Shown here piece after piece: positions 1-64,000 of a stretch of 64,000 bases of DNA. This DNA is from SAR202 cluster bacterium. Its GTDB lineage: Bacteria > Chloroflexota > Dehalococcoidia > Lucifugimonadales > UBA3495. The stretch covers positions 19,747 to 83,746 of the forward strand of contig JABMNL010000023.1 of the NCBI GenBank assembly GCA_013204585.1, read 5' to 3'. Numbering within the stretch: position 1 is the stretch's first letter; each line of letters starts with the position of its first letter. The position numbers and the translations under genes were made by a program. The notes under the pieces are model-generated. The model was not told the DNA's origin, did no database searches, and was given only the letters and a program-made list of their open reading frames with translations.

Positions 1-694
1 TGGTGCGGATATAGCCCGTTGCGGCCATGATGCACTCGTCGTCACCACAGTCATCGTCCTCCCCGTGGTGGTTGGCCCCAAGAAGATGTCCAAATTCGTG
101 GACGATGAGCATGGGCCCACGTTCCGGGTGATTTGCGTAGTTGCGGACAATTAGCGCCCCGCCGTTCCGCCGGGCCAACCCGTCGAACCGTGATGCGGCG
201 TCCGAGGTTATTGCAATGAGCACATTCCCAGGTTCCCTCTGCGCCTGTTCTTCAGCCGCCGCCAGGCGCTGGGAAATGTGCGTGAAGGTCTGATTGGGTT
301 CCCAGGTCTGGAGCGATGCCACTTCAATCTCAATGTGCACCGGCTCAAGAATCAGGTTAACGTTCTGAAACATCTGGCGTACCTGACCTTTCCAATTGAT
401 GTCGGCCCGCTCGATGAAACTCTGGTCGACTGTCACGTCGGCCAGCACATGCAGCTTGCCAGCGGGTTCCGTGTCGCAGTAGACCTGCACTCCGGAGAGA
501 AACGGTCCGTCGCTGCTAATCGGGGCCACCGTTGTTACGGCGTCATATATCCCAGCCGGAACTGCGCCGTCCACCAGATAGACGCACTGGTCCTCGGTAA
601 GGTTGGTAGGGTTGATGAACAGGGTCATGGCGATAGCCAACAGGAGCGTCCCGCCAACCAGGGCGGTTTTGTAGGTAACTGTGTTTCGTCTCAT
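1..694 (-). CDS. metzincin-type zinc metalloprotease (C-terminus cut by window edge)
   Basis: My own minus-strand translation from ATG at 694, with a GGGAGG RBS upstream. It has an N-terminal hydrophobic anchor (ALVGGTLLLAIAMTLFI) and an exact HEXXHXXGXXH motif (HEFGHLLGANHH), followed by acidic Cys-rich EDDDCGDDEC. The ORF runs off the left edge, so it is absent from the ORF track. Confidence 0.75.
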   Translation of the reverse strand, partial: MRRNTVTYKTALVGGTLLLAIAMTLFINPTNLTEDQCVYLVDGAVPAGIYDAVTTVAPISSDGPFLSGVQVYCDTEPAGKLHVLADVTVDQSFIERADINWKGQVRQMFQNVNLILEPVHIEIEVASLQTWEPNQTFTHISQRLAAAEEQAQREPGNVLIAITSDAASRFDGLARRNGGALIVRNYANHPERGPMLIVHEFGHLLGANHHGEDDDCGDDECIMAATGYIRT

Positions 695-751
695 GGCTTT
701 CGCACCTCCCGAAGGAGTTTTAACGCATAATCTATGGCTTTATCTAGGCCA

Positions 752-2197
752 CTATCCCAAGGCGGCTCCCGGTATGAACCGGTAGAACCAGTTGCTTACG
801 GTCATGTAGTTTCCAGTTATTAGCAGTACCGCGAAGCCAGCCATTGTCAGGCTGCTGAACAGGCCCATCCACGGCACGAATTTCTCTAGCTTGAACAACA
901 TGGGCAGGGCTTTCGCCATGGCCATGGCCGCTATCACCAACGGAATTCCCATGCCCAGGGAGAACAAGAACAGCACCAGGGCGCCAATGGCCGCAGAGCC
1001 GGACGCTCCCACGTAGACCACCATGGCAATCACCAACGCCGCTCCGAAACAGGTCATGCAGCCAGTGGCGAAGGCCAGACCAGCCACCATCATCTCCAAC
1101 GGATTGGCGGTTCCCTTTTTCTGGGCCATTCCAGAAAGGATGGGCATCTTGCAGACCAGGGGCGCGCGCACTTTTGCGGCAACCCGCAGCGCCAACAGCA
1201 GGATGACGGTTCCGCCGATTACACCCAGATAACGCTGCCACTCCATGAAGTTAGGGCTGTCGCCCAACCGCTGGGCGGCAAACCCAATCACGGCCCCGGC
1301 GGCGGTGTACACAATGGTGAACCCTAGGACGAAGAAGAAGGCGGCTTTAACCACTTTCAGCCTGGCAGCGGCCGGTACTTCGCCTCGAGCGTCCTCCATG
1401 CTCATACCAGCCAGGGCCGGGATGAAGAATGCCGTGAGCTGGAATAGGCAGGGCCACATGGACGCGATAACCCCGCCCAACACGGCTAAGATCGCCGCCA
1501 ATGTGATGGTGCGTCCCGCTATTGCGACGTTGGAGGCCTCAGTGGTGGGGTCGGCGCCGGACAACGGTGGCCCGACCAAGACTTTAGAAGAAGCATAAGA
1601 ACTACTGAACACAATGGGGACATCCCAGGATAGGACCGTTTCGTTTACCCCAGAACCGGCAAATACCAAATCGATGGTCTCGATGGAACTTGGGTTCAGG
1701 GACGTACCGGCGGCTTCGGCCCCCCGGTACCGCAACATAATCATGCGGTGGTGGGGAGAAGTGGCGATTATTCGGGCGTCAACTGGTCTGATTGCGCCCT
1801 GACCATTCACTCGCAGTAATGGCTTGGGCAGGACATTGGGCAACTCGTCGTGGGCGTCCTCGGATACATAGAAGATTAAAGAGGACTCGGCCAACGCTTC
1901 GGCGGGGATTTTGCTGCCCGCGGCCCGGTAGTAGGTGGGCGTGGCGAGGAGGACTTCCACATTGGGGAAGGTGCCATCGGGCCGGATTCCGTATCGGAAC
2001 AGGTGGTCGAGAACTACCTGCCAGTCCAGAGATTCCACCGCATCCGAATCGGAATTAGCTGGGGTGTCCGCAGAGTCAACCAGGCGGGTAATCAAGAAAA
2101 GTCCCAGCACTGCCAAGCTAGCTAACAGAACCAATAGCCAGAGAGGCCAATAATTCCGTAGTCGGGGCGTATGTAATGCACCGACCTTTGTTGCCAT
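752..2197 (-). CDS. CcdA/DsbD-family thiol:disulfide electron-transfer membrane protein fused to a ~230-aa N-terminal extracytoplasmic domain
   Basis: 481-aa ORF starting at ATG with an AGAGG RBS. One N-terminal TM helix is followed by a soluble domain I cannot assign. The polytopic C-terminal half carries the two membrane Cys typical of CcdA/DsbD_2 (ASMWPCLFQLTAF and FATGCMTCFGAAL). Confidence 0.7.
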   Translation of the reverse strand: MATKVGALHTPRLRNYWPLWLLVLLASLAVLGLFLITRLVDSADTPANSDSDAVESLDWQVVLDHLFRYGIRPDGTFPNVEVLLATPTYYRAAGSKIPAEALAESSLIFYVSEDAHDELPNVLPKPLLRVNGQGAIRPVDARIIATSPHHRMIMLRYRGAEAAGTSLNPSSIETIDLVFAGSGVNETVLSWDVPIVFSSSYASSKVLVGPPLSGADPTTEASNVAIAGRTITLAAILAVLGGVIASMWPCLFQLTAFFIPALAGMSMEDARGEVPAAARLKVVKAAFFFVLGFTIVYTAAGAVIGFAAQRLGDSPNFMEWQRYLGVIGGTVILLLALRVAAKVRAPLVCKMPILSGMAQKKGTANPLEMMVAGLAFATGCMTCFGAALVIAMVVYVGASGSAAIGALVLFLFSLGMGIPLVIAAMAMAKALPMLFKLEKFVPWMGLFSSLTMAGFAVLLITGNYMTVSNWFYRFIPGAALG

Positions 2198-2275
2198 AAT
2201 TCGACCTCTTTTCTCGATTCGGTTCCCTAACGTTCGCGGTGCGCCGGGCAGGTGGGTGGGTGGTTACTCGCCCGG

Positions 2276-2779
2276 CTACGGTTCGGTGGCGAGCACTTCA
2301 AGATAGGCTGCCACCGCCCGCACTTCATCATTGCTCAAGACTATGAAACTCATTTGGGGGCGGTTCTCTAGAGCGTTCCAAATCATGTCCGCCGTGGCCC
2401 CCCGGTTTGGCGGCGAGGCGAACTCCGGTTTGCCCTTGCCGTCTAGACCGTGGCAGAGGGCGCAGCCGACGCCGCCGGCGGTGGTTTCGAATAGGATTTT
2501 GCCCTGGTTAATCAGCGCCTCCTGTAGCGCGTCGTCATTGCTGTGCCCGCCATTAGCCGCTTCGCCCGCTGGCGGCGTGGTCGGTATCGGTGCCTGGGTT
2601 GCGGTCGGCGACGGCACCAGCGTGGCGGGAACGCCAGTCGGTTGAGTAATAGGTTCCGTAATTGGCGTAACTGATGGGTCGGGCGTAGCCGTTGTTGTCG
2701 GCAAAGCAGAACCTCCACAACCCAAAGCTAACGCCGCTAACAGCAAGACGGGCAATCCGATAATTGCTCTTATGACCAC
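2276..2779 (-). CDS. lipoprotein c-type cytochrome (class I, single haem)
   Basis: CXXCH haem site (CALCHG), lipobox LAALALGCGG and a Pro/Thr-rich linker. I place the start at GTG 2779 (GGGAGG RBS 6 nt upstream). The ORF-track start TTG 2794 is the alternative. Confidence 0.8.
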   Translation of the reverse strand: MVIRAIIGLPVLLLAALALGCGGSALPTTTATPDPSVTPITEPITQPTGVPATLVPSPTATQAPIPTTPPAGEAANGGHSNDDALQEALINQGKILFETTAGGVGCALCHGLDGKGKPEFASPPNRGATADMIWNALENRPQMSFIVLSNDEVRAVAAYLEVLATEP

Positions 2780-2925
2780 GGGCGACCTCCCCAAAGTTTG
2801 CCGATATTCTTAAAGTGAGAGACCCTGAAGTATTTGCCTGAAGTATTTAAGATTTTTACCGGGGGTACGCGCCCCGATTCCTATTGGGACGCGTACCTGT
2901 AAGCTAGCCATATTAGCTTGCGCTT

Positions 2926-4356
2926 TTATGGGGCCATGGCAGTTCCCTGCTGGAGCATGAAGCTGCCGCGAGGGCCGTTCTTGTCGGCTAGTAGCTCGGC
3001 GGTGAAGTCGGGCTCGAAGCGGACAAAGGCACCAGAGTGGGTGTCGCCGCCATTGGCCGACGCGATGCGCGCCGTGACCTCTTTCTTGACCATGTCCCAA
3101 ACGATGGTCTCGGCGGTGCCGGAACTGGTGACCCACATCTCATCCGGGTTGGCCGGGTTCATGATGTCGTGGTCGATGGTCCGGCCGCCAATGTCGTAGG
3201 CGTTTACGGCGCGGAAGGTTTTGGTGTTAATCAAGCCAAGGCTTCCGCCCAGGTTGAAGGTCATTTCACCTTTGCCGACGACCCATAGCTCGCTCTCGTC
3301 CAGGTTCAGTGCAATGTCGTAGGGGCCTGGCACCGCTGCCTGGGTGGAGCCGACCGTCTTATCGGTGGCATTGTCGATTTTATAGACGCGGTCGCCAGAG
3401 GCGTCGGCTACGTAGGTGAACCGACCGTCCTGGGTGAATGCGAACCCATTGGGGTACATTCCGACGTTGGTGATGTACGTGGCCCGGCCCGTTTCCAGGT
3501 CGACTTTGGCCACCGCGCCCATCAACTCAGAGGCAACGCCCCGGCCACCCAAGACCAAGTCTATGTAGAGGTGTTTACCGGCCGGATCCGCAGCGACTTG
3601 ATAGGCCTGACCAAAGAGTTCCCTGGGGCCGATGGAGAAGACTACCCGGTTCTCGTCATTGGGGTCGAGCAACAGGGTGTCGCCACCCTGGGTCTCCACG
3701 ATGACCCGGTCGTTACCTTCGTAGTCCACGAAAGCCCTGATGTGGTGGGGCCCTTTGTCGGTCCCGATTACCTGATTGAGCTTCAAGGTTTTGGAGTCAA
3801 CAACCAGGATTCTTCCCGCTCCACCGCTGGCGCTCCAAGGTTGGTCACCGTCGGCGGTCGGCACGTAAATCCAACGCCCGTCCGGGGACATTCCCAGGCC
3901 GTGGGGCGTGCCCATTAGTTCGTAACCAAGGTCAAAGGCTGCCGACGCGACTATTTCTTTGGTCACGGCGTCAATCATCTGGAAACCGGCTGCCTTGTAG
4001 GTCTCCGAAGTGAAGCTGCCATAGCCCTTCCCCTCACTGGTTATGAAGACCGTGGGATGTTCTGCCGGATCCCAAGCGCCCGGTCCAGTCGAGTCGTAGG
4101 TGGCGAGGAGCTTGGCTTTGGACCTGATTGACGCTTCGGTGTCCCATCCGGTGGGAGCGGCGTCAATTAGGACGGGCTGCATCTGCCCGGCCTGTACTAG
4201 AATGCTCGGCGCGGCATTATCTTTTTGGTCTTGCAACTGGGTCTCTAGGGCGTCGTAGTCTTTTTGTGATACGCCGCCGCAAGCTGCTGCCAACAGGCCA
4301 ACTAGCGCAAGCAGCGCCACAAACCAATAGCGTATGTTCTTCATTCGGATGAGCAT
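2926..4356 (-). CDS. YVTN-type beta-propeller repeat lipoprotein
   Basis: Lipobox LLAAACGG plus repeated propeller-blade signatures (PHGLGMSPDGRWIYVP, PNGFAFTQDGRFTYVADASGDRVYKID, PYDIALNLDESELWVV). Start placed at ATG 4356, 6 nt after an AGGAGG RBS. Confidence 0.65.
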   Translation of the reverse strand: MLIRMKNIRYWFVALLALVGLLAAACGGVSQKDYDALETQLQDQKDNAAPSILVQAGQMQPVLIDAAPTGWDTEASIRSKAKLLATYDSTGPGAWDPAEHPTVFITSEGKGYGSFTSETYKAAGFQMIDAVTKEIVASAAFDLGYELMGTPHGLGMSPDGRWIYVPTADGDQPWSASGGAGRILVVDSKTLKLNQVIGTDKGPHHIRAFVDYEGNDRVIVETQGGDTLLLDPNDENRVVFSIGPRELFGQAYQVAADPAGKHLYIDLVLGGRGVASELMGAVAKVDLETGRATYITNVGMYPNGFAFTQDGRFTYVADASGDRVYKIDNATDKTVGSTQAAVPGPYDIALNLDESELWVVGKGEMTFNLGGSLGLINTKTFRAVNAYDIGGRTIDHDIMNPANPDEMWVTSSGTAETIVWDMVKKEVTARIASANGGDTHSGAFVRFEPDFTAELLADKNGPRGSFMLQQGTAMAP

Positions 4357-4444
4357 CAATAACCTCCTATCTGTGGGCTTTGCCCGTCTTTATTTCCCGT
4401 CTCTATTTATTAGGGTCCGGTTTGAATCTAGTCCGGCGACCGGC

Positions 4445-4810
4445 CTACACCGGATTTCCTTTTCGAACCTGAATCGCTTCTCGCAGTCCGTCTAAAGTCG
4501 TGTTGGTGACGTGGTCAACCTGATAGACAGATATTGAGTCCCGGTCCAGGCTCAGGGCCACCACCTTGGCGTTGGGGTGGCGGTCCAATAGCTGCGTTAC
4601 TGCGCTGCCGCCCAGTGCTGTGTCTCCGGCGTCTAGGATGATTACCTCGGGTTTTAAGTCCTGGGCCATTTGAGCCCAATCATCGTTGTCCGATGGCACC
4701 ACCGACACGGCCACGCCCTCCATCGCCTCGAGCAGGTTCAAAACCCCAGAGGCTAGCAGGGAGCGGTTATTCAAGAGGACGATTTTCGTTGGTTGTGTGT
4801 TAGATTCCAC
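4445..4810 (-). CDS. stand-alone receiver-like (CheY-fold) protein with degenerate acidic pocket
   Basis: 121 aa with a beta1-like KIVLLNN, a beta3-like EVIILDAGD and a beta4-like KVVALSLD. There is no output domain. Confidence 0.55.
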   Translation of the reverse strand: MESNTQPTKIVLLNNRSLLASGVLNLLEAMEGVAVSVVPSDNDDWAQMAQDLKPEVIILDAGDTALGGSAVTQLLDRHPNAKVVALSLDRDSISVYQVDHVTNTTLDGLREAIQVRKGNPV

Positions 4811-4926
4811 AGCCTATCTCCACAAAGTCTCGCGGAATTCGACTGACACTAATACCAGTATCGTCCGATTTGTTCTGGGTTTGACCGTCCAGGCAGGTCG
4901 TTGTTACCTACCAATTTAAGTAGGCT

Positions 4927-4974
4927 AAAAAGAATAGGCCCTCGCGGTTCTGTCGCGAGGGCCTATTCTTTTTT
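4927..4974 (-). terminator. bidirectional intrinsic terminator
   Basis: Perfect 16-bp stem (agaataggccctcgcg / cgcgagggcctattct) with a 7-nt loop, flanked by A5 on one side and T6 on the other. It lies just downstream of the response-regulator stop. Confidence 0.8.
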
Positions 4975-5000
4975 AACCAGTGATTGGGCTAGGAGTGGGG

Positions 5001-5654
5001 TCAGCCGGGGCTGGTGGTGGGCACGTAACCGTGGGCTAGCGCCCAGGCAATCACCTGTCCCCGGTTCTTGAGGTGCAGTTTGCCCAAGATGTTCTTGACG
5101 TGGAAATTTACCGTATTTGTAGAGATGAACAATGCCGCAGCAATGTCCTTATTGGCCGAGCCGCTGGCCAGCTGTTCCAAGACCTCTTGTTCCCGCCCGG
5201 TTAGGGTGTCGTCCAACTCCCGCCGGTTCCGCTCGTCTTTCAGTCGCGAGAATTCCTGAAGCAGTTTTCGGGCCAGGGAAGGCGACATCACCGGCTCGTC
5301 ATTTAGTATTCGCCCCACAAATTCGGCGAATTCTTCCTCCCTTAAATTCTTGAGGAGGTAGCCCTCTGCGCCACTCTTAATGGCTTCAAATAGGTCGTTT
5401 TCGTCGTCGGATACGGTGAGGACAACCACCTTGATGTCCGGTAATTCGGATTTAATCGCCCTGGTGGCCTCCAGGCCGTTCATCTTGGGCATGCCGATGT
5501 CCATCAGGACCAGGTCTGGCCGTAGTTGACGGGCTTTGACGATGGCCTCTTCGCCGTTTCCAGCCTCGCCGATAACCTCCAGGCCCCAGGCGTGGAGCAG
5601 CGTGGCCAAGCCTGCGCGGAACAGGGCATGATCGTCGACTAACAGAACCTTCAT
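5001..5654 (-). CDS. NarL/FixJ-family response regulator (receiver + LuxR-type HTH)
   Basis: MKVLLVDDHALFRAGL, the phospho-acceptor context LVLMDIGMP, and C-terminal LTGREQEVLEQLASGSANKDIAAALFISTNTVNFHVKNIL. Confidence 0.9.
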   Translation of the reverse strand: MKVLLVDDHALFRAGLATLLHAWGLEVIGEAGNGEEAIVKARQLRPDLVLMDIGMPKMNGLEATRAIKSELPDIKVVVLTVSDDENDLFEAIKSGAEGYLLKNLREEEFAEFVGRILNDEPVMSPSLARKLLQEFSRLKDERNRRELDDTLTGREQEVLEQLASGSANKDIAAALFISTNTVNFHVKNILGKLHLKNRGQVIAWALAHGYVPTTSPG

Positions 5655-7072
5655 GCGGTCGCCTTTGCCAGTTGGATTCGGGGTATTGGGACTTGCACCG
5701 TTACGCTGGCCCCACCTTCAGCTCGGGTTTGGATGGAAAGATTGCCCCCCAAAGACTGGGCTCGCTCCTCCATGACCCGTAGGCCAAATCTTGGCCAACC
5801 GGAAGATGGTAAGTTCGCTGGGTCGAATCCCTTGCCGTTGTCGTCCACCCGAATGCACAGGCGGTCGCCGACATGCTCCAGGTTTAAGGTGACCTCTGTG
5901 GCCCCGGAGTGCTTTCTAACGTTGGTCAGCGCTTCCTGAACGATGCGGAGTAGCTGCACTTCGCCGGTGCTGGAAATTTCCAAGTCTTCCACCGCCGAGG
6001 ATATATGGGTGATGGTATTCAGCCCAGACATGTCCCGGTACAACTCCAAGTATTCCCGTAATAATGGGATTAATCCCTTGTTCGGCTGGGCGGCCACCCG
6101 CAGACCCAGGATGCCTTCGCGTACATCGGCGTACAGGTCCCTGGCGATGGCTTCCATCTTGGAAAGCTCTTCCCGTGCGTCGGTCAGTTTTTCGTCGGCC
6201 AGCAATTTTTTGACGGCGATGGTCTGGGTGTTGATGTAGCCCAAGACCTGGGCCATGCCGTCGTGCATTTCCCTGGCGATGCGGTCTCGTTCTTGGAGCA
6301 CTGCCAGGTCTTCTATTTGCTCCGAAAGACGGGCGTTCTCGATGGCCACCGCCGCCTGGGAGACGAACAGCCGGGCCAATTCTTCATCTTGGATGGTGTA
6401 AGAGCCTTCGCCGGACTTGCGGCAGAAACAGAGGCTGCCCAGCAGGATCTCTTTGTGGATGATGGGCACCCCTAAGCAGTTGGCGACGGTTGTTGGGTCG
6501 TCTTCGGTGTCATTTTCCGGCACTGGCACGGTGGCTCCTGCTTCGCTCATGTGGAGACGCAGGGGCTCGGTGCGCTGCTGGATTAACCCGATGACTTCGT
6601 TGTGGATAGAATCACCGGATTCGGGGGGAGAGCAGTAGCGGGACTCGGTTTCGCCCAGAGGGCTGACCACTGTTAGCACGGCGGAACGCGCCTGAAACAG
6701 TTGGCAACCCAAATCGGCTACCCGCTGCATGACCGACGCCGATATCCGTTCCTCGGATAGGGCCAGGTTGGCGGCGTGTAACGCCCGGAGTTGGACGTTC
6801 TGCCCGGAAATTTGGCGGGATAGGGTCTGAACGTTGCGCTGGAGCCTGCTGATGGCGCCGAACATCAGCCGGGAGAACACGATAATCAGGGTGACCAACA
6901 GGAGGATGCCGAAGATTGAATGGAAGAACTCGTGGCCGGGGCCGACCATGAGGAAATAGTAACCAATGAAGAAGGAGACTGGGACGAGTACGCTGACCCA
7001 CTCCAACGATTTCCAGGTCGTTCTGGAAGAAGGGTCCGCCCAACGCGGAACAAGCCACCGTAACCCGTTCAT
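5651..7072 (-). CDS. sensor histidine kinase (TM + GAF + HisKA_3 + HATPase_c)
   Basis: Two N-terminal TM helices, a central GAF-like region, the H-box RIAREMHDGMAQVL and an ATPase region (VDDNGKGF, GLRVMEERAQSLGG). A 4-nt ATGA overlap with the response-regulator start suggests translational coupling. Confidence 0.88.
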   Translation of the reverse strand: MNGLRWLVPRWADPSSRTTWKSLEWVSVLVPVSFFIGYYFLMVGPGHEFFHSIFGILLLVTLIIVFSRLMFGAISRLQRNVQTLSRQISGQNVQLRALHAANLALSEERISASVMQRVADLGCQLFQARSAVLTVVSPLGETESRYCSPPESGDSIHNEVIGLIQQRTEPLRLHMSEAGATVPVPENDTEDDPTTVANCLGVPIIHKEILLGSLCFCRKSGEGSYTIQDEELARLFVSQAAVAIENARLSEQIEDLAVLQERDRIAREMHDGMAQVLGYINTQTIAVKKLLADEKLTDAREELSKMEAIARDLYADVREGILGLRVAAQPNKGLIPLLREYLELYRDMSGLNTITHISSAVEDLEISSTGEVQLLRIVQEALTNVRKHSGATEVTLNLEHVGDRLCIRVDDNGKGFDPANLPSSGWPRFGLRVMEERAQSLGGNLSIQTRAEGGASVTVQVPIPRIQLAKATA

Positions 7073-7162
7073 TTGGTCAACACCCCCAAGACGGGTCCAT
7101 TAAGCAGGTAAGCAGGCAGGTTAATTATATCAGGCGGGGGTCTAAACCCCTGACCAGAGCCT

Positions 7163-7911
7163 TTACTTGGGCGTGAGCGGACTGGCAAAGGACAAGGGTG
7201 AAGGTTGAAACAGCCAAACTTCGGTTTGGGTGGGCAGGGTTTGGGCTGAGAACTCGGCGGCGGGTCCGTATAATCGTTTGACGTTGAACTGGGTGGCCAG
7301 CCAACCTTCCGGAGGTTCCAGGCCGGTGTCGTCGGCCATTAGCTCCGGAATCTGATAATGCATCGGAATTACCACCTTGGGCTGCAACCGCTGGATGAGC
7401 GCGTCGACCTCATCTTATTGAAGCAAATGCTTGGAGTCGTCCACAGTTACCAGCAGCACATCAATCTCGCCGAAATCTCGCCGATGGAACGGGCCACGTC
7501 TGCGGGCCAATCAGCCCGGTTGTCACCCAGGTGTAGGAAGCTGATGCCGCCGGTCTCAAGACGGTACATCACGTTGGGGAACTCCCGATTGCGCGTCCCC
7601 GAGTGCAAATCTTGAACGCCCCGGATGTTCATGTCCCGGTTGGCGAACTCTCCCGGCATGCGGATTAATGATGCGCCTTCAGGCAACCGTTCGGCTGCGG
7701 CATGGTCGAAATGGGCGTGGGTAATCAGGCCCAGGTCACATTCAACGTCGGGAAATAGGTGGGTGAACCAATACCGTTCGACGATGTTGCGGTAGGGGTC
7801 GGCTAACACCCTGAGCCCAGCCGCCGTCTGCCACCGAAACGCGGAATGGCCGTAGTAGGTCAAAGTCAGACGGCCATCAAAATTAGACGCTGCGGACATG
7901 TCAAACTTCAA
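7163..7911 (-). pseudogene. MBL-fold metallo-hydrolase, disrupted by a frameshift and an in-frame stop
   Basis: The N-terminal ORF (7447-7911) has THAHFDH and the C-terminal ORF (7163-7387) has PKVVIPMHYQ. An exact 11-bp tandem duplication aatctcgccga x2 at 7463-7484 shifts the frame. Removing one copy restores ...SIGEIDVLLVTVDDSKHLLQ, but an in-frame TAA (complement of 7415-7417) still comes before DEVDALIQRLQPKVVIPMHY. Confidence 0.8.
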
Positions 7912-8065
7912 AATGGTCTCAAAATATTATTGATTGTCAGTCTAGCGGAGGCTTCGGCTTCTTGCCATTGGAATTGGGCTGCAAGCTGTTGGCGCGGCCC
8001 TAAAATTGGTAAGATATATCACCGTGTTGATAAGAAACTTAAATAGCCGCCTGTCAGGTGGAGCC

Positions 8066-9400
8066 ATGATGGCCTACTCAGTGGGCCAATCCGCAGGTTC
8101 GTTGCGATTTGTTGCCGAGGAAAGGGGCAGCAAGATACCGGAACGGCTGCTGGGCAAACTCTGGAAGGAAAAAGCCGCCCGGCAGACGGGCCTGCGTACC
8201 GAGGCGGGAAAGCGAGTGCGAGTGGTCTACCCGGGACGTTCGGGCGCTGCCGCTGGCCCCGACTTTCGGGACGCGTTGCTGGAAGTGGAAGGAGTGGGGC
8301 TGGTCCGCGGTGACGTGGAATTGCACATCAGGCAAAAGGACTGGGATTCCCATGGGCACGGCAGCGACCCCAACTACAACGGGGTGGTGCTCCACGGCGC
8401 GCTGGAAGTGGACTCGGAGCAGACCCGCCTGCATAGCGGCGTTCAGGCACCGTTGGTCGACTTGAGCGTGCTGCTGGAAAAAGAGTCAGACGATGAACTA
8501 GCTCCTAATCGGGGGCAACTAGACCTCTGGGATATATTGGCTCGCAAGGGGTTTGCCAGGCCGGGTTCGTTGGATGAGGCGGCGGAGACCTTGGGACGGG
8601 CTGGTGATGCGCGGTTCCTGATTAAGTCCAATTGGCTTGTGGAATGTATCCGGGACCAAGGGCCGGAGCAGGCGTTGTACCAGGCCCTAATGGAAGGGCT
8701 GGGGTACAGCAGCAATCGGCGGCAATTTATCGAATTGGCGTGCCGAGCGCCGTACCAAACGATTGTTAAAGCCGCGGGAGAGCTTCCGCAAGAAGACCGG
8801 TTCGATGCAATCTGTGGTTGGCTAGGGAGTTGCTCTGGGTTGGTCGAGCCGGATTTGCCGCGACCAAAGGGCATTGGCCCGGCCATGAACACCGGCGAAT
8901 GGCGGTTGTTTCGGGTGCGGCCCGCTAACCACCCCAGGCGGCGAGTTATGGGTGCGGCGTTAATCTTGGACCGCTTTTTGGAGCGGGGTTTGGCGTTGGG
9001 GCTGGCGGAGGTGGTCGGGGGCTCAAATCCAGCCAAGCTAATAAAAGCGCTGTGTGCCGTTAGCACGGACGGCTCGGTGCTGATTGGGCCAGGGCGGGCG
9101 CTTATCGGGCTAGGGCGGGCGCTGATTGGGCCAGGGCGGGCGAAAGATTTGGCGGTGAACGCAGTTCTGCCTTTCATGTATGGCTGGGGCGAAATCAGCG
9201 GCCAAGGTTCGGGGCCAGCCCTGGGATTATCAGATGCTGCCCTAGCCGTCTTTCAACGGTTTCCGTTGCTCACGGACAACGAACTAACCCGAGAGATGAA
9301 AGAGCAACTGCTACCCGCGGAATGGCGCGGGGTTGTCACCAACGCCCGCCGTCAGCAGGGCCTTTTGCACTTATCGGCCCTGCTGAAAGGGGCTTATTAA
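8066..9400 (+). CDS. DUF2851-like protein of unknown function
   Basis: Long ORF whose segment VELHIRQKDWDSHGHGSDPNYNGVVLHGAL resembles, from memory, the DUF2851 signature. Start placed at ATG 8066 after GGTGGAG; the ORF-track start 8006 is a non-ATG extension. Confidence 0.5.
   Translation: MMAYSVGQSAGSLRFVAEERGSKIPERLLGKLWKEKAARQTGLRTEAGKRVRVVYPGRSGAAAGPDFRDALLEVEGVGLVRGDVELHIRQKDWDSHGHGSDPNYNGVVLHGALEVDSEQTRLHSGVQAPLVDLSVLLEKESDDELAPNRGQLDLWDILARKGFARPGSLDEAAETLGRAGDARFLIKSNWLVECIRDQGPEQALYQALMEGLGYSSNRRQFIELACRAPYQTIVKAAGELPQEDRFDAICGWLGSCSGLVEPDLPRPKGIGPAMNTGEWRLFRVRPANHPRRRVMGAALILDRFLERGLALGLAEVVGGSNPAKLIKALCAVSTDGSVLIGPGRALIGLGRALIGPGRAKDLAVNAVLPFMYGWGEISGQGSGPALGLSDAALAVFQRFPLLTDNELTREMKEQLLPAEWRGVVTNARRQQGLLHLSALLKGAY
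9080..9142 (+). repeat. in-frame 21-bp tandem repeat x3 inside the DUF2851-like gene
   Basis: ctgattgggccagggcgggcg / cttatcgggctagggcgggcg / ctgattgggccagggcgggcg, encoding LIGPGRA-LIGLGRA-LIGPGRA. Confidence 0.95.
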
Positions 9401-9401
9401 T

Positions 9402-9746
9402 CTAGCTGGGTTCGGACATGGGGACGGCCAGGGAAGCACGGGGCGTGTCGCCCAGGCTGCGGGCAATATGGCCGTGGCCGGTCAAGTCCTCGGCGACCAG
9501 GATGTCTCCCGGCTCCATCTGACACTTGGTGCCATCTGCACATTCGAATTCCGCCGTGCCCGACAGGTTGACCACATACTGACGCCTGGGGGCGTTGTGG
9601 TAGTCGGAGAAGGACGGAGACGGGCGCAAGCCGAGGCTGATGCCGCCGCTGCCAACCCGATTAACAATCGTGGCCATTTCTTCTGGGGAGACGTCCTCAA
9701 AGTGGGACTCGCCGTCTTCTCCGGCAAATACTCGAACAATCTTCAT
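9402..9746 (-). CDS. small cupin-like protein, paralog 1 (type I)
   Basis: 114 aa: MKIVRVFAGEDGESHFEDV ... DYHNAPRRQYV ... PGDILVAEDLTGHGH. It shares this signature with the next three genes. Confidence 0.7.
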   Translation of the reverse strand: MKIVRVFAGEDGESHFEDVSPEEMATIVNRVGSGGISLGLRPSPSFSDYHNAPRRQYVVNLSGTAEFECADGTKCQMEPGDILVAEDLTGHGHIARSLGDTPRASLAVPMSEPS

Positions 9747-9819
9747 GGTTTATTCCTTATCTAGATCTAGCGGTTGATTTTGTAATGGGCTGTCTGGCGG
9801 GTACGCGAAGCTAGGACTG

Positions 9820-10161
9820 CTATGCCTCAGCTAAGGGCACGGCCAAGATATAACGCATGCCTTCTCCGAGGCCACGGGCAATGTGACCATGGCCGCTCAA
9901 GTCTTCTGCAACCAAGACGTCTCCGGGCACGAATTGGCGTTTGCTTCCGTCGGCGGTTTCGTACTCGGCGGTACCGAGCAGGTGCAACACGTACTGACGC
10001 CGGGGGGCGGTGTGGTAATCCAAGAAAGATGGGGCTTCGCGGGCGTTCAGTTGAATATCGCCCTTGCCCAAACGCTTGGCGATGGTCACCATTTCTTCCT
10101 GGGAGACATCTTCAAAGTGAGACTCGCCATCGTCTCCGGCAAATACTCGAACAATCTTCAT
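9820..10161 (-). CDS. small cupin-like protein, paralog 2 (type I)
   Basis: Start moved to ATG 10161 (GGAG RBS 9 nt upstream), giving MKIVRVFAGDDGESHFEDV. Roughly two thirds of positions are identical to paralog 1 by eye. Confidence 0.7.
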   Translation of the reverse strand: MKIVRVFAGDDGESHFEDVSQEEMVTIAKRLGKGDIQLNAREAPSFLDYHTAPRRQYVLHLLGTAEYETADGSKRQFVPGDVLVAEDLSGHGHIARGLGEGMRYILAVPLAEA

Positions 10162-10269
10162 ATTAGGACTCTCCATTAAATCTGGTTAAGAATCCGCGCC
10201 CAGTAATTCGCGCTTAGTAATTAGGGTAATTGACTCAAGGCGCCGCAGGCACGAAACGCGGTTGCACCG

Positions 10270-10608
10270 CTAGTCGGCTAGGGGGACGGTGCAGGTTACG
10301 CAGTTTACCGTGCCGGGGGTCTTGGTCGTGTGGCCCTGGCCGGTGGTGTCCTCGACTAGCCGAGCATCGCCGGGGCCGAACAGATGGGTGGAGCCATCGC
10401 CCAGTCCAATCTCAATCTGACCTGAAAGACAGATTACGTACTGACGGCGCGGGGCCGGATGCCAGTCGATGAAGCGGCCAGCTTCGTGCTCGCGGAAAGA
10501 GATGTTGGTGGTATTCACGGCGTTGACCAACTCGGGGTGGGTGGCCAGGCTGGTTTCCTCGACATGGGTCTGGCCGTCATCGCCGGTGTACATTCTATAG
10601 ATTCCCAT
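10270..10608 (-). CDS. small cupin-like protein, paralog 3 (type II)
   Basis: 112 aa: MGIYRMYTGDDGQTHVEE ... DWHPAPRRQYV ... PGDARLVEDTTGQGH. Confidence 0.7.
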   Translation of the reverse strand: MGIYRMYTGDDGQTHVEETSLATHPELVNAVNTTNISFREHEAGRFIDWHPAPRRQYVICLSGQIEIGLGDGSTHLFGPGDARLVEDTTGQGHTTKTPGTVNCVTCTVPLAD

Positions 10609-10703
10609 TTTGTTGCTCCTTATCGCAGGTGGGTTTCAGTTGGGTTTATTGATTACGGGGTTATTAGCTAGGCGGTATGGTCGCGCTGGTGGCGGATTAG
10701 TTG

Positions 10704-11039
10704 CTACGCCAGGGGTATGACCGCGCTAATACTTGGCTCGCTGCCGGGCACCAGGGTCGTGTGGCCCTTGCCGGTGGTGTCTTCCACCAGGCGGACATCT
10801 CCCGGCCCGAAGCGGTGTTTCGTGCCGTCTTCCAGGCCAATCTCGATGAAGCCTGAGAGGGAAATGATGTATTGCCGTTTGGGCGCGGGGTGCCAGTCGA
10901 TGTAGTGCCCGGCAGCCCACTCTCGGAAGGTGATGTCCTGGGTGGCCTTGGGTGAGGTTAATTCTGGGTTGGTAATAATATCCATTTCATCGATATGGCT
11001 CTTGCCATCGTCGCCGGTGTACATTCGGTAGATGCCCAT
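10704..11039 (-). CDS. small cupin-like protein, paralog 4 (type II)
   Basis: Start moved to ATG 11039 (GGAG RBS), giving MGIYRMYTGDDGKSHIDE. Roughly two thirds identical to paralog 3. The 40-aa N-terminal extension in the ORF track has no counterpart in the paralogs. Confidence 0.7.
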   Translation of the reverse strand: MGIYRMYTGDDGKSHIDEMDIITNPELTSPKATQDITFREWAAGHYIDWHPAPKRQYIISLSGFIEIGLEDGTKHRFGPGDVRLVEDTTGKGHTTLVPGSEPSISAVIPLA

Positions 11040-11189
11040 AAGACTGTCTCCAGGCCAGGGGGAATCGCCGCGTTCCGGATGGTAATAACCGGGCTGCTGC
11101 TGGGCGGCGTCGGGACACACTTTAATACCTGACGAGGGTTTGGGCAACATGTTCAACATGTTTCGGAGGTGAGGCCGCCGTCAGCAGGG

Positions 11190-12077
11190 CTATTGTGTTG
11201 AAGCTTCACGGAATACCGTCGCGAATACCGGGGCGTAGAGCCATCCCTCCAGTTGGGCTGTCGCCAGTTCGTTCTCGCTCGGCCCTGGAGTTCCACCGCG
11301 TTTGGTGGCGTCGCCGGGACCGTTTTGAGGCAGTCGGAACAGAGTAGGGTCTTTGACCCAGAGGCAGGCAGCCACGGCGGCCACTACGGAATCCAGGCAG
11401 TCGTCGCTGCCGATGCATTGGTCGTCGAACTGGCCCAGGTTGGTTACTGTGATGCTGGAACTGGTCGCGAGGCCGTCTAGAATCTTTCGCCGTAGTTCAA
11501 TTGCATGTTGTCCCTTCTTGTAACCCTTGAAGGGAAGGTTGAAGGCCCGTAGCGCCGCTCCCGGCATGGATTCCAACAATAATGGGCCGGTATGACCCTG
11601 GTCTGGCAAGGGCGGCACTCTGCATCCCGCCCGCCAAAGTCCGTCCAGCATCTGCATTCCCCTAAAGGTCATGGGCACCATGTTGGGGTTGGTTTTATGG
11701 AGACACGAGTAGCACTCGGGGAAGTAGCAGTCGCCTCGGCGCAGGAGTTCGCCGTGCTTGGCCACAAACCTGTCCCGCAGCGCCATGAAATCTTCGAATT
11801 CCATGGCGGCGGCCAACTGCCATAAATCTGGCATGGCAGCAGCACCGGGCAGCCATTGGTCGGCAAATCTCTGGGGCACTGAGAAAGGAAAGTCCAAGGC
11901 CGCCACCGCGGTTCCCGGCACTGAGCCGAGGAGTTCGGCTAATCTGGCCCGGGGCAGGGGCTGGCAAGATTCAAGAACGAGGACGTTATTCTCTAATTTA
12001 CCCTGGGCCACCCAGGTGTTCTTGTCGTGCTTGGCCCCGCTGAAATCCACGCCTAGGATGGGTGTTTCCAAGCCCAT
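11190..12077 (-). CDS. hypothetical protein, possibly DUF429 / RNase H-like fold
   Basis: N-terminal ILGVDFSGAKHDKNTW and C-terminal DDCLDSVVAAVAA resemble the DUF429 pattern as I remember it. This is a weak by-eye call. Confidence 0.4.
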   Translation of the reverse strand: MGLETPILGVDFSGAKHDKNTWVAQGKLENNVLVLESCQPLPRARLAELLGSVPGTAVAALDFPFSVPQRFADQWLPGAAAMPDLWQLAAAMEFEDFMALRDRFVAKHGELLRRGDCYFPECYSCLHKTNPNMVPMTFRGMQMLDGLWRAGCRVPPLPDQGHTGPLLLESMPGAALRAFNLPFKGYKKGQHAIELRRKILDGLATSSSITVTNLGQFDDQCIGSDDCLDSVVAAVAACLWVKDPTLFRLPQNGPGDATKRGGTPGPSENELATAQLEGWLYAPVFATVFREASTQ

Positions 12078-12210
12078 GGGGTCTCCAACCTGGTTGTGTT
12101 AGAATTGCTCGGCATTTCCGCCCCTCTAATCCGTGCCTAATTGAGACGGGCCTTGCCATATTCAAGGCATGACTGGGGACGGCAAAATTCTGGAATTAAA
12201 AGGGTGATTT

Positions 12211-13071
12211 ATGGACTTTACCACTAGAAGAGAAAGATATCGGGGCGTTCTGGCCGGCGACAAGTGCGTTTATCCCGGATCGGTATTCGACCCCATATCG
12301 GCGCGCATCGCCGAAGACCTGGGCTTCGAAGTAGGCATGTTCGCCGGTTCGATAGCTTCTGGCACGGTGCTGGGCGCTCCGGACTTAATTGTGCTGACCC
12401 TGACCGAATTTGCCCAACAGATTCACCGTATCTGCCGCGCTGGCGACCTGAGCCTGATGGTTGACGCCGACCACGGCTATGGCAACGCCTTGAACGTAAT
12501 GCGGACTGTCGAAGAACTCGAGACTGCCGGAGTGGCGGCGCTAACCATTGAGGACACAGTTTTGCCTCGGACGTTCGGCGGTGGCAAAGACGCCGTGTTG
12601 CCCATCGACGAAGGCGTGGGCAAGATGAAGGCCGCATTGGCTGCCCGGCGAGACCCCAACATGGTGGTGGCCGGGCGCACCAGTTCTCTACGAATTACCG
12701 ATTTAGCCGACACCATCAAGCGAGTGAAGGCTTATGAGAAGGCTGGCGTCGACGCCGTATTCCTGGCTGGGGCTACCACTAAAGCCGAGGTTGAGGCTGT
12801 GAGCGCGGAGATGAATATCCCGCTGCTCTTGGGCGGCACCACCGGCGAACTGGCCGACAAGGACTATTTGGGTTCGGTTGGTGTTCGCGTGGCGCTACAA
12901 GGGCACCTGCCGTTCGCGGCTGCCATCAAGGCGACCTACGACACACTGAAGGCCCTGCGCGACGGAGTGGCCCCGGCTGACCTGCGTCCCAATCTGGCGA
13001 CGACCGAACAGATTGACCAGTTCACTCGTAAGGCCGACTACGCCAAGTGGACAACCGACTTTCTCAGTTAA
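12211..13071 (+). CDS. isocitrate lyase/PEP mutase superfamily enzyme (oxaloacetate decarboxylase / methylisocitrate lyase-like)
   Basis: DPISARIAEDLGF, MVDADHGYGNALNVMRTVEELETAGVAALTIEDT, and a length of about 286 aa. Confidence 0.8.
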   Translation: MDFTTRRERYRGVLAGDKCVYPGSVFDPISARIAEDLGFEVGMFAGSIASGTVLGAPDLIVLTLTEFAQQIHRICRAGDLSLMVDADHGYGNALNVMRTVEELETAGVAALTIEDTVLPRTFGGGKDAVLPIDEGVGKMKAALAARRDPNMVVAGRTSSLRITDLADTIKRVKAYEKAGVDAVFLAGATTKAEVEAVSAEMNIPLLLGGTTGELADKDYLGSVGVRVALQGHLPFAAAIKATYDTLKALRDGVAPADLRPNLATTEQIDQFTRKADYAKWTTDFLS

Positions 13072-13077
13072 ATAATT

Positions 13078-13109
13078 AGGCCGCCGTCCATTGATTTGGA
13101 CGGCGGCCT
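13078..13109. terminator. hairpin between convergent genes
   Basis: 12-bp perfect stem aggccgccgtcc / ggacggcggcct. It has no clean T-run on the plus strand and AT-rich flanks. Confidence 0.55.
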
Positions 13110-13151
13110 AAGCTTCTTGCTTGGTCAGGGTTAAGAGAGGGCTACAAGGCG

Positions 13152-14645
13152 TTAAGGGTTAGCGGTTTTTGCTATCAGGCGTTCGGCGTTCTTGTAGGCC
13201 AGGTCGTCTTGGATAGTCGAGTCGAACCTGCCGATGAAAGCTCGTCCGAACTCGACCAATATCTGTCCGACTTCTTCGTCGTAGCCCCAGACGATATCTC
13301 CCCGGTCAGTGCCCCACATGAACCGGTCGGGGTGGGCCTCAATCATGGGCTTGTACAGTGCGACCGCTTCGTCTAACAACCGGTCCCACTCACTCCTCAT
13401 ATCTGCTAAAAAGGTCGCCTTTTCACCGAACCTAAACGTGTCTATTAGATCCCCGAAAATATCGTTGTACGTGAAATACACGTTGGGGTTCCGGTCCATG
13501 ATGTCCTGGATGTAGGGCCGAACAAAATCCCCGTGAACGATGAACGTCACATTGGAAAATTGCTGTAGCGCTCTTTCCATGTTGTCTTGGTGTCCCGTTC
13601 CGGTGTGGAAATAGACCAACAAATTTCCGCGGTTGCTAACTACTTCGAAGTCCCCCGTGTAAATTTCTGAGTCAGGGGCTGGGTTTATGGACTCGGTCGG
13701 TGAATCGCCGACCTCACCAAAGCCCTTGAACAGTCCCGGTCGGACATCGAGCATGGTGTCCAATATCACGCCCTCAAGGGTCGCCATGCCACTGCGGGAA
13801 GCCTGAATGAATGGAACGAATAGGTCTGGATACTTTTCGACGGCCTTGTAGGCAACTTCGATTGCGGGAGACGTAATTTCCGGGAAGGTGGGAAAGAACG
13901 AGAAGGCTTTGACACTACCTTCATTCTGCAAGGTGCATGCTATCCGGTCGATATTCATCGTCTTGCCGAGCACGGGGCGCTGCTTGGCGGCAATACTATC
14001 GTATTGATCCGATTCCGCCCCCCTCGGCGCAACGTAACCGGTGTTGTCTGGCCCGATTCCATCGTCGGAGATTTGGGGAATATGCAGGTGAGAGTCGATG
14101 ATGGGACCTTGGTAATAAGAGGCAGGGAAATTAGTTACGGGCTTGTCCCCGCAAGTGGACGGGGTGAATGCAGCGTCGATTCGCTTCGGCCATTCGGCAT
14201 TCCACGCTGCTATCTCTCGTGTGTCTGACAGACAAGAATTGATGGTTGACCGCTCCTGATTGCTTGGTGCGCGGCTGTCTAGCTCAATCAGAATTTGCAG
14301 ACCGACTTTATCCGCTAGGCACCACATCGCCCCTGGTGACTCAAGGGCTTGGGTCAATATCGTTTTGGGCGTTGCTGTTGGCGCAGCAGTAGGGGTTGCA
14401 GCAGGTGCGGAAGTGGGTGTCGGAGAACTGACTGCGCTTGAACCGGATTGGCCATCTGCGACAGGGGCTTCTGGCGTGTTGTTAGTAGTGGTGTTGGAAG
14501 TGGCTGTGGGCACCGCAGTCCCGGTGTCGGTTGAACCCGACTGAGCGCCATTGCTCACAACTTCTGGATTTGAAGTTCCTCCGCAGGCCACCAGCAGTAG
14601 GGTGATTAGGGACAAAATAGAAAATAGTACTCTGTGATTAATCAT
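13152..14645 (-). CDS. lipoprotein with amidohydrolase-type (TIM-barrel metal hydrolase) domain
   Basis: Lipobox LLVACGG and a long Thr/Ala/Pro/Ser-rich linker. Also IIDSHLHIP (an HxH metal motif context) and FMWGTDRGD near the C-terminus. It looks less GC-rich than its neighbours by eye. Confidence 0.55.
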   Translation of the reverse strand: MINHRVLFSILSLITLLLVACGGTSNPEVVSNGAQSGSTDTGTAVPTATSNTTTNNTPEAPVADGQSGSSAVSSPTPTSAPAATPTAAPTATPKTILTQALESPGAMWCLADKVGLQILIELDSRAPSNQERSTINSCLSDTREIAAWNAEWPKRIDAAFTPSTCGDKPVTNFPASYYQGPIIDSHLHIPQISDDGIGPDNTGYVAPRGAESDQYDSIAAKQRPVLGKTMNIDRIACTLQNEGSVKAFSFFPTFPEITSPAIEVAYKAVEKYPDLFVPFIQASRSGMATLEGVILDTMLDVRPGLFKGFGEVGDSPTESINPAPDSEIYTGDFEVVSNRGNLLVYFHTGTGHQDNMERALQQFSNVTFIVHGDFVRPYIQDIMDRNPNVYFTYNDIFGDLIDTFRFGEKATFLADMRSEWDRLLDEAVALYKPMIEAHPDRFMWGTDRGDIVWGYDEEVGQILVEFGRAFIGRFDSTIQDDLAYKNAERLIAKTANP

Positions 14646-14866
14646 ATTTCGAGCTTATGATAGGCTCAAATTACGGTCAAACCTCTGTGGGACATCAGCC
14701 GACGAGTTTTACGCTTCCCCCAACTCTGATTAACCGGATGAATGGCCTTCGAAATGGGTGGTAATTGCCTTAACGAGAATCTGCCTACAAATTGGTTAGG
14801 TTTGTCTTTGCGGGCCAATCCTCGGAAGATGGAGTACAGGGAAATACACTTGGTAAGGCCTAGCTA

Positions 14867-15292
14867 TTGAAAAAATCGCCAGTACTGTTTCTTGGCGTGG
14901 CGTTTCTGCTTATCCTCCTCGGTTGCACCACTCCCGATTTTTCGACCATCAATGACCCAATCATGACGCCCGATCAGATGCAGACTGAATTACTGCGGCT
15001 GAACGAGATTAATCTGACTGTCGGCAATGGGAAATTCGATCCCAACGAATATCCAATATCCGTTGGGATCGATCTTAGAAATGGGAAGGTTTTAGTCGAG
15101 AAATTTATCTGTTGGGACATTTGCCCAGAAGTGGGCGCGGTGTTCCTGCTGTATATGGGCGTGGGTACGGAACTAGAATGTGACGCCGCCTTGGGAGTGC
15201 CGCTGTACTCGCGGGAGCCGATTCCTGGACGTTTTTGGGGTTGTCGTCCAGTTATAAATTGGCTTAATTTGCCGCCAAGGCTTACCGGATAG
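14867..15292 (+). CDS. small hypothetical lipoprotein
   Basis: TTG start, signal peptide with lipobox LLILLGCTTP, and no recognisable domain. Confidence 0.45.
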   Translation: MKKSPVLFLGVAFLLILLGCTTPDFSTINDPIMTPDQMQTELLRLNEINLTVGNGKFDPNEYPISVGIDLRNGKVLVEKFICWDICPEVGAVFLLYMGVGTELECDAALGVPLYSREPIPGRFWGCRPVINWLNLPPRLTG

Positions 15293-15443
15293 GCGTCGGT
15301 CGCTCATCCAAGTTCTACGCCTGGGTTCGACAGCTTCACCGTGAGGGATTTGTGGGGTAAACTATGGCCTCAGACTGGCTGACGCTTTCTCTTTGTCAGC
15401 TTCAGAGTCGGTCTTAAACTAAGTTTACTTCAGGAGTACCGCC

Positions 15444-15836
15444 GTGAAGATTGTCTACAACCACCTTCATTTCCGCAGCGCAGACCCAGACGCAGCCGCC
15501 AAGTGGTATTGCGATAATTTTGGCGCCAAGATTACTTCGGAACGACCCCTATCCACCACCAAGTCCATCATGCTTGAGTTGAACGGCGACCACTTGATGA
15601 CCATTTCCGGCCGGGCTGAAGGCGAAAACCCAGTCGCTGGCTCCACTGAGCCACGCTACGGGCTGGACCACTTTGGGTTCGAGACCGATGACCTGGAGCA
15701 GTTGGCCGCCGGCTTGAAGGCCAACAACGTCAAGTTCAACTGTGAGCCTTGGACCATGCCTTCGGGTTCGATGGTTGCGTTCGTGGTTGCCCCCGACGAA
15801 GTGTCGGTGGAACTAATCCAGCGCCCCACCGCTTAA
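15444..15836 (+). CDS. VOC (glyoxalase/bleomycin-resistance/dioxygenase) family protein
   Basis: GTG start. NHLHFRSADPDAAAKWYCDNFGA and GLDHFGFETDDLEQ are typical of the VOC beta-alpha-beta-beta-beta module. Confidence 0.7.
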   Translation: MKIVYNHLHFRSADPDAAAKWYCDNFGAKITSERPLSTTKSIMLELNGDHLMTISGRAEGENPVAGSTEPRYGLDHFGFETDDLEQLAAGLKANNVKFNCEPWTMPSGSMVAFVVAPDEVSVELIQRPTA

Positions 15837-15856
15837 TTAGCTTAACTCCACGATTC

Positions 15857-15890
15857 GCCTAGTCCGGCGTGATGCCTAGTCCGGCGTGAT
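15857..15890. repeat. 17-bp tandem duplication spanning the stop codon of the PIG-L gene
   Basis: gcctagtccggcgtgat x2, followed by gcc. The functional stop (complement of 15876-15878) lies in the second copy and a silent copy lies downstream. Confidence 0.95.
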
Positions 15891-16736
15891 GCCATCGAAG
15901 AAGTCTTCGGGGACTGTTTCACCGGGGGCAACTTCCGGCAGGGGTCGAATGTAGTATTCCCGGCCTAGTACCCACTCGGCCACAGCCCTTGGCACCCGGT
16001 GATAAGGCCAGTCTGGGGCCACCTGAGTTCGGTGACACAAGATGCAGGCCATCTTGGTTTCCATATGAGCCGATAGGTCGAGTTCTAGGTGAATCTCCTC
16101 TGGCGGAGTGCTGTGGACCAGTTGTTCTGGCCCAGGCAGGGGGAAATCTATACCAGCCGCCCGCAGCCGATTGGCCCATTCCAGCCGAAATCCCTTGGGT
16201 CGCGCGCTGTAGAAAAGCCGCTGTGGCGTATGGGGTTTCAACCCTTCCGCCAATTGGGCTGGGAAGGCTGCCGGGTCCGAGGCCAATTTGAAAGCCTGGG
16301 TGGTGTGCTTGGAGATGGCGATGTGGTCCGGATGGCCGTACAGCCCGCCGGGCTCGAAGGTTAGCAATACCTGAGGCCGGAACTCCCTAATCTCCCGTAC
16401 CAGCCGCTCCAACACCTCGTCGTCCGGGGCATTGATGTAGGCCCGTGGATTTTTGTTAGCTTCCCAACCGGCCATGCCCGAGTCTCGGTACTCCAGCAGA
16501 GCGTTGCTCTCCAGTCTCAACGCACGTACCGCGCAGCCAAGCTCGGTGCGCCGAACCTCTCCCAACGTTTCTTTGGTCGCGGCGCCTTCTTGCCGGATAT
16601 CACCCTCTTCCCCCAGTGTGGTGGTTACCAGTCTTACCCGCCGCCCTGCGGCCACATGGTAGGCCAGCACTCCCCCAACGGGGAAGGCTTCGTCGTCTGG
16701 GTGGGCAAAGCAGGCTAAAAGGCGAAGTCCAGGCAT
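15876..16736 (-). CDS. PIG-L/LmbE-family N-acetylglucosaminyl deacetylase
   Basis: LLACFAHPDDEAFPVGG and YGHPDHIAISK motifs. Start moved to ATG 16736 (AAAGGA RBS); the ORF-track start 16811 adds 25 aa with no counterpart in the family. Confidence 0.8.
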   Translation of the reverse strand: MPGLRLLACFAHPDDEAFPVGGVLAYHVAAGRRVRLVTTTLGEEGDIRQEGAATKETLGEVRRTELGCAVRALRLESNALLEYRDSGMAGWEANKNPRAYINAPDDEVLERLVREIREFRPQVLLTFEPGGLYGHPDHIAISKHTTQAFKLASDPAAFPAQLAEGLKPHTPQRLFYSARPKGFRLEWANRLRAAGIDFPLPGPEQLVHSTPPEEIHLELDLSAHMETKMACILCHRTQVAPDWPYHRVPRAVAEWVLGREYYIRPLPEVAPGETVPEDFFDGITPD

Positions 16737-17034
16737 TGGTATATTCCTTTCTGCAATCTGGATTGCGATATTTTGGGAGCGTCGAGTTAGGCGAAAGTGT
16801 ACGTTTGGCACCTGGCCCAGTCAATAATTTAGCTGGGCAAATAGGCCGGTAGGGAAACGGATTCCGCCGCCTGGCCGCTAGGCGTCCACGTTTGACAGCC
16901 CCAGGGGTGCCATCTACAATCCGCCTCGAACAGAATGGGTTTTCTGACGTAGGAATAGACCCAACACTTAACAAGAAATACCAGGGCCGTGCTGGCATCG
17001 TGTTAGCCTGGCTCACCAGACCACAGGAGGAACC

Positions 17035-18117
17035 ATGCACTACGGCCTAATAATGGAATGCGATTACCGCTACGGCCATTCCGAGCAAGAAGCCTTTGAC
17101 GAGGCCTTTGCCATGGCGGATGCCGCCGAGAACGGCGGCTTGGACGGAGTGTGGTTGGCAGAGCGTCACTTCGCCGCGCCCCGGGCTCCCTTGGACGCCA
17201 TGGGAGCAGGTATACCGTCTGTGGTGTCGGCCCCATTAATTATTTCTACCGCTATTGTGGCTCGAACCGAGCGTTTGCGGGTGGGTGTGGCCGTGAACGT
17301 GCTTCCTCTCAGTCATCCCATAAAAATGGCAGAAGAGGTTGCCACGCTGGACCAGATTAGCAAAGGCCGGGTCGACTTCGGCGTTGGTCGCAGCGGGTTC
17401 ATGAGGGCCTACGAGGGGTATGACATACCCTACGCTGAGAGCAGGGAGCGTTTCCAAGAGAACCTGGAAATTATTCTGGCGGCGTGGACCAACGAGCGGT
17501 TTTCTTACGAGGGTGAAAACTACAAGTTAAACGATGTTTGTGTGGTTCCAAAGCCATACCAGAAACCCCACCCGCCCCTACGGATGGCCGCCACCACCAA
17601 GGAAACCTTCCCCCAGGTGGGGAAATTGGGCTATCCCATCTTCGTCGGTCTAAGGGGGCTCGACCGTCCCGATCTGGTCAAGCTTCTAGATGACTACCGC
17701 GAAGCGTGGAAAACTGCCGGTCATGCCGGGAACGGAGACGTTTACCTGCGCATTCCGGTCTACGTCGCCGCGTCGCAAGACGAGGCCTACGCGGACGCCG
17801 AAGAAAGCACGATGCGATCTTACCGGCGTATGGCCCAGAACTTTGCCAATTCGGCATCTGCCGCCGGTGCCGTTGCTTCTGAAGACCGGGCTGCCCGTGG
17901 TCAAGCCTTGGCCGCCGTCACCTACCAAGACTTGATTCGTGACCGCTTGGCCTATGGTAGTCCCGAAGGCGTGGCCAGTCAGTTGAAATCGATTACCGAG
18001 GAATTGGGCCTTTCGGGCATCGTCGCCGAGACCAACGTCGGCGGGCTGATACCCAGGCAGAAGGTAGTTCAGTCCATAGACCTTTTCTGCAAAGAGGTTG
18101 TGCCAGCCCTCAGATAA
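17035..18117 (+). CDS. LLM-class (luciferase-like) flavin-dependent oxidoreductase
   Basis: AGGAGG RBS, DGVWLAERHF, GRVDFGVGRSG, and about 360 aa. Confidence 0.85.
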   Translation: MHYGLIMECDYRYGHSEQEAFDEAFAMADAAENGGLDGVWLAERHFAAPRAPLDAMGAGIPSVVSAPLIISTAIVARTERLRVGVAVNVLPLSHPIKMAEEVATLDQISKGRVDFGVGRSGFMRAYEGYDIPYAESRERFQENLEIILAAWTNERFSYEGENYKLNDVCVVPKPYQKPHPPLRMAATTKETFPQVGKLGYPIFVGLRGLDRPDLVKLLDDYREAWKTAGHAGNGDVYLRIPVYVAASQDEAYADAEESTMRSYRRMAQNFANSASAAGAVASEDRAARGQALAAVTYQDLIRDRLAYGSPEGVASQLKSITEELGLSGIVAETNVGGLIPRQKVVQSIDLFCKEVVPALR

Positions 18118-18244
18118 GAGTAGTACCAGCGTTTAGTTGAAAGTTGTGCCAGCCCTCAGATAAGAGTAGTACCAGCGTTTAGTTGAAGGTTGTGCCAGCC
18201 CTCAGATAAGAGTTGTGCAGGTAGTTTAAGTTAGCCCTTAGATA
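18097..18244. repeat. 46-bp tandem repeat (about 3 copies) that begins inside the last 7 codons of the LLM gene
   Basis: The unit gttgtgccagccctcagataagagtagtaccagcgtttagttgaa(a/g) occurs at 18097, 18143 and 18189. Copies 1 and 2 are 45/46 identical, copy 3 diverges after 24 nt, and a remnant agcccttagata lies at 18233-18244. Each copy re-encodes VVPALR-stop. Confidence 0.95.
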
Positions 18245-18262
18245 CGGGTTAGGTCGGCCAAC

Positions 18263-19006
18263 TTAAAGCTGGGGCAGCACGTAATTGTCGATGGCGACGG
18301 CCAGGCCGTCGTCTTCGACAGTGGGGGCCACAAAATCGACGACCGCCTTGACCGCTTCTGGGGCGGCGCCCATGGCGATGCTAAACCCGCAGGCTTCCAG
18401 CATGGGCAGGTCGTTGTAGCTGTCACCTGCCGCCACAATGTTTGCTGGCTTCACGCCCAGCGTTTTCCCCACTCGGGCAACCCCAGTGGCCTTGTCTACC
18501 CCGGCCATTGTGAAGTCCACTGCCCACAGACCGTTGTAAGGCAGTATCGCCTTAATCACGTGCATCTGTTTATTGCCGTGGAAACTTTCGGCCAGAGCAT
18601 TGGCGGTCGCTTCACTCATGTCCAACGCGGAAACCCGAATAAGGTCCCAATTTGGCACGTCGTCAAAGGTGCTGGCGGTCCCGCTGGCGTGGGTGGCGAC
18701 GAATGCCGAGCCCATCTCCCTAAGTTTGGTAACCACCATTTCTGCGTTGGCTGGGCCCAACCGAGTTGACCAGACCGACACCCCACGTACCGGATCCAGT
18801 ATGTTTGCGCCGCCGTCGGATATTTGGGGAGTCGTCAGGCCCAGTTCCCTGGAATACCGCAACACATCGTCCGGTTCCCGCCCGGTGGCAATGAACACCG
18901 GCATGTGGCCAGCCAGCCGGGCGATGGCTTCTTTGACTGCTGGGGATATCTTTTCGTCGGGGCCGATAATGGTGCCGTCTAAGTCCAGTGTCGCCGCCAG
19001 GATCAT
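18263..19006 (-). CDS. HAD-IIB (Cof-type) phosphatase
   Basis: TLDLDGTIIGPDE (motif I), IATGRE and AAGDSYNDLPMLE (motif IV). Confidence 0.85.
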   Translation of the reverse strand: MILAATLDLDGTIIGPDEKISPAVKEAIARLAGHMPVFIATGREPDDVLRYSRELGLTTPQISDGGANILDPVRGVSVWSTRLGPANAEMVVTKLREMGSAFVATHASGTASTFDDVPNWDLIRVSALDMSEATANALAESFHGNKQMHVIKAILPYNGLWAVDFTMAGVDKATGVARVGKTLGVKPANIVAAGDSYNDLPMLEACGFSIAMGAAPEAVKAVVDFVAPTVEDDGLAVAIDNYVLPQL

Positions 19007-19066
19007 TGCAAACCTCGGGCCTTGTAATGGCCCCAGTGGGGAATCTAAAAAGGGCCTAAAAATCAG

Positions 19067-19094
19067 TTAGAGAGGGAGTCGACTCCCTCTCTAA
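19067..19094 (-). terminator. palindromic hairpin downstream of the VOC gene
   Basis: ttagagagggagtcgactccctctctaa, a near-perfect palindrome with no strong U-run. Confidence 0.45.
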
Positions 19095-19145
19095 CATTGG
19101 TTGCGTTGTTACCCGTTCACTAGAACGGGGCTTTCGGACTCCAGA

Positions 19146-19601
19146 CTAGTCGAAGACTAGCTCGGTGTTCTTGCGCTCTGGGCTGCGCATGATGGCCAGA
19201 CCGTCTTCGGCATTTTCTTGGGAGTTGCAGTACAACTCGATGCCGTTGCCTTCGGGGTCCTTGAGGTAGATGCTCTTGGTCATGCCGTGGTCAGTCGTCC
19301 GCAGTTCGTCGGTCTCGAAATACGACTGCAGTTTGTGGTAGTACTCCGTGAGCTCTTCGAAGTCGGCAACTTCGATGGCCATGTGATTAAGACCGACATC
19401 GCCGTCAGCCGTGGGGGCTGCGCCCTCGGGAGCCTGGAATATGGCGAGGTCGTGGTGCATCTCACCGGCGGTCAGGAAAGTCCCGAAACCGGGGCGTTCC
19501 AGGGCGATTTCGAAGCCAATGACGTCGGTGTAGAACTTGGTGGCCGCGTCCAAATCCTTGGCATTGATAACCAGGTGTCCAATCCTCTTGGGTCTTGCCA
19601 T
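19146..19601 (-). CDS. VOC family protein (glyoxalase / extradiol dioxygenase-like)
   Basis: IGHLVINAKDLDAATKFYTDVIGFE and LNHMAIEVADFEEL. Confidence 0.8.
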   Translation of the reverse strand: MARPKRIGHLVINAKDLDAATKFYTDVIGFEIALERPGFGTFLTAGEMHHDLAIFQAPEGAAPTADGDVGLNHMAIEVADFEELTEYYHKLQSYFETDELRTTDHGMTKSIYLKDPEGNGIELYCNSQENAEDGLAIMRSPERKNTELVFD

Positions 19602-19932
19602 ATCTGTCCTCCTAAACCTTCCATATCGCTTTGGAATACAGGTACCGAATATTGATAATCAGTATGCCGAATACTATACCGTTTCAATCGCCAAATTCCA
19701 AGTGGAACATGGCGTCCGGGAGGGAACTAACAGTGGGGCAGCACGCCTAGTTCCATACTCCACCGGCCATCTGGCCCGGAAAATGAGCCCCCTTTGGCGG
19801 TTCAGCCAGGGCCGCTTGCCCATTTTGAAGCGAGAATAGGCTCTCTAGAATGTAATAGGGCTGCTGCATCAAATGGCTGGCGTCCGGCAGTGGTCATTCA
19901 TGGGGAAAACGCTTTGGGAATGGGGAAATAAG

Positions 19933-20838
19933 ATGTACAAACGTATTCTGGTGCCTTTGGATGGTTCACCTTTGGGCGACCGGGTACTCCCATACGTGCG
20001 GATACTAGGCAAGAAACTTGGGGCCAAAGTCGAACTCTTCCGGGTTTTCGACCCGCAGCCCGAGTTCTTTTTCCCTGATGCGTTCGAGTTCCAGGAGCGG
20101 CATGATGCCTCGGAACACTACCGAGAAGAGGTCATGACTGGCTTGGGCAAGGCCAAGATTCGCTTGGAGGAGGCTGGAATTGCCGCCACGGCGGTTATGC
20201 ACGGCCCCGACGTGACACCATTGGAAAAGCCGAACCCCGGAGGCGGCAAAAATACCCACACTTATAGCACTCCGGCAGAGCACATTGTGCTGGAATCGGA
20301 GAAAGAAGAAGACACGTTAATTGTCATGTCCACCCACGGACGTTCGGGGCTTGGCCGGTGGGTGATGGGCAGCGTTACTGACAAAGTTCTGCATGCAACC
20401 AACAAGCCGCTGCTCATCATTCGGGCCGAGGGCAACGATGCGACTTTGGACGGCGCTATGGGGCATATCATCGTCCCCCTTGATGGGTCGGAGTTGTCGG
20501 AGGGCATTTTGCCCCACGCCATCGCGCTGGCCAAAGCCCTAGAGGCGAAGGTATGCCTGGTGCGGGCAAAGCCCGACGCCAAAGATGACGCCGACGAGCG
20601 CGAGCATCTGGAACGGCTGGCGAAGAGAATCCGGGATGAGGGTGTTTCTGAGGTTGAGGAAGTGGTGCTGAGCGGTGACCCAGCCACCGCCATAGTAGAC
20701 CTGACCCACGAATACCCGGATGCCCTGGTGGCGATGACCACCCATGGTCGCTCTGGACTTGGCCGTTGGCTGATGGGCAGCGTGGCCGACCGGGTCGTGC
20801 GTCACGCCGCCGGTCCGGTGTTGGTTCTCAGGGGCTGA
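19933..20838 (+). CDS. tandem-domain universal stress protein
   Basis: Two UspA modules, each ending in the ATP-binding-type motif (MSTHGRSGLGRWVMGSVTDKVL and MTTHGRSGLGRWLMGSVADRVV). Start moved to ATG 19933 (MYKRILVPLDGS). Confidence 0.85.
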   Translation: MYKRILVPLDGSPLGDRVLPYVRILGKKLGAKVELFRVFDPQPEFFFPDAFEFQERHDASEHYREEVMTGLGKAKIRLEEAGIAATAVMHGPDVTPLEKPNPGGGKNTHTYSTPAEHIVLESEKEEDTLIVMSTHGRSGLGRWVMGSVTDKVLHATNKPLLIIRAEGNDATLDGAMGHIIVPLDGSELSEGILPHAIALAKALEAKVCLVRAKPDAKDDADEREHLERLAKRIRDEGVSEVEEVVLSGDPATAIVDLTHEYPDALVAMTTHGRSGLGRWLMGSVADRVVRHAAGPVLVLRG

Positions 20839-20863
20839 ATGTAAGTAATCGAATCCGACACAC

Positions 20864-20896
20864 GTAGGGGCGTCCCGACGCGTCGGGACGCCCCTA
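20864..20896. terminator. type-A GC-rich hairpin (GTAGGGGCGTCCCGA...) between convergent genes
   Basis: gtaggggcgtcccgacgcgtcgggacgcccctac. Member of the hairpin family described in the findings. Confidence 0.65.
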
Positions 20897-20905
20897 CAAA
20901 CTGTG

Positions 20906-21157
20906 TTAACCCCATAATGCTCCGGTCAAATAATACCCGGTCACGGCTAGCAGGACGCTGGCGATTACGCCAAGCATTCCCCCGAGACGGTTCTCTTTGG
21001 CCACGGCGGCTATGCCCGCCAGAATGCCCAGTGGGCCGAACACGACCGGGGCCACTGCCAGGGACACCAACGCCATTGCAAAGCTAATCGCGCTGAACCA
21101 TCGACCAAGTATAATCTTATGCACCGTTGGCACCCGTGCCACCCATTTGAGTACCAC
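20906..21157 (-). CDS. small two-TM membrane protein (hypothetical)
   Basis: 83 aa with two clear hydrophobic helices (FAMALVSLAVAPVVFGPLGILAGIAAV and MLGVIASVLLAVTGYYL). Confidence 0.45.
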   Translation of the reverse strand: MVLKWVARVPTVHKIILGRWFSAISFAMALVSLAVAPVVFGPLGILAGIAAVAKENRLGGMLGVIASVLLAVTGYYLTGALWG

Positions 21158-21423
21158 ACCTCTAGGGTCAGAGGATGATGAACGGTAAGCTACGTAGCAA
21201 GCTTGCCGTTTTCCCCAGCGTATCTTTTTATATTAGATAGTATTAACCCAGTTATTATCAGTATTAACTGCTGAATTGGTAAGTAAATGGATTAATGCGT
21301 TCAGGCTGGTACCGTTTCCCAAATGGTTGTGGTATGTTACCGGCGTCTTCCAGACCCCAGGAAAATAGGTTTATTTTCGCCTGTAATTGTTGTTAGCAAG
21401 CTAGTCATTTGTAGGAGAAGCGC

Positions 21424-22530
21424 ATGAAAGGCCGAGTGGTAGTCTGCAAGGAATACGGCAAACCCTTTGTGATTGAAGAATATGAGGTTCCCGAGCCTGC
21501 TCCCGGTGCAGTCATCCTCCGTATGACCCAAGCAGGAGTCTGCGGTTCGGACCTCCACACTTGGCGCGGCGACCAGAACAACCGCGACCTGCCAATCCCG
21601 CCCACGGGTCGGGCCATGGGACACGAGGGCACCGGAGTGGTGGAGCAACTGGGCGACGGTATCGAAACCGATACCGCTGGAGCGCCCATCAAGAAGGGAG
21701 ACCGGGTGGTCTACGCCGCCGTCTTTCCCTGTTACCACTGCCGCCAATGCCTCAAGGGCAACACCAACTGGTGCATGAACCGGGCCTATCCCGCCGCCGG
21801 TGTGTGGCCCTACTTCACCGCTACCTACTCTGATTACCTATACTTGCCCGCCCGCCATCCATTCTTCAAGGTGCCAGACGAACTGGACGACAACATTTTG
21901 GGGCCGGTGAACTGCGCCATGGGCACGGTCACCACCGGACTAATCCGGGCACAGGCAGGCGAGGGCGACTACGTAGTAATACAGGGCGCTGGCGGCCTGG
22001 GCATCCACGCCACCGCCATGGCCAAAGAGATGGGCGCAGACCGGGTAATCGTCATCGATCGCCTGGAAAACCGTCTGCAATTGGCCGAGGAATTCGGCGC
22101 TGACCACACCATCAACATCGAAGAATTCAACACTCCCGAGACCAGGCTTCGCCGGGTTAGAGAACTGACCGACGGCCGGGGCGCGGACGTGGTGATGGAG
22201 TTGGTAGGCCGGGCCGAACTGCTGGCCGAGGGCATCGACATGCTGAGCAATGGCGGCACATTTGTCGAGATTGGCGACATAGTTAGGGGCCGGGAGGTGG
22301 CCATCGACCCCTCCAAACTGCTAACCGGCAAGAATATTGTCGGCTCGCTCATGTACAAGCCGGAATTGCTGCCCAGATTGTTGAACTTCCTGGTTCGGAA
22401 GAAGGATGTTTTGCCCTTCCACAAAATTGTCTCCCACCAATTTCCGCTGGCCGAGGTCAACGACGCCTTCGCCCAGGCTGAATGGGATCAAAGTCAGACT
22501 CCCATCACCAGGGCGATGCTAGTTCCCTAG
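21424..22530 (+). CDS. zinc-dependent medium-chain alcohol dehydrogenase family
   Basis: GVCGSDLHTWRG, GHEGTGVVEQLG, the structural-Zn Cys cluster CYHCRQCLKGNTNWC, and a GAGGLG Rossmann motif. Confidence 0.88.
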   Translation: MKGRVVVCKEYGKPFVIEEYEVPEPAPGAVILRMTQAGVCGSDLHTWRGDQNNRDLPIPPTGRAMGHEGTGVVEQLGDGIETDTAGAPIKKGDRVVYAAVFPCYHCRQCLKGNTNWCMNRAYPAAGVWPYFTATYSDYLYLPARHPFFKVPDELDDNILGPVNCAMGTVTTGLIRAQAGEGDYVVIQGAGGLGIHATAMAKEMGADRVIVIDRLENRLQLAEEFGADHTINIEEFNTPETRLRRVRELTDGRGADVVMELVGRAELLAEGIDMLSNGGTFVEIGDIVRGREVAIDPSKLLTGKNIVGSLMYKPELLPRLLNFLVRKKDVLPFHKIVSHQFPLAEVNDAFAQAEWDQSQTPITRAMLVP

Positions 22531-22578
22531 GTTCTAGACCGCTAGATTTTCTCGCATACCATTCAATTAGTTGGGAGG

Positions 22579-23826
22579 ATGGCGATGGTGGCGAAAAAAG
22601 AACAGCCGCCGGTCCTGATTGAACCGAGGGAAGACCTAGTTCAGGCTGCTCAGAAAGTTGCTGTTCGGATAGCGGAACGAGCTTCCGAGGCTGACCGCCA
22701 GCGCCGGGTGCCGGTGGAGAACATTCAGGACTTGCACCAAGCCGGAATGCTGTCTGTTGCCATTCCCAAAGAACTGGGCGGGACCGAAGCCGACCTGGTA
22801 ACTCAGGTCGCGGTCTACGAGATTATCGGCGGCGCCTGCGCGTCCACCGCCTGGGTCATGGGCAACCACTCAGTGCTCTGCACTCGGGCGCTGGGCATGA
22901 TGGGCGAGGCCGCGCATCCGCTGCTCCGGGATGTGGTCGAAAACGGTGCTCTAATATCCCACGCCGCAATCCCCGGTGGAGATACCAAGGCGGCACCCGG
23001 CGGGTTCGTATCTTCTGGTCGCTGGCCCTTCGTCAGCGGGTCGAACCTATCCACCTGGATTTTTCTTAGCACATTGGTTGCTGGCCCGCCGCCCAACTGG
23101 AACGGGCCAGGGTCTGGACCCGTACCGCCCAAAACCCACAACCGCTGGCTCATGCTGCCCGCCGACCAACGGGGAATGACCATCGAAGAGACCTGGATGT
23201 CCATGTCGGCCCGTGGTTCCATGACCAACGATGTGCTCCTTGATGATGTCTTTATTGCCGAGGATATGGCTCCGGTGGAATACCGCCCCGCTCCCCACAT
23301 GCCTTGGCTGCCCAACGGCCCAGCGGCCCTCAAGGTTCCCACCAAGGCCAGAGTCTGGATGTCGGGCATGATGCTGGGCATTGCCCAAGCGGCTTTGGAC
23401 GAGACAATTGAGTTTGGCAAAGCTCGCACCATGACTCTGGGGGGTATACCCAGGAGCAGCATGCCAGGCAATCAGTTCGCCGTGGCCGACGCCGCCATGG
23501 CCATCGAGTCGGGCCGGGCGTTCTTGCTCCAAGAGGTCCGTTCCATCACCAACAAGGCCATCGCGGGCGAAGATTTTGTCCCCAATGACGCGTCCCGCAT
23601 GGAGATGGCCGGTCTGGTGGCTAGGGAGAACGCTCAAAAAGCAGTGGACCGGCTCTTTGCGGTCAGGGGCGCTCACGGACTGTTTGAGAGCGACAACTTT
23701 GAGCGTTACTACCGGGACGTCCGCATGGGCACACTCCACGCGGTAAGCGCCCCCGACTTGGTGCGCGAGCAGGTCGGTAAACACCTTTTCGACATTCCGT
23801 TGGATGTACAACCCCGCTGGGCTTAG
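22579..23826 (+). CDS. acyl-CoA dehydrogenase-fold protein (type-2 ACAD / flavin monooxygenase-like)
   Basis: ERASEADRQRRVPVENIQDLHQAGMLSVAIPKELGG and C-terminal FERYYRDVRMGTLH. Confidence 0.75.
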   Translation: MAMVAKKEQPPVLIEPREDLVQAAQKVAVRIAERASEADRQRRVPVENIQDLHQAGMLSVAIPKELGGTEADLVTQVAVYEIIGGACASTAWVMGNHSVLCTRALGMMGEAAHPLLRDVVENGALISHAAIPGGDTKAAPGGFVSSGRWPFVSGSNLSTWIFLSTLVAGPPPNWNGPGSGPVPPKTHNRWLMLPADQRGMTIEETWMSMSARGSMTNDVLLDDVFIAEDMAPVEYRPAPHMPWLPNGPAALKVPTKARVWMSGMMLGIAQAALDETIEFGKARTMTLGGIPRSSMPGNQFAVADAAMAIESGRAFLLQEVRSITNKAIAGEDFVPNDASRMEMAGLVARENAQKAVDRLFAVRGAHGLFESDNFERYYRDVRMGTLHAVSAPDLVREQVGKHLFDIPLDVQPRWA

Positions 23827-23867
23827 AGCCCCCGCTGGATATAGAGCGACGCCGTAAGCAAAAAATA

Positions 23868-23900
23868 AAGCCCCTTCTCTCAGAAACGAGAAGGGGCTTT
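23868..23900. terminator. bidirectional hairpin between convergent genes
   Basis: 13-bp stem aaagccccttctc / gagaaggggcttt, flanked by A-rich and T-rich runs. Confidence 0.7.
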
Positions 23901-23920
23901 ATAGTTACAGAGGTTTGAAG

Positions 23921-24064
23921 CTAGTCTGAAGAAGGCAGCTTGCGGGGTTCTTGAATTTCCATGACTGCGTTGCAGCAGATAATCTCGCCCTCGCCGCTCT
24001 TAGTGCAGAGCACGCTACTGCCACACTTTTCACATAAGTAGCGCTTGCCGAGTTGGTTGGCCAT
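23921..24064 (-). CDS. desulforedoxin-like mini-protein 1 (47 aa)
   Basis: Not in the ORF track because it is under 60 aa. ATG 24064 follows a GGAGG RBS. Sequence: MANQLGKRYLCEKCGSSVLCTKSGEGEIICCNAVMEIQEPRKLPSSD, with C-x2-C-x15-CC spacing as in desulforedoxin. Confidence 0.75.
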   Translation of the reverse strand: MANQLGKRYLCEKCGSSVLCTKSGEGEIICCNAVMEIQEPRKLPSSD

Positions 24065-24143
24065 TGGAGGAGCCTCCGTGGTTGGTATCTGGGTAGATTT
24101 TGGGAATGCGTGGCCGGATAAGCCGAAAGTCTACTTAAGCCTT

Positions 24144-24260
24144 TTACTTTAATTCCATAGGCGTCTTGCAGCAGGCAATTGCGCCTTCTCCGCCCTTGGT
24201 TACTATGAACTCCGACCCGCACTGGGTGCATACGTAGCGTTTGCCGGTCTGGTTGGCCAA
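24144..24260 (-). CDS. desulforedoxin-like mini-protein 2 (38 aa)
   Basis: Not in the ORF track. TTG 24260 has a GGAG RBS 8 nt upstream. Sequence: MANQTGKRYVCTQCGSEFIVTKGGEGAIACCKTPMELK, which closely resembles the Desulfovibrio gigas desulforedoxin as I remember it (VYKCELCGQVVKV..GGGTLVCCGEDM). Confidence 0.75.
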   Translation of the reverse strand: MANQTGKRYVCTQCGSEFIVTKGGEGAIACCKTPMELK

Positions 24261-24409
24261 CTGCTCAGCTCCAATAATGGGAATGTGTCTAATAGGTGCA
24301 CGCTTGGACTCGCCCCGATTATAGCCAAGCCAGATAGGGGATTCAACACGGAGGGCCGATGATTTAAGGATGGGCCGATGAATTAATAGAAGCCTGGTTG
24401 GGGAAAGGG

Positions 24410-24889
24410 CTATGGAGTTTCGGACTCAGGCGCCGTTTCTGACTTGTTGGACTCGGCCTTGAATCGGACCAAGAAGCTGGCTTCGCCCACTGGAATGCCG
24501 TCGAAGAGGATGGCCGCCGAATGCACGCCAGGTTCTTGCACGGGGATTCGGAAGGTCTTAATCCAACGCTGGAACAATATTCCATCTTCCCATTCCACCT
24601 TTTGGGCTGGTGGGGTTTCTAGAGGAATGCCCGGCGTCTTTAATGTTACGAACAGGTAGTGGTCGCCAGGCTCAACACCACCGATGCAGAAGGCCAGGTT
24701 AACGTCCACGGTGGCAAGAACCGGGTCGTTGGCATCGGCAGAACCGTCGGGTTCGGGTAGCTCAAGCAGGTCAATGATACCGCTGAGACTGAGGTCACCG
24801 CCGTCTTCTTCTTTCGTGTCTCTGCAAAACACGGCGTATTTTAGATATGGGTCGTTGGCTGCACCGGCCAAATTAGCGCCTCCCATCAC
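24410..24889 (-). CDS. hypothetical protein
   Basis: 159-aa ORF with coding-like composition, an acidic C-terminal tail and no motif I can assign. Confidence 0.45.
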   Translation of the reverse strand: MMGGANLAGAANDPYLKYAVFCRDTKEEDGGDLSLSGIIDLLELPEPDGSADANDPVLATVDVNLAFCIGGVEPGDHYLFVTLKTPGIPLETPPAQKVEWEDGILFQRWIKTFRIPVQEPGVHSAAILFDGIPVGEASFLVRFKAESNKSETAPESETP

Positions 24890-25033
24890 CGATGTTAAGC
24901 ACCGGAAAATTGGTTAAGCAATTCTAGCATGGCACTTGGTTACGGAAAACGTAGAACTGAGGCAGTTTTTGCTAGCCCATTGCCAATCGCGGTCAATATT
25001 GAGAAACTAGCTGCGTAATATTGAGGCTAGGGG

Positions 25034-25687
25034 GTGGCCGAAGTGGCATCGGCCCAAGACATTCAACTAAATCGGAAAAAATTCGACCAAGGGATGACCT
25101 CTCAGCAATATATCGACCAGATTAAGGTCAACAAAGACCCATTCGTGGCGATATACGAGACGGTCCAGGTACCCGCCGAATTACTGAGTGTGTTCAATGG
25201 TCTGAGCGAACCTTTGAACTTGGCTGTGTTCACTGCTGACTGGTGCGGTGACGCCATGAGCACCACGCCAGTGATTTTGAAATTGGCCGACAGCACCCCG
25301 AACATCTCTCTTCAGGTTTTTAACCGGGACGACGAACTGGAACTGAGCAACAGCTTGCTGCCAGAGCATCGGGCGGGAACCGTTCCCATCTTTGTGGTGA
25401 TGGACAAGGCCATGAACCAGGCAGTTCGCTTTATCGAGACTGCAAGCTCCTTAGTGCCGAATATTGATGCCATGGACGCGGCCATTGAGCAAGAAACAGC
25501 GGGACTGAGCGAGGCCGATCAGCGTCGAGTGCGGCGGGGCCGTCGAACGTCCTATAGGGTGGAACGCGCCCAGGAATGGGGTGAAGTAATTCTGAAAGAA
25601 TTTAGCGGCCTGGTGGCGGATGCCCTGGCCGGGAGTCCCCAAGACCGGCCAATTTACGGTGGCACCAAGTGGCCGCCCGAAGACTGA
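25034..25687 (+). CDS. thioredoxin-fold protein with single-Cys WCGD site
   Basis: GTG start. LAVFTADWCGDAMSTTPVILKL sits where a thioredoxin WCxxC motif would be, but the second Cys is replaced. Confidence 0.5.
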   Translation: MAEVASAQDIQLNRKKFDQGMTSQQYIDQIKVNKDPFVAIYETVQVPAELLSVFNGLSEPLNLAVFTADWCGDAMSTTPVILKLADSTPNISLQVFNRDDELELSNSLLPEHRAGTVPIFVVMDKAMNQAVRFIETASSLVPNIDAMDAAIEQETAGLSEADQRRVRRGRRTSYRVERAQEWGEVILKEFSGLVADALAGSPQDRPIYGGTKWPPED

Positions 25688-25779
25688 TTAAAATAATTAG
25701 CGTAACCAACACAAGCGGAACCAAATGTCCGCCTGTGGACTAGCTCTTACCACAGGAAAATCGTTCTGAGAGGCGGGTA

Positions 25780-26091
25780 ATGGCTGAAGAAGTCATCGGA
25801 ATGGAAGACATGGCGGCAATCTTTGAGGTGACCGACGCCTTGGGGATACACCGCGAGCTGGTCCGGGTCGAACTCACAAGGGAAGACCCTGGTTCCATTC
25901 AGAAGGTAGGAAACGGCATCGTCGAGATTACGGTGCCGGCCAACGAGTCCACCGAGATATTTTGCCGCCGGTTGCGGATTGACCTAGAGGCGATGGGCTA
26001 CGAGCCGTCGGACTCCATCTTTGGCTACGATGACGACGACGAAGAAGAAGATGACACCTTTCGTCGTCCCAGCAACCAGACTCTCGAATAA
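25780..26091 (+). CDS. hypothetical acidic protein
   Basis: 103 aa with a C-terminal poly-acidic run YDDDDEEEDD and no recognisable domain. Confidence 0.4.
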   Translation: MAEEVIGMEDMAAIFEVTDALGIHRELVRVELTREDPGSIQKVGNGIVEITVPANESTEIFCRRLRIDLEAMGYEPSDSIFGYDDDDEEEDDTFRRPSNQTLE

Positions 26092-26100
26092 CCCGCAGGT

Positions 26101-26625
26101 TTAGTAACCAGGCTCCCGCCACTCAAAGGCCAGGCTGGCATAGCGCACAAAGACCGCGCCGCCGGGTGCGGCCATCGGGCCGTTGGCGGCCAACAGTGCA
26201 ATTGTGTGTTGTTCGCCAGGTTGTGCCTCTTCGGCAATTTTCACACGCTGGGGAACGTTGAACCCCTGCACTGTCCCCCGGTCTCGATTGCACTCCCCGT
26301 CAATCCACAGTTCCCCATAATCGTCGATACAAGTCTCGAACTGTACGCGCACTCCGCTTACCGGGTGCCCAGCCACGCTTTCCGGGAAGGTTATCTGAGT
26401 TCGGTACCAGACGAAGGAGAAGCCGTGGGAGATCCACTTGGCCAAGTCCTCGCATACTTCCCAACCGGAGTCGTCGTAATCGGGAAGCCGCGCGGGAGAA
26501 CCTTCAAGCTGGGAGACCAGACCCTCGTTGGGCTCGCCTGGCACCAGGCCCTGGGCAAATTTCCATTGGCCTTTCACGGTAGCCAGGCCGCTACTGGTAT
26601 TTAGGTCGATTATTGCTCGTGGCAT
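26101..26625 (-). CDS. stand-alone galactose-binding-domain-like (jelly-roll) protein
   Basis: YDDSGWEVCEDL ... FVWYRTQITFPESV ... VRVQFETCIDDYGELWIDGE resembles the GH2 N-terminal sugar-binding domain pattern (DDSxW ... WYR ... L.F.g.d....vw.NG). Confidence 0.5.
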   Translation of the reverse strand: MPRAIIDLNTSSGLATVKGQWKFAQGLVPGEPNEGLVSQLEGSPARLPDYDDSGWEVCEDLAKWISHGFSFVWYRTQITFPESVAGHPVSGVRVQFETCIDDYGELWIDGECNRDRGTVQGFNVPQRVKIAEEAQPGEQHTIALLAANGPMAAPGGAVFVRYASLAFEWREPGY

Positions 26626-26669
26626 GTTCGCTCTCCCTAACTATTATTTCGAAGACTAGATACCCATGA

Positions 26670-27317
26670 CTAGATACCCACAATCTTGATGCCGGCGTGG
26701 GTCTTGTAAATACGGTTAATGTTCACCAGCATGGGCGTGATTTGCTCCACGTATTTGGCGTTGGCCAGGCTGCCGCCGTCCACACCGCGCAGGTTCTGAA
26801 TCTTATCGGCCAGGTCCATGACAACCTTCTTGGCGTCGGCGTGGTCAGAGCAGACCACCACATCCCCTTCCATGGTTACGCTGGGATTTAGAAGCTCCTC
26901 GGCGCTCACGTTCTGGAAGGCGGCCACAACCTGGGAATCGGGCAGCAGTTCCTGGGCTTCTTGGGCGGCGGAACCAGCTTCAACTTCCACCGCGCTGGCC
27001 CCCTTGCCGCGCTCGAATTTCATGGGGGCGATGACGCTAACCACGATCTTTCCTTGGAACGCTGGGCCAAGGTCTTCCAACACAGCACGCTGTCCCTCGT
27101 ACGGAAAGGCCAAAAAGATCACATCGGCTTGGAGCACCGCGCTGGGATTGTCGGTGCCCCTAATCATTGCGTTGGGTGCCAACTGGGCCAATTCCTGGGC
27201 GGCAGTGGATCCCCTAGACGCTTCGCGGGAGCCAATAATTAACTCTTCCCCGGCCAAAGCCAGCCGCAGGGCCAGTCCCTTTCCTTCCGGCCCGGTACCT
27301 CCCAAAATTGCCAGCAT
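26670..27317 (-). CDS. NADPH-dependent F420 reductase (NpdG/Fno-like)
   Basis: MLAILGGTGPEGKGLALRLALAGEELIIGSR and a length of about 215 aa match the F420:NADP oxidoreductase family pattern. Confidence 0.75.
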   Translation of the reverse strand: MLAILGGTGPEGKGLALRLALAGEELIIGSREASRGSTAAQELAQLAPNAMIRGTDNPSAVLQADVIFLAFPYEGQRAVLEDLGPAFQGKIVVSVIAPMKFERGKGASAVEVEAGSAAQEAQELLPDSQVVAAFQNVSAEELLNPSVTMEGDVVVCSDHADAKKVVMDLADKIQNLRGVDGGSLANAKYVEQITPMLVNINRIYKTHAGIKIVGI

Positions 27318-27429
27318 AGACCCTCCTGTAAGACCCGTTTGAATTGCTTCTGCCCGGAGCAGACCGGGCGTAGGCCAAGTGTGACTAGTTGTGCGGCAAT
27401 ACTATAGCCGCATCAGGATGTTGATGGAA

Positions 27430-27498
27430 GGGCAGCTATTTGCATTGGTGTATCTGTTGGATAAGGGGCAGCTATTTACACTGGTGTATCTGCTAGAT
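27430..27498. repeat. 36-bp direct repeat x2 in the divergent promoter region upstream of the copper cluster
   Basis: gggcagctatttgcattggtgtatctgttggataag / gggcagctatttacactggtgtatctgctagatgaa, 30 of 36 identical and directly abutting. Confidence 0.9.
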
Positions 27499-27551
27499 GA
27501 AGAACGGTAATTGAATTGAATAATACTGTTGAGAATTTATTCACAATAGTC

Positions 27552-27580
27552 TTGACTCACGCCTGAGCGGCAGATAAGAT
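27552..27580 (+). promoter_or_regulatory. candidate sigma-70-like promoter for the first cupredoxin gene
   Basis: TTGACT (27552-27557), a 17-nt spacer, then TAAGAT (27575-27580), about 100 nt upstream of the ATG. This is pattern match only. Confidence 0.25.
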
Positions 27581-27682
27581 TTTTTCGGCTTACTTGCCAT
27601 CGGCGGCTTATCATGGCCTGGGGTGCCAGTGATGTGCGCTGATTGATTAGCACTACAATTTAAACGACGTGGGAGGAAATGG

Positions 27683-29692
27683 ATGAAACGGCCTTTAATA
27701 CTGATATCTGCACTGGTGGCGTTGGTCTTATTGATCGCCGCATGTGGCGGAGACACAACCCCGGAACCTGCTGAATCGGCGGCAATGGAAGTAGTTGTTA
27801 CTCCCACGCCGTTGCCCGCTGCGGGCGCCCGCGAAGTGACAATTTTGGCTGGCGGAGGCGAGGACACGGTCTTGCTAAACGCCTTCTTGGCCCGCGATAT
27901 TACAGTTCGGGCCGGTGACACGGTAACCTGGAATCTCGGTCACCCTGACGAAGTACATACGGTCTCATTTCTATCGGGTGGCGCACGAATTCCGGACGTG
28001 ATTCCCGTAGAGGGTGGCGCTCCGACCGATTTGCAACTAAACCCCGCCGTAGCATTCCCGACCAGATTTCCGGGAACGCCAGTGGAATCCTACGATGGTA
28101 CTGGCATCATTAACTCTGGGATGATGTCCAATGCCCCCGGCGGCCCGGACGCACCGCCCAACAATGTGATGAGCGTGGTCATGACCACTGAGGGCACCTA
28201 CGATTACGTCTGTCTGTTGCACCCGCAAATGATCGGCACGGTGACGGTGGTTGCAGATAATGCTGCCAATGTCGAATCACAGGCAGAGATTGATGCTCGT
28301 GCCGGTGCAGAAGAAGCGGCGCTTAGGGCCCAAATTGACGGCGTCAGGGCGGCTGGTGCGATGATTCGCAGCGAAGCCGGGCCCAACGGCACCACCACCT
28401 GGCACGTTCAGGTTGGACCGGCTGGCTTCGACTCCCAGTTGGAACTGTACGAGTTCTTGGCCTCTGACTTGACCATCCAAGAGGGTGACTCGGTCGTCTT
28501 TTCCTCGGCGGCTCCCAGCATCCACACAGTTACCTTCCATCCGGGACAGCCGCAACCGGAATTTGTCATTCCAGACTTTTCCCAACCTGGCCCCCCGGTA
28601 CTCAAGGCAAACCCCCTTGGTGCGTTTCCAGTGAAACCGTCTGGGGAGTTTGACGGTACGGGCTACTGGAACTCGGGAATCATGTCGGCAGTGGGCGGCC
28701 CCGGTGGGACCGCATTCACCATGACCTTCTCCAAGGCCGGGAGCTACGACTACATCTGCGCGATCCACCAAACACTAGGGATGGAAGCCAACATCACAGT
28801 GGTGGAACGGACCACGTCTGTAGTATCCCAGCTGAATGGCATCTCGGCCCAATTCCCAGAGGGCTTGGCCCTAGCCGCCAATGGAAACCTATTGGTTGGT
28901 ATTGCTCCCACGGGCGAGATTCGGGAGTACACCGCGTCTGGAACGTCGACCTCCTATGCCAAGTTGCCCGCCCCCGGAGCGGGGTTCTTGTTAGACATGG
29001 TGTTTGACGCTGACGGTAATCTCTACGCCGCAATGTCCTCTTTTGATGAGGCCACCCACGGCGTCTGGAGGGTTCCCGCTGGCGGCGGTGATGGAGAACT
29101 GTTCGCGTCGTTACCAGTGGAGGGCTTCCCCAATGCGCTGGTTTTTGATGCCAACGGCGATCTGTTTGTGACCGACTCTATCGGTGGCGGTGTTTGGAAA
29201 ATAGACCAGCAGGGCGAGGTCTCTACCTGGGCCAGCGACCCATTGCTGGTAGGCACTCTGCCACCAGGCCCGTTGGGATTCCCCATCGGTGCCAACGGTA
29301 TCGTTTTTGACGCTGCCCAGCAGAATGTCTATGTCGCTAACACCGACAAGGCTCGCATAGTGCAAATACCGGTGAATGCCGATGGCACTGCCGGTACCGC
29401 CGTGACGTTCGTTGAGGACACCGTAAAGCTGGGTGGACCCGACGGTATGACCTTTGGCGCCGACGGCTACATTTACGTGGCAGTTGTGGGCAGCGATGCG
29501 GTGGCCAAGATTTCGCCGGACGGCGAGATTACAGTCCTTGCCCAAGGCGGACCACTGCAGAATCCCTCGGACGTCCAGTTCGGTTCGGGTGATGACAGTG
29601 GCACGCTCTATGTTGCCAACTTCGCAGTGTTCCGTTTGCTAGGACTGATGCCGGGGATGCCCAACCCCGCCATCTTCACCGTAGTGAACTAG
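27683..29692 (+). CDS. lipoprotein: two type-1-copper cupredoxin domains fused to an SMP-30/gluconolactonase/LRE-like six-bladed propeller
   Basis: GGGAGG RBS and lipobox LLIAACGG. Domain 1 has HTVSF ... YDYVCLLHPQMIGTVTVV and domain 2 has HTVTF ... YDYICAIHQTLGMEANITVV (H, C, H, M ligand sets). The C-terminal ~290 aa carry SGL-type blades (DADGNLYAA, DANGDLFVTDSIGGGVWKID, PNGIVFDAAQQNVYVANT, GPDGMTFGADGYIYVAV). Confidence 0.8.
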   Translation: MKRPLILISALVALVLLIAACGGDTTPEPAESAAMEVVVTPTPLPAAGAREVTILAGGGEDTVLLNAFLARDITVRAGDTVTWNLGHPDEVHTVSFLSGGARIPDVIPVEGGAPTDLQLNPAVAFPTRFPGTPVESYDGTGIINSGMMSNAPGGPDAPPNNVMSVVMTTEGTYDYVCLLHPQMIGTVTVVADNAANVESQAEIDARAGAEEAALRAQIDGVRAAGAMIRSEAGPNGTTTWHVQVGPAGFDSQLELYEFLASDLTIQEGDSVVFSSAAPSIHTVTFHPGQPQPEFVIPDFSQPGPPVLKANPLGAFPVKPSGEFDGTGYWNSGIMSAVGGPGGTAFTMTFSKAGSYDYICAIHQTLGMEANITVVERTTSVVSQLNGISAQFPEGLALAANGNLLVGIAPTGEIREYTASGTSTSYAKLPAPGAGFLLDMVFDADGNLYAAMSSFDEATHGVWRVPAGGGDGELFASLPVEGFPNALVFDANGDLFVTDSIGGGVWKIDQQGEVSTWASDPLLVGTLPPGPLGFPIGANGIVFDAAQQNVYVANTDKARIVQIPVNADGTAGTAVTFVEDTVKLGGPDGMTFGADGYIYVAVVGSDAVAKISPDGEITVLAQGGPLQNPSDVQFGSGDDSGTLYVANFAVFRLLGLMPGMPNPAIFTVVN

Positions 29693-29717
29693 GCACTCCA
29701 AACAACAACGGTTATTT

Positions 29718-29750
29718 AAGGTGGCCCCAAACCTTGGGGCCACCTTTTTT
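29718..29750 (+). terminator. intrinsic terminator after the first cupredoxin gene
   Basis: 11-bp stem aaggtggcccc / ggggccacctt followed by a T-run. Confidence 0.8.
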
Positions 29751-29845
29751 GTTTCCCTAAATAGACCGGTTGCCTGCGGGATATCGATACAGCGGCTTGA
29801 ATGTACGGCCTCTCAGTCATAGCCTAATAATTAATAGATCTGTTT

Positions 29846-29885
29846 CGGTCTGGATAAATCTGATTTAGTAAGGAAAATCAGACCG
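29846..29885 (+). promoter_or_regulatory. nested inverted repeats ~35 nt upstream of the second cupredoxin gene (candidate operator or leader structure)
   Basis: tctgattt (29859-29866) pairs with aaatcaga (29875-29882). cggtctg (29846-29852) pairs with cagaccg (29879-29885). The two pairings share the 3' arm and so exclude each other. Confidence 0.3.
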
Positions 29886-29916
29886 TATTTATTGAGCACT
29901 ATTTAGGAGAAACTGG

Positions 29917-31008
29917 ATGAAACGGCATTACATACTAACCGCCGTATTGGCAGGGTTATTGGGATTATTAATGGCTTGTGGAGGCTCTGAAACCGCAACC
30001 CCAGGCCCCGACGCCCAGGCCCGTGATATCAAATTGGTGGCCGGCCAAGGCCAAGACACGGTAGCCATTAATGCTTACTTTCCTTCGAAGGTAACAGTTC
30101 GGGCTGGCGACACATTAACCTGGGGTCTGGGTCATCCTGACGAGCCTCACACCATTAGCTTTCTTTCGGGTAGCCCTCGGCCTGCTGATTTGGTCGCTAT
30201 TGAGGGTGGCGCTCCTACTGACGTACAACTTACTCCCAGCACCCAATTCCCTACCCGCGCGCCAGGCGACCCGGTAGAGACCTACAACGGAACCAGTTTT
30301 ATCAGCTCTGGGTTGGTGGCCACTTTTCCCCAAGGCCCGCCGGGAACTCCGCCGTATGACACCTACAGCTTGGTCATGGGAACGCCCGGAACCTATGACT
30401 ACGTTTGCTTTCTACATCCGTCAATGAAAGGCTCCGTCACGGTCGTTCCTTCAAACGCTACCGACGTGTCATCTCAGGCAGAGATTGACTCCCAAGCCGA
30501 GGCTGAGGAAGCAGCGTTGCTGGCCGAGGTGGACCCAATCAGGGCCGGTGGCAATTTGGTTCGTTCTGAGCGGGGGCCCAACGGGACTACCATCTGGAAC
30601 GTACGAGCCGGTTCCGCCGGACGTGACAGCAGATCCGAAATCTATGAATTCCTGTCCAAAGAAATTAGTATCAAAGAAGGCGATACCGTTGTCTGGTCGG
30701 TAAAAGGTCCTAGCATCCATACGGTGACCTTTCACCCAGGCCAGGAAAAGCCGGGATTCATCACTGTCTTGCCTCAGGAAGCGGGGCCGCCGACCTTGCA
30801 GGTGCCTGCGAACGTGGCGTTCTTGGTGAAACCTTCGGGAGAGTTCGATGGCACCGGCTATTGGAACTCGGGTTTGATGGACATATTTGAGCCAGACCGA
30901 CCCACGTCATTCTCGATGACATTCACCGAGGCCGGGGTATATGATTACATCTGCGCCGTCCACGATTCATTGGGTATGAACGGTACGGTAACGGTGTTAA
31001 AACGCTAG
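29917..31008 (+). CDS. lipoprotein with two type-1-copper cupredoxin domains (paralog of 27683-29692 without the propeller)
   Basis: AGGAG RBS and lipobox LLMACGG. Ligand sets are HTISF ... YDYVCFLHPSMKGSVTVV and HTVTF ... YDYICAVHDSLGMNGTVTVL. Well over half of positions are identical to the upstream gene by eye. Confidence 0.85.
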   Translation: MKRHYILTAVLAGLLGLLMACGGSETATPGPDAQARDIKLVAGQGQDTVAINAYFPSKVTVRAGDTLTWGLGHPDEPHTISFLSGSPRPADLVAIEGGAPTDVQLTPSTQFPTRAPGDPVETYNGTSFISSGLVATFPQGPPGTPPYDTYSLVMGTPGTYDYVCFLHPSMKGSVTVVPSNATDVSSQAEIDSQAEAEEAALLAEVDPIRAGGNLVRSERGPNGTTIWNVRAGSAGRDSRSEIYEFLSKEISIKEGDTVVWSVKGPSIHTVTFHPGQEKPGFITVLPQEAGPPTLQVPANVAFLVKPSGEFDGTGYWNSGLMDIFEPDRPTSFSMTFTEAGVYDYICAVHDSLGMNGTVTVLKR

Positions 31009-31062
31009 GTTAATGTGTTCGGCGAAGCAACAAATAGGCGTATCTAACCTGATTAAATTTAG

Positions 31063-31099
31063 GCAAATGCGGCCCCCGTATTTGGGGCCGCATTTGCTT
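31063..31099 (+). terminator. intrinsic terminator after the second cupredoxin gene
   Basis: 14-bp stem gcaaatgcggcccc / ggggccgcatttgc followed by tttg. Confidence 0.75.
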
Positions 31100-31136
31100 T
31101 GTGAGTTGAAACGGTGAGGAACCGGCTTGGGAAAGC

Positions 31137-34100
31137 ATGGCACTGACCAGGACACTGCCACCTGTGAGCGTACTGGCGGTGCTGCTCACGGTTTTGTTAG
31201 CCACCCTTACTTTGGTGGTCGCCTGTGGAGCCGAATCCGGCGGACCATCTCCCGCATCATCTGAGTCCGCTTCACCGACACCCCATCCCGACGACGGCCA
31301 CGACGATGAAGCTACGCCCGGCGGTCACGCTGGAGACGAGGGTTTGGTGCTGCGTCCGCAGGCCGAAGAAAGCGTGTACGCGGCCGCCCGTTGCCCGTCC
31401 GATGCCCCGGTACGGGAATTCAACGTCGCGGCGATTAACGTAGAAATAAGCCTGAACCGTTTTCTAGACTATGACCCTCTGGGGCGCATGTACGTTCTGG
31501 AAGATGAATTATCCAGGGCGCAGGCCGAGGAAGCCCAGAACCGCGCTGCCCGTGCCGACTTGGCCGAGCCAGCGGTGTCAATTGGCCTACAGGGCGACGC
31601 TATCCAGCCGTTGACCATCAGAGTTACCCAAGGTGACTGCCTGCGCTTCAACCTCCGCAATGCCCTGAACAACGGTGAATCGGCCAGTTTCCATCTCCAC
31701 GGCTCCGGACTCCAACTGACCAGCAATGGCACAGCCGCGGTGGCATCTAATTCCGCATCGGTGGCCAAATCTGGCGAAACTGTGGGCTACGAATGGATGG
31801 TGCCCCGAGACCAACCCGAGGGCACCCACTACTTCCACAGTCACGGCGACACCAGAGAGCAGACCGCTCACGGGCTATTTGGCGCGGTAATAGTGGAGCC
31901 GCATGGAGCCGAGTTCTTGAACCCCAGCAACGGTCAAGAACTGCGCAGCGGCTGGGCGGCCGTCATCCGAAACCCGGACGGTAGCGACTTCCGCGAGTTC
32001 GCCATCTATTACCATGAGATTGGCAACGAAGCATTCACCATCGAGAACAAGTTGGGCAGCACTGGGTTTAGCTTGGCCGGTGGGCGGGCAGTGCCTTTCG
32101 TGGACGAATTCACCGGCGCCTACAAGCCCGGTGGACGGGCCATCAACTATCGTAGTGAACCCTTCATGAATCGTATGGAGCTTCAGTTCAACGAAACCGG
32201 AGTGTTCGACCCGGCACTGGCCTATAGCTCCTACACCTTCGGCGACCCCGCCACGCCGATCGCTCGTACCTACCTGGGAGACCCCGTAAAGCAGCGGGTA
32301 ATTCACGGTGGCTCCGAGGTCTTTCACGTGCACCACGTCCACGGCGGTGCGACCAGGTGGCGCAGGCAGCCTGCTGCAGAGCCAACGTCATTCGATAGTG
32401 GTTTTGATAAGAACCCAGACCTAGTGCCTCAGACCACCGCCCGGACCGACTCCCAGACAGTGGGGCCGTCTGAGTCCTTTGACCTGGAACATGAGTGCGG
32501 CAGCGGCGGTTGTCAGGAGAGTGTTGGCGACTTCTTGGTCCACTGCCATGTGGCCCAGCACTATGTAGCTGGCATGTGGATGATCTGGCGAGTACAAAAC
32601 ACGCTACAAACCGACCTAATTTCATTGGATGGACTGTCTAGCCTCGCCGAACTGCCGGATCGTAATGGTTCGATCAAGCCCGCCGTCACCTCTGAACAGT
32701 TGCTTGGCACCACCGTGGACTGGAAAGGCCTGACCTTTCAGATTGACGAAACAAACTTGGGTGAATGGGTCGAGCGTCAGCTCCCACCCCAGGGCATTCC
32801 CCAGAAATTGGATGCCTCTGTTTTGAACTGGGCCAAAGATGGATATTTATACCTGAACGAACCCAACACGACCAAAAAATGGCCGGGTTATGACCCGCCC
32901 AATCCCGGTGTGCGCCCGCCGCTATACTTCGACCCGGCCACCGGAAAATTGGCCTACCCGTTCTTGCGGCCCCATTTGGGGCGGCGTCCTCCCTTTGCGC
33001 CGAATCACGGGCCCGCTCCGTTCCTAGAACCAATCCGCCAGGGCACTAATACCCCACGCCCTGGAGAGAACGGGCCGGGAAGCCTTTGTCCCAACGGGGC
33101 AACAGCACGGGAGTTTGCCATCCATGCCATCGAATTGCCCATTACTTTGAATCAGCAGGCTAACTTGGTGGACCCGGTTGGACAGCTATACGTGTTGAAA
33201 GAAGAAGAGGACGCTGTCCGGGCCGATAACGCCCGCAAGCAGCCCTTGGCCATCCGGGCCAATGCCGGCGAGGACTGCGTGGACGTGGTGCTTAAGAGCG
33301 AGTTGCGTGACACCGGAGAGAACCACTTCTACAGCAAGACCAACCTGCACATCCATTTCGTCCAGTTCGACATCCAGGGCAGTGACGGTGTGGATACCGG
33401 ATTTAACTACGAAACATCGGTGCGCCCGTTTAAAGTCGAGGGCGAAGAATTGGTTGAGCCCGCATTGGCGGGCGCTTCGTCGGTGGAGTTGCGCAGCGCG
33501 CGACGGTTCCAGTCTGGTGCATTGGTTGGCGTGGGAATGGACCAAGACGAGAGTTTTGAAATCCGCCGTATTAGCTCGGTGGCAGGGAACATCGTTTCAT
33601 TCGACGAGCCTCTCGAGTTCGCGCATAGTAAAAAAGAAATAGTGAGCACTGAGTTCGTGCGCTATCGCTGGTATCCCGACGTCCAGTTCGGCACCGCCTA
33701 TTTCCACGACCACGTCAGCGCATTAACCTCATGGCGTCACGGGCTATTCGGCGCGCTAATCTCAGAGCCGCCCGGTTCGACCTACCACGACCCAAAAACC
33801 GGAGAGGAAGTGCGCAGCGGCCCCAGAGTGGATGTGCGCACCGAAGCGGTATTGTCCGACGATATTGAAGGCAGTTTCCGGGAACAGGTGTTGTTCATCC
33901 AGGATGACAACCCTCTGACCAACGTCGGCCTCTCCAGCGGCAGCTCCATGAACCTGCGAGTAGAACCCTTGGACCAACGCGGCGGCGACCCGTCTTTGCT
34001 GTTTAGCAGCGAAGAGCATGGCGACCCGGAGACACCGCTTTTGGAAGCCAACCTGGGCGATCCAATCGTAATTCGGGGCCTAGTGGCTGCTGCCAATGAC

Positions 34101-35423
34101 ACTCATACCCTGCACGTAGATGGCCACTGGTTTAGGGTTGAACCCAACAGTGAAACTTCGCCTCCGGTCAGCACGGTGCACATCGGAATATCCGAACGCT
34201 ACGACTTAGCCATTCCCAAGGCCGGTGGGCCGCAGAACATGGCTGGCGATTACCTTTATTCCAACGGCCGGGCCTTTAAGCTGCGGGAGGGCAGTTGGGG
34301 TTTAATACGTGTCTACCAACCCGACGCGGAAACCGCATTACAGGCATTGCCTGGTCGTGTTCCGGTACCAGCGGCTGACCAAGTATGTCCGTCCAACGCC
34401 CCTGCTAAGCAATTTGAAGTTTCCGCAGTGGATGTAGCCCTGCCCATGCTGGGCGGCGGCCAGGGCAAGATATTCGTGCTTGACCAGCAACGTACGGCTC
34501 TGTTGGACGATGAAATTAAGGCCGAACCTTTGGTGCTGCGGGCCAATGTGGGCGACTGCATAGCTGTCCGGCTAACCAACCTTACCGAAGGCCCAGTGTC
34601 ATTCCATGCCGACAACCTGGCTTACGACCCCATGGAATCCATGGGCATTGCAGCGGGATTCAACCCACCGCAGACAACTGCGCCGGGCGAGACCCGTACC
34701 TATATTTTCTACGCTCATCCAGACATCGGCGAGACTACAGCCATGGTTCGAGATTGGGGCAACGTGCTTGAAAATCCTCGGTTGGGCCTCTACGGCGCAA
34801 TTATCATCGGCCCGAAAGGCGCGGCCTACACCGACCCGGTATCCGGAGAAGATATTTCTGCTGGCTGGCGGGCCGACGTTCATCCGGCGACCGGCGACAG
34901 TTACCGAGACTTCGCGATATTCATGCAGGACGAAGACGAAGTTATTGGCACCCACCTGATGCCCTATAGCGAAAATGTTGCCGGAGTGTCAGCGCTGAAT
35001 TACCGGCTCGCCCCCCTAGCGCCGCGTCTGCTCGCCAACCCCAATCCGTCGCTGGCCTTCGACCCGGAAACCCACGGCAACCCGGCCACGCCGTTGTTAG
35101 AGGCCTACGTCGGAGATGGGGTGCGGCTGCACGTCCTGGTTCCCTACAGTGAACAAGCGCAGGTGTTCTCTCTGGACGGACATCAGTGGCCGCTGGAACC
35201 TGGGCTGGAAGGCTCCAACCTGCTTAGTTCTGTTCAGGTAGGTGCGCTTGAAGCCATCACCGTCATCCCCCAAGCCGGTGCCGGAGGCCGGTCCGCGCTG
35301 CCCGGCGACTATCTCTATGGTGACCACCGCGAGCCCTATCGCGAAGCTGGCTTGTGGGGATTTTTTAGGGTGTACGGCAAGTCCCAAGCAGGGGTTCCGC
35401 TAAGGCCGTTGCCAGGTAGGTAG
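31137..35423 (+). CDS. giant lipoprotein multicopper oxidase, three tandem two-domain modules (about six cupredoxin domains)
   Basis: 1428 aa with lipobox LVVACGA. Module 1 has all four MCO motifs: FHLHG, HYFHSHG, HVHHVHG and HCHVAQHYVAGMWM. Module 2 has LHIHF and YFHDHV but no HCH. Module 3 has none intact. Each module opens with CP(S/N)xA(P/T)x(R/K)(E/Q)F and ends with GDYLY...WG..RVY. Confidence 0.85.
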   Translation: MALTRTLPPVSVLAVLLTVLLATLTLVVACGAESGGPSPASSESASPTPHPDDGHDDEATPGGHAGDEGLVLRPQAEESVYAAARCPSDAPVREFNVAAINVEISLNRFLDYDPLGRMYVLEDELSRAQAEEAQNRAARADLAEPAVSIGLQGDAIQPLTIRVTQGDCLRFNLRNALNNGESASFHLHGSGLQLTSNGTAAVASNSASVAKSGETVGYEWMVPRDQPEGTHYFHSHGDTREQTAHGLFGAVIVEPHGAEFLNPSNGQELRSGWAAVIRNPDGSDFREFAIYYHEIGNEAFTIENKLGSTGFSLAGGRAVPFVDEFTGAYKPGGRAINYRSEPFMNRMELQFNETGVFDPALAYSSYTFGDPATPIARTYLGDPVKQRVIHGGSEVFHVHHVHGGATRWRRQPAAEPTSFDSGFDKNPDLVPQTTARTDSQTVGPSESFDLEHECGSGGCQESVGDFLVHCHVAQHYVAGMWMIWRVQNTLQTDLISLDGLSSLAELPDRNGSIKPAVTSEQLLGTTVDWKGLTFQIDETNLGEWVERQLPPQGIPQKLDASVLNWAKDGYLYLNEPNTTKKWPGYDPPNPGVRPPLYFDPATGKLAYPFLRPHLGRRPPFAPNHGPAPFLEPIRQGTNTPRPGENGPGSLCPNGATAREFAIHAIELPITLNQQANLVDPVGQLYVLKEEEDAVRADNARKQPLAIRANAGEDCVDVVLKSELRDTGENHFYSKTNLHIHFVQFDIQGSDGVDTGFNYETSVRPFKVEGEELVEPALAGASSVELRSARRFQSGALVGVGMDQDESFEIRRISSVAGNIVSFDEPLEFAHSKKEIVSTEFVRYRWYPDVQFGTAYFHDHVSALTSWRHGLFGALISEPPGSTYHDPKTGEEVRSGPRVDVRTEAVLSDDIEGSFREQVLFIQDDNPLTNVGLSSGSSMNLRVEPLDQRGGDPSLLFSSEEHGDPETPLLEANLGDPIVIRGLVAAANDTHTLHVDGHWFRVEPNSETSPPVSTVHIGISERYDLAIPKAGGPQNMAGDYLYSNGRAFKLREGSWGLIRVYQPDAETALQALPGRVPVPAADQVCPSNAPAKQFEVSAVDVALPMLGGGQGKIFVLDQQRTALLDDEIKAEPLVLRANVGDCIAVRLTNLTEGPVSFHADNLAYDPMESMGIAAGFNPPQTTAPGETRTYIFYAHPDIGETTAMVRDWGNVLENPRLGLYGAIIIGPKGAAYTDPVSGEDISAGWRADVHPATGDSYRDFAIFMQDEDEVIGTHLMPYSENVAGVSALNYRLAPLAPRLLANPNPSLAFDPETHGNPATPLLEAYVGDGVRLHVLVPYSEQAQVFSLDGHQWPLEPGLEGSNLLSSVQVGALEAITVIPQAGAGGRSALPGDYLYGDHREPYREAGLWGFFRVYGKSQAGVPLRPLPGR

Positions 35424-35540
35424 GCCCCACAAATCCCCGTCTTGTGTTCGCAGGCAGGCTCGGCCATAATGAGGGCCAATATTTGCGAGGGCTCTCTGGG
35501 CGCATTCCCGAGCCCATTTTCAGGTAAACGGAGGTCCATC

Positions 35541-36026
35541 ATGGACGAGGACGCCAAGAAGACAGCACTACGCATGATTCCCTATGGGATGTTCGTGCTG
35601 ACCAGCAAGAGCAAGGACGGCCAGGACATTGGCGCGGCCACCGTCAACTGGGTCACGCAGACGTCGTTTGCGCCTCCGTTAGTCGCAGTGGGAGTCAAGG
35701 GTGACTCGGGCAGCCATGCCCACATTACCGACACCGGCGTGTTCGCCGTCAACGTGATTGGCAAAGACCAACTCAATACTGCCTTCAACTTCTTCAAGTC
35801 CCATGAGCGTGTTGGCGATTCCATCGGAGGCGAGGCTTTTGTGGCTGGTCCCGAAACTGGCTGTCCGCTGCTCACCAACTCCCCCGCTTGGTGGGAGTGC
35901 AAGGTGGTTGGTAAAGTCGACCACGGCGACCACACGCTGTTCGTCGGCGAAGTCCTGGAAGCTGGCCTACGCAGCGAGGACCAAACGATCCTAATGCGCG
36001 ACCACAACCTAAACTACGGCGGCTAA
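35541..36026 (+). CDS. flavin reductase-like (FMN-binding split-barrel) protein
   Basis: Start moved to ATG 35541 after GGAGG. ALRMIPYGMFVLTS ... AATVNWVTQTSFAPPLVAVGV ... GDHTLFVGEV. Confidence 0.8.
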   Translation: MDEDAKKTALRMIPYGMFVLTSKSKDGQDIGAATVNWVTQTSFAPPLVAVGVKGDSGSHAHITDTGVFAVNVIGKDQLNTAFNFFKSHERVGDSIGGEAFVAGPETGCPLLTNSPAWWECKVVGKVDHGDHTLFVGEVLEAGLRSEDQTILMRDHNLNYGG

Positions 36027-36160
36027 CCAACGCAGTTGGGTTTTCATGGGGATTGGTTGTTAGTCTGGTTTTAGGGATTTTCCGTGCTTTGTTTTTGGGT
36101 AGGGGAACGGTCAGAAGAACTTGAAATTAATAAACACTCCGAAAGGGAGGGTTCCATCCA

Positions 36161-37342
36161 ATGGTAGATCTTAGGCGTGCGGCCGCGATTGTCGGCATTC
36201 ACGAGCACATCACCCGGTACGCGCCGGACAAAAGCGAATTGCAGATTCAGGGCGAAAGCATCATCCATGCCTTGGCAGATGCTGGCCTAGAGAAAAAAGA
36301 TGTTGACGGCCTGTTCTGCGCCTCAATGTCGGTGCGTAGCAGCGGCCTGAACCTGGCCGACTATTTGAATCTCTATCCCAAGATGGTCGACAACACCACT
36401 GTGGGCGGCGGCTCCTTTGAGTTTCACCTCTCCCACGCGTTGAACGCCATTCACGCTGGCCGCATCAATTGCGCTGTCATCACCTACGCCACCCAGGCTC
36501 GGTCGGGTGGCGTGTCGGTGGGCACCGGCGGCATCAGTCGACAGGGGCATCCCCGGCTCGACCCGTCGCCCGATAGTTTTGAAGAACTCTACGGTCTGAC
36601 AACCGTCGGCCTGTACGCCATGATTGCCCAGCGGCACATGCACCTTTACGGCACTACCTCAGAGCAGTTGGCCGAGGTTGCAGTAACCATGCGCAGGCAT
36701 GCAGGGCTCAACCCCGAGGCGTTATTCCGCGACCCAATTACCGTGGCAGATGTGATGCGATCCCCGGTGGTATCTACTCCGCTGCACCGCAACGACTGCT
36801 GTGTCATTACCGACGGCGGTGGCGCGGTTGTGGTGGCCTCGCCAGAGTTGGCCCGCAACTGCAAACAGACCCCGGTATGGGTAATGGGCGCGGGAGAAGC
36901 GGTGGCCCACCAGGGAGCAGGCAAGCGCGACCTGATGTACATCGCCGCCAAGCAGAGCCATGTGCCAGCCTTCGAGATGGCTGGCGTCACCCACAAAGAC
37001 ATCGACATGGCCATGATCTACGACTCCTTCACCATCACGGTGATTGAGACCCTCGAAGACCTGGGCTTCTGCGAGAAGGGCGAGGGCGGACAGTTCGTTT
37101 TGAACGGCCGCATCGGCTTGGGCGGAGAGCTTCCCATCAACACCGACGGCGGTGGGCTGTCTTCGAACCATCCCGGAATGCGGGGTCTGTTCCTGTTGTT
37201 GGAGGCCACCCGCCAATTGCGCCATCAGTTCGAAGGAACCGAGCGGCAGGTACCAGACTGCAAAATTGCTTTGTGCCACGGCACCGGCGGAGCATTAGGC
37301 TCCCGTCATAGCGGCGGCACAGTTATCTTGGCGAGGGACTAG
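36161..37342 (+). CDS. thiolase-fold protein (SCP-x/DitF-type, non-acetoacetyl thiolase)
   Basis: 393 aa with IVGIHEH, NTDGGGLSSNHPGMRG and CHGTGG near the C-terminus. It is followed 2 nt later by its usual DUF35 partner. Confidence 0.8.
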   Translation: MVDLRRAAAIVGIHEHITRYAPDKSELQIQGESIIHALADAGLEKKDVDGLFCASMSVRSSGLNLADYLNLYPKMVDNTTVGGGSFEFHLSHALNAIHAGRINCAVITYATQARSGGVSVGTGGISRQGHPRLDPSPDSFEELYGLTTVGLYAMIAQRHMHLYGTTSEQLAEVAVTMRRHAGLNPEALFRDPITVADVMRSPVVSTPLHRNDCCVITDGGGAVVVASPELARNCKQTPVWVMGAGEAVAHQGAGKRDLMYIAAKQSHVPAFEMAGVTHKDIDMAMIYDSFTITVIETLEDLGFCEKGEGGQFVLNGRIGLGGELPINTDGGGLSSNHPGMRGLFLLLEATRQLRHQFEGTERQVPDCKIALCHGTGGALGSRHSGGTVILARD

Positions 37343-37344
37343 AC

Positions 37345-37752
37345 ATGACTACTTGGAACAAACCCCTGCCCACGGTGAACGGCGAAACCAAGACCTTCTG
37401 GGATATGGCCCGGCGAGGCACCCTGCTGATTCAGAAGTGCGACAACTGCAATGAGTACCAGTGGTACCCACGGGGCATCTGCTCCAACTGCTGGTCCGAT
37501 GGCGTTCGGTGGATACCGGCATCGGGACGTGGCACCGTCTGGACCTTCACGGTGACCAACCAGAACCGAACCCCCGGCTTTGATACTGGTCCCTACGTTC
37601 TGGCCCTGGTGGAACTGGAAGAGGGTGTCCGCATGTTCACCAACATCGTGGAATGCGACCCCAAAGATGTGACCATTGGCATGGCCGTGGAAGTGACCTT
37701 CCAACAAGCCAACGCCCAGATTTCCGTTCCATATTTCAAGCCCGCTTCTTAA
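37345..37752 (+). CDS. DUF35 OB-fold / zinc-ribbon protein (thiolase partner)
   Basis: Rubredoxin-like CDNCNEYQWYPRGICSNCWS followed by an OB-fold segment. Confidence 0.8.
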   Translation: MTTWNKPLPTVNGETKTFWDMARRGTLLIQKCDNCNEYQWYPRGICSNCWSDGVRWIPASGRGTVWTFTVTNQNRTPGFDTGPYVLALVELEEGVRMFTNIVECDPKDVTIGMAVEVTFQQANAQISVPYFKPAS

Positions 37753-37778
37753 ACCGTAACGTAGCGCAAACAAAAAAA

Positions 37779-37813
37779 GTAGGGGCATCCCGATTAAATC
37801 GGGATGCCCCTAC
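37779..37813 (+). terminator. type-A GC-rich hairpin (GTAGGGGCATCCCGAT...) after the DUF35 gene
   Basis: gtaggggcatcccgattaaatcgggatgcccctac, preceded by A7 and followed by tttcgttt. Confidence 0.7.
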
Positions 37814-37832
37814 TTTCGTTTCAGACCGACTT

Positions 37833-37860
37833 GTAGGGGCGGGTTTCAAACCCGCCCTGC
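37833..37860. repeat. type-B palindromic element (GTAGGGGCGGGTTTCAAACCCGCCC)
   Basis: gtaggggcgggtttcaaacccgccctgc. Confidence 0.85.
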
Positions 37861-37927
37861 TCTGGTTCAACCCTTCTTGTCGTGTATGCAAGCATCCTGC
37901 CACAGACAACTGCCCTTGATAGCAAAC

Positions 37928-37953
37928 AGGGCGGGTCACAGACCCGCCCCTAC
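37928..37953. repeat. type-B-variant palindromic element
   Basis: agggcgggtcacagacccgcccctac. It has the same GGGCGGG/CCCGCCC arms and CCCCTAC end with a different loop. Confidence 0.75.
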
Positions 37954-37984
37954 GTTGTCGATAACCGTGTTGCTATACGATGGC

Positions 37985-39523
37985 TCAGTCGGCCAGAGCG
38001 CCCACTGCTGCGATAGATTCTTGCTCTTGAAAGTACACTTGCTCCGGTTCTGTTTTCGCCGGAAGCCACGTCTCTCTGAATTTAAGTGCGATAACGCCAA
38101 AGGCTAGTACCATGCAACAGGCCGCGATGCCGATTGCTATTGGAGCCCCCAAGAATTGGGCGATCAGGCCAGCCGCTATCCCTCCGAACGGCGAGACGCC
38201 CCAGTTGAGCATGTAGAGGCCTGTTACTCTCCCTCTGAGGTGGTCGGGCACATTGGAGGCGACGGCCGCTTGGCACAAGACGTAAAAGGACATTAGCCCG
38301 GCGCTTATCAGCATCAGTGCGGGGAACGCCAATTGAAACCAGGGGTTGAAGGCGAACCAGACCATGCCTGCGACCATCATTAATGCGCAGACCGGAAGTA
38401 GTGAACTGCCGCTGCGGGCGTGAGCCCATGAAGCAACCACCACAGTCCCCAGGGTTGCGCCGGCCCCTACTGCGGCCAACAGCGCGCCCAGTCCGGCTGC
38501 TCCCAGGTGGAATCTTTCTGCCGCCATTACCGGCATCAGACCAAAAACGAAAGGCGTAACCAGCAACGATGGCACAGTTGCCGCGAATATTAGTCCCATG
38601 ACGGCAGGTTGAGTCTGGACATATCCCAAGCCTTCCCGTATCCCGGATAGGGCGGACCGAATTTTCAACGGAGGCAGCTGGACCTTTTCAAGGCGGAGCG
38701 TCATCGCCATCGCCGTGGCCAACAGCAACAGTCCACCCTCTAATACGAATCCAAAGCCTGCGCCAAGAATCGCCATCACAAAACCCACAGCTGCGGGGAC
38801 AGCCAACCTGGTGATGCTAAAAGCCATGGAGTTTAGAGCAAAGGCGTTCAGAAGATTTTCTCTGGGCACCAAAGAGGGAATCAACGACATCCTAGTGGGA
38901 TCGGCAAATACCCAGCCAATACCCATGACCCCGGCGAATAGGAAAACAGACCACGTGGCGGCAACCCCAAGGAGAACAATCGCGGCGAAGCCCAGCGCCA
39001 GGGTTGCTTGGCAAACAAAGATGGTGATTAACAACCGGCGCCGGTCCCAACTGTCAATCAACATCCCGCCTAGAGGTCCGGCCAGCAACACTGGCAGAGC
39101 GTCCAAGCCCGAAACCAGACCAGTCATGAAGGGCGAATTGGTCATGCTGTAAATCAGCCAGCCGATGATTAACTGCTGGGACCAAAATGCTGCGGCGGCT
39201 GCCACAGTGGTTCCCCAGAGCATTCTAAAGTTGCGCGACCGGAACGAATCAAAAGTGTGTGCTCGTAGGCGTAATGGATGGAAATAAGGATGCCATCCGG
39301 GTGGTACATGTGGGTGCCAAACACTCGGAATTTGGGGATGCGGCAGGCGCGGCACGCTGAGGTGCGGCAGATGGATGCGCGGCACTCGGATGTGTGGTGC
39401 GTGGCGATGGGACCGTCCGGGTGGGCGGCCATTGGCACAGGGCTGTTCTTGCTGCAGTGTTGTACCGGGAGCCAGAGCGAATTCAGGGTCTGCTAGGCAG
39501 GTATCCGATGTGGTGTCTTGCAT
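37985..39523 (-). CDS. MFS transporter with a ~95-aa His/Pro-rich N-terminal extension
   Basis: About 12 predicted TM helices start after SFRSRNFRMLWG, a typical MFS N-terminal motif. No in-frame start codon lies between that motif and the His/Pro-rich region, so the extension is probably translated. The exact start is uncertain. Confidence 0.75.
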   Translation of the reverse strand: MQDTTSDTCLADPEFALAPGTTLQQEQPCANGRPPGRSHRHAPHIRVPRIHLPHLSVPRLPHPQIPSVWHPHVPPGWHPYFHPLRLRAHTFDSFRSRNFRMLWGTTVAAAAAFWSQQLIIGWLIYSMTNSPFMTGLVSGLDALPVLLAGPLGGMLIDSWDRRRLLITIFVCQATLALGFAAIVLLGVAATWSVFLFAGVMGIGWVFADPTRMSLIPSLVPRENLLNAFALNSMAFSITRLAVPAAVGFVMAILGAGFGFVLEGGLLLLATAMAMTLRLEKVQLPPLKIRSALSGIREGLGYVQTQPAVMGLIFAATVPSLLVTPFVFGLMPVMAAERFHLGAAGLGALLAAVGAGATLGTVVVASWAHARSGSSLLPVCALMMVAGMVWFAFNPWFQLAFPALMLISAGLMSFYVLCQAAVASNVPDHLRGRVTGLYMLNWGVSPFGGIAAGLIAQFLGAPIAIGIAACCMVLAFGVIALKFRETWLPAKTEPEQVYFQEQESIAAVGALAD

Positions 39524-39802
39524 TTCCTAGATTGGCCGTTTTGCTCGGTTCCCAGGCTGATTTTTGCAGCCGCTCTTGGAACTTCGAGGATCCGGCGATT
39601 TAAAATGGGACTTCGCTAATGGACGGCGCCGATTGGCCGACGGTCGATAGCTAAATATTCGACCGCGTACCCACGCTTAAGGATGCAGACATTACACTTG
39701 CATCGGTCTGATAAAATGGTTATGGAAACACCAATTAGTTTGAACACATTAGAAATGTAACATGTGTTTTCGCTAATGCATAGCCGCCCAAAGGATGAAT
39801 TT

Positions 39803-40129
39803 ATGGCCAAGTGGACTTTCATTACAAATCACGGTTCCGTGTTGGCGCTGGTGGCCCAGCATCCGAGAATCACAGCCAGGGAAATTGCCGCTACTTTAGG
39901 GATTACCGAGTGGTCGGTTTTCCGGGTAATGTCGGACCTCACCGAAGATGGATACGTGACTCGCTCTCGTGAGGGACGAAGCAATGTGTACGAAGTGGAC
40001 CATGACCTGTATCTGAGACGACCGGAGCTGGTGGAGGTAGTTGTGGGCGACTTGTTGAAGGTGATGGAGGATATTAAGAGACAGCCGGGTTCTGAAGAGG
40101 AAATGGAGGCCGGTCAACAGGTTTCCTAG
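39803..40129 (+). CDS. winged-helix (MarR/ArsR-like) transcriptional regulator
   Basis: Start moved to ATG 39803 (AAGGA RBS). PRITAREIAATLGITEWSVFRVMSDLTEDGYVTRSREGRSNVYEV. It is divergent from the MFS gene. Confidence 0.7.
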   Translation: MAKWTFITNHGSVLALVAQHPRITAREIAATLGITEWSVFRVMSDLTEDGYVTRSREGRSNVYEVDHDLYLRRPELVEVVVGDLLKVMEDIKRQPGSEEEMEAGQQVS

Positions 40130-40145
40130 TTTGGGTTAGATAAAG

Positions 40146-40182
40146 AAAAAGGGGCGTCCCGATTAACCGGGACGCCCCTTTT
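40146..40182 (+). terminator. type-A GC-rich hairpin after the regulator gene
   Basis: aaaaaggggcgtcccgattaaccgggacgcccctttt. Confidence 0.75.
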
Positions 40183-40205
40183 GTATTTTGGAATCCAATT
40201 GAATT

Positions 40206-40233
40206 GTAGGGGCGGGTTTTAAACCCGCCCTAT
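40206..40233. repeat. type-B palindromic element
   Basis: gtaggggcgggttttaaacccgccctat. Confidence 0.85.
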
Positions 40234-40239
40234 TTGGGT

Positions 40240-40596
40240 TCAACCTTCCTGTGACTGTATCCGTAATTCCTGGCACTTATCATCGTCGGCCTGGGCCAAT
40301 TCCGGTTGGTCGCTGAAGATGTAGACCAAGGAACGCTGGGCGTAGTAGGAATCGGCGGTCGGGTTCAATTCAATAGCCTTGGTTAGGTCGGCAATCGCGG
40401 CGTCGTGTTTTTCCACCTCATACCAAGAGCAGCCCCGGTTGTAGTAGCCGTCGGCGTACTCAGGGTCCAATTCAAGGGCCTTGCTGTAGTCCTCAATGGC
40501 CCGGTGGTAGACGCCGTTGCGACTGTACCGGTTGCCCCGGTCCATAAACCCGGCGACGTCGGTGGGTTCTGCTATATGTTTTCGTTGAAAGGCCAT
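40240..40596 (-). CDS. TPR-repeat protein
   Basis: Three TPR units, e.g. YHRAIEDYSKALELDPEYADGYYNRG and HDAAIADLTKAIELNP. Confidence 0.8.
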   Translation of the reverse strand: MAFQRKHIAEPTDVAGFMDRGNRYSRNGVYHRAIEDYSKALELDPEYADGYYNRGCSWYEVEKHDAAIADLTKAIELNPTADSYYAQRSLVYIFSDQPELAQADDDKCQELRIQSQEG

Positions 40597-40629
40597 ACGG
40601 TTTCCAGTTCAGCTGACTCGATTTCATGC

Positions 40630-40667
40630 GTAGGGGCACGGTCCCGATGCAATCGGGATGCCCCTGC
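40630..40667. repeat. type-A hairpin, bulged variant
   Basis: gtaggggcacggtcccgatgcaatcgggatgcccctgc. The left arm carries a 3-nt cgg insertion. Confidence 0.8.
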
Positions 40668-40691
40668 GGTGCAGGCGTTGTGTAAGTCCCC

Positions 40692-41483
40692 TTACATCAC
40701 CGAGCGGACGAGGCCCCCGTCTACGAGGATGGTGGTACCGGTGATGTAGGTGGACTTGTCTGAGGCTAAGAAGGCGACCAAGTTGGCCAACTCAGCAGGC
40801 TCTCCCACTCGGCCTACGGCTGTTTCTTTGGCCCTTAGTGCTAAGCCTTCCTCCACGGTGATGCCCAATTCTTTGGCTCGGGAGGTCACGTTGGAGAGCA
40901 TACGCTCGCTTAGGATGGAGCCGGGGCAGACGTTGTTCACCAAGATGCCGTCCCGTCCCACCTCGTCGGCCAAGCTCTTGGAATAGGCAACGACTCCCAT
41001 CCGGGTGGCCCCGGAGAGGGCCAGGTTGGGAATCGGGTTGTAGACCGTGCTGGCCAGGATGTTGATGATGCGACCACCGCCCCGAACCTTCAGGTGTGGA
41101 ATGCTCTCCCGGCACATACGGCCAAAGAAGATTAATGACCGGTGGACTGAAGTCTCCCATTGTTCTTCGGTGGCGTCGGCGGCGCGGGCCAGGGGCGGCC
41201 CACCGGAGTTGTTGACCAGTATGTCTAGTCCGCCGAACTTCTCAACCGTAGCGGAAATCAGCCCGGTGATGGACTCAAGCTTGTCCAGGTCGGCGGCATA
41301 GGTCATTACCTCAGCGCCGGTGGATTTGCGAATCTCATCGGCCGCTGTCTCTAGGTCGGCGGCGGTGCGGCTGCAAATGGTAATGTTGGCACCCTCTTCA
41401 GCCAGAACCTGTGCGCTGGCCCGGCCCAGCCCCTTGCTGGCCCCGCCGATGATGGCAACTTTCCCTTTCAGTCCCAGGTCCAT
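40692..41483 (-). CDS. SDR-family oxidoreductase (FabG-like)
   Basis: [23 protein letters not shown], and catalytic context YSKSLADEV (Y-x3-K). Confidence 0.88.
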
Positions 41484-41701
41484 GGTGCAATGTCCTTATT
41501 AACCCCAACGAATTGGAGTCTAATGCTCGATTTGGGTCTGCCCGGTGAATCCATTGGTGGGGGCAGCAACGGGGATTATAGCAGGCGGTTTTGCCCTGGC
41601 CTAGTATTCACCTAGCTGTGGGCCAGCCGGGGGTAATTCGAATGCTTAACGGAGGCGGGAAACTGGCCCCATGCTATACTGAAAATCCCCTCGCCGCCCC
41701 G

Positions 41702-42727
41702 ATGTATCGAGGCGAATTCGAGCCTGACAGGTGGTGCATGCAGCTTTGGGATGACGCCCTGGCCCCTGTTGCCGACGTGGCCGAAGATATTGAACGCCAA
41801 GCGGTGGAGATTGCCCGCGGTGCCGGACGCATATTGGCCGAGTCTTTTGGCCGCCCAATAGCCATTGAGTTCAAAGACAAGAACGAACGCGACCCCGTTA
41901 CCGCTGTCGATAAAGCCACTCAAGCGTATCTGGCCACCGAGATTACCAAGCGTTTCCCCGAACACGGCATCTTGGGCGAGGAAGGCACCAAGGAAGAGTT
42001 GGAGTCCGAGGAGCTGTCCAAGGATATCCTCTGGGTGCTCGACCCCCTAGACGGCACCACCAACTACATGAACGGTCTGCCCATGTTTGCGTCGTCGATT
42101 GGAGTGCTTTACCGGGGATGGCTGATGGCCGCCGCCGTATTTATCCCCTGGCCCAACGGAGACGGCGGGTTTGTGCTTCATTGCCGTAAGGGTGGTGGGT
42201 GCTTTGTCGATGATGAGCGTGTTTCCGTCTACGAATCAGAGGAGCCAGTTCCCAGTCGCCTAATTGGGGTTCCTGGTTATTTTGGCGTGGGTCAGGGCTT
42301 TACGGGAAAGCTGGCGGGAAAGGCCGGAGAAGTGCGCACCACCGGCAGTATCGCTTATGAGTTGGCCATGACCGCCCGGGGGGTGCTGCAATATGCCATG
42401 TTTGGCGCTCCTAGGCTCTGGGACATGGCTGGAGGGTCCTTGGCGGTCATAGAGGCAGGTGGCACGGTAATGACCCGCTTTCGGGGCGAGAAGAGCTGGC
42501 ATCCGATGGGGTGCCTGGTGCCCAGTTGGGATGAGAAAACGCCGACCATGAAAGAACTCCGCAGCTGGATGGCGCCGTTGGTCGCTGGCAACAACAAAGT
42601 AGCGCCAATGATTGCCGACAACGTGAAACGCCGGTTCAGCCTGTCGTCTCAGCTCCGGAAGCTAACCCGGCCTCTCCGCAGGCGCAAGAAAAAGCAGCCT
42701 GAGACCGAAACAGAGGCCAAAACGTAG
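41702..42727 (+). CDS. inositol monophosphatase-family phosphatase with polybasic C-terminal tail
   Basis: GEEG, WVLDPLDGTTNY and a later WDMAGG motif. The start is uncertain (41591, 41702 or 41738 are all in frame). The C-terminus reads RKLTRPLRRRKKKQPETETEAKT. Confidence 0.75.
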   Translation: MYRGEFEPDRWCMQLWDDALAPVADVAEDIERQAVEIARGAGRILAESFGRPIAIEFKDKNERDPVTAVDKATQAYLATEITKRFPEHGILGEEGTKEELESEELSKDILWVLDPLDGTTNYMNGLPMFASSIGVLYRGWLMAAAVFIPWPNGDGGFVLHCRKGGGCFVDDERVSVYESEEPVPSRLIGVPGYFGVGQGFTGKLAGKAGEVRTTGSIAYELAMTARGVLQYAMFGAPRLWDMAGGSLAVIEAGGTVMTRFRGEKSWHPMGCLVPSWDEKTPTMKELRSWMAPLVAGNNKVAPMIADNVKRRFSLSSQLRKLTRPLRRRKKKQPETETEAKT

Positions 42728-42762
42728 GGGCACGGTCCCGATGCCATCGGGATGCCCCTACG
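42723..42762 (+). terminator. type-A hairpin, bulged variant, overlapping the IMPase stop codon
   Basis: cgtaggggcacggtcccgatgccatcgggatgcccctacg followed by tttttt. The TAG stop at 42725-42727 is part of the 5' arm. Confidence 0.75.
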
Positions 42763-42792
42763 TTTTTTAACTTTTTTCGTTTTGGATGCGGA

Positions 42793-43968
42793 CTACGCCG
42801 GGTCAGGCTCCCAGCCCCAGGGGCGGGGCCCCCAGCCAGCTTCGTAGATTTCACCTTTTTTGATGGCCATTATGGGAACCACGGCCTTGTCGCTCTTGCG
42901 GCCGTCGCCCAGGATGTCATAGACCATCCAGTCGCCGTTTTTGATTTCCAGCACCGACAGGTCGGCCTGCTTGCCGACGGCCAGCGTGCCCAGACGGTCG
43001 GCGACCCCCACGGCTTTGGCCGGGTTCTCGGTGCACATGGTCACGATTTGTTCAAAGGTGAAGCCCATGGCCAGGAACCGGGTCATCATTTCGGTCATGC
43101 TGTGCACGGTGAGTGTCCGGCCGGGCAGGGTCAGGTCGGTGCTGATGCAGTGGGGCAGCACGCCCTGATCCAAGATTTTCTCGCCTACGCTGAAGCTGAA
43201 ATTCATGCGCCCGTGGGCGGTGTCCAGCCAAACGCCTCGGTCATGGGCCTCCTTGGCTTCGGGCACCAGCTTGCCATCGCTGTCCAATACTCCGCCGGGG
43301 TTGGCGGTGAAGTAGTGGGTTACGATGTCGCCCTTGTCGAGGATGGGCAGCAACTCGCGAATCACGTTGGGGTCGTAGCGCTTCTGGGTGTCGCCGATGT
43401 GGACCATCAGCGGCACGCCAGCCTCTACTGCGGCTCGCTTGGCCAACTTGGGCATCTCCATGCCCATGATTTCCAGGGCCGGAGAGACCATTCGGGCTTT
43501 TACGCCTGAGATGATGCCCCTGTTGTCGGAAATAACCTCGATGGTCCGGTCCAGGTCGATGCTGTCGGGGCTGAAAATGTCCGGTGTCGTCGCCAGTCCC
43601 GTCCGGCAGATGTGGAGGAAGCAGATTATCTCGGTGGCGGTGTTGGGGATGATGTGTAGCGGAAACCCGCCGAAGGTGTCGCAGCCGGAGCTACCGGCGT
43701 CCACCATGGTTGTCACGCCGGAACGAACGCCGCCAATGTCAGCATCGACGCCCGATGCGTTAACACCGGCGTAGACGTGGGTGTGGAGGTCGATTAGCCC
43801 AGGAGTGACAACTTTGCCTTTAACTTCTACCACCCGTTTGGCTTCATCGGCTGCAATGTTGGGGGCGATGCGGGCTATCTTTCCGTCTTCAATCGCAACG
43901 TCGTTGATGCCGTTGAGCTTCTGGGATGGATCGACGACTGTCCCACCCTTAACTATCAGGTCATACAT
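42793..43968 (-). CDS. amidohydrolase/deacetylase-family metallohydrolase (dihydroorotase-like fold)
   Basis: MYDLIVKGGTVVDP ... GLIDLHTHVY ... later HIGD and TDL motifs. Confidence 0.8.
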   Translation of the reverse strand: MYDLIVKGGTVVDPSQKLNGINDVAIEDGKIARIAPNIAADEAKRVVEVKGKVVTPGLIDLHTHVYAGVNASGVDADIGGVRSGVTTMVDAGSSGCDTFGGFPLHIIPNTATEIICFLHICRTGLATTPDIFSPDSIDLDRTIEVISDNRGIISGVKARMVSPALEIMGMEMPKLAKRAAVEAGVPLMVHIGDTQKRYDPNVIRELLPILDKGDIVTHYFTANPGGVLDSDGKLVPEAKEAHDRGVWLDTAHGRMNFSFSVGEKILDQGVLPHCISTDLTLPGRTLTVHSMTEMMTRFLAMGFTFEQIVTMCTENPAKAVGVADRLGTLAVGKQADLSVLEIKNGDWMVYDILGDGRKSDKAVVPIMAIKKGEIYEAGWGPRPWGWEPDPA

Positions 43969-44184
43969 GATGAAATAGGCCTCCTACCTTTTTTGTTCTC
44001 CGCTTTGTGTTCCCCGCACAGTTTCCCTGTACCAAGGCGGCTGTGATTTACATAACAATTCCGGCTGACCGAGCCAGACGGCAAATTATACCGCGAAATG
44101 GTTGGGCGCGGAATCGTTGGGAAAATAAAAATGGGCCGGCGAGTACTGGTCGGCGTGTAACGGTAAGGAGGCGGGCCGATGGCG

Positions 44185-45135
44185 CTAGTTGAACAGGTCG
44201 CCTACGGACTGGCCCTTGTGGATGCGGTAGATGGCTTCGCCCAGCAGCGGCGCGACAGAGAGAACGGTGAATTTACCGTTCCGCTTCTCAGCAGACATGG
44301 GGATGGTGTCGGTCACCACCACCTCAGTGAATTGGCTTTTGGCCATGACCTCTGCCGCGTTACGAGACAGCACCGGGTGCGTAACGCAGCAAAAGACTTC
44401 TTTAACGCCCTGTTGGGTCAGCGCCTTGGCGGCGTTGACTATGGTGCCGCCGGTGTCGATTTCGTCGTCGAAAGTCAGGGCAATTTTGCCTTTGACGTCA
44501 CCAATGACGTTCATAGTCTCGCTGATGTCGTTGTTGCCGGTACGGCGCTTTTCAATAATGGCCAATGGTGCGCCAAGACGTTCGGCCATATCACGGGCCT
44601 TTTTGCTGATGCCGATGTCGACGGCCACAACAACCAAGTCTTGGAGTTCTTTGGCGGCGAAGTACTGGCCCATAATCGGAAGAGCGGTAAGCTCATCAAC
44701 GGGGATGTTAAAGAATCCCTGAATCTGACCGGCGTGCAGGTCGACGGTCACCAGGCGGTCCGCACCGGCGGCGGTTATCAGGTCAGCCACCAAGCGGGCG
44801 GTAATCGGAACTCGGGGTTGGTCTTTCTTGTCGGTGCGTCCGTAGCCGTAATAGGGCACCACGGCGGTGATGCGGCCTGCCGACGCTCTTTTGCAGGCGT
44901 CAATCATAATCAACAGTTCCATCAGGTTGTCGTTGACCGGGAAGCAGGTGGGCTGGACTATGAAAACGTCGCGCTGACGTATGTTTTCTTTGATCCGGGC
45001 GAAGGAGTTGTCGTTGGCGAATTTGAAGACCTCGGCTTGCCCCAGGGGTATCTCAAGATAATCGCAGACTGACTGTGCCAACGCAGGATGACCGTTGCCG
45101 GTAAATATCTTGAGTTCGTCGAGAATCGGGTTCAT
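44185..45135 (-). CDS. prs: ribose-phosphate pyrophosphokinase
   Basis: KIFTGNGHPALAQ, VVPYYGYGRTDKK, DLHAGQIQGFF, and PRPP-binding DDEIDTGGT. Confidence 0.92.
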   Translation of the reverse strand: MNPILDELKIFTGNGHPALAQSVCDYLEIPLGQAEVFKFANDNSFARIKENIRQRDVFIVQPTCFPVNDNLMELLIMIDACKRASAGRITAVVPYYGYGRTDKKDQPRVPITARLVADLITAAGADRLVTVDLHAGQIQGFFNIPVDELTALPIMGQYFAAKELQDLVVVAVDIGISKKARDMAERLGAPLAIIEKRRTGNNDISETMNVIGDVKGKIALTFDDEIDTGGTIVNAAKALTQQGVKEVFCCVTHPVLSRNAAEVMAKSQFTEVVVTDTIPMSAEKRNGKFTVLSVAPLLGEAIYRIHKGQSVGDLFN

Positions 45136-45950
45136 CAGCGGCCCTCGTATATCGGTTTTCGCGATTCTCTGATCGCCTGGGTGCCTTCGTCATGGTCCTG
45201 GGAAGTCAGCGTGATTGTCTCCGCCGCTGCTGCCATCTTCAAGGCCGTTTCCAGGTCAAACTCAAGGCCTTTGTAGAGCATGAGCTTGGAAAGGCGGATG
45301 GCGATGGGCGGTCCGGCGGCAATCTTACGCGCCATCTCCATTGTAGTCGCTTCCAGGTCTTCTGCTGCAACCAGCCGGTTTAGGAAGCCGAGCCGGTAGG
45401 CCTCGTCGGCCTCCAAGAAATCGCCGGTAAAAAGCAGTTCAGCGGCTTTTCCCAGACTGCCCAACGTCCGTGGATAGAGCCAGGTGCCGCCGAATCCGGG
45501 GAAGAGGCCAATCTTGACGTAGGCCACCATGAACCGGGCATCGAGGGTTGCGATTCTGATGTCGCAGGCAGCGGCCAGGTCGAACCCGGCGCCGACGGCG
45601 TTGCCACTAATCATGGCAATCACCGGTTTTTCCATCCGCTGCACGCCCAAAATCATCTTGTGGGGCCCACGGAAGCCGCGACGGATGTCATCGGAGTTTT
45701 CCGATACCAGCACTCCAGGGTCGTCGCCCTTCAGGGTGTTCAAGTCGCCACCGGCGCAGAAAGAGCCTCCTGCTCCGGTGATGATTAATACCCGAATATC
45801 GTCGTCCTCGGCCACATCATCTAGGGCCAGCCCCATCTCGGTAGTCGTTTCATCGTTCAGGGCGTTTCTGCGGCCGGGGCGGTTAATCGTCAACCTGGCG
45901 ATGTGTTCCACAGAGTCTTTTTCGAGGATGACGTATTTGTAATCTGGCAT
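45135..45950 (-). CDS. enoyl-CoA hydratase/isomerase (crotonase) family
   Basis: ARLTINRPGRRNAL, ITGAGGSFCAGGDL, and AMISGNAVGAGFDLAAACD. Its stop overlaps the prs start by 1 nt. Start moved to ATG 45950. Confidence 0.85.
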   Translation of the reverse strand: MPDYKYVILEKDSVEHIARLTINRPGRRNALNDETTTEMGLALDDVAEDDDIRVLIITGAGGSFCAGGDLNTLKGDDPGVLVSENSDDIRRGFRGPHKMILGVQRMEKPVIAMISGNAVGAGFDLAAACDIRIATLDARFMVAYVKIGLFPGFGGTWLYPRTLGSLGKAAELLFTGDFLEADEAYRLGFLNRLVAAEDLEATTMEMARKIAAGPPIAIRLSKLMLYKGLEFDLETALKMAAAAETITLTSQDHDEGTQAIRESRKPIYEGR

Positions 45951-46143
45951 AGTTGTACCTGGCCAGGGCTGGAGCAAGGGGCATTATAGCATAGGCCCTG
46001 AGCCTGGCAAAGCTGAATTTAGTGCATTCCGGACAGGCTTGGACGCGTATAAAATTAAAGGCGCATGGGATATCATTACCTTCGACCTAATCGTGCTTAA
46101 TTGCAAAGCTTTTGATACTGGGTGCGGTCGTAGCCTGCGCCCA

Positions 46144-46187
46144 GTGATAGACCCGGTGATAGACCGGTGATAGACCGGTGATAGATA
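46144..46187. repeat. 11-bp tandem repeat x4 immediately upstream of the ispH RBS
   Basis: gtgatagaccc ggtgatagacc ggtgatagacc ggtgatagata, followed directly by ggagg and TTG 46200. Confidence 0.95.
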
Positions 46188-46199
46188 GGAGGACAGACC

Positions 46200-47099
46200 T
46201 TGGAGGTCTTGCTCGGTTCGCCCAGGGGATTTTGCGCCGGAGTAGTTCGGGCTATTGATGTTGTCGACAGCTGCCTTAGAAGATACGGGCCGCCGGTGTA
46301 TGTTAAGCATCAAATAGTACACAACCCCCATGTGGTTAAGGACCTGGAACGCCGGGGCGCCATTACCGTTGAGATGGTGGAGGAGGTTCCCGAGGGTTCG
46401 TTGGTGGTGTTCTCTGCCCATGGGTCTCCGCCAGACGACTTTGTTAAAGCCAAGGCCCGCAACCTGCAAGTCATCGACGCTGTCTGCCCACTGGTCACCA
46501 GGGTGCATAACGAGGCCAAGAAGTACCACCGTGAGGGCAGGAAAGTGGTTTTGGTGGGGCACAAGGGCCATCAAGAGGTCCGGGGCACCATGGGCCAGGT
46601 TGAGATGACCCTAATCGACGACGGTTCCGAAACCGTCCTGCCGGACTGGAATGCCGATGAGAAAGTGGCGGTGCTCACACAAACCACTCTATCGGTGGGC
46701 GACACTGCCAATGCCATCCAATCCATTAAGGATAAGTTCCCCGGCGCAGTGGTGCGCAATGACATTTGTTATGCCACCACCAATCGTCAAGACGCCGTGA
46801 CCCAGATGGCCGGCAAGGTTGACCTGGTGCTGGTCATCGGAGCGGACAACAGCTCCAACTGTAACCGGCTTCGTGAGGTTGCTGAGTCTTTGGGGGTACC
46901 GGCATATCTGATTAACGGGCCGGAAGAGATAGACCGGTCTTGGATGGTGGGCATGGAAAGAGTGGGCATCACCTCAGGCGCGTCTACCCCAGAGGTTTTG
47001 GTCGAGAGCGTGATTCAATCATTGAAGCCCGACAAAGTGACCATGGTTGCCGGGGTCGAAGAAGATGTAACCTTCAGCCTTCCCAAGGAACTCCGCTAG
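46200..47099 (+). CDS. ispH: 4-hydroxy-3-methylbut-2-enyl diphosphate reductase
   Basis: TTG start after AGGAGG. GFCAGVVRAIDVV, IVHNPHVV, AHGSPP and SSNCNRL. Confidence 0.92.
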   Translation: MEVLLGSPRGFCAGVVRAIDVVDSCLRRYGPPVYVKHQIVHNPHVVKDLERRGAITVEMVEEVPEGSLVVFSAHGSPPDDFVKAKARNLQVIDAVCPLVTRVHNEAKKYHREGRKVVLVGHKGHQEVRGTMGQVEMTLIDDGSETVLPDWNADEKVAVLTQTTLSVGDTANAIQSIKDKFPGAVVRNDICYATTNRQDAVTQMAGKVDLVLVIGADNSSNCNRLREVAESLGVPAYLINGPEEIDRSWMVGMERVGITSGASTPEVLVESVIQSLKPDKVTMVAGVEEDVTFSLPKELR

Positions 47100-47136
47100 C
47101 CATGTTTCTGTCCTGGCTCATCCGCCCAACACGTTA

Positions 47137-48177
47137 ATGGCCGAGAACCAGGATTCCCCGGTTGGGGAACAGCAGACCTCCCCATCAGTATTGCGCCGTA
47201 TCGTATCGTTCCCAGCCGTCGTTTCCTTGGTGTTGGCTGTTTTATTCCTGGTCTTCATGGTTACCCGCTTCGACGTAGACCTGGGCGCAATGTGGGACCG
47301 GGTTAAAAACGCCAACCCCTGGTATCTGGCCCTGGCTTTCATCGTCCACTACACCACCTTTTTATTCCGGGGCGTCCGCTGGCGTTTGTTGTTGCAAAAT
47401 ACTGCTGCGCCTGGTGTGCGCGTGCCCGGAGTTTTCTATTGCAGCCAGCTGGTGCTTTTGGGCTGGTTTGCCAACTCGGTGGGATGGCTTAGATTGGGCG
47501 ATGCCTACCGAGCTTACCTCTACCGCGACGAGCAGAACGGCTCGTTCTCCCACACTGTCGGCACCATCTTGGCGGAACGGGCGCTGGACACCGTGCTGGT
47601 GGCGGCGTTGCTGGTGCTGGCCGTGCCATTCCTGTTGGACAGCGGCGATAGTGTCACCTGGGTGGTGTTGGGCCTCGCCGTGTCCTTGGTGGTAGGACTG
47701 GCCACGGTATTAGCGGCCATGACCTGGCTTAAAGGGCCGTTGTTGCGTCGGCTGCCATCTTGGTTCGGTGTCCGGTACGCGCGGTTTCACCAGGGGACGA
47801 TGGGCAGTTTTCAGCGGCTGCCTCTGGCCACGGCCTGGGGGCTGCTTGGCTGGGTAGCGGAAATTGGGCGGATGTATCTGGTGGTGGCGGCGTTGGGATT
47901 TGACGTCAATTTCGCGTTGCCAGTCTTTCTGACCTTGGCCAATTCGCTGCTGACATTGGTGCCCACGCCAGGGGGTGTGGGCGCAGTGGAGTCGGGAGTT
48001 GGCGGTCTGGCAGTGCGGCTTTCTAATCTGACTGCCAGCGCTGCTGCTGCGTTGGTGCTGATTGACCGGGCCATAACATATGTCAGCGTGATTATCTTGG
48101 GAGCGGCGCTATTTTTGGTTCGTCAGGCCGTGATACGCTCGCAACCAGGCAACTCCAACGGCGCGGCGAACGACTGA
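47137..48177 (+). CDS. flippase-like / lysyl-PG-synthase TM-domain (UPF0104) membrane protein
   Basis: Polytopic membrane protein with NPWYLALAFIVHYTTFLFRGVRWRLLL, as expected for this family. Confidence 0.65.
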   Translation: MAENQDSPVGEQQTSPSVLRRIVSFPAVVSLVLAVLFLVFMVTRFDVDLGAMWDRVKNANPWYLALAFIVHYTTFLFRGVRWRLLLQNTAAPGVRVPGVFYCSQLVLLGWFANSVGWLRLGDAYRAYLYRDEQNGSFSHTVGTILAERALDTVLVAALLVLAVPFLLDSGDSVTWVVLGLAVSLVVGLATVLAAMTWLKGPLLRRLPSWFGVRYARFHQGTMGSFQRLPLATAWGLLGWVAEIGRMYLVVAALGFDVNFALPVFLTLANSLLTLVPTPGGVGAVESGVGGLAVRLSNLTASAAAALVLIDRAITYVSVIILGAALFLVRQAVIRSQPGNSNGAAND

Positions 48178-48211
48178 ATCGGCCCCTGAGACATCGAGTA
48201 AGAAGTCGAGC

Positions 48212-48583
48212 ATGTTGTACACCGCCAGTTTCTACCATCCAGAGCACTGGGAAGGTACCGTCTACCGCATTTCCCGGGCCCATCCACGGGGTCAAACGAC
48301 CAACTGGGAAACGCAACCGTTCTTGTATCCTTCACGTCAGGTGTTGGACGAGTACCGAACTGGAACCCTGGACTTCGCCGGACTGACGGAACGATACCGG
48401 GAAGAGCTTCGAACAAACTACAACTGGGAAGCGGACTTTCAAGACTGGTTGGGTTCGTTGCAGCCGGATGAGGACTATACGTTGCTCTGCTTTGAGCCCG
48501 AGGGAGAACCCTGTCACCGCAGGGTGGCGGCGGCCTGGTTGTTGGAGACACTGCCGGAGTTGCGGCTGGGGCAGATGCGCTAG
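48212..48583 (+). CDS. DUF488 (YeaO-like) protein
   Basis: YRISRAHPRG, PSRQVLDEYRTGTLDFAGLTERYREEL and LLCFEPEGEPCHRRVAAAWL parallel the E. coli YeaO pattern as I remember it. Confidence 0.65.
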   Translation: MLYTASFYHPEHWEGTVYRISRAHPRGQTTNWETQPFLYPSRQVLDEYRTGTLDFAGLTERYREELRTNYNWEADFQDWLGSLQPDEDYTLLCFEPEGEPCHRRVAAAWLLETLPELRLGQMR

Positions 48584-48605
48584 AACTATGTCTGAATCGG
48601 CGATT

Positions 48606-49625
48606 CTACCACTCGGACCGGGCGGGCCGCGCCATCAACTCGGCCATGGCTTTTTGCGGAGACAGTCCGTCGAACAACACCCGTGAAGCCATCTCGGCGA
48701 TGGGCATTTCAACCCCAAGTTCTTGGGCCATAATCAAGGCGGCCTGGGTGGCGTTTACTCCCTCGGCCACATTGTTCATGGAATCACGAATCTCGGGCCA
48801 AGAGCGCCCTTTGGCCAACTCCTCGCCCACGTATCGATTGCGGCTAAGGCGGCTGGAGCAAGTGGCGATAACGTCGCCAAGTCCGGCCAGCCCGGCGAAG
48901 GTTAATGGGTCGGCTCCTGCGGCGATGCCCAGGCGGGTCATTTCGGCCAACCCTCGCGTGATGAAGGCTGATTTTGCATTCTCTCCGGCGTCCATGCCGT
49001 CCCCAATTCCAGCGCCTAAGGCGACGATGTTTTTCAAGGCCCCGGCCAGTTCGACGCCAAGTACATCGGCGCTGGTGTAGACCCGGAAATTATGGGACAT
49101 CAGCGCGTCCTGCGCCCTTTGTCTGGCGTCGGCGTTGCTGCCAGCGATTACCGTGGACGCCGCTTTACCCTGGGCAATCTCTTTCGCCAGGTTGGGGCCG
49201 GACAGGACGCAGATGCCTGAATGAAAACTGGTGGGCAGTTCTTCTTCCAGCACCTGACTCATTCGCTTAGCTGCGGGTAATTCCAGCCCCTTGGTTGCGC
49301 TCAGAATTGTGACGCCCGGCTGCAGATGGGACTTAATCTGGCGTACGTTCTCCCTTAGCCGGTCTGAGGGCACTGCGATGATTACTAGGGTGGCTTTTTT
49401 CAGCGCAGACTCCGGTTTACTGGTCACATTTAGGCAATCGGGAAAGGGCGTGTCGGGGAGAAACCTGGAGTTGCACCGGTCGTTGGTCAAAGTCTGGGCT
49501 TCGGCTTCGGTGCGGGCCAGCATGGAGACCGGAATATTGTTCTGGGCCAACAAAATTCCCAGGGTGGTCCCCCAAGTTGTTGTTCCGATAATGGCCGCTT
49601 GGTTATTCATTTGGTTAATACCCAC
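48606..49625 (-). CDS. gpsA: NAD(P)H-dependent glycerol-3-phosphate dehydrogenase
   Basis: AIIGTTTWGTTLG, GPNLAKEI, LKNIVALGAG, and SRNRYVGEELAKG. Confidence 0.92.
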   Translation of the reverse strand: MGINQMNNQAAIIGTTTWGTTLGILLAQNNIPVSMLARTEAEAQTLTNDRCNSRFLPDTPFPDCLNVTSKPESALKKATLVIIAVPSDRLRENVRQIKSHLQPGVTILSATKGLELPAAKRMSQVLEEELPTSFHSGICVLSGPNLAKEIAQGKAASTVIAGSNADARQRAQDALMSHNFRVYTSADVLGVELAGALKNIVALGAGIGDGMDAGENAKSAFITRGLAEMTRLGIAAGADPLTFAGLAGLGDVIATCSSRLSRNRYVGEELAKGRSWPEIRDSMNNVAEGVNATQAALIMAQELGVEMPIAEMASRVLFDGLSPQKAMAELMARPARSEW

Positions 49626-49748
49626 GAGCGATAGCAGTAAGAAGATCCCAGTAGGAAATCGCAGTAGGCTGACTTTGAGACTGGAAGTGTTAAGTCTATT
49701 AAGAAATACTGGGGGAGTCTAGGGCGCCAAGGGCGAGGAGTGTGGACT

Positions 49749-50468
49749 TTATTCGACTTTGGCGGCCGGGTGGCCCAATTTGCGCTCGCTCCCTTGGCGG
49801 ATGCGCTGTATGTTGTCGCGGTGTTGCCAGATAATCATGGGAGCGGCGGCGAACCCGTAAAGCATGTAAATGTTGGGGAGTTGATCGGCCAGTGCCAGGG
49901 CCATTATCACGAAGGCTGCAACCGTCACCCCGATAACCGATCCCAGCGAGATGTATCTGCTTGAGCCGGTGACGGTCAAAAATGTAACGATGGCTACTAC
50001 TGCGGTCAATGGGGTCATGATAACCAAACACCCCAACGCAGTCAGAATGCCCCGGCCTCCTTTGAACTGCAGGAACACCGGCCAATTGTGTCCCGCCAGG
50101 GCGATTAAAGCGGCCACCACTTCTGCTGTGGTGGTGTCTATGACGATGCGAGCCATGACCACTGCAATCACCCCTTTGGCAATGTCGAGGGTCAGTACGA
50201 CGACGGCCGCTTTGCCGCCGCCGGTGCGGAGGACGTTGGACATGCCGGTGCGTCCACTGCCGTAGTCCCGAACATCCACACCCATCTTCCATCTCAGGAG
50301 CATATAGCCCCAGGAAATGGATCCTAAGAGATAGACCAATGGCATTACAGTCCAGTACTGCGCCGCCTCGGACTGGCCGTCCATGGTAAGCATGGCAATG
50401 ACCACTCCGGCGATGACGAAGGGGGTGGCGACGGCCTGGATGATGATTGATGTGGGAGGTCGAATCAT
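49749..50468 (-). CDS. plsY: glycerol-3-phosphate acyltransferase PlsY
   Basis: DVRDYGSGRTGMSNVLR, LDIAKG, GHNWPVFLQFKGGRG, and a polytopic membrane profile. Confidence 0.9.
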   Translation of the reverse strand: MIRPPTSIIIQAVATPFVIAGVVIAMLTMDGQSEAAQYWTVMPLVYLLGSISWGYMLLRWKMGVDVRDYGSGRTGMSNVLRTGGGKAAVVVLTLDIAKGVIAVVMARIVIDTTTAEVVAALIALAGHNWPVFLQFKGGRGILTALGCLVIMTPLTAVVAIVTFLTVTGSSRYISLGSVIGVTVAAFVIMALALADQLPNIYMLYGFAAAPMIIWQHRDNIQRIRQGSERKLGHPAAKVE

Positions 50469-50487
50469 TGTGGACTGATGGAGAGGT

Positions 50488-51852
50488 CTATTGCTTGCCT
50501 TTAAACACCAGCCTGAGGTGGGTGCGGTCGAAACCGAAGGTGTCGCGTATCTTATTTTCCAGATAGCGCTGGTACGTGTAGTGTACTAGTTCGGGATTAT
50601 TGCACGTGAAAAGGAAGGTGGGCGGGTTTACCCCAACCTGTTGTAGCCGGTTTATCTGGACGCGCTGCCCCCGGTGCTTTCTGACCACCGGAGGTTGATG
50701 AGCAGCTAGGGCGTCGGCCAGCATGAACTGGAGGTCTCGGGAGCGTATCAGTCGTAGGCGCTCTGTCCACAGGTCTTGGGCGGTGTCCATCAATGACTTT
50801 ATTCCCTCGCCTTCCAGCGCAGAGGTAAAGCAAATGGGAACGTAGGGCATGAAATGGAGGCGTTCTCTGAGTGTGGCGATGGCGTGGTATCTAGCGCCGG
50901 CCCCGTCATCGGCAAACAGATCCCATTTGTTGATTACTACAATCAATCCCTTGCAGATGTCCCAGGCCAGCCCGGCAATGTGGGAGTCTTGGGCGGTTGC
51001 CAACTCCGACGCATCGGTCACCAGGAGGGTAATATCGCTGCGGTTAACCGCGCCCACCGCCCGGATTACGCTGAATTTTTCGATTCCCTGTGAGACAGCG
51101 CCCGGACGGCGTATCCCTGCAGTATCTATCACCACGACCTCGCGGCCGTTATAGGTAATCTGGGTGTCCAACGCATCCCTGGTGGTTCCTGCCACGTCGC
51201 TTACGATGGACCGTTCTTGCCCTAGAATCGCATTCAGCAGGCTCGACTTGCCCACATTGGTCCGGCCTACGATGGCCAGGTTCAGCGAGTCCCGCCGGAA
51301 GGTTGGCGTGGCGCCATCCTCTTCCAAGAGTTCTTCATCGTCCACCGCGACTTCGGGCTGTAAATAAGAGGTTACTCGGTCCATCAAGGTTTGGATGCCG
51401 TAATTGTGAAAGGCGCTGATGGGTTCCGGGTCGCCCATGCCGAGGCTGTAGAACTCGGGAGAACCGAATTCCCTGGTATCGTTGTCGACTTTATTAACGG
51501 CTAGCACCACCGGTTTCTTGGTAACCCGTAGCATCGCGGCTGCGTCAGTGTCCGAAGGCGTCATGCCTTCCACCACGTCGGTCACGAGAATAATCACATC
51601 GGCGTCGGCTATTGCCATTGCCGCTTGCTCTTGGACTTTCTGCCTGATGTCGCCGTCGGGGTGGGGTTCCAGTCCGCCAGTGTCCAGCAAAATAAAATGG
51701 TAGTCGCCCCACCAGGCGTCGGCGATCAAGCGGTCGCGGGTGGTGCCCGCAACGTCGGAGACAATTGCTTGGCGCCGTCCGACGATTCGGTTGAACAGCG
51801 ATGATTTACCGACGTTTGGGCGGCCTATGATTGCTACTATTGGGATGGACAA
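50488..51852 (-). CDS. der: ribosome-biogenesis GTPase Der (EngA)
   Basis: Two GTPase domains (GRPNVGKSSLFN / DTGG / NKVD and GRTNVGKSSLLN / DTAG / NKWD) plus a KH-like C-terminus. Confidence 0.93.
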   Translation of the reverse strand: MSIPIVAIIGRPNVGKSSLFNRIVGRRQAIVSDVAGTTRDRLIADAWWGDYHFILLDTGGLEPHPDGDIRQKVQEQAAMAIADADVIILVTDVVEGMTPSDTDAAAMLRVTKKPVVLAVNKVDNDTREFGSPEFYSLGMGDPEPISAFHNYGIQTLMDRVTSYLQPEVAVDDEELLEEDGATPTFRRDSLNLAIVGRTNVGKSSLLNAILGQERSIVSDVAGTTRDALDTQITYNGREVVVIDTAGIRRPGAVSQGIEKFSVIRAVGAVNRSDITLLVTDASELATAQDSHIAGLAWDICKGLIVVINKWDLFADDGAGARYHAIATLRERLHFMPYVPICFTSALEGEGIKSLMDTAQDLWTERLRLIRSRDLQFMLADALAAHQPPVVRKHRGQRVQINRLQQVGVNPPTFLFTCNNPELVHYTYQRYLENKIRDTFGFDRTHLRLVFKGKQ

Positions 51853-51893
51853 AACAACACCATTTGAGGACTTAAATTAGGTCGGCGCCGGGG

Positions 51894-52832
51894 TTAGTTT
51901 CCGGTTAGTAGAAATTCCAAAATTGTCTTTTGGGCATGGAGGCGATTGTGGGCTTGAAGAAATGCCACCGATTGGGGATGTTCCAACATCCCGGGCGGCA
52001 CCTCTTCTCCGTAATGGGCTGGCATGTCGTGCATGAACAGAGCGCCGGGGTTGGCCCGCTCCATCAACGCCGGGTCAACCGTGTATCCGGCGAAATCCGA
52101 GTGCCGTGCCTTGGTTTCTGCCTCTTGGCCCATGCTTGCCCAAACATCGGTATACACAACGTCGGCCCCCATCACCGCCTCGTTAGGGTCGGTTAGGGCC
52201 CGCACCTTGACCGATGCCCCGTTCGCCCTCGACTGGGCAATCTGCATCGACTCGTCATCCAGATTATACCCTTGGGGAGACGCGCTGGCGAAATTCATGC
52301 CTACAGCCGGTAAGGCCAGGCACAGACTGCGCGCCACATTGTTACCGTCACCGACGTAGGCGAGGCTAAGGCCTTTTAGACCGCCGTTTTGTTCCGTTCC
52401 TTTGTGTTCATAGATCGTCAGCAGGTCGGCCATAATCTGGCACGGGTGCTCTTGGTCAGAAAGAGCGTTGATTACTGGCACGCTGGCATGTTTTGCCAGC
52501 TCCGCGATGTGGTCGTGGTTGGAAATTCTGGCCACGATGCAGTCCACGTAGCCAGATAGCACGTTGGCGACATCCGAGATTGGTTCGCGGTTACCCAGGC
52601 CTACTTCCTGTTGCCCTAGAAATACCGAATATCCGCCAAGCTGCTCAATGCCAACCTGGAAGCTCACTCTGGTGCGCAGGGATGGCTTGTCGAACAGAAT
52701 AGCCACCGACTTCCCAGCCAACGGCTTGCTACCGCTGGGTGTTTGCTTGGAGTCACGGGCCCGCTTGATTAGGCTCAGCGTCTCGGCTGGGGTAATGTCG
52801 GTTACGGACAGAAAATCTCGTTTGTTCGGCAT
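51894..52832 (-). CDS. argF: ornithine carbamoyltransferase
   Basis: FDKPSLRTRVSF, HPCQIMADLLT, DVWASMG and HDMPAH. Start moved to ATG 52832 (AAGGA RBS 8 nt upstream). The 85-aa upstream extension in the ORF track has no family counterpart. Confidence 0.9.
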   Translation of the reverse strand: MPNKRDFLSVTDITPAETLSLIKRARDSKQTPSGSKPLAGKSVAILFDKPSLRTRVSFQVGIEQLGGYSVFLGQQEVGLGNREPISDVANVLSGYVDCIVARISNHDHIAELAKHASVPVINALSDQEHPCQIMADLLTIYEHKGTEQNGGLKGLSLAYVGDGNNVARSLCLALPAVGMNFASASPQGYNLDDESMQIAQSRANGASVKVRALTDPNEAVMGADVVYTDVWASMGQEAETKARHSDFAGYTVDPALMERANPGALFMHDMPAHYGEEVPPGMLEHPQSVAFLQAHNRLHAQKTILEFLLTGN

Positions 52833-53092
52833 TGATGGGTTCCTTGGGTTTTCCTTTAGTTGGTGGGCGTGCTTTGCAGATTTGCCTTTAACATTATAGG
52901 GGTTGCGATAGGGATTGCGCTGGACGTTGGGGGTAGCAGCTAAAACTGCCGAATCTTCACGTTGGACCAAGGCGTAGATTGCGCCTGGCGGACTATCTGC
53001 TATTATGTGTGGGCGCACGTCTAAAGCCGGTAGCAAACGGAGCCTACCGGCGTCTAGTGGAGCGTGTCGTAATGCGTAGGAGGCCAAGCAGC

Positions 53093-53446
53093 ATGGTGAG
53101 CCCAGGTATTAGTCCAGGCTTGAAAGGTGAAAAGCAGACGTTGGTCTGTGAACACAATGTGGCAAACCATGTGGGCAAGTTCAGCACCCCTTCCATGATT
53201 CGGCTTATGGAACAGGCTGCATCGGCCGGTGTTGACGATTACCTACAAGACGGCGAAGTCTCGGTGGGAATTGAAGTTAACGTGCGGCACCTGGCGGCCG
53301 CCGATATCGGTGCGACCATCGTGGCCCATGCCGAACTGATTGAGATCGAACGGAATCACCTTACATTCAGTGTAGATGCCTACGACGCTGATAAAAAGAT
53401 TGGCGAAGGCACGCACAAAAGAGCAATCATCACGCCCCGCGGCTAA
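53093..53446 (+). CDS. hotdog-fold thioesterase (FlK-like)
   Basis: ATG 53093 after AGGAGG. About 117 aa with STPSMIRLMEQAA ... VGIEVNVRHLAAADIG ... IGEGTHKRAII. Confidence 0.6.
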   Translation: MVSPGISPGLKGEKQTLVCEHNVANHVGKFSTPSMIRLMEQAASAGVDDYLQDGEVSVGIEVNVRHLAAADIGATIVAHAELIEIERNHLTFSVDAYDADKKIGEGTHKRAIITPRG

Positions 53447-53511
53447 TTTAAGCCGCTGGTTACTGAATCCATTTGGGGGCCCAAACTTGAATCTGACCTG
53501 GAGAGATTAGC

Positions 53512-54780
53512 ATGGCTAATATGGAGCACGTACAACTCGTTAAGCGGGGCCGCGACCACGTAGCCCGCTGGCGGGAAGCCAACCCCGAAGACAATCTAGA
53601 CCTTAACGCAGCCTACATGAGCTACATGAGGGCACCTCAGGTGGACATCAGTGGAGCAGACGTTAGGAATTCTGACTTGATGGGCGCAGTGTTGCAGCGG
53701 GCCAACCTTTCTGGTTGTTTTCTGAACCCCTGCCACCTCTATCACGCCAATTTGAGAGAGGCAAATCTCACCAAGGCCCGCATGAATGGGGCCAACCTCC
53801 GCGGTGCCGACTTGCGGGGAGCGGACCTTTCGGGCGCAGACCTAGACCGAGCCATTCTTTCTGATGCCAACCTGACCGGCGCGAAACTAATCAACACCAA
53901 CCTGTCTAGGGCCAGTCTGGCGGGGGCCGACCTCACCGGCGCTGACCTCACTGGAGCGAGCTTCGCTGGCGCATCGTTGGTCCGGGCGAATATGACCAAT
54001 GCCATTTGTTCCAACAGCGATTTCTTCCAGACCCAGTTCTGGAGTGTGGTTATGACCGGGGCTGACCTGACAAATAGCTTGTTTGGCTACTCTGTTATTC
54101 AGGACTGCGACCTGAGCGAAGTGAAGGGTTTGAATCAGGTACGTCATGATTGCCCCAGCACGGTGGGCCTTGACTCGTTGTTTCGCTCCCACGGTCAAAT
54201 TCCAGAGTCGTTCTTGAAGGGTATTGGTTTGCCTGCCGCCGCCGTCGGATTTCTGGAGACGGCCAAGGGCGACACAAGCGATTTGGGCGAAGTCTTTATC
54301 TCTTGTATAGACGAGGATGAGGAACTCGCCAAGTCTTTGCGAGACGATCTGCGCGCCCATGGTGTCCGCTGTTGGGTTTTCTCCCAGAAAGTCCGGGGTA
54401 ACCCATTGGTGGAGCGCCATAGCACCTCAGACCAAGAAGAGATTGAGCGCTGGGTGCGTTCATACGACAAGATGATTGTGTTGGGGTCGGCCAAATCTCT
54501 GGAAGTCGAGGCGGTGCTGAACGACATCACCCACGCCAAGGAATTGCAGCTAACTTCTGAGAAGTGGACGCTGTTCTTGGGCGCCACCGACGATGCCCTT
54601 GCGGAGCCAAAGGCCAGGTTCGCTCGTGCGCTAGCTGCCGAGCACGTGGTGTTTGACGTGCGGAGCAGCGACGCTGACACCTACAAGACAGAAGTGGCCC
54701 GCTTGGCTGAGGCCCTCAAGCAAGAACAGCCCGCCAGCGCTGGCATTCCCGTTTCCAACGTTAGCGTGGACCAACTGTAG
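53512..54780 (+). CDS. pentapeptide-repeat / TIR-like domain fusion protein
   Basis: Residues ~31-210 are continuous A(D/N)LxG-type pentapeptides (e.g. ANLRGADLRGADLSGADLDRAILSDANLTGAKL). After a linker GLDSLFRSHGQIPESFLKGIGLP, residues ~260-400 start with the TIR-type strand-helix-strand VFISCIDEDEELAKSLRDDLRAHGVRCWVF. Confidence 0.7.
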   Translation: MANMEHVQLVKRGRDHVARWREANPEDNLDLNAAYMSYMRAPQVDISGADVRNSDLMGAVLQRANLSGCFLNPCHLYHANLREANLTKARMNGANLRGADLRGADLSGADLDRAILSDANLTGAKLINTNLSRASLAGADLTGADLTGASFAGASLVRANMTNAICSNSDFFQTQFWSVVMTGADLTNSLFGYSVIQDCDLSEVKGLNQVRHDCPSTVGLDSLFRSHGQIPESFLKGIGLPAAAVGFLETAKGDTSDLGEVFISCIDEDEELAKSLRDDLRAHGVRCWVFSQKVRGNPLVERHSTSDQEEIERWVRSYDKMIVLGSAKSLEVEAVLNDITHAKELQLTSEKWTLFLGATDDALAEPKARFARALAAEHVVFDVRSSDADTYKTEVARLAEALKQEQPASAGIPVSNVSVDQL

Positions 54781-54817
54781 GCGGTCCAACCGCCGCCATC
54801 AAATTCGGTTGCCAAAG

Positions 54818-54848
54818 GGCCGGAGATATTTCTCTCCGGCCCTTTTTT
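54818..54848 (+). terminator. intrinsic terminator after the TIR gene
   Basis: 10-bp stem gggccggaga / tctccggccc followed by T6. Confidence 0.8.
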
Positions 54849-54894
54849 GTTGAGGCTGAAATGTCGGCGGCCATGTTGGATATTCATGTCGCTT

Positions 54895-54923
54895 GTAGGG
54901 GCGGGTTTCAAACCCGCCCTTAC
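54895..54923. repeat. type-B palindromic element
   Basis: gtaggggcgggtttcaaacccgcccttac. Confidence 0.85.
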
Positions 54924-54991
54924 TTGAGCGGAGTCATGGTGATTTAAGTTAACCGAGGGTGCTTTCGCCTTCATTGTGGCGGTTAGCAGCT

Positions 54992-55021
54992 CCGTTATTC
55001 CAGCGAAAGCTGGAATAACGG
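54992..55021. repeat. third palindromic element type (CCGTTATTCCAGC GAAA GCTGGAATAACGG)
   Basis: Perfect 13-bp inverted repeat with a GAAA loop. Confidence 0.85.
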
Positions 55022-55098
55022 GTGGCTGGTCGGTGAGTCGCTATTTAACCGCGTTCGGGATTATGTGGTATTCCGACGATTGCTTGACTAACGGGGGT

Positions 55099-55122
55099 CC
55101 TTCGACGGGCTCAGGATGAGCG
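55099..55122 (+). repeat. TTCGACGGGCTCA-core short repeat, copy 1
   Basis: ccttcgacgggctcaggatgagcg. Confidence 0.8.
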
Positions 55123-55196
55123 ATTGCCAACTTTGCCAAACAGGGCTATTCCCTTATGAGACAGTGGGTTTCCACAGAACCATGATTTAGGCGAAC

Positions 55197-55221
55197 CCTT
55201 CGACGGAGCTCAGGACGAGCG
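55197..55221 (+). repeat. TTCGACGG(A)GCTCA-core short repeat, copy 2
   Basis: ccttcgacggagctcaggacgagcg. Confidence 0.8.
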
Positions 55222-55286
55222 GTTGTGTTGTTAATCTTCAACACGATTTGGATGGCTACTCTATTAGCGATGAGAACCCATCGATC

Positions 55287-55309
55287 GTTCATGGTGAGCC
55301 CGTCGAACC
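55287..55309 (-). repeat. TTCGACGGGCTCA-core short repeat, copy 3 (inverted)
   Basis: The plus strand reads gttcatggtgagcccgtcgaacc. Its reverse complement is ggttcgacgggctcaccatgaac. Confidence 0.75.
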
Positions 55310-55444
55310 ACTGGTTGTGGTTCGATATGTTGTGCCAACAAACCAACGTATTTAGATTAGTGCGTAGGCCGGAAACCGGGTCGTGGGGGAGTGCTGCCCT
55401 GGGAATAGAGGTGTAGTTCCCAATGGATTGGAATGTGTGGCAAA

Positions 55445-55479
55445 TAAAAAAGAGGCCCGCCATTCGGCAGGCCTCTTTT
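55445..55479 (-). terminator. intrinsic terminator of the RdhA-like gene
   Basis: aaaaaagaggcccgccattcggcaggcctctttt. Read on the minus strand, the hairpin is followed by T6. Confidence 0.7.
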
Positions 55480-55511
55480 GATACCTAGGTTAGGTGGTTT
55501 CCGAGGGCTAC

Positions 55512-56786
55512 TTAAATGTAGTCTTCTTCTTCCATCATTTCGAGGTTGTCACGGCTCTGGGACAGTCCGAGCTTAACTTCCTCACGGAAGGAGTTCATCA
55601 GCTCGTCGCTGATTTCTCCACCGGCTTCAATGGCTTGCTTCTTGAACTTCTCGAACGCCCACTCTTCAGTGTCGCCGTGAGGCATGGCGTTGAAGAACTC
55701 ACGCTCGAACACTGGCAGTTCGCCAGGTCCGAAGTAGCCCTTGCCTTCAATCTCGTAGCCTTCCAGGTCGTGGGTTCCCTTTCCGAGAACCTGACCGGTG
55801 GCTGCGTAGTGCTCCATCACAGATCCCATTCCGTACTTCTGGATGGGGCAAACCTTCATGCAGATACCGCAGCCCAGGTAGCGGGCCATTACGGGGCGGC
55901 AGCGCTTGAAGTAGAGTTTGTTCTTTTCGATGCCTCTCCACCAAACCTTGTCACGCATCAGGGCGCGACCGGGGCAGCGGTTTACGCAGACCTGACAAAC
56001 CTGACAGAAGGCGTGGATGCCGTAGTCAATCGGTTGGTCATGGGTTACGTTGGCGTCGGTGGTGATGATCATGATGCGGCAGCGGGAGCCGACATGGGGG
56101 GTCAGCAGGTAACCGCAAGCGCCCAAGGAACCAAGACCGGCTGCTACAAACATGGGGATGTAGGGGCCAGTGTTGTCGTTGGGGCTGTGAACCTGGGCGC
56201 GGTAGCCCAAGCTCTGGACGAACTTAGCAACTTCCAGACCTGCGGCGCCTTCGGTGCGGTAGGTACTGGAGTGGACAATCTCAGCGTCAATGCTGGGAAT
56301 CGTCTGGGTGGGCTCGAAGTCTTGCTCGTAAGCCAGGCAAATGGCGTGAGGGAACTTCACCCAGTCCTTCTTCGAGTTGAAGGTGTACCGGTGGTCGTAG
56401 GCAGTGATGCCCACTTCGATGTAACCGAGTTCACGGCACTTGGCCTTGATGGCTTCGGTGACATCGTCGCCGGTGGCAGCAGCCGTTGGCTCTTGGTCGC
56501 CGGTCAAACGGGCGGCCATGATTAACGGACGGTTGAGCTTGTCGTGCTCTTTCCGGATCTCGCGCATTTCTACGTGGTGATCCCGGATACCATTTGCCCA
56601 GTCACGAGAGGCTCTCTCGGTAATGTTCATGGTTTCCAGGGGGTACTCGCGGGCGTACCAGTCAACTTCGCGATTGTTCAGGGGAATACCTGGAACCGAT
56701 TCCAATTCCTCAGGAATCGGAATGGTGACGGACGCATCACCGGGGTACATTCCAGGCCTGACGATTTCGTGGCCTATCTTTAACAT
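55512..56786 (-). CDS. reductive dehalogenase / epoxyqueuosine reductase superfamily Fe-S protein (RdhA-like, no Tat signal)
   Basis: Start moved to ATG 56786 (GGGAGG RBS 7 nt upstream). GYLLTPHVGSRCRIMIITTDANV, then CQVCQVCVNRCP (CxxCxxCxxxCP) and CRPVMARYLGCGICMKVCP (C-x10-CxxCxxxCP). There is no RR twin-arginine motif. Confidence 0.55.
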   Translation of the reverse strand: MLKIGHEIVRPGMYPGDASVTIPIPEELESVPGIPLNNREVDWYAREYPLETMNITERASRDWANGIRDHHVEMREIRKEHDKLNRPLIMAARLTGDQEPTAAATGDDVTEAIKAKCRELGYIEVGITAYDHRYTFNSKKDWVKFPHAICLAYEQDFEPTQTIPSIDAEIVHSSTYRTEGAAGLEVAKFVQSLGYRAQVHSPNDNTGPYIPMFVAAGLGSLGACGYLLTPHVGSRCRIMIITTDANVTHDQPIDYGIHAFCQVCQVCVNRCPGRALMRDKVWWRGIEKNKLYFKRCRPVMARYLGCGICMKVCPIQKYGMGSVMEHYAATGQVLGKGTHDLEGYEIEGKGYFGPGELPVFEREFFNAMPHGDTEEWAFEKFKKQAIEAGGEISDELMNSFREEVKLGLSQSRDNLEMMEEEDYI

Positions 56787-57018
56787 GCCTGTCCCTCCCA
56801 AAAATAGTAATAGCTGGGCTCGTGGGCTCGGCTTTTCGCCTTGTTCCAAACAATAGCGGTGGGCAAATTATTTGTCAAGACTATTTCCTGGCTAAAAGTG
56901 TATTCGATTATTAAATAAACATCAACACATTGTTTGATATTTGCGGGGTACCGTAATATTTATGTCGAAATAATCTAAGGGATACCAAATTTATCGACGA
57001 ATATCGTTGTAGATACCC

Positions 57019-58695
57019 TTACCCGCCCGTACGGCGGGCAATCATCGCATCGGCTAAGGGACTGGCACCTGACCGAATTGCGATGTCAACCAATGAAGGA
57101 CGACCCGATGCCAGGGCTCGTCCCACCGCCGGGCCTACATCTGCGGGTTTATCTACGTGTTCGGTGTAGCCGCCAATGGCTTCAACCACCTTGTCGTAGC
57201 GTATTGGCCGCAGGTCTGTCCCAACAGCGCGGTTGTAATAGGCAACCTGGAAGGTCTTGTCGATACCCCAGGTATGGTCGTTGCCCAACACGGTGGTGAT
57301 ATTGATGTTGTGCCGGATGCAGGTGTCGTACTCCATCGAATAGAAGCCGAAGGCCCCGTCTCCAGAGAAGGCCAAAACCTTGCTGTCGGGATAGGCCAAT
57401 TTGGCTGCCATGGCATAGGGCACTGCGGCGCCCAAATGGCTCAAGGGTCCTAGCCGTTGGAACCGGCCCGGTTTGCGCGCTTTCAAGAACGACCGGCCCC
57501 ACTGCACGTAATCGCCCCCGTCCATCACCAAGACCGTGTCTTCGTCCAAGTGCTGTTCCAGGTTGGTGTATACATCCAATGGATGCATTGGCTCTTGGCC
57601 GTCAGCTTTGGACCGTAATTCCGCGTCCCAAGCCGCTGCGTCTTTATTGAGCTGCTCCACCCAGGGTGAAATGTTCTCTTTGGAAGCCGTGCCGGCTTTG
57701 CATGCTGCGGTAATCTGCTCTACCACCGCGCCCAGGTCTCCTTCAATTCCCACGGCCACGCCACGGTTGCGGCCGATTTCGGCGGCAGACGGGTCGGCCT
57801 GGATAATCTTGGCCGAATCCGAGAAGGCCCCACCGTACCGGAACCGGTGGTCCATCCGTTTGCCTAATAGCAGCACAACGTCGGCTTCCCTGAAACGTCT
57901 TGCCGTGGGGTTCAGCGCCCCGTCGGCATACCCGAAGCATAGAGGGTGTTCGTCATCCAACAAACCCCGTGCCTGTTCCACGGTAAATACGGGGATGCCC
58001 GTGGACTCGGCCAGTTCTTGCAGTTGGGCCGGGTCTACGGAATAGCGAGCTGGGTTGCCGGCGATAATAACGGGTTTCTTGGCTCCCCTTAATAGAGAGG
58101 CCGCTTGCTCTATTAGTACCGGGTCGCCCTGGGGCCGTCCGGTTGGTCGGTATTCCTGGGGCATGTACCGAGGCAAGTCCTCTTCAGAGATTTCGACTTC
58201 TTGCAGGTCAATGGGCAAAGTCAGATGCACCGGCCCTGGCCGTCCGGTCATTGCGGTACGGAAGGCCGTGGCCACCATCTCAGGAATTCGGGTCTTGTCG
58301 TGAATCTGCCAGGAACCCTTGGTGACCGGCTTGGTCATGCCAATCTGGTCAATCTCCTGAAAAGCAGTCATACCTTGTTCGGGCAGCGCGGCGGCCCCGG
58401 CAATGAAAATAACCGGGCTTTCAGATGTGTAGATTGCTGGGAGGGCGGAGATGGCGTTGGAGAAACCGGGCCCGCCAGTGAAAATACCGACTGCTGGTCG
58501 ACCCGTAATTCGGGCGTAGCCGTCGGCCATGTGTAGGGCGGCTCCTTCGTGCCGGGCATCGATGAATTGGATACCCTCGTCTTCGGCGGCGTCCACGAGA
58601 GGCAGAATGGTGTCACCAACGATGGTGAATACCTTCTCGATGCCTTCCATCTTGAGACAACGGATAAAAAGATGGGCTCCGGTTAGTTTGGCCAT
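57019..58695 (-). CDS. thiamine-diphosphate-dependent enzyme (acetolactate synthase large-subunit-like)
   Basis: Start moved to ATG 58695 (AGGAGGG RBS). GAHLFIRCLKMEGIEKVFTIVGD, HEGAALHMADGYAR, and the ThDP motif GDGAFGFYSMEYDTCIRHNINITTVLGNDHTWG. Confidence 0.85.
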   Translation of the reverse strand: MAKLTGAHLFIRCLKMEGIEKVFTIVGDTILPLVDAAEDEGIQFIDARHEGAALHMADGYARITGRPAVGIFTGGPGFSNAISALPAIYTSESPVIFIAGAAALPEQGMTAFQEIDQIGMTKPVTKGSWQIHDKTRIPEMVATAFRTAMTGRPGPVHLTLPIDLQEVEISEEDLPRYMPQEYRPTGRPQGDPVLIEQAASLLRGAKKPVIIAGNPARYSVDPAQLQELAESTGIPVFTVEQARGLLDDEHPLCFGYADGALNPTARRFREADVVLLLGKRMDHRFRYGGAFSDSAKIIQADPSAAEIGRNRGVAVGIEGDLGAVVEQITAACKAGTASKENISPWVEQLNKDAAAWDAELRSKADGQEPMHPLDVYTNLEQHLDEDTVLVMDGGDYVQWGRSFLKARKPGRFQRLGPLSHLGAAVPYAMAAKLAYPDSKVLAFSGDGAFGFYSMEYDTCIRHNINITTVLGNDHTWGIDKTFQVAYYNRAVGTDLRPIRYDKVVEAIGGYTEHVDKPADVGPAVGRALASGRPSLVDIAIRSGASPLADAMIARRTGG

Positions 58696-58866
58696 GGTCC
58701 CTCCTGGGCTATTTGGTTTTTGGGTTGTCTTGGTTTCTATTTGAGGCGTGTTAGGCGAGGGATTCGCCCTGGGTCGCCGCCCAAAAGAGCTTACTTGAGG
58801 ACACCCCTTCCGGCAAGGGCCGCTGGCGTATAAGCCATATAATAGGTAGCACAATGAAGAACTCGA

Positions 58867-59745
58867 TTGGAATTAGGGCCTAAGCTTGTGGGTACCTTAT
58901 ATATAGTAGGGACGCCGATTGGAAACCTTGAGGACCTGACGTTGCGGGCAGCTAGGATACTGGGTGAAGTGTCACTGGTGGCTGCCGAGGACACCCGTGT
59001 CTCGCGGCGACTGTTGAGCCATCTTGGGATTCGGCCCCGCACCACCAGTTTTCACCAACATAATTGGCGGGAAAAGCTGGGCGTGGTCTTGGCGGAGTTG
59101 GCCCTAGGCGATGTGGCGTTAGTCACCGACGCCGGTATGCCTGGAATCAGTGATCCGGGGAGCGAGTTGGTTGTCGCCGCCTCGGCTGCGGGATTCAAGG
59201 TTGAGGTGGTGCCTGGCCCATCGGCCGTCACGGCGGCCCTTGCCCTGTCTGGATTCCCTGGCGATGGGTTTCTGTTTCTTGGGTTCCTATCCAGGCGTAA
59301 AAAAGACCGGCAATCAAGCCTGCGTGAGGCTTCTTCGTCGGCGGTGCCGTTGGTGCTGTTCGAGGCTCCTCATCGGCTACGGGCTACATTGGCTGACTTG
59401 GACGCTGTATTGGGCGACCGGGCTTTGGCGGTGTGCCGGGAGCTGACCAAGCTTCACGAAGAGGTATTTCGGGGTACCGCAGCCCAGGCTTTGGAACACT
59501 TTAGTTCGCCCAGGGGTGAAGTTGTGGTTGTGGTAGCTGGAAGGCCTGCTGTGGTTGGTGTCGACTCGGAGGTGGATGCCGACGACGTAGCTGCCATTGA
59601 CCTGGACCTGCGTCAGAGATTGTCCGACCTTCGCGAGTCAGGGGTTAGGGCAAAGGACGCCGTGGCCCAGGTGGCCGATTCCACTGGTCTGGCCAAAAAC
59701 CGGGTTTACCGGGTCTGGGTGGAGATGGGCCGGGAGCCCCAGTAG
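58867..59745 (+). CDS. rsmI: 16S rRNA (cytidine1402-2'-O)-methyltransferase
   Basis: GTLYIVGTPIGNLEDLTLRA, AAEDTR, DAGMPGISDPG and FEAPHRL. The start is either TTG 58867 or GTG 58888. Confidence 0.88.
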   Translation: MELGPKLVGTLYIVGTPIGNLEDLTLRAARILGEVSLVAAEDTRVSRRLLSHLGIRPRTTSFHQHNWREKLGVVLAELALGDVALVTDAGMPGISDPGSELVVAASAAGFKVEVVPGPSAVTAALALSGFPGDGFLFLGFLSRRKKDRQSSLREASSSAVPLVLFEAPHRLRATLADLDAVLGDRALAVCRELTKLHEEVFRGTAAQALEHFSSPRGEVVVVVAGRPAVVGVDSEVDADDVAAIDLDLRQRLSDLRESGVRAKDAVAQVADSTGLAKNRVYRVWVEMGREPQ

Positions 59746-59867
59746 CCGTAGCTTTCAGAACGCGGCACCGAAATAAAAACCTGTTTGGTGCTATCCTTGC
59801 CTGAATTCGGTCAGACTGTACAGTCCGGCTTGGGAGCCTTTAAGAAATTTCCTCTAAACCCCCATCT

Positions 59868-61160
59868 ATGACCGGCATCCCTTCCCGGCTCTCCGGCGTT
59901 TTCTACGGCTGGTGGTTGGTTGGCATCAGCGGGTTCGTAATGGTCATCTCGACTGTTCCGTTGTTCCACGCCATGAGCCTTTGGGCAGTGGCCTTGGAGC
60001 GTGAGTTCGGTTGGAGCCGGGCCCAGCTTGGCTTTGCCCTTACATTCACCAGGGTCGAGGGTGGGTTGATGGGCCCGTTAGAGGGCTATCTCACCGACAA
60101 AGTAGGCACTCGCCGCATGGTGTTCATCGGTCTCACCATCCTCGGCGGGGCCTTTGTCTTTTTCGGCCAGGTGCAGAACCTGTGGATGTTTTATTTGGCC
60201 TACGTCTTGATGGCGGTTGGTCAAGGACTGGGCAGTTGGATTCCGGTGATGACCCTGCTCACCCGGTGGTTCAGTCGCCGCAGGTCTATGGCCATTGGAT
60301 GGTCCAACATGGGCAGCCGGGCCGGCGCTTTGATATTGGTGCCGCTGATTGCCTGGTCGATTGACCCCGATCAAGACCGATTGGGTTGGCGCATGACGGC
60401 CACGGTATTGGGCGTGTTCATGATTGTGGTAGCCGGGCCGATATCCCGACTAATACGAAACCAACCCCAAGACATGGGGCTGTTGCCCGATGGTGAAAAG
60501 CCTGCCGCAGTTGGAACCGCGGCAGCGGATGCTGCGGCCAGTCTTAGCGATGCTGATTTCACCGCCAAACAGGCGGTGCGCACCCCGGCGTTCTGGCTAA
60601 TTGCTTTCGGTCACGGGTTCACTTCCATGGTAATCATCGCAATCATGGCCCACCTGGGACTGCTGATGAGTGATAAGGGCTTCGAGGTGCAAGACACCGC
60701 TTTCGTAGTCTCCGTTTACACCGGCGTGGCGATGGTGTTTCAACTGGTCGGGGGGTACGTCGGAAGTCGAATTCCAATCAGGCTGGCACTCGCTTGCTTC
60801 ACCTGTCTGCAGGCCCTGGGCGTAATAGTTTTGGTCTTTGCCGATTCATTGCCCATGTTCTACGTCTTTGCGATGGTGTTCGGCGCGGGTTTCGGTGGGC
60901 GTAATCCCCTAACCGTTGCCATCCGTGGCGAATACTTTGGCACTGCGTCTTTCGGGAAGATACTGGGCCTGTCCACGGTGCCCATGAACCTGCTGCTTCT
61001 GATTGCTGCTCCGTTGGTTGGCTGGATGCGTGACGTTCAGGGAAACTACACCGATGGATTCATCGTGATGATTCTGGCCAACTTTGTCGGCGCGGTCTGC
61101 TTCATCCTGGCGAGGCGTCCCGAAATAAAACCGGCGTCCGAGCCCGCAACAGCGGACTAA
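59868..61160 (+). CDS. MFS transporter (oxalate/formate-antiporter-like)
   Basis: 12-TM profile with GYLTDKVGTRRM (the loop 2-3 MFS motif). Confidence 0.8.
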   Translation: MTGIPSRLSGVFYGWWLVGISGFVMVISTVPLFHAMSLWAVALEREFGWSRAQLGFALTFTRVEGGLMGPLEGYLTDKVGTRRMVFIGLTILGGAFVFFGQVQNLWMFYLAYVLMAVGQGLGSWIPVMTLLTRWFSRRRSMAIGWSNMGSRAGALILVPLIAWSIDPDQDRLGWRMTATVLGVFMIVVAGPISRLIRNQPQDMGLLPDGEKPAAVGTAAADAAASLSDADFTAKQAVRTPAFWLIAFGHGFTSMVIIAIMAHLGLLMSDKGFEVQDTAFVVSVYTGVAMVFQLVGGYVGSRIPIRLALACFTCLQALGVIVLVFADSLPMFYVFAMVFGAGFGGRNPLTVAIRGEYFGTASFGKILGLSTVPMNLLLLIAAPLVGWMRDVQGNYTDGFIVMILANFVGAVCFILARRPEIKPASEPATAD

Positions 61161-61228
61161 AACGCCGGTTAATTTTCTTCAATGCCCCCTGGCAGGGGGT
61201 GGGTCTTCGACCGACAGGTTTGTCGCGA

Positions 61229-61744
61229 CTAGGACTCCTGAATCTCGATTGCGGTGATGGTAACGTCCTTGGCTGGCCGGCCGCCGCCGTCCGCAGGAAG
61301 CGCGGAGATTGCGTCTGCTATATCTTGCCCGCTAGTCACCTTTCCGAAAATCGTGTGCGCCCCGTTTAAATGAGGAGTTGGAGCGACCGTAATAAAGAAC
61401 TGGCTGCCGTTGGTGCTGGGTCCCGCATTGGCCATGGCTAAGATGCCCTTATTTGCGAAAACCAGGGATGGGTCGAATTCATCCTGAAATTTGTAACCCG
61501 GTCCGCCTCTTCCGGTGCCGGTCGGGTCTCCACCCTGGATCATGAAGTTTCCGATAACTCGGTGAAAAATCCCACCGTCATAGTATTTTTCATTGGCCAA
61601 AAACACGAAATTATTAACCGTTACTGGCGCGTTAGATGCGAACAGTTCCAAGGTCATGTCGCCGTGGTTGGTTTTAACCGTGGCGGTGTAAGTTTTGGAT
61701 TCGTCGATTGTCATCGCAGGGGGCGTGGCGTATTGCTGGGTCAT
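61229..61744 (-). CDS. cyclophilin-type peptidyl-prolyl cis-trans isomerase
   Basis: FHRVIGNFMIQGGDP, LAMANAGPSTNGSQFFI and HTIFGKV. Confidence 0.92.
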   Translation of the reverse strand: MTQQYATPPAMTIDESKTYTATVKTNHGDMTLELFASNAPVTVNNFVFLANEKYYDGGIFHRVIGNFMIQGGDPTGTGRGGPGYKFQDEFDPSLVFANKGILAMANAGPSTNGSQFFITVAPTPHLNGAHTIFGKVTSGQDIADAISALPADGGGRPAKDVTITAIEIQES

Positions 61745-61837
61745 GTATTTCCTCCGGTGTACTCAGGTATTTTTCAGGTTTTTATTCCGGGTTGGATTGT
61801 AGCATCTGTAATGAAGATGGTGACAGTCGCCTAAGCA

Positions 61838-61873
61838 AATAAAGAGGCCCGCATACCACGCGGGCCTCTTTTG
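61838..61873 (-). terminator. intrinsic terminator of the 61935-62375 gene
   Basis: 10-bp stem agaggcccgc / gcgggcctct with T-rich flanks on both strands. Confidence 0.7.
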
Positions 61874-61886
61874 TAAACCGTGCCAA

Positions 61887-61934
61887 TCCAAGAAACCCCG
61901 GCTGTGCCGGTCCAAGAAACCCCGGCTGCGCCGG
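61887..61934. repeat. 24-bp tandem duplication abutting the stop codon of the 61935-62375 gene
   Basis: tccaagaaaccccggctgtgccgg / tccaagaaaccccggctgcgccgg, followed directly by the complement of the stop codon (cta). Confidence 0.95.
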
Positions 61935-62375
61935 CTAGGCCCGGTTGTGGGTTTTGGTTTCGGCCCAGGCCACAATTTTTGGCAGGGCGGCGTCAATGTC
62001 CCGCTGGTCCACCGACCTTGCAATGTCTTCGGCTTGGCACCGAATTAGCATGATCGGCAGGCGGTTCTTGATCTTGTCCAGGGTCCAGGAGAGCGAGTCG
62101 CCCTCCGCCGTGAAGTCTAGCATCAGGCGCTCATTCTTCTTCACGTTCGCGTTCCGGTAGTGGTAATGGGGTGCCACCCGGAAGCAGTCGAAGCGTAACA
62201 ATTCCTTGTCCTGCCCCGCCAGTTGGTCGCTGTAGACGTGGATGCAGACGCCCTCTTCAGCGCCTTCGTGGAGCGTTCGGTATTCCAGGCCAAAGGTGAC
62301 CGCTCCTGCTTGAATTAGCTCTTCAGGTCCGCCCGTCTCTCCACCCATCTGCGCATGCATTGTTTGTTGTGCCAT
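61935..62375 (-). CDS. hypothetical protein
   Basis: 146-aa ORF with an AAAGGAGAAG RBS and coding-like composition. I can assign no motif (contains FDCFRVAPHYHYRN). Confidence 0.5.
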   Translation of the reverse strand: MAQQTMHAQMGGETGGPEELIQAGAVTFGLEYRTLHEGAEEGVCIHVYSDQLAGQDKELLRFDCFRVAPHYHYRNANVKKNERLMLDFTAEGDSLSWTLDKIKNRLPIMLIRCQAEDIARSVDQRDIDAALPKIVAWAETKTHNRA

Positions 62376-62577
62376 GTCGCTTCTCCTTTTTATGTGTTGC
62401 GTTGGAAAATAGAGTTGGTGGATACCATAAGCCGAAGGCCCAGGTGCCTCCGCTTATTGTCTGGGATTATACCCCTATCCTTGGCGACACCCAAAGTAGG
62501 CTCGCCGGGGCGCGGAAATGCACACACGTTGGGCTATAATTAAATAGCACTGGTAGAGAAAAAGGGGGTGGCCGAAG

Positions 62578-63648
62578 TTGGACATTCTTGAGCGGATGGG
62601 GGCCGAGGGCCATGAACAGCTGGTGGTGGTCTCCGATAAAAGTTCAGGACTGAAGGCCATCATCGCCATCCACGACACCACTTTGGGGCCAGCTTGCGGA
62701 GGCACCCGCATTTGGCCCTACAAGACAGAACAAGAAGCCATCCAAGACGCGCTGCGTCTGTCCCGGGCCATGACTTATAAATCGGCGGCGGCTGACCTAC
62801 CGCTCGGCGGTGGCAAGGGCGTTATTATCGCTGATTCCCACAAGGACAAAACTGAGGCCCTGCTGCGGGCCTACGGGCGGTTTGTGGACACTCTGGGAGG
62901 CCGCTATCTGACTACCACCGATGTGGGTACCACCGGCCGAGACCTTGAGTACGTTAAGCAGGAAACGAAACATGTGGTCGGCCTGCCGACCACTGCAGGC
63001 GGCAGCGGCGACACCTCAATAATGACCGGGCTGGGCATCTACATGGGCATGAAGGCCTGCGCCAAAGAAGCTTGGGGCAGCGATTCACTCACCGGGAAGA
63101 CCGTGGCGATGCAGGGGTTTGGCAAGGTTGCCACCCACACTGCCCACCATCTGATGAAAGAGGACGCCAAACTGGTGGTGACCGACGTTTTTGAGGGGGC
63201 ATTGGACCGCGCCCGCGAGTTCGGTTTGGCCGTGGTTAAGCCCGACGCCATTTACGGTCTGGACTGCGATATCTTCGCCCCGTGTGCCCTGGGCGGAGTA
63301 ATCAACCCGGAAACCATTCCCCAATTGAAGTGCAAGGTTGTAGCCGGAGGAGCCAACAACCAACTTTTGTCCGATGCCGACGGAGCAGAACTGGACCGCC
63401 TGGGGATTGTGTACGCTCCAGACTATATATTGAACAGCGGTGGCATCATCAACGTGGAAGCTGAGATTGGCAGCGAATACAACCCTGACCGCGCCAGGGA
63501 AAAGACCGAGCGCATCTACGAAATCATGGAAAGGGTAATTGCCATCGCCAAGCGCGAAGAAATTCCCACGGCCAAGGCAGCGGACCGCGTAGCCGAAGAC
63601 CGTCTGAACGCTGTTAGGAGCATACGGCGGGTTTACCGCGCAAGTTAA
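62578..63648 (+). CDS. Leu/Val/Phe-type amino-acid dehydrogenase (Glu/Leu/Phe/Val DH family)
   Basis: TTG start. EQLVVVSDKSSGLKAIIAIHDTTLGPACGGTRIW and LPLGGGKGVI parallel Bacillus leucine dehydrogenase as I remember it. Also a GFGKV Rossmann motif. Confidence 0.88.
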   Translation: MDILERMGAEGHEQLVVVSDKSSGLKAIIAIHDTTLGPACGGTRIWPYKTEQEAIQDALRLSRAMTYKSAAADLPLGGGKGVIIADSHKDKTEALLRAYGRFVDTLGGRYLTTTDVGTTGRDLEYVKQETKHVVGLPTTAGGSGDTSIMTGLGIYMGMKACAKEAWGSDSLTGKTVAMQGFGKVATHTAHHLMKEDAKLVVTDVFEGALDRAREFGLAVVKPDAIYGLDCDIFAPCALGGVINPETIPQLKCKVVAGGANNQLLSDADGAELDRLGIVYAPDYILNSGGIINVEAEIGSEYNPDRAREKTERIYEIMERVIAIAKREEIPTAKAADRVAEDRLNAVRSIRRVYRAS

Positions 63649-63669
63649 TAACGGGTTATCTGGAAATAT

Positions 63670-63708
63670 AAAAAGGGGCGTCCCGATGAAATGGGACGCC
63701 CCTTTTTG
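63670..63708. terminator. type-A GC-rich hairpin between convergent genes
   Basis: aaaaaggggcgtcccgatgaaatgggacgcccctttttg, with A-run and T-run flanks that suit both directions. Confidence 0.8.
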
Positions 63709-63732
63709 TTGCCGAGTTTTGGTTAAGAGGTC

Positions 63733-63939
63733 TTAGAAAGCCTTGGACTCAGCTTGGAACCCGCCTTCACGGTGGGCGGTGTCGCAGAAAGGCTTGTTCT
63801 TAGAAAGGCCGCAGCGGCATAGGGCTACCCACTGACCCTCAGGGATGCTGAAATCGTTGCCATCTTTGTCTTTGATGGTGATGGGGCCAGTGACACGCAG
63901 GGAAGCGTTCTCCCGGACTTCGATATTGACGTCTGCCAT
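63733..63939 (-). CDS. CDGSH-type iron-sulfur domain protein
   Basis: 68 aa with a GGAGG RBS. CRCGLSKNKPFCDTAH fits C-x-C-x2-S-x3-P-x-C-D-x2-H. Confidence 0.85.
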   Translation of the reverse strand: MADVNIEVRENASLRVTGPITIKDKDGNDFSIPEGQWVALCRCGLSKNKPFCDTAHREGGFQAESKAF

Positions 63940-64000
63940 CGTATTACCTCCGTTATTTCTGTTGTTCTGATATTGGTTTGGTCTAATTGCAGCTTGGGGT

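Follow-up and report, generated by a model that had tools for sequence, protein, structure and literature searches.

A predicted lipoprotein of two cupredoxin domains and an SGL-type propeller accompanies an MnxG-like multicopper oxidase in SAR202 bacteria

What does a propeller of the SMP-30/gluconolactonase type do when it is covalently joined to two blue-copper domains? The question is raised by one gene in the window, by which we mean the whole 64,000-nucleotide stretch of SAR202 DNA that was analysed. A preliminary description had read the join as a sign of a redox-coupled role for the propeller. The gene and its parts are located as follows.

27683..29692, + strand: whole fusion gene, encoding a predicted lipoprotein of 669 aa in which two cupredoxin domains precede an SGL propeller (ORF list, Pfam, NCBIfam, AF2)
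27683..27745, + strand: predicted lipoprotein signal peptide with lipobox IAAC, sequence MKRPLILISALVALVLLIAAC followed by GG (regex match)
27746..27817, + strand: Pro/Thr/Glu-rich flexible tether, aa 22-45 (pLDDT <50 at aa 14-39; composition of the translation)
27818..28252, + strand: cupredoxin domain 1, aa 46-190, with predicted type-1 Cu ligands H92, C177, H180 and M183 (NCBIfam amicyanin at aa 154-189; PDB amicyanin alignments)
28253..28360, + strand: long alpha-helix between the two cupredoxins, aa ~200-224 (DSSP on the model, H200-224)
28361..28810, + strand: cupredoxin domain 2, aa 227-376, with predicted type-1 Cu ligands H281, C359, H362 and M367 (Pfam Copper-bind at aa 258-373)
28811..29689, + strand: six-bladed SGL (SMP-30/gluconolactonase/LRE-type) beta-propeller, aa 377-669 (Pfam SGL, profile against the PDB, Foldseek)
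29718..29756, + strand: terminator-like hairpin, 13-bp stem (8 G-C pairs) and T-run (consensus scan)

The frame of the fusion gene runs unbroken from ATG to stop in the six-frame ORF list, and a GGAGG ribosome-binding site lies ~10 nt 5' of it. The encoded protein is identical to P0001, is present in NCBI, JGI and Logan assemblies (three sources), and is named 'MAG: SMP-30/gluconolactonase/LRE family protein [SAR202 cluster bacterium]' by NCBI. As judged from the motif, Cys21 would be the lipidated residue. The AF2 model (mean pLDDT 86.3, pTM 0.78) was built from a mixed 148-sequence MAFFT alignment in which cupredoxin-only proteins are misaligned. The terminator-like hairpin starts 26 nt past the stop codon; the regional total of such sites does not exceed the shuffled expectation, and the stem of this one is the longest by far. 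A promoter scan of the region gave site counts equal to the shuffled expectation and was uninformative.

Both N-terminal domains are cupredoxins. Pfam Copper-bind PF00127 is matched with E=8.8e-12 and 45.7 bits, above the membership cutoff of 21.2, and Cupredoxin_1 is matched weakly. To judge from the translation, each domain has a complete His/Cys/His/Met type-1 copper site in canonical positions. The ligand loop of domain 1 is amicyanin-like (C-x2-H-x2-M) and that of domain 2 plastocyanin-like (C-x2-H-x4-M), and domain 2 ends with a conserved V(V/T)ER motif. In a phmmer-anchored alignment of 128 rows, the ligand columns hold H in 84, C in 102, H in 103 and M in 92 rows for domain 1, and H in 111, C in 106, H in 105 and M in 87 rows for domain 2, nearly all other rows being gaps; across the fusion family H281, C359, H362 and M367 are invariant. 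The helix between the domains is free of indels in 11 of the 12 other family members and carries an insertion in P0108. The AF2 model has all-beta segments at aa 51-190 and 228-374 (pLDDT mostly 75-94); when the whole chain was searched with Foldseek, the matches were chiefly to the propeller. The type-1 ligand set is shared with amicyanin-, plastocyanin- and auracyanin-type cupredoxins, but those are single domains, whereas the fusion has a tandem pair with a 25-residue helix between and a catalytic-type domain attached. Moreover, it scores far under the NCBIfam equivalog cutoffs for amicyanin (46.6 versus 110) and plastocyanin (46.7 versus 88). Auracyanin A of Chloroflexus has been reported to be lipid-anchored.

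The expected order of two blue-copper domains and then an SGL/SMP-30-type six-bladed propeller is borne out by HMMs, by the confident AlphaFold model and by Foldseek, and the propeller extension, put at about 290 aa, measures ~292 aa. Five of the six propeller motifs quoted beforehand are exact, and the sixth was off by one residue, as it reads ANGIVFDAAQQNVYVANT and not PNG.... Pfam SGL PF08450 is matched at aa 537-645 with E=1e-22 and 81.4 bits, above its membership cutoff of 26.3; Vgb_lyase, NHL and SSL_N are matched weakly. In the model, aa 380-669 form ~24 strands in six groups at pLDDT 94-98, that is, a six-bladed fold. The closest solved structure is NPUN_F0524 of Nostoc punctiforme (PDB 2p4o), a structural-genomics 'putative lactonase of the SGL family' (phmmer 8e-14, profile 5.9e-49, TM 0.81, rmsd 2.2 Å, 25% identity). 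Its Glu/Asn/Asn/Asp positions align to those of the fusion propeller, although it is a stand-alone propeller without copper domains. In the search of the PDB with the family profile it is followed by DrSOD 9m58 (2.8e-21), then by Drp35 and DFPase. Foldseek of the model ranks DrSOD, xylonolactonase, RPA3624, DFPase and SMP30 after 2p4o, with TM 0.70-0.74 to xylonolactonase, RPA3624, DFPase, Drp35 and SMP30. A PDB search with the single fusion sequence does not reach DrSOD, and the family profile alone does.

The putative metal ligands E393, N484, N538 and D587 correspond to E21, N120, N175 and D229 of DFPase, and the reference sequences used in this mapping reproduce the published residue numbering. 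Across 91 homologs, each of these positions shows invariance or conservation of 90% or more. Conservation of the SGL metal-binding residues, which had been named as a check, is therefore found, and the propeller keeps the Glu/Asn/Asn/Asp divalent-metal site of Ca-dependent lactonases. Phe647 stands at the position of the catalytic H287 of DFPase, and DFPase-type chemistry is therefore unlikely. A strictosidine synthase-like propeller was considered and rejected, since it was indicated by the SSL_N motif alone, at a marginal 19.8 bits against 18.9 (aa 438-452). No strictosidine-synthase core family was matched at E≤0.01 in the Pfam search of the fusion protein, and strictosidine synthase stood at rank 38 in Foldseek of the model. 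The hydrolase-type metal ligands also speak against this assignment; strictosidine synthases are not known to use a catalytic metal site. Assignment to the ScyD/ScyE family (NCBIfam NF033206) was likewise rejected, the resemblance being distant (37.9 bits against a curated cutoff of 80). The second SGL-annotated protein of the window (2926-4359, - strand) is unrelated to the fusion propeller.

The best characterised PDB relative of the propeller, by profile and by Foldseek, is DrSOD (DRA0202) of Deinococcus radiodurans, in which a Cu/Zn-superoxide dismutase is joined to a six-bladed propeller lactonase (PDB 9m58/9m59) (PMC12362111). Ligands of the same four types coordinate Ca in the DrSOD propeller, which acts as a weak, Ca-dependent lactonase (PMC12362111). 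DrSOD is a secreted, extracytoplasmic-type protein in which an N-terminal copper-binding Greek-key beta-sandwich precedes a C-terminal six-bladed SGL propeller, an order that the fusion would share through its predicted all-beta N-terminal domains. The DrSOD Glu/Asn/Asn/Asp site (E200, N290, N339, D381) is spaced 90/49/42, compared with 91/54/49 in the fusion. Foldseek alignments of the whole chain to DrSOD span ~430-450 columns, far beyond the propeller alone. However, DrSOD has one catalytic Cu/Zn-SOD domain in place of two electron-transfer cupredoxins and lacks a lipobox. In its operon it is paired with a glucose dehydrogenase, not with a multicopper oxidase, and the two families are restricted to different phyla. 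Superposition of both domains by Foldseek gives an rmsd of 9-12 Å, hence the inter-domain orientation differs. Membership of the fusion in the DrSOD-type Cu/Zn-SOD-propeller family was rejected, as Pfam and NCBIfam find no SOD family and identify the N-terminal domains as cupredoxins.

The decisive context, which had gone unnoticed in the preliminary description, lies immediately downstream, where a giant MnxG-type multicopper oxidase (MCO) is conserved beside the double-cupredoxin module. Two further genes of the window belong to this context.

29917..31008, + strand: paralog, a predicted double-cupredoxin lipoprotein of 363 aa that lacks the propeller (ORF list, Pfam, NCBIfam)
31137..35423, + strand: 1428-aa lipoprotein multicopper oxidase, homolog of Bacillus MnxG (PDB 9bxa_A; Pfam Cu-oxidase_3, Cu-oxidase_2)

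The paralog has all eight Cu ligands (Copper-bind 54.2 bits) and is 58% identical to the double-cupredoxin module of the fusion. As had been noticed at the outset, it stops right after the second cupredoxin: its end, ...TVTVLKR, aligns to ...ITVVER376 of the fusion, the exact end of cupredoxin 2. All three proteins carry lipoprotein-type signals. The oxidase aligns with PDB 9bxa_A 'MnxG' in seven co-linear segments (E=2e-106, 360 bits). Its sequence contains an internal repeat in three copies, but a complete set of T1 and trinuclear Cu motifs occurs once, within the first ~490 aa (HxH at 186, 234, 397 and 400; HCHxxxHxxxxM at 469). The lipobox reads VVAC. Judged by alignment and motifs, it is a true, full-length MnxG homolog with T1 HCH and trinuclear HxH motifs, and it falls below equivalog level for the NCBIfam MnxG model NF041487 of Pseudomonas type (152.9 bits versus a cutoff of 3100). 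Its substrate may be Mn(II) or Fe(II), a phenolic compound, or a cupredoxin in the reduced state.

In the Mnx complex of Bacillus sp. PL-12 (PDB 9bxa), MnxG is joined by accessory MnxE3F3, and it is the one characterised MCO that needs accessory Cu-binding proteins, which are encoded immediately upstream (PMC5622069). The SAR202 cassette is similar in that the oxidases are homologous over their whole length, with the T1 HCH motif aligned, and copper-binding accessory proteins are encoded immediately 5' of the oxidase gene. However, the SAR202 accessories are tandem type-1 cupredoxin lipoproteins of 36-70 kDa with hydrolase cargo, whereas MnxE and MnxF are ~12 kDa proteins described without similarity to any characterised protein (PMC5622069). 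In addition, the SAR202 oxidase would be a vegetative-cell lipoprotein, whereas Bacillus MnxG is a spore-coat enzyme. By analogy, the cupredoxins would hold the genomic position of the Cu-binding accessory subunits MnxE and MnxF in Bacillus.

The same fusion architecture occurs in independent Dehalococcoidia/SAR202 assemblies (P0002-P0014, 53-78% identity) and in five GTDB species representatives. Cupredoxin 2 passes into the propeller through a junction that has no gaps and a fixed length in 13 family members, and orthologs of 617-667 aa with this gap-free junction come from at least eight independent assemblies. Nevertheless the fusion is rare, with four junction-spanning clusters among the 150 matches listed from a search of 1.84 billion cluster representatives. 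The double-cupredoxin module is almost always directly upstream of a 1350-1475-aa MnxG homolog; it adjoins such an oxidase in ~13 loci and at no fewer than two chromosomal sites (npdG...thiolase and ArgS...MgtE). The cassettes are given below, with 2Cu for the double-cupredoxin module, hyphens within a fusion and slashes between genes.

Window: 2Cu-SGL / 2Cu / MCO
L001, L012 and L013: 2Cu-SGL / MCO
L006: 2Cu-SGL-MBL / MCO
L014: 2Cu-SGL / 2Cu-MBL / MCO
L016: 2Cu / 2Cu-MBL / MCO
L008 and L009: SnoaL-2Cu / MCO
L010 and L011: 2Cu-SGL / 2Cu / 2Cu, MBL / MCO
L019 and L021: 2Cu / MCO
L031: SGL beside MCO

Comparative genomics shows the double-cupredoxin module as a carrier with exchangeable C- or N-terminal cargo of three kinds: the SGL propeller, an MBL-fold hydrolase resembling SoxH, and a SnoaL-like domain. 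Most double-cupredoxin homologs are without a propeller, and some of them bear the MBL-fold or SnoaL-like domain instead; cargo-free homologs are widespread, including in Roseiflexaceae, Methanoperedens and Thermoplasmata. The best match of the MBL cargo is to the SoxH-related 'quinoprotein relay system' models TIGR04558/TIGR04559 (1.3e-20), under the curated cutoff (74 versus 280). SoxH-related zinc metallohydrolases, like the MBL cargo, are periplasmic hydrolase-fold proteins inside an electron-relay gene cluster, although their redox partner is a PQQ dehydrogenase with a cytochrome and that of the SAR202 cassette a multicopper oxidase. They offer a precedent for placing a hydrolase within an electron-relay cluster of the periplasm.

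Several loci depart from this arrangement. In the one lineage without the oxidase (L003 and L015) the oxidase gene is absent and the fusion gene frameshifted; a single Caspian Sea dataset may be the source of the frameshift in L003, L004 and L005. In L002 and in L007/L017 an IS element or a frameshift has disrupted the fusion but the oxidase seems intact, which suggests that the fusion is dispensable for the oxidase in some lineages. L007 was considered as a natural split into cupredoxin and SGL genes, but its translation is a frameshifted fusion with an N-terminus truncated by an IS element. The apparently free propellers of L031 and L032 are fragmented cassette members, and no clean split of 2Cu and SGL into separate genes was found among the loci examined. 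P0223, P0241 and P0296, with two matched stretches each, were rejected as further fusions, since each is a double propeller that also carries Ig/cadherin domains. Divergent fusions of one cupredoxin to SGL are encoded on short contigs in P0282 and P0313, and the next ORF downstream of P0282 is not an oxidase. The Bipolaricaulia double-cupredoxin gene of L020 has no oxidase within 7 kb.

The reading that we favour, at a probability of roughly 0.55, is that the fusion would be an extracytoplasmic, lipid-anchored, three-module accessory of an MnxG-type giant multicopper oxidase system in SAR202/Dehalococcoidia. Its two type-1 coppers would relay single electrons to the oxidase, or would dock with it, and the T1 and trinuclear centre of the oxidase would hand electrons on to O2. 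The propeller would be a metal-dependent hydrolase of lactonase or esterase type, not itself redox-active, which acts on a substrate or product of the oxidase chemistry on the outside of the membrane, and the fusion would tether it at the site of the oxidase. Functional linkage within the cassette is suggested because the three cargo domains recur there, fused or as neighbouring genes. The frameshift of the fusion gene in the one lineage without the oxidase is also in favour of this reading. Against it stand the terminator-like hairpin behind the fusion gene, the loci in which a disrupted fusion accompanies a seemingly intact oxidase, and the P0282 and L020 genes with no oxidase close by.

It is rather unlikely that the protein merely combines two independent functions. 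In that case the cupredoxins would be auracyanin-like general respiratory carriers of cytochrome-poor Chloroflexota, the propeller would be an unrelated periplasmic lactonase sharing only the lipid anchor, and adjacency to the oxidase would reflect shared copper or export regulation. DrSOD is a precedent for two independent activities in one chain (PMC12362111). The strong terminator-like hairpin 3' of the fusion gene also agrees with such independence, since it lies between the fusion gene and the paralog and oxidase and makes their co-transcription doubtful; so do the fusions without an adjacent oxidase (L003, P0282) and the wide occurrence of cargo-free double cupredoxins. However, chance neighbourhood fits poorly with a module that adjoins MnxG-like oxidases in so many loci at separate chromosomal sites, and the recurrence of three cargo domains in the same cassette is a classic signature of functional linkage.

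A redox-coupled propeller, as first proposed and here extended, is unlikely. The central metal site would then bind a redox-active substrate, which may be a metal ion such as Mn(II) or Fe(II) or an oxidisable organic compound, for example a phenol or enediol set free when a lactone is opened, and electrons would pass through cupredoxin 2 and cupredoxin 1 to the oxidase and O2. The fixed-length conserved junction and the whole-chain pTM suggest a defined inter-domain geometry, the oxidase next door is MnxG-like, and the SGL and MBL cargos are both divalent-metal-binding folds. Some enzymes can accommodate Fe(II), Mn(II) or Zn(II) in their SGL site, and the xylonolactonase among the Foldseek matches (7plc) is reported to be an iron enzyme. 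In addition, relatives of the propeller are repeatedly joined to redox or oxidative-stress domains (Cu/Zn-SOD, OsmC, HbpS-like). On the other hand, in all SGL enzymes characterised so far an all-oxygen Glu/Asn/Asn/Asp set acts as a Lewis acid in hydrolysis, and the propeller shows this hydrolase-type Ca/divalent-metal site with no recognisable redox site. The lactonase activity of DrSOD is unaffected by the metal status of its copper domain (PMC12362111). Moreover, the SnoaL-like cargo is not a metal-binding fold, and the junction is probably distal to Cu, because the C-terminal strand of a cupredoxin runs from the ligand loop to the opposite pole. The proposal therefore gained no positive support, the module being a generic carrier that mostly occurs without a propeller.

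Quite improbable is a non-catalytic propeller, a binding or scaffolding module with a purely structural metal ion, for docking of the oxidase, for binding of polymeric dissolved organic matter (DOM) or Mn oxide, or for dirigent-like or ScyE-like steering of radical coupling. The weak ScyD/ScyE match is in line with it: the propellers of that family are located in the periplasm and have been implicated in a step of oxidative coupling for which no cofactor is known. Binding is the role of many NHL/SGL propellers, and the PknD sensor, teneurin and Lin41 are among the profile or Foldseek matches; the replacement of the DFPase catalytic histidine by Phe647 points in the same direction. However, the ScyE score stays under its curated cutoff, the four metal ligands are (nearly) invariant in the 91 homologs, as in active lactonases, and DrSOD, the nearest characterised relative, is catalytically active. 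That the fusion is an artefact, with two genes run together through mis-assembly or a frameshift in the sequencing, is already refuted by the recurring junction: although several relatives in long-read or low-coverage assemblies are broken by frameshifts (L003, L007, L010, L031, L032), the frameshifted copies also run directly from cupredoxin 2 into the propeller, and the window ORF is intact, its protein identical in three sources and its architecture independently recurrent.

Both domain types are textbook folds, and by itself the fusion would be of modest interest, with DrSOD as its one characterised cousin. It gains weight from the surrounding system, in which several putative type-1 copper relays accompany the MnxG homolog and hydrolase domains are exchanged. 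Searches of the literature gave nothing relevant for SAR202 with multicopper oxidase, manganese oxidation or plastocyanin, nor for MnxG in Chloroflexi, and MnxG in an ocean metaproteome was assigned to Nitrospinae. By these searches, the gene cassette around the giant MnxG relative is previously undescribed.

SAR202/Dehalococcoidia are among the most abundant dark-ocean bacteria. They have been proposed to oxidise recalcitrant deep-ocean DOM via lactone intermediates (PMC5395668), in a paper from which the words copper and laccase are absent. Building on the accessory reading, we tentatively suggest, as a possibility that is still doubtful, an extracellular oxidase machine of SAR202/Dehalococcoidia in which tandem type-1 cupredoxin lipoproteins replace MnxE/F beside an MnxG-type MCO and carry swappable cargo enzymes, so that copper-driven one-electron oxidation of Mn(II) or of phenolic/humic DOM would be physically coupled to hydrolysis or rearrangement of the lactones and esters that arise from it or precede it. 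If true, this would be a second, independent multicopper oxidase relying on dedicated copper-binding accessory proteins. The function of the cassette bears on marine Mn cycling and DOM turnover, and, if the suggestion holds, it would provide a concrete molecular route for the attack on refractory dissolved organic matter outside the cell.

The reading frame described at 27683..29692 (+) proceeds from ATG to stop without interruption in the six-frame ORF list and encodes 669 aa, with a GGAGG ribosome-binding site upstream. Five of the six propeller peptide motifs quoted in the preliminary description are exact, and the sixth differs in one residue (the sequence reads ANG..., where PNG... was quoted). 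The neighbouring paralog (29917..31008, 363 aa) does stop at the end of its second cupredoxin, where its ...TVTVLKR aligns to ...ITVVER376 of the fusion. An identical protein (P0001 among the related proteins from our sequence searches) is present in NCBI, JGI and Logan, and is named by NCBI 'MAG: SMP-30/gluconolactonase/LRE family protein [SAR202 cluster bacterium]'. Full-length or nearly full-length proteins of the same domain order and 53-78% identity occur in many independent assemblies (P0002-P0014), and five GTDB species representatives, each a Dehalococcoidia or Chloroflexota MAG, share the architecture. Across 13 family members, cupredoxin 2 meets the propeller without any indel, and the junction has a conserved V(V/T)ER motif; copies with frameshifts likewise run directly from cupredoxin 2 into the propeller. 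Recurrence of this junction across independent assemblies identifies a genuine fusion, with the following parts:

N-terminus: lipoprotein signal peptide, lipobox IAAC, Cys21
After the signal peptide: Pro/Thr/Glu-rich tether, disordered in the predicted model
aa ~46-190: cupredoxin 1, H92 and amicyanin-like loop C177-x2-H180-x2-M183
aa 200-224: inter-domain helix of 25 residues, joining both cupredoxins in the predicted model
aa ~227-376: cupredoxin 2, H281 and plastocyanin-like loop C359-x2-H362-x4-M367
aa 377-669: SGL propeller, pLDDT 94-98 in the predicted model (whole chain: mean pLDDT 86.3, pTM 0.78)

The proposed assignment of two blue-copper domains and an SGL domain agrees with Pfam matches to Copper-bind (PF00127, E=8.8e-12, 45.7 bits against a gathering score of 21.2) and SGL (PF08450, E=1e-22, 81.4 bits against 26.3), and with partial NCBIfam matches to amicyanin, plastocyanin, pseudoazurin and halocyanin in both halves of the N-terminal region. 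Weaker Pfam matches were to Cupredoxin_1, Vgb_lyase, NHL and SSL_N. By family membership criteria, the protein belongs to the cupredoxin and SGL families and falls outside ScyD/ScyE, strictosidine synthases and fusions of the type of the Deinococcus radiodurans Cu/Zn-SOD-propeller (DrSOD). Because all eight copper ligands are conserved across the 128 rows of a phmmer-anchored alignment (each in 84-111 rows, the other rows being almost all gaps), both cupredoxin domains very probably form functional type-1 copper sites.

In Foldseek searches of the PDB, the best match of the propeller was the Nostoc 'putative lactonase' 2p4o (TM 0.81, rmsd 2.2 Å), then DrSOD (9m58/9m59), followed by xylonolactonase, RPA3624 lactonase, virginiamycin B lyase, DFPase, luciferin-regenerating enzyme, Drp35 and SMP30. 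The SGL metal ligands, whose conservation had been left for checking, are retained as E393, N484, N538 and D587; these positions (E16, N107, N161 and D210 of the domain) are invariant or at least 90% conserved among 91 propeller homologs. They coincide with the Ca ligands of DFPase when DFPase and SMP30 are aligned to the family HMM. The DFPase sequence used reproduces the published numbering E21/N120/N175/D229/H287, and the SMP30 sequence that of E18/N103/N154/D204. DFPase-type chemistry appears unlikely, because Phe647 takes the place of catalytic His287.

DrSOD is the closest characterised protein. Like the fusion, it places a copper beta-sandwich before an SGL propeller with the same Ca site, in which, according to the crystal structure, Glu200, Asn290, Asn339 and Asp381 hold Ca in an arrangement 'closely resembling' DFPase and gluconolactonase XC5397 (PMC12362111). 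The ligand spacings (90/49/42 in DrSOD, 91/54/49 in the fusion) are similar. Unlike in the fusion, the copper domain of DrSOD is a catalytic SOD and is single; the operon partners differ, and so does inter-domain orientation (Foldseek rmsd 9-12 Å).

A HMMER search over all 1.84 billion cluster representatives gave 10,606 matches at E≤1e-3. Among the best 150 of these, only four match across the boundary of cupredoxin and propeller: P0004, the cluster containing the query itself, P0108, P0313 and P0282, a divergent single-cupredoxin-SGL protein with no oxidase downstream. Other propeller relatives are free-standing proteins of 320-370 aa from many phyla, and some are joined to an OsmC-like peroxiredoxin (P0225), an HbpS-like haem-binding domain (P0240) or Cu/Zn-SOD (DrSOD). 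Because the OsmC-like and HbpS-like fusions are found too, propeller fusion to redox or oxidative-stress domains is a recurring theme. In a separate protein, P0238, DUF1264 is joined to four Copper-bind domains.

Directly downstream of the paralog lies a large oxidase:

31137-35423, +, multicopper oxidase (MCO; Pfam), 1428-aa lipoprotein with lipobox VVAC

It aligns with the Bacillus MnxG structure (9bxa_A) in seven co-linear segments at E=2e-106, and its T1 site, HCHVAQHYVAGMW, aligns with HCHLYPAFGIGMW of MnxG. The oxidase has a three-fold internal repeat, with Cys pairs 86/168, 651/714 and 1084/1141, and the complete set of T1 and trinuclear copper motifs occurs only in the first ~490 aa, the first repeat. 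A tblastn map of all homologous loci fetched from other assemblies (L numbers) places a double-cupredoxin module (2Cu) directly upstream of an MnxG-like MCO in about 13 loci.

Gene order of the cassette (proteins separated by semicolons)
Window: 2Cu-SGL; 2Cu; MCO
L001, L012, L013: 2Cu-SGL; MCO
L002: IS-truncated 2Cu-SGL; MCO
L006: 2Cu-SGL-MBL (1010-aa protein); MCO
L007 = L017 (2.4-Mb chromosome): IS-truncated, frameshifted 2Cu-SGL with C-terminal repeat extension; MCO
L008/L009: SnoaL-2Cu; MCO
L010/L011: 2Cu-SGL; 2Cu; 2Cu, MBL; MCO
L014: 2Cu-SGL; 2Cu-MBL; MCO
L016: 2Cu; 2Cu-MBL; MCO
L018: 2Cu ... MCO (interrupted)
L019 (Caldilineaceae), L021: 2Cu; MCO
L031: SGL; MCO

The cassette occurs in no fewer than two distinct chromosomal settings (npdG...flavin reductase/thiolase and ArgS...MgtE/peptidase S51), so that the adjacency reflects more than inherited synteny. 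Its invariant core consists of the cupredoxin pair and the oxidase; the SGL propeller, the metallo-beta-lactamase-fold (MBL) hydrolase and the SnoaL-like domain are interchangeable add-ons on the cupredoxin carrier. In sister genomes, 2Cu is fused or adjacent to a SoxH-like MBL (L006, L010/L011, L014, L016), which is nearest to SoxH-related 'quinoprotein relay system' metallohydrolases (1.3e-20, under the curated cutoff), and an N-terminal SnoaL-like domain accompanies 2Cu in L008/L009 and L032. All these arrangements except L032 adjoin an MnxG-like oxidase.

Several loci depart from this pattern. In two independent genomes, an IS directly upstream of the fusion gene (integrase-type transposase in L002, 8469-9935; DDE transposase in L007, 6112-7893) has removed the signal peptide together with some of cupredoxin 1. 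Since the downstream oxidase looks intact in both despite the disrupted fusion, the oxidase of some lineages does not require the fusion. L003 (= L015; also L004 and L005) has otherwise the same synteny and lacks paralog and oxidase: in L003/L015 the fusion directly precedes the flavin reductase, which in the window follows the oxidase, and then a GmrSD/methyltransferase island. Here the fusion (L003/L015 9590-10050; also L004, L005) has a single frameshift in cupredoxin 1, at ...PTRAPGAP|VESYDG.... A frameshifted fusion where the oxidase is absent fits dependence on the oxidase, in what counts as a single lineage, these loci possibly being all one Caspian Sea dataset. The extra C-terminal extension in L007 (9695-10552; = L017, chromosome OY761986.2) spans ~286 aa in two similar ~140-aa repeats with the motif ...FQVHFLV(V/I)D..., and matched no family with confidence, the only resemblance being a faint one to fn3.

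Between fusion and paralog stands a further element:

29718-29756, +, terminator-like hairpin, 26 nt past the fusion stop: perfect 13-bp stem AAGGTGGCCCCAA/TTGGGGCCACCTT, then TTTTGTTT T-run

It resembles an intrinsic terminator that would set the fusion apart from paralog and oxidase, and may put the fusion in its own transcription unit.

Other genes of the window include:

752-2197, -, DsbD-like membrane protein with ~230-aa N-terminal extension
2926-4359, -, second SGL-annotated propeller, 477 aa (Pfam SGL 1e-7)
13152-14645, -, 497-aa ORF, no Pfam family at E≤1e-4
25780-26091, +, 103-aa protein, tail highly acidic, no Pfam match
26101-26625, -, 174-aa protein, no Pfam or NCBIfam match

The second propeller is marginally similar to that of the fusion (BLASTP E=9e-4), and the DsbD-like gene is two genes from it, with a 172-aa ORF between. 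The 174-aa and 103-aa genes sit between a Thioredoxin_9 protein and npdG (NADPH-dependent F420 reductase, 26670-27317), and are syntenic with the fusion in L001 and L003. The surroundings include several oxidoreductases (17035-18117 +, 21424-23826 +, 35442-37342 +), with a luciferase-like FMN/F420 monooxygenase, npdG, Zn-dependent alcohol dehydrogenase, acyl-CoA dehydrogenase, flavin reductase and thiolase-like protein. According to the SAR202 genome paper (PMC5395668), FMN/F420-dependent monooxygenases and short-chain dehydrogenases form expanded families in this clade.

The genomic partnership of the fusion with an MnxG-type oxidase is conserved. Judged from its sequence, the fusion is an exported, lipid-anchored protein with two apparently intact type-1 copper sites, a predicted intact hydrolase-type divalent-metal site and a fixed junction. 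In the reading that we prefer, at a probability of roughly 0.55, the cupredoxins would either feed the oxidase electrons one at a time or dock on it, and the oxidase T1 site, with a Met axial ligand, would hand electrons to O2. The propeller would be a Ca/divalent-metal-dependent lactonase or esterase-type hydrolase, held by the fusion at the oxidation site for a substrate or product of the oxidase chemistry.

An independent bifunctional protein, linked to the oxidase by regulation only, has DrSOD as precedent and would suit the hairpin after the fusion; we consider it unlikely, as the fusion-or-adjacency pattern recurs at two genomic sites. A redox-coupled propeller, suggested in the preliminary description and extended here to possible capture of Mn(II) or Fe(II), would be favoured by the rigidity of the junction and by the MnxG-like neighbour. 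The all-oxygen, Lewis-acid site of hydrolase type, the independence of DrSOD lactonase activity from its copper domain (PMC12362111) and the non-metal SnoaL cargo argue against this role, which is slightly less probable. Weak resemblance to ScyD/ScyE (37.9 bits against a cutoff of 80) would be compatible with a non-catalytic propeller, scaffolding or dirigent-like, but the metal ligands are strictly conserved, which makes this quite improbable. Two genes falsely joined are refuted.

Our literature searches found no description of cupredoxin-SGL fusions, nor of an MnxG-like oxidase in SAR202 or Chloroflexota. The parts are ordinary; their combination and the cassette appear to be new, within known kinds of protein and system. 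At the system level, the closest analogue of the cassette is the Bacillus Mnx complex (MnxG with accessory MnxE/MnxF), which the proposed cupredoxin relay or docking would parallel. SAR202 has been proposed to break down refractory DOM via lactone intermediates requiring a lactonase or esterase (PMC5395668), and humic material is attacked by Mn oxides and laccase-like MCOs (PMC5622069); a link of the cassette to DOM is speculation. The fusion alone is of modest interest. The cassette is of greater interest, as a putative copper-based extracellular oxidation system that can be tested in an abundant deep-ocean clade.
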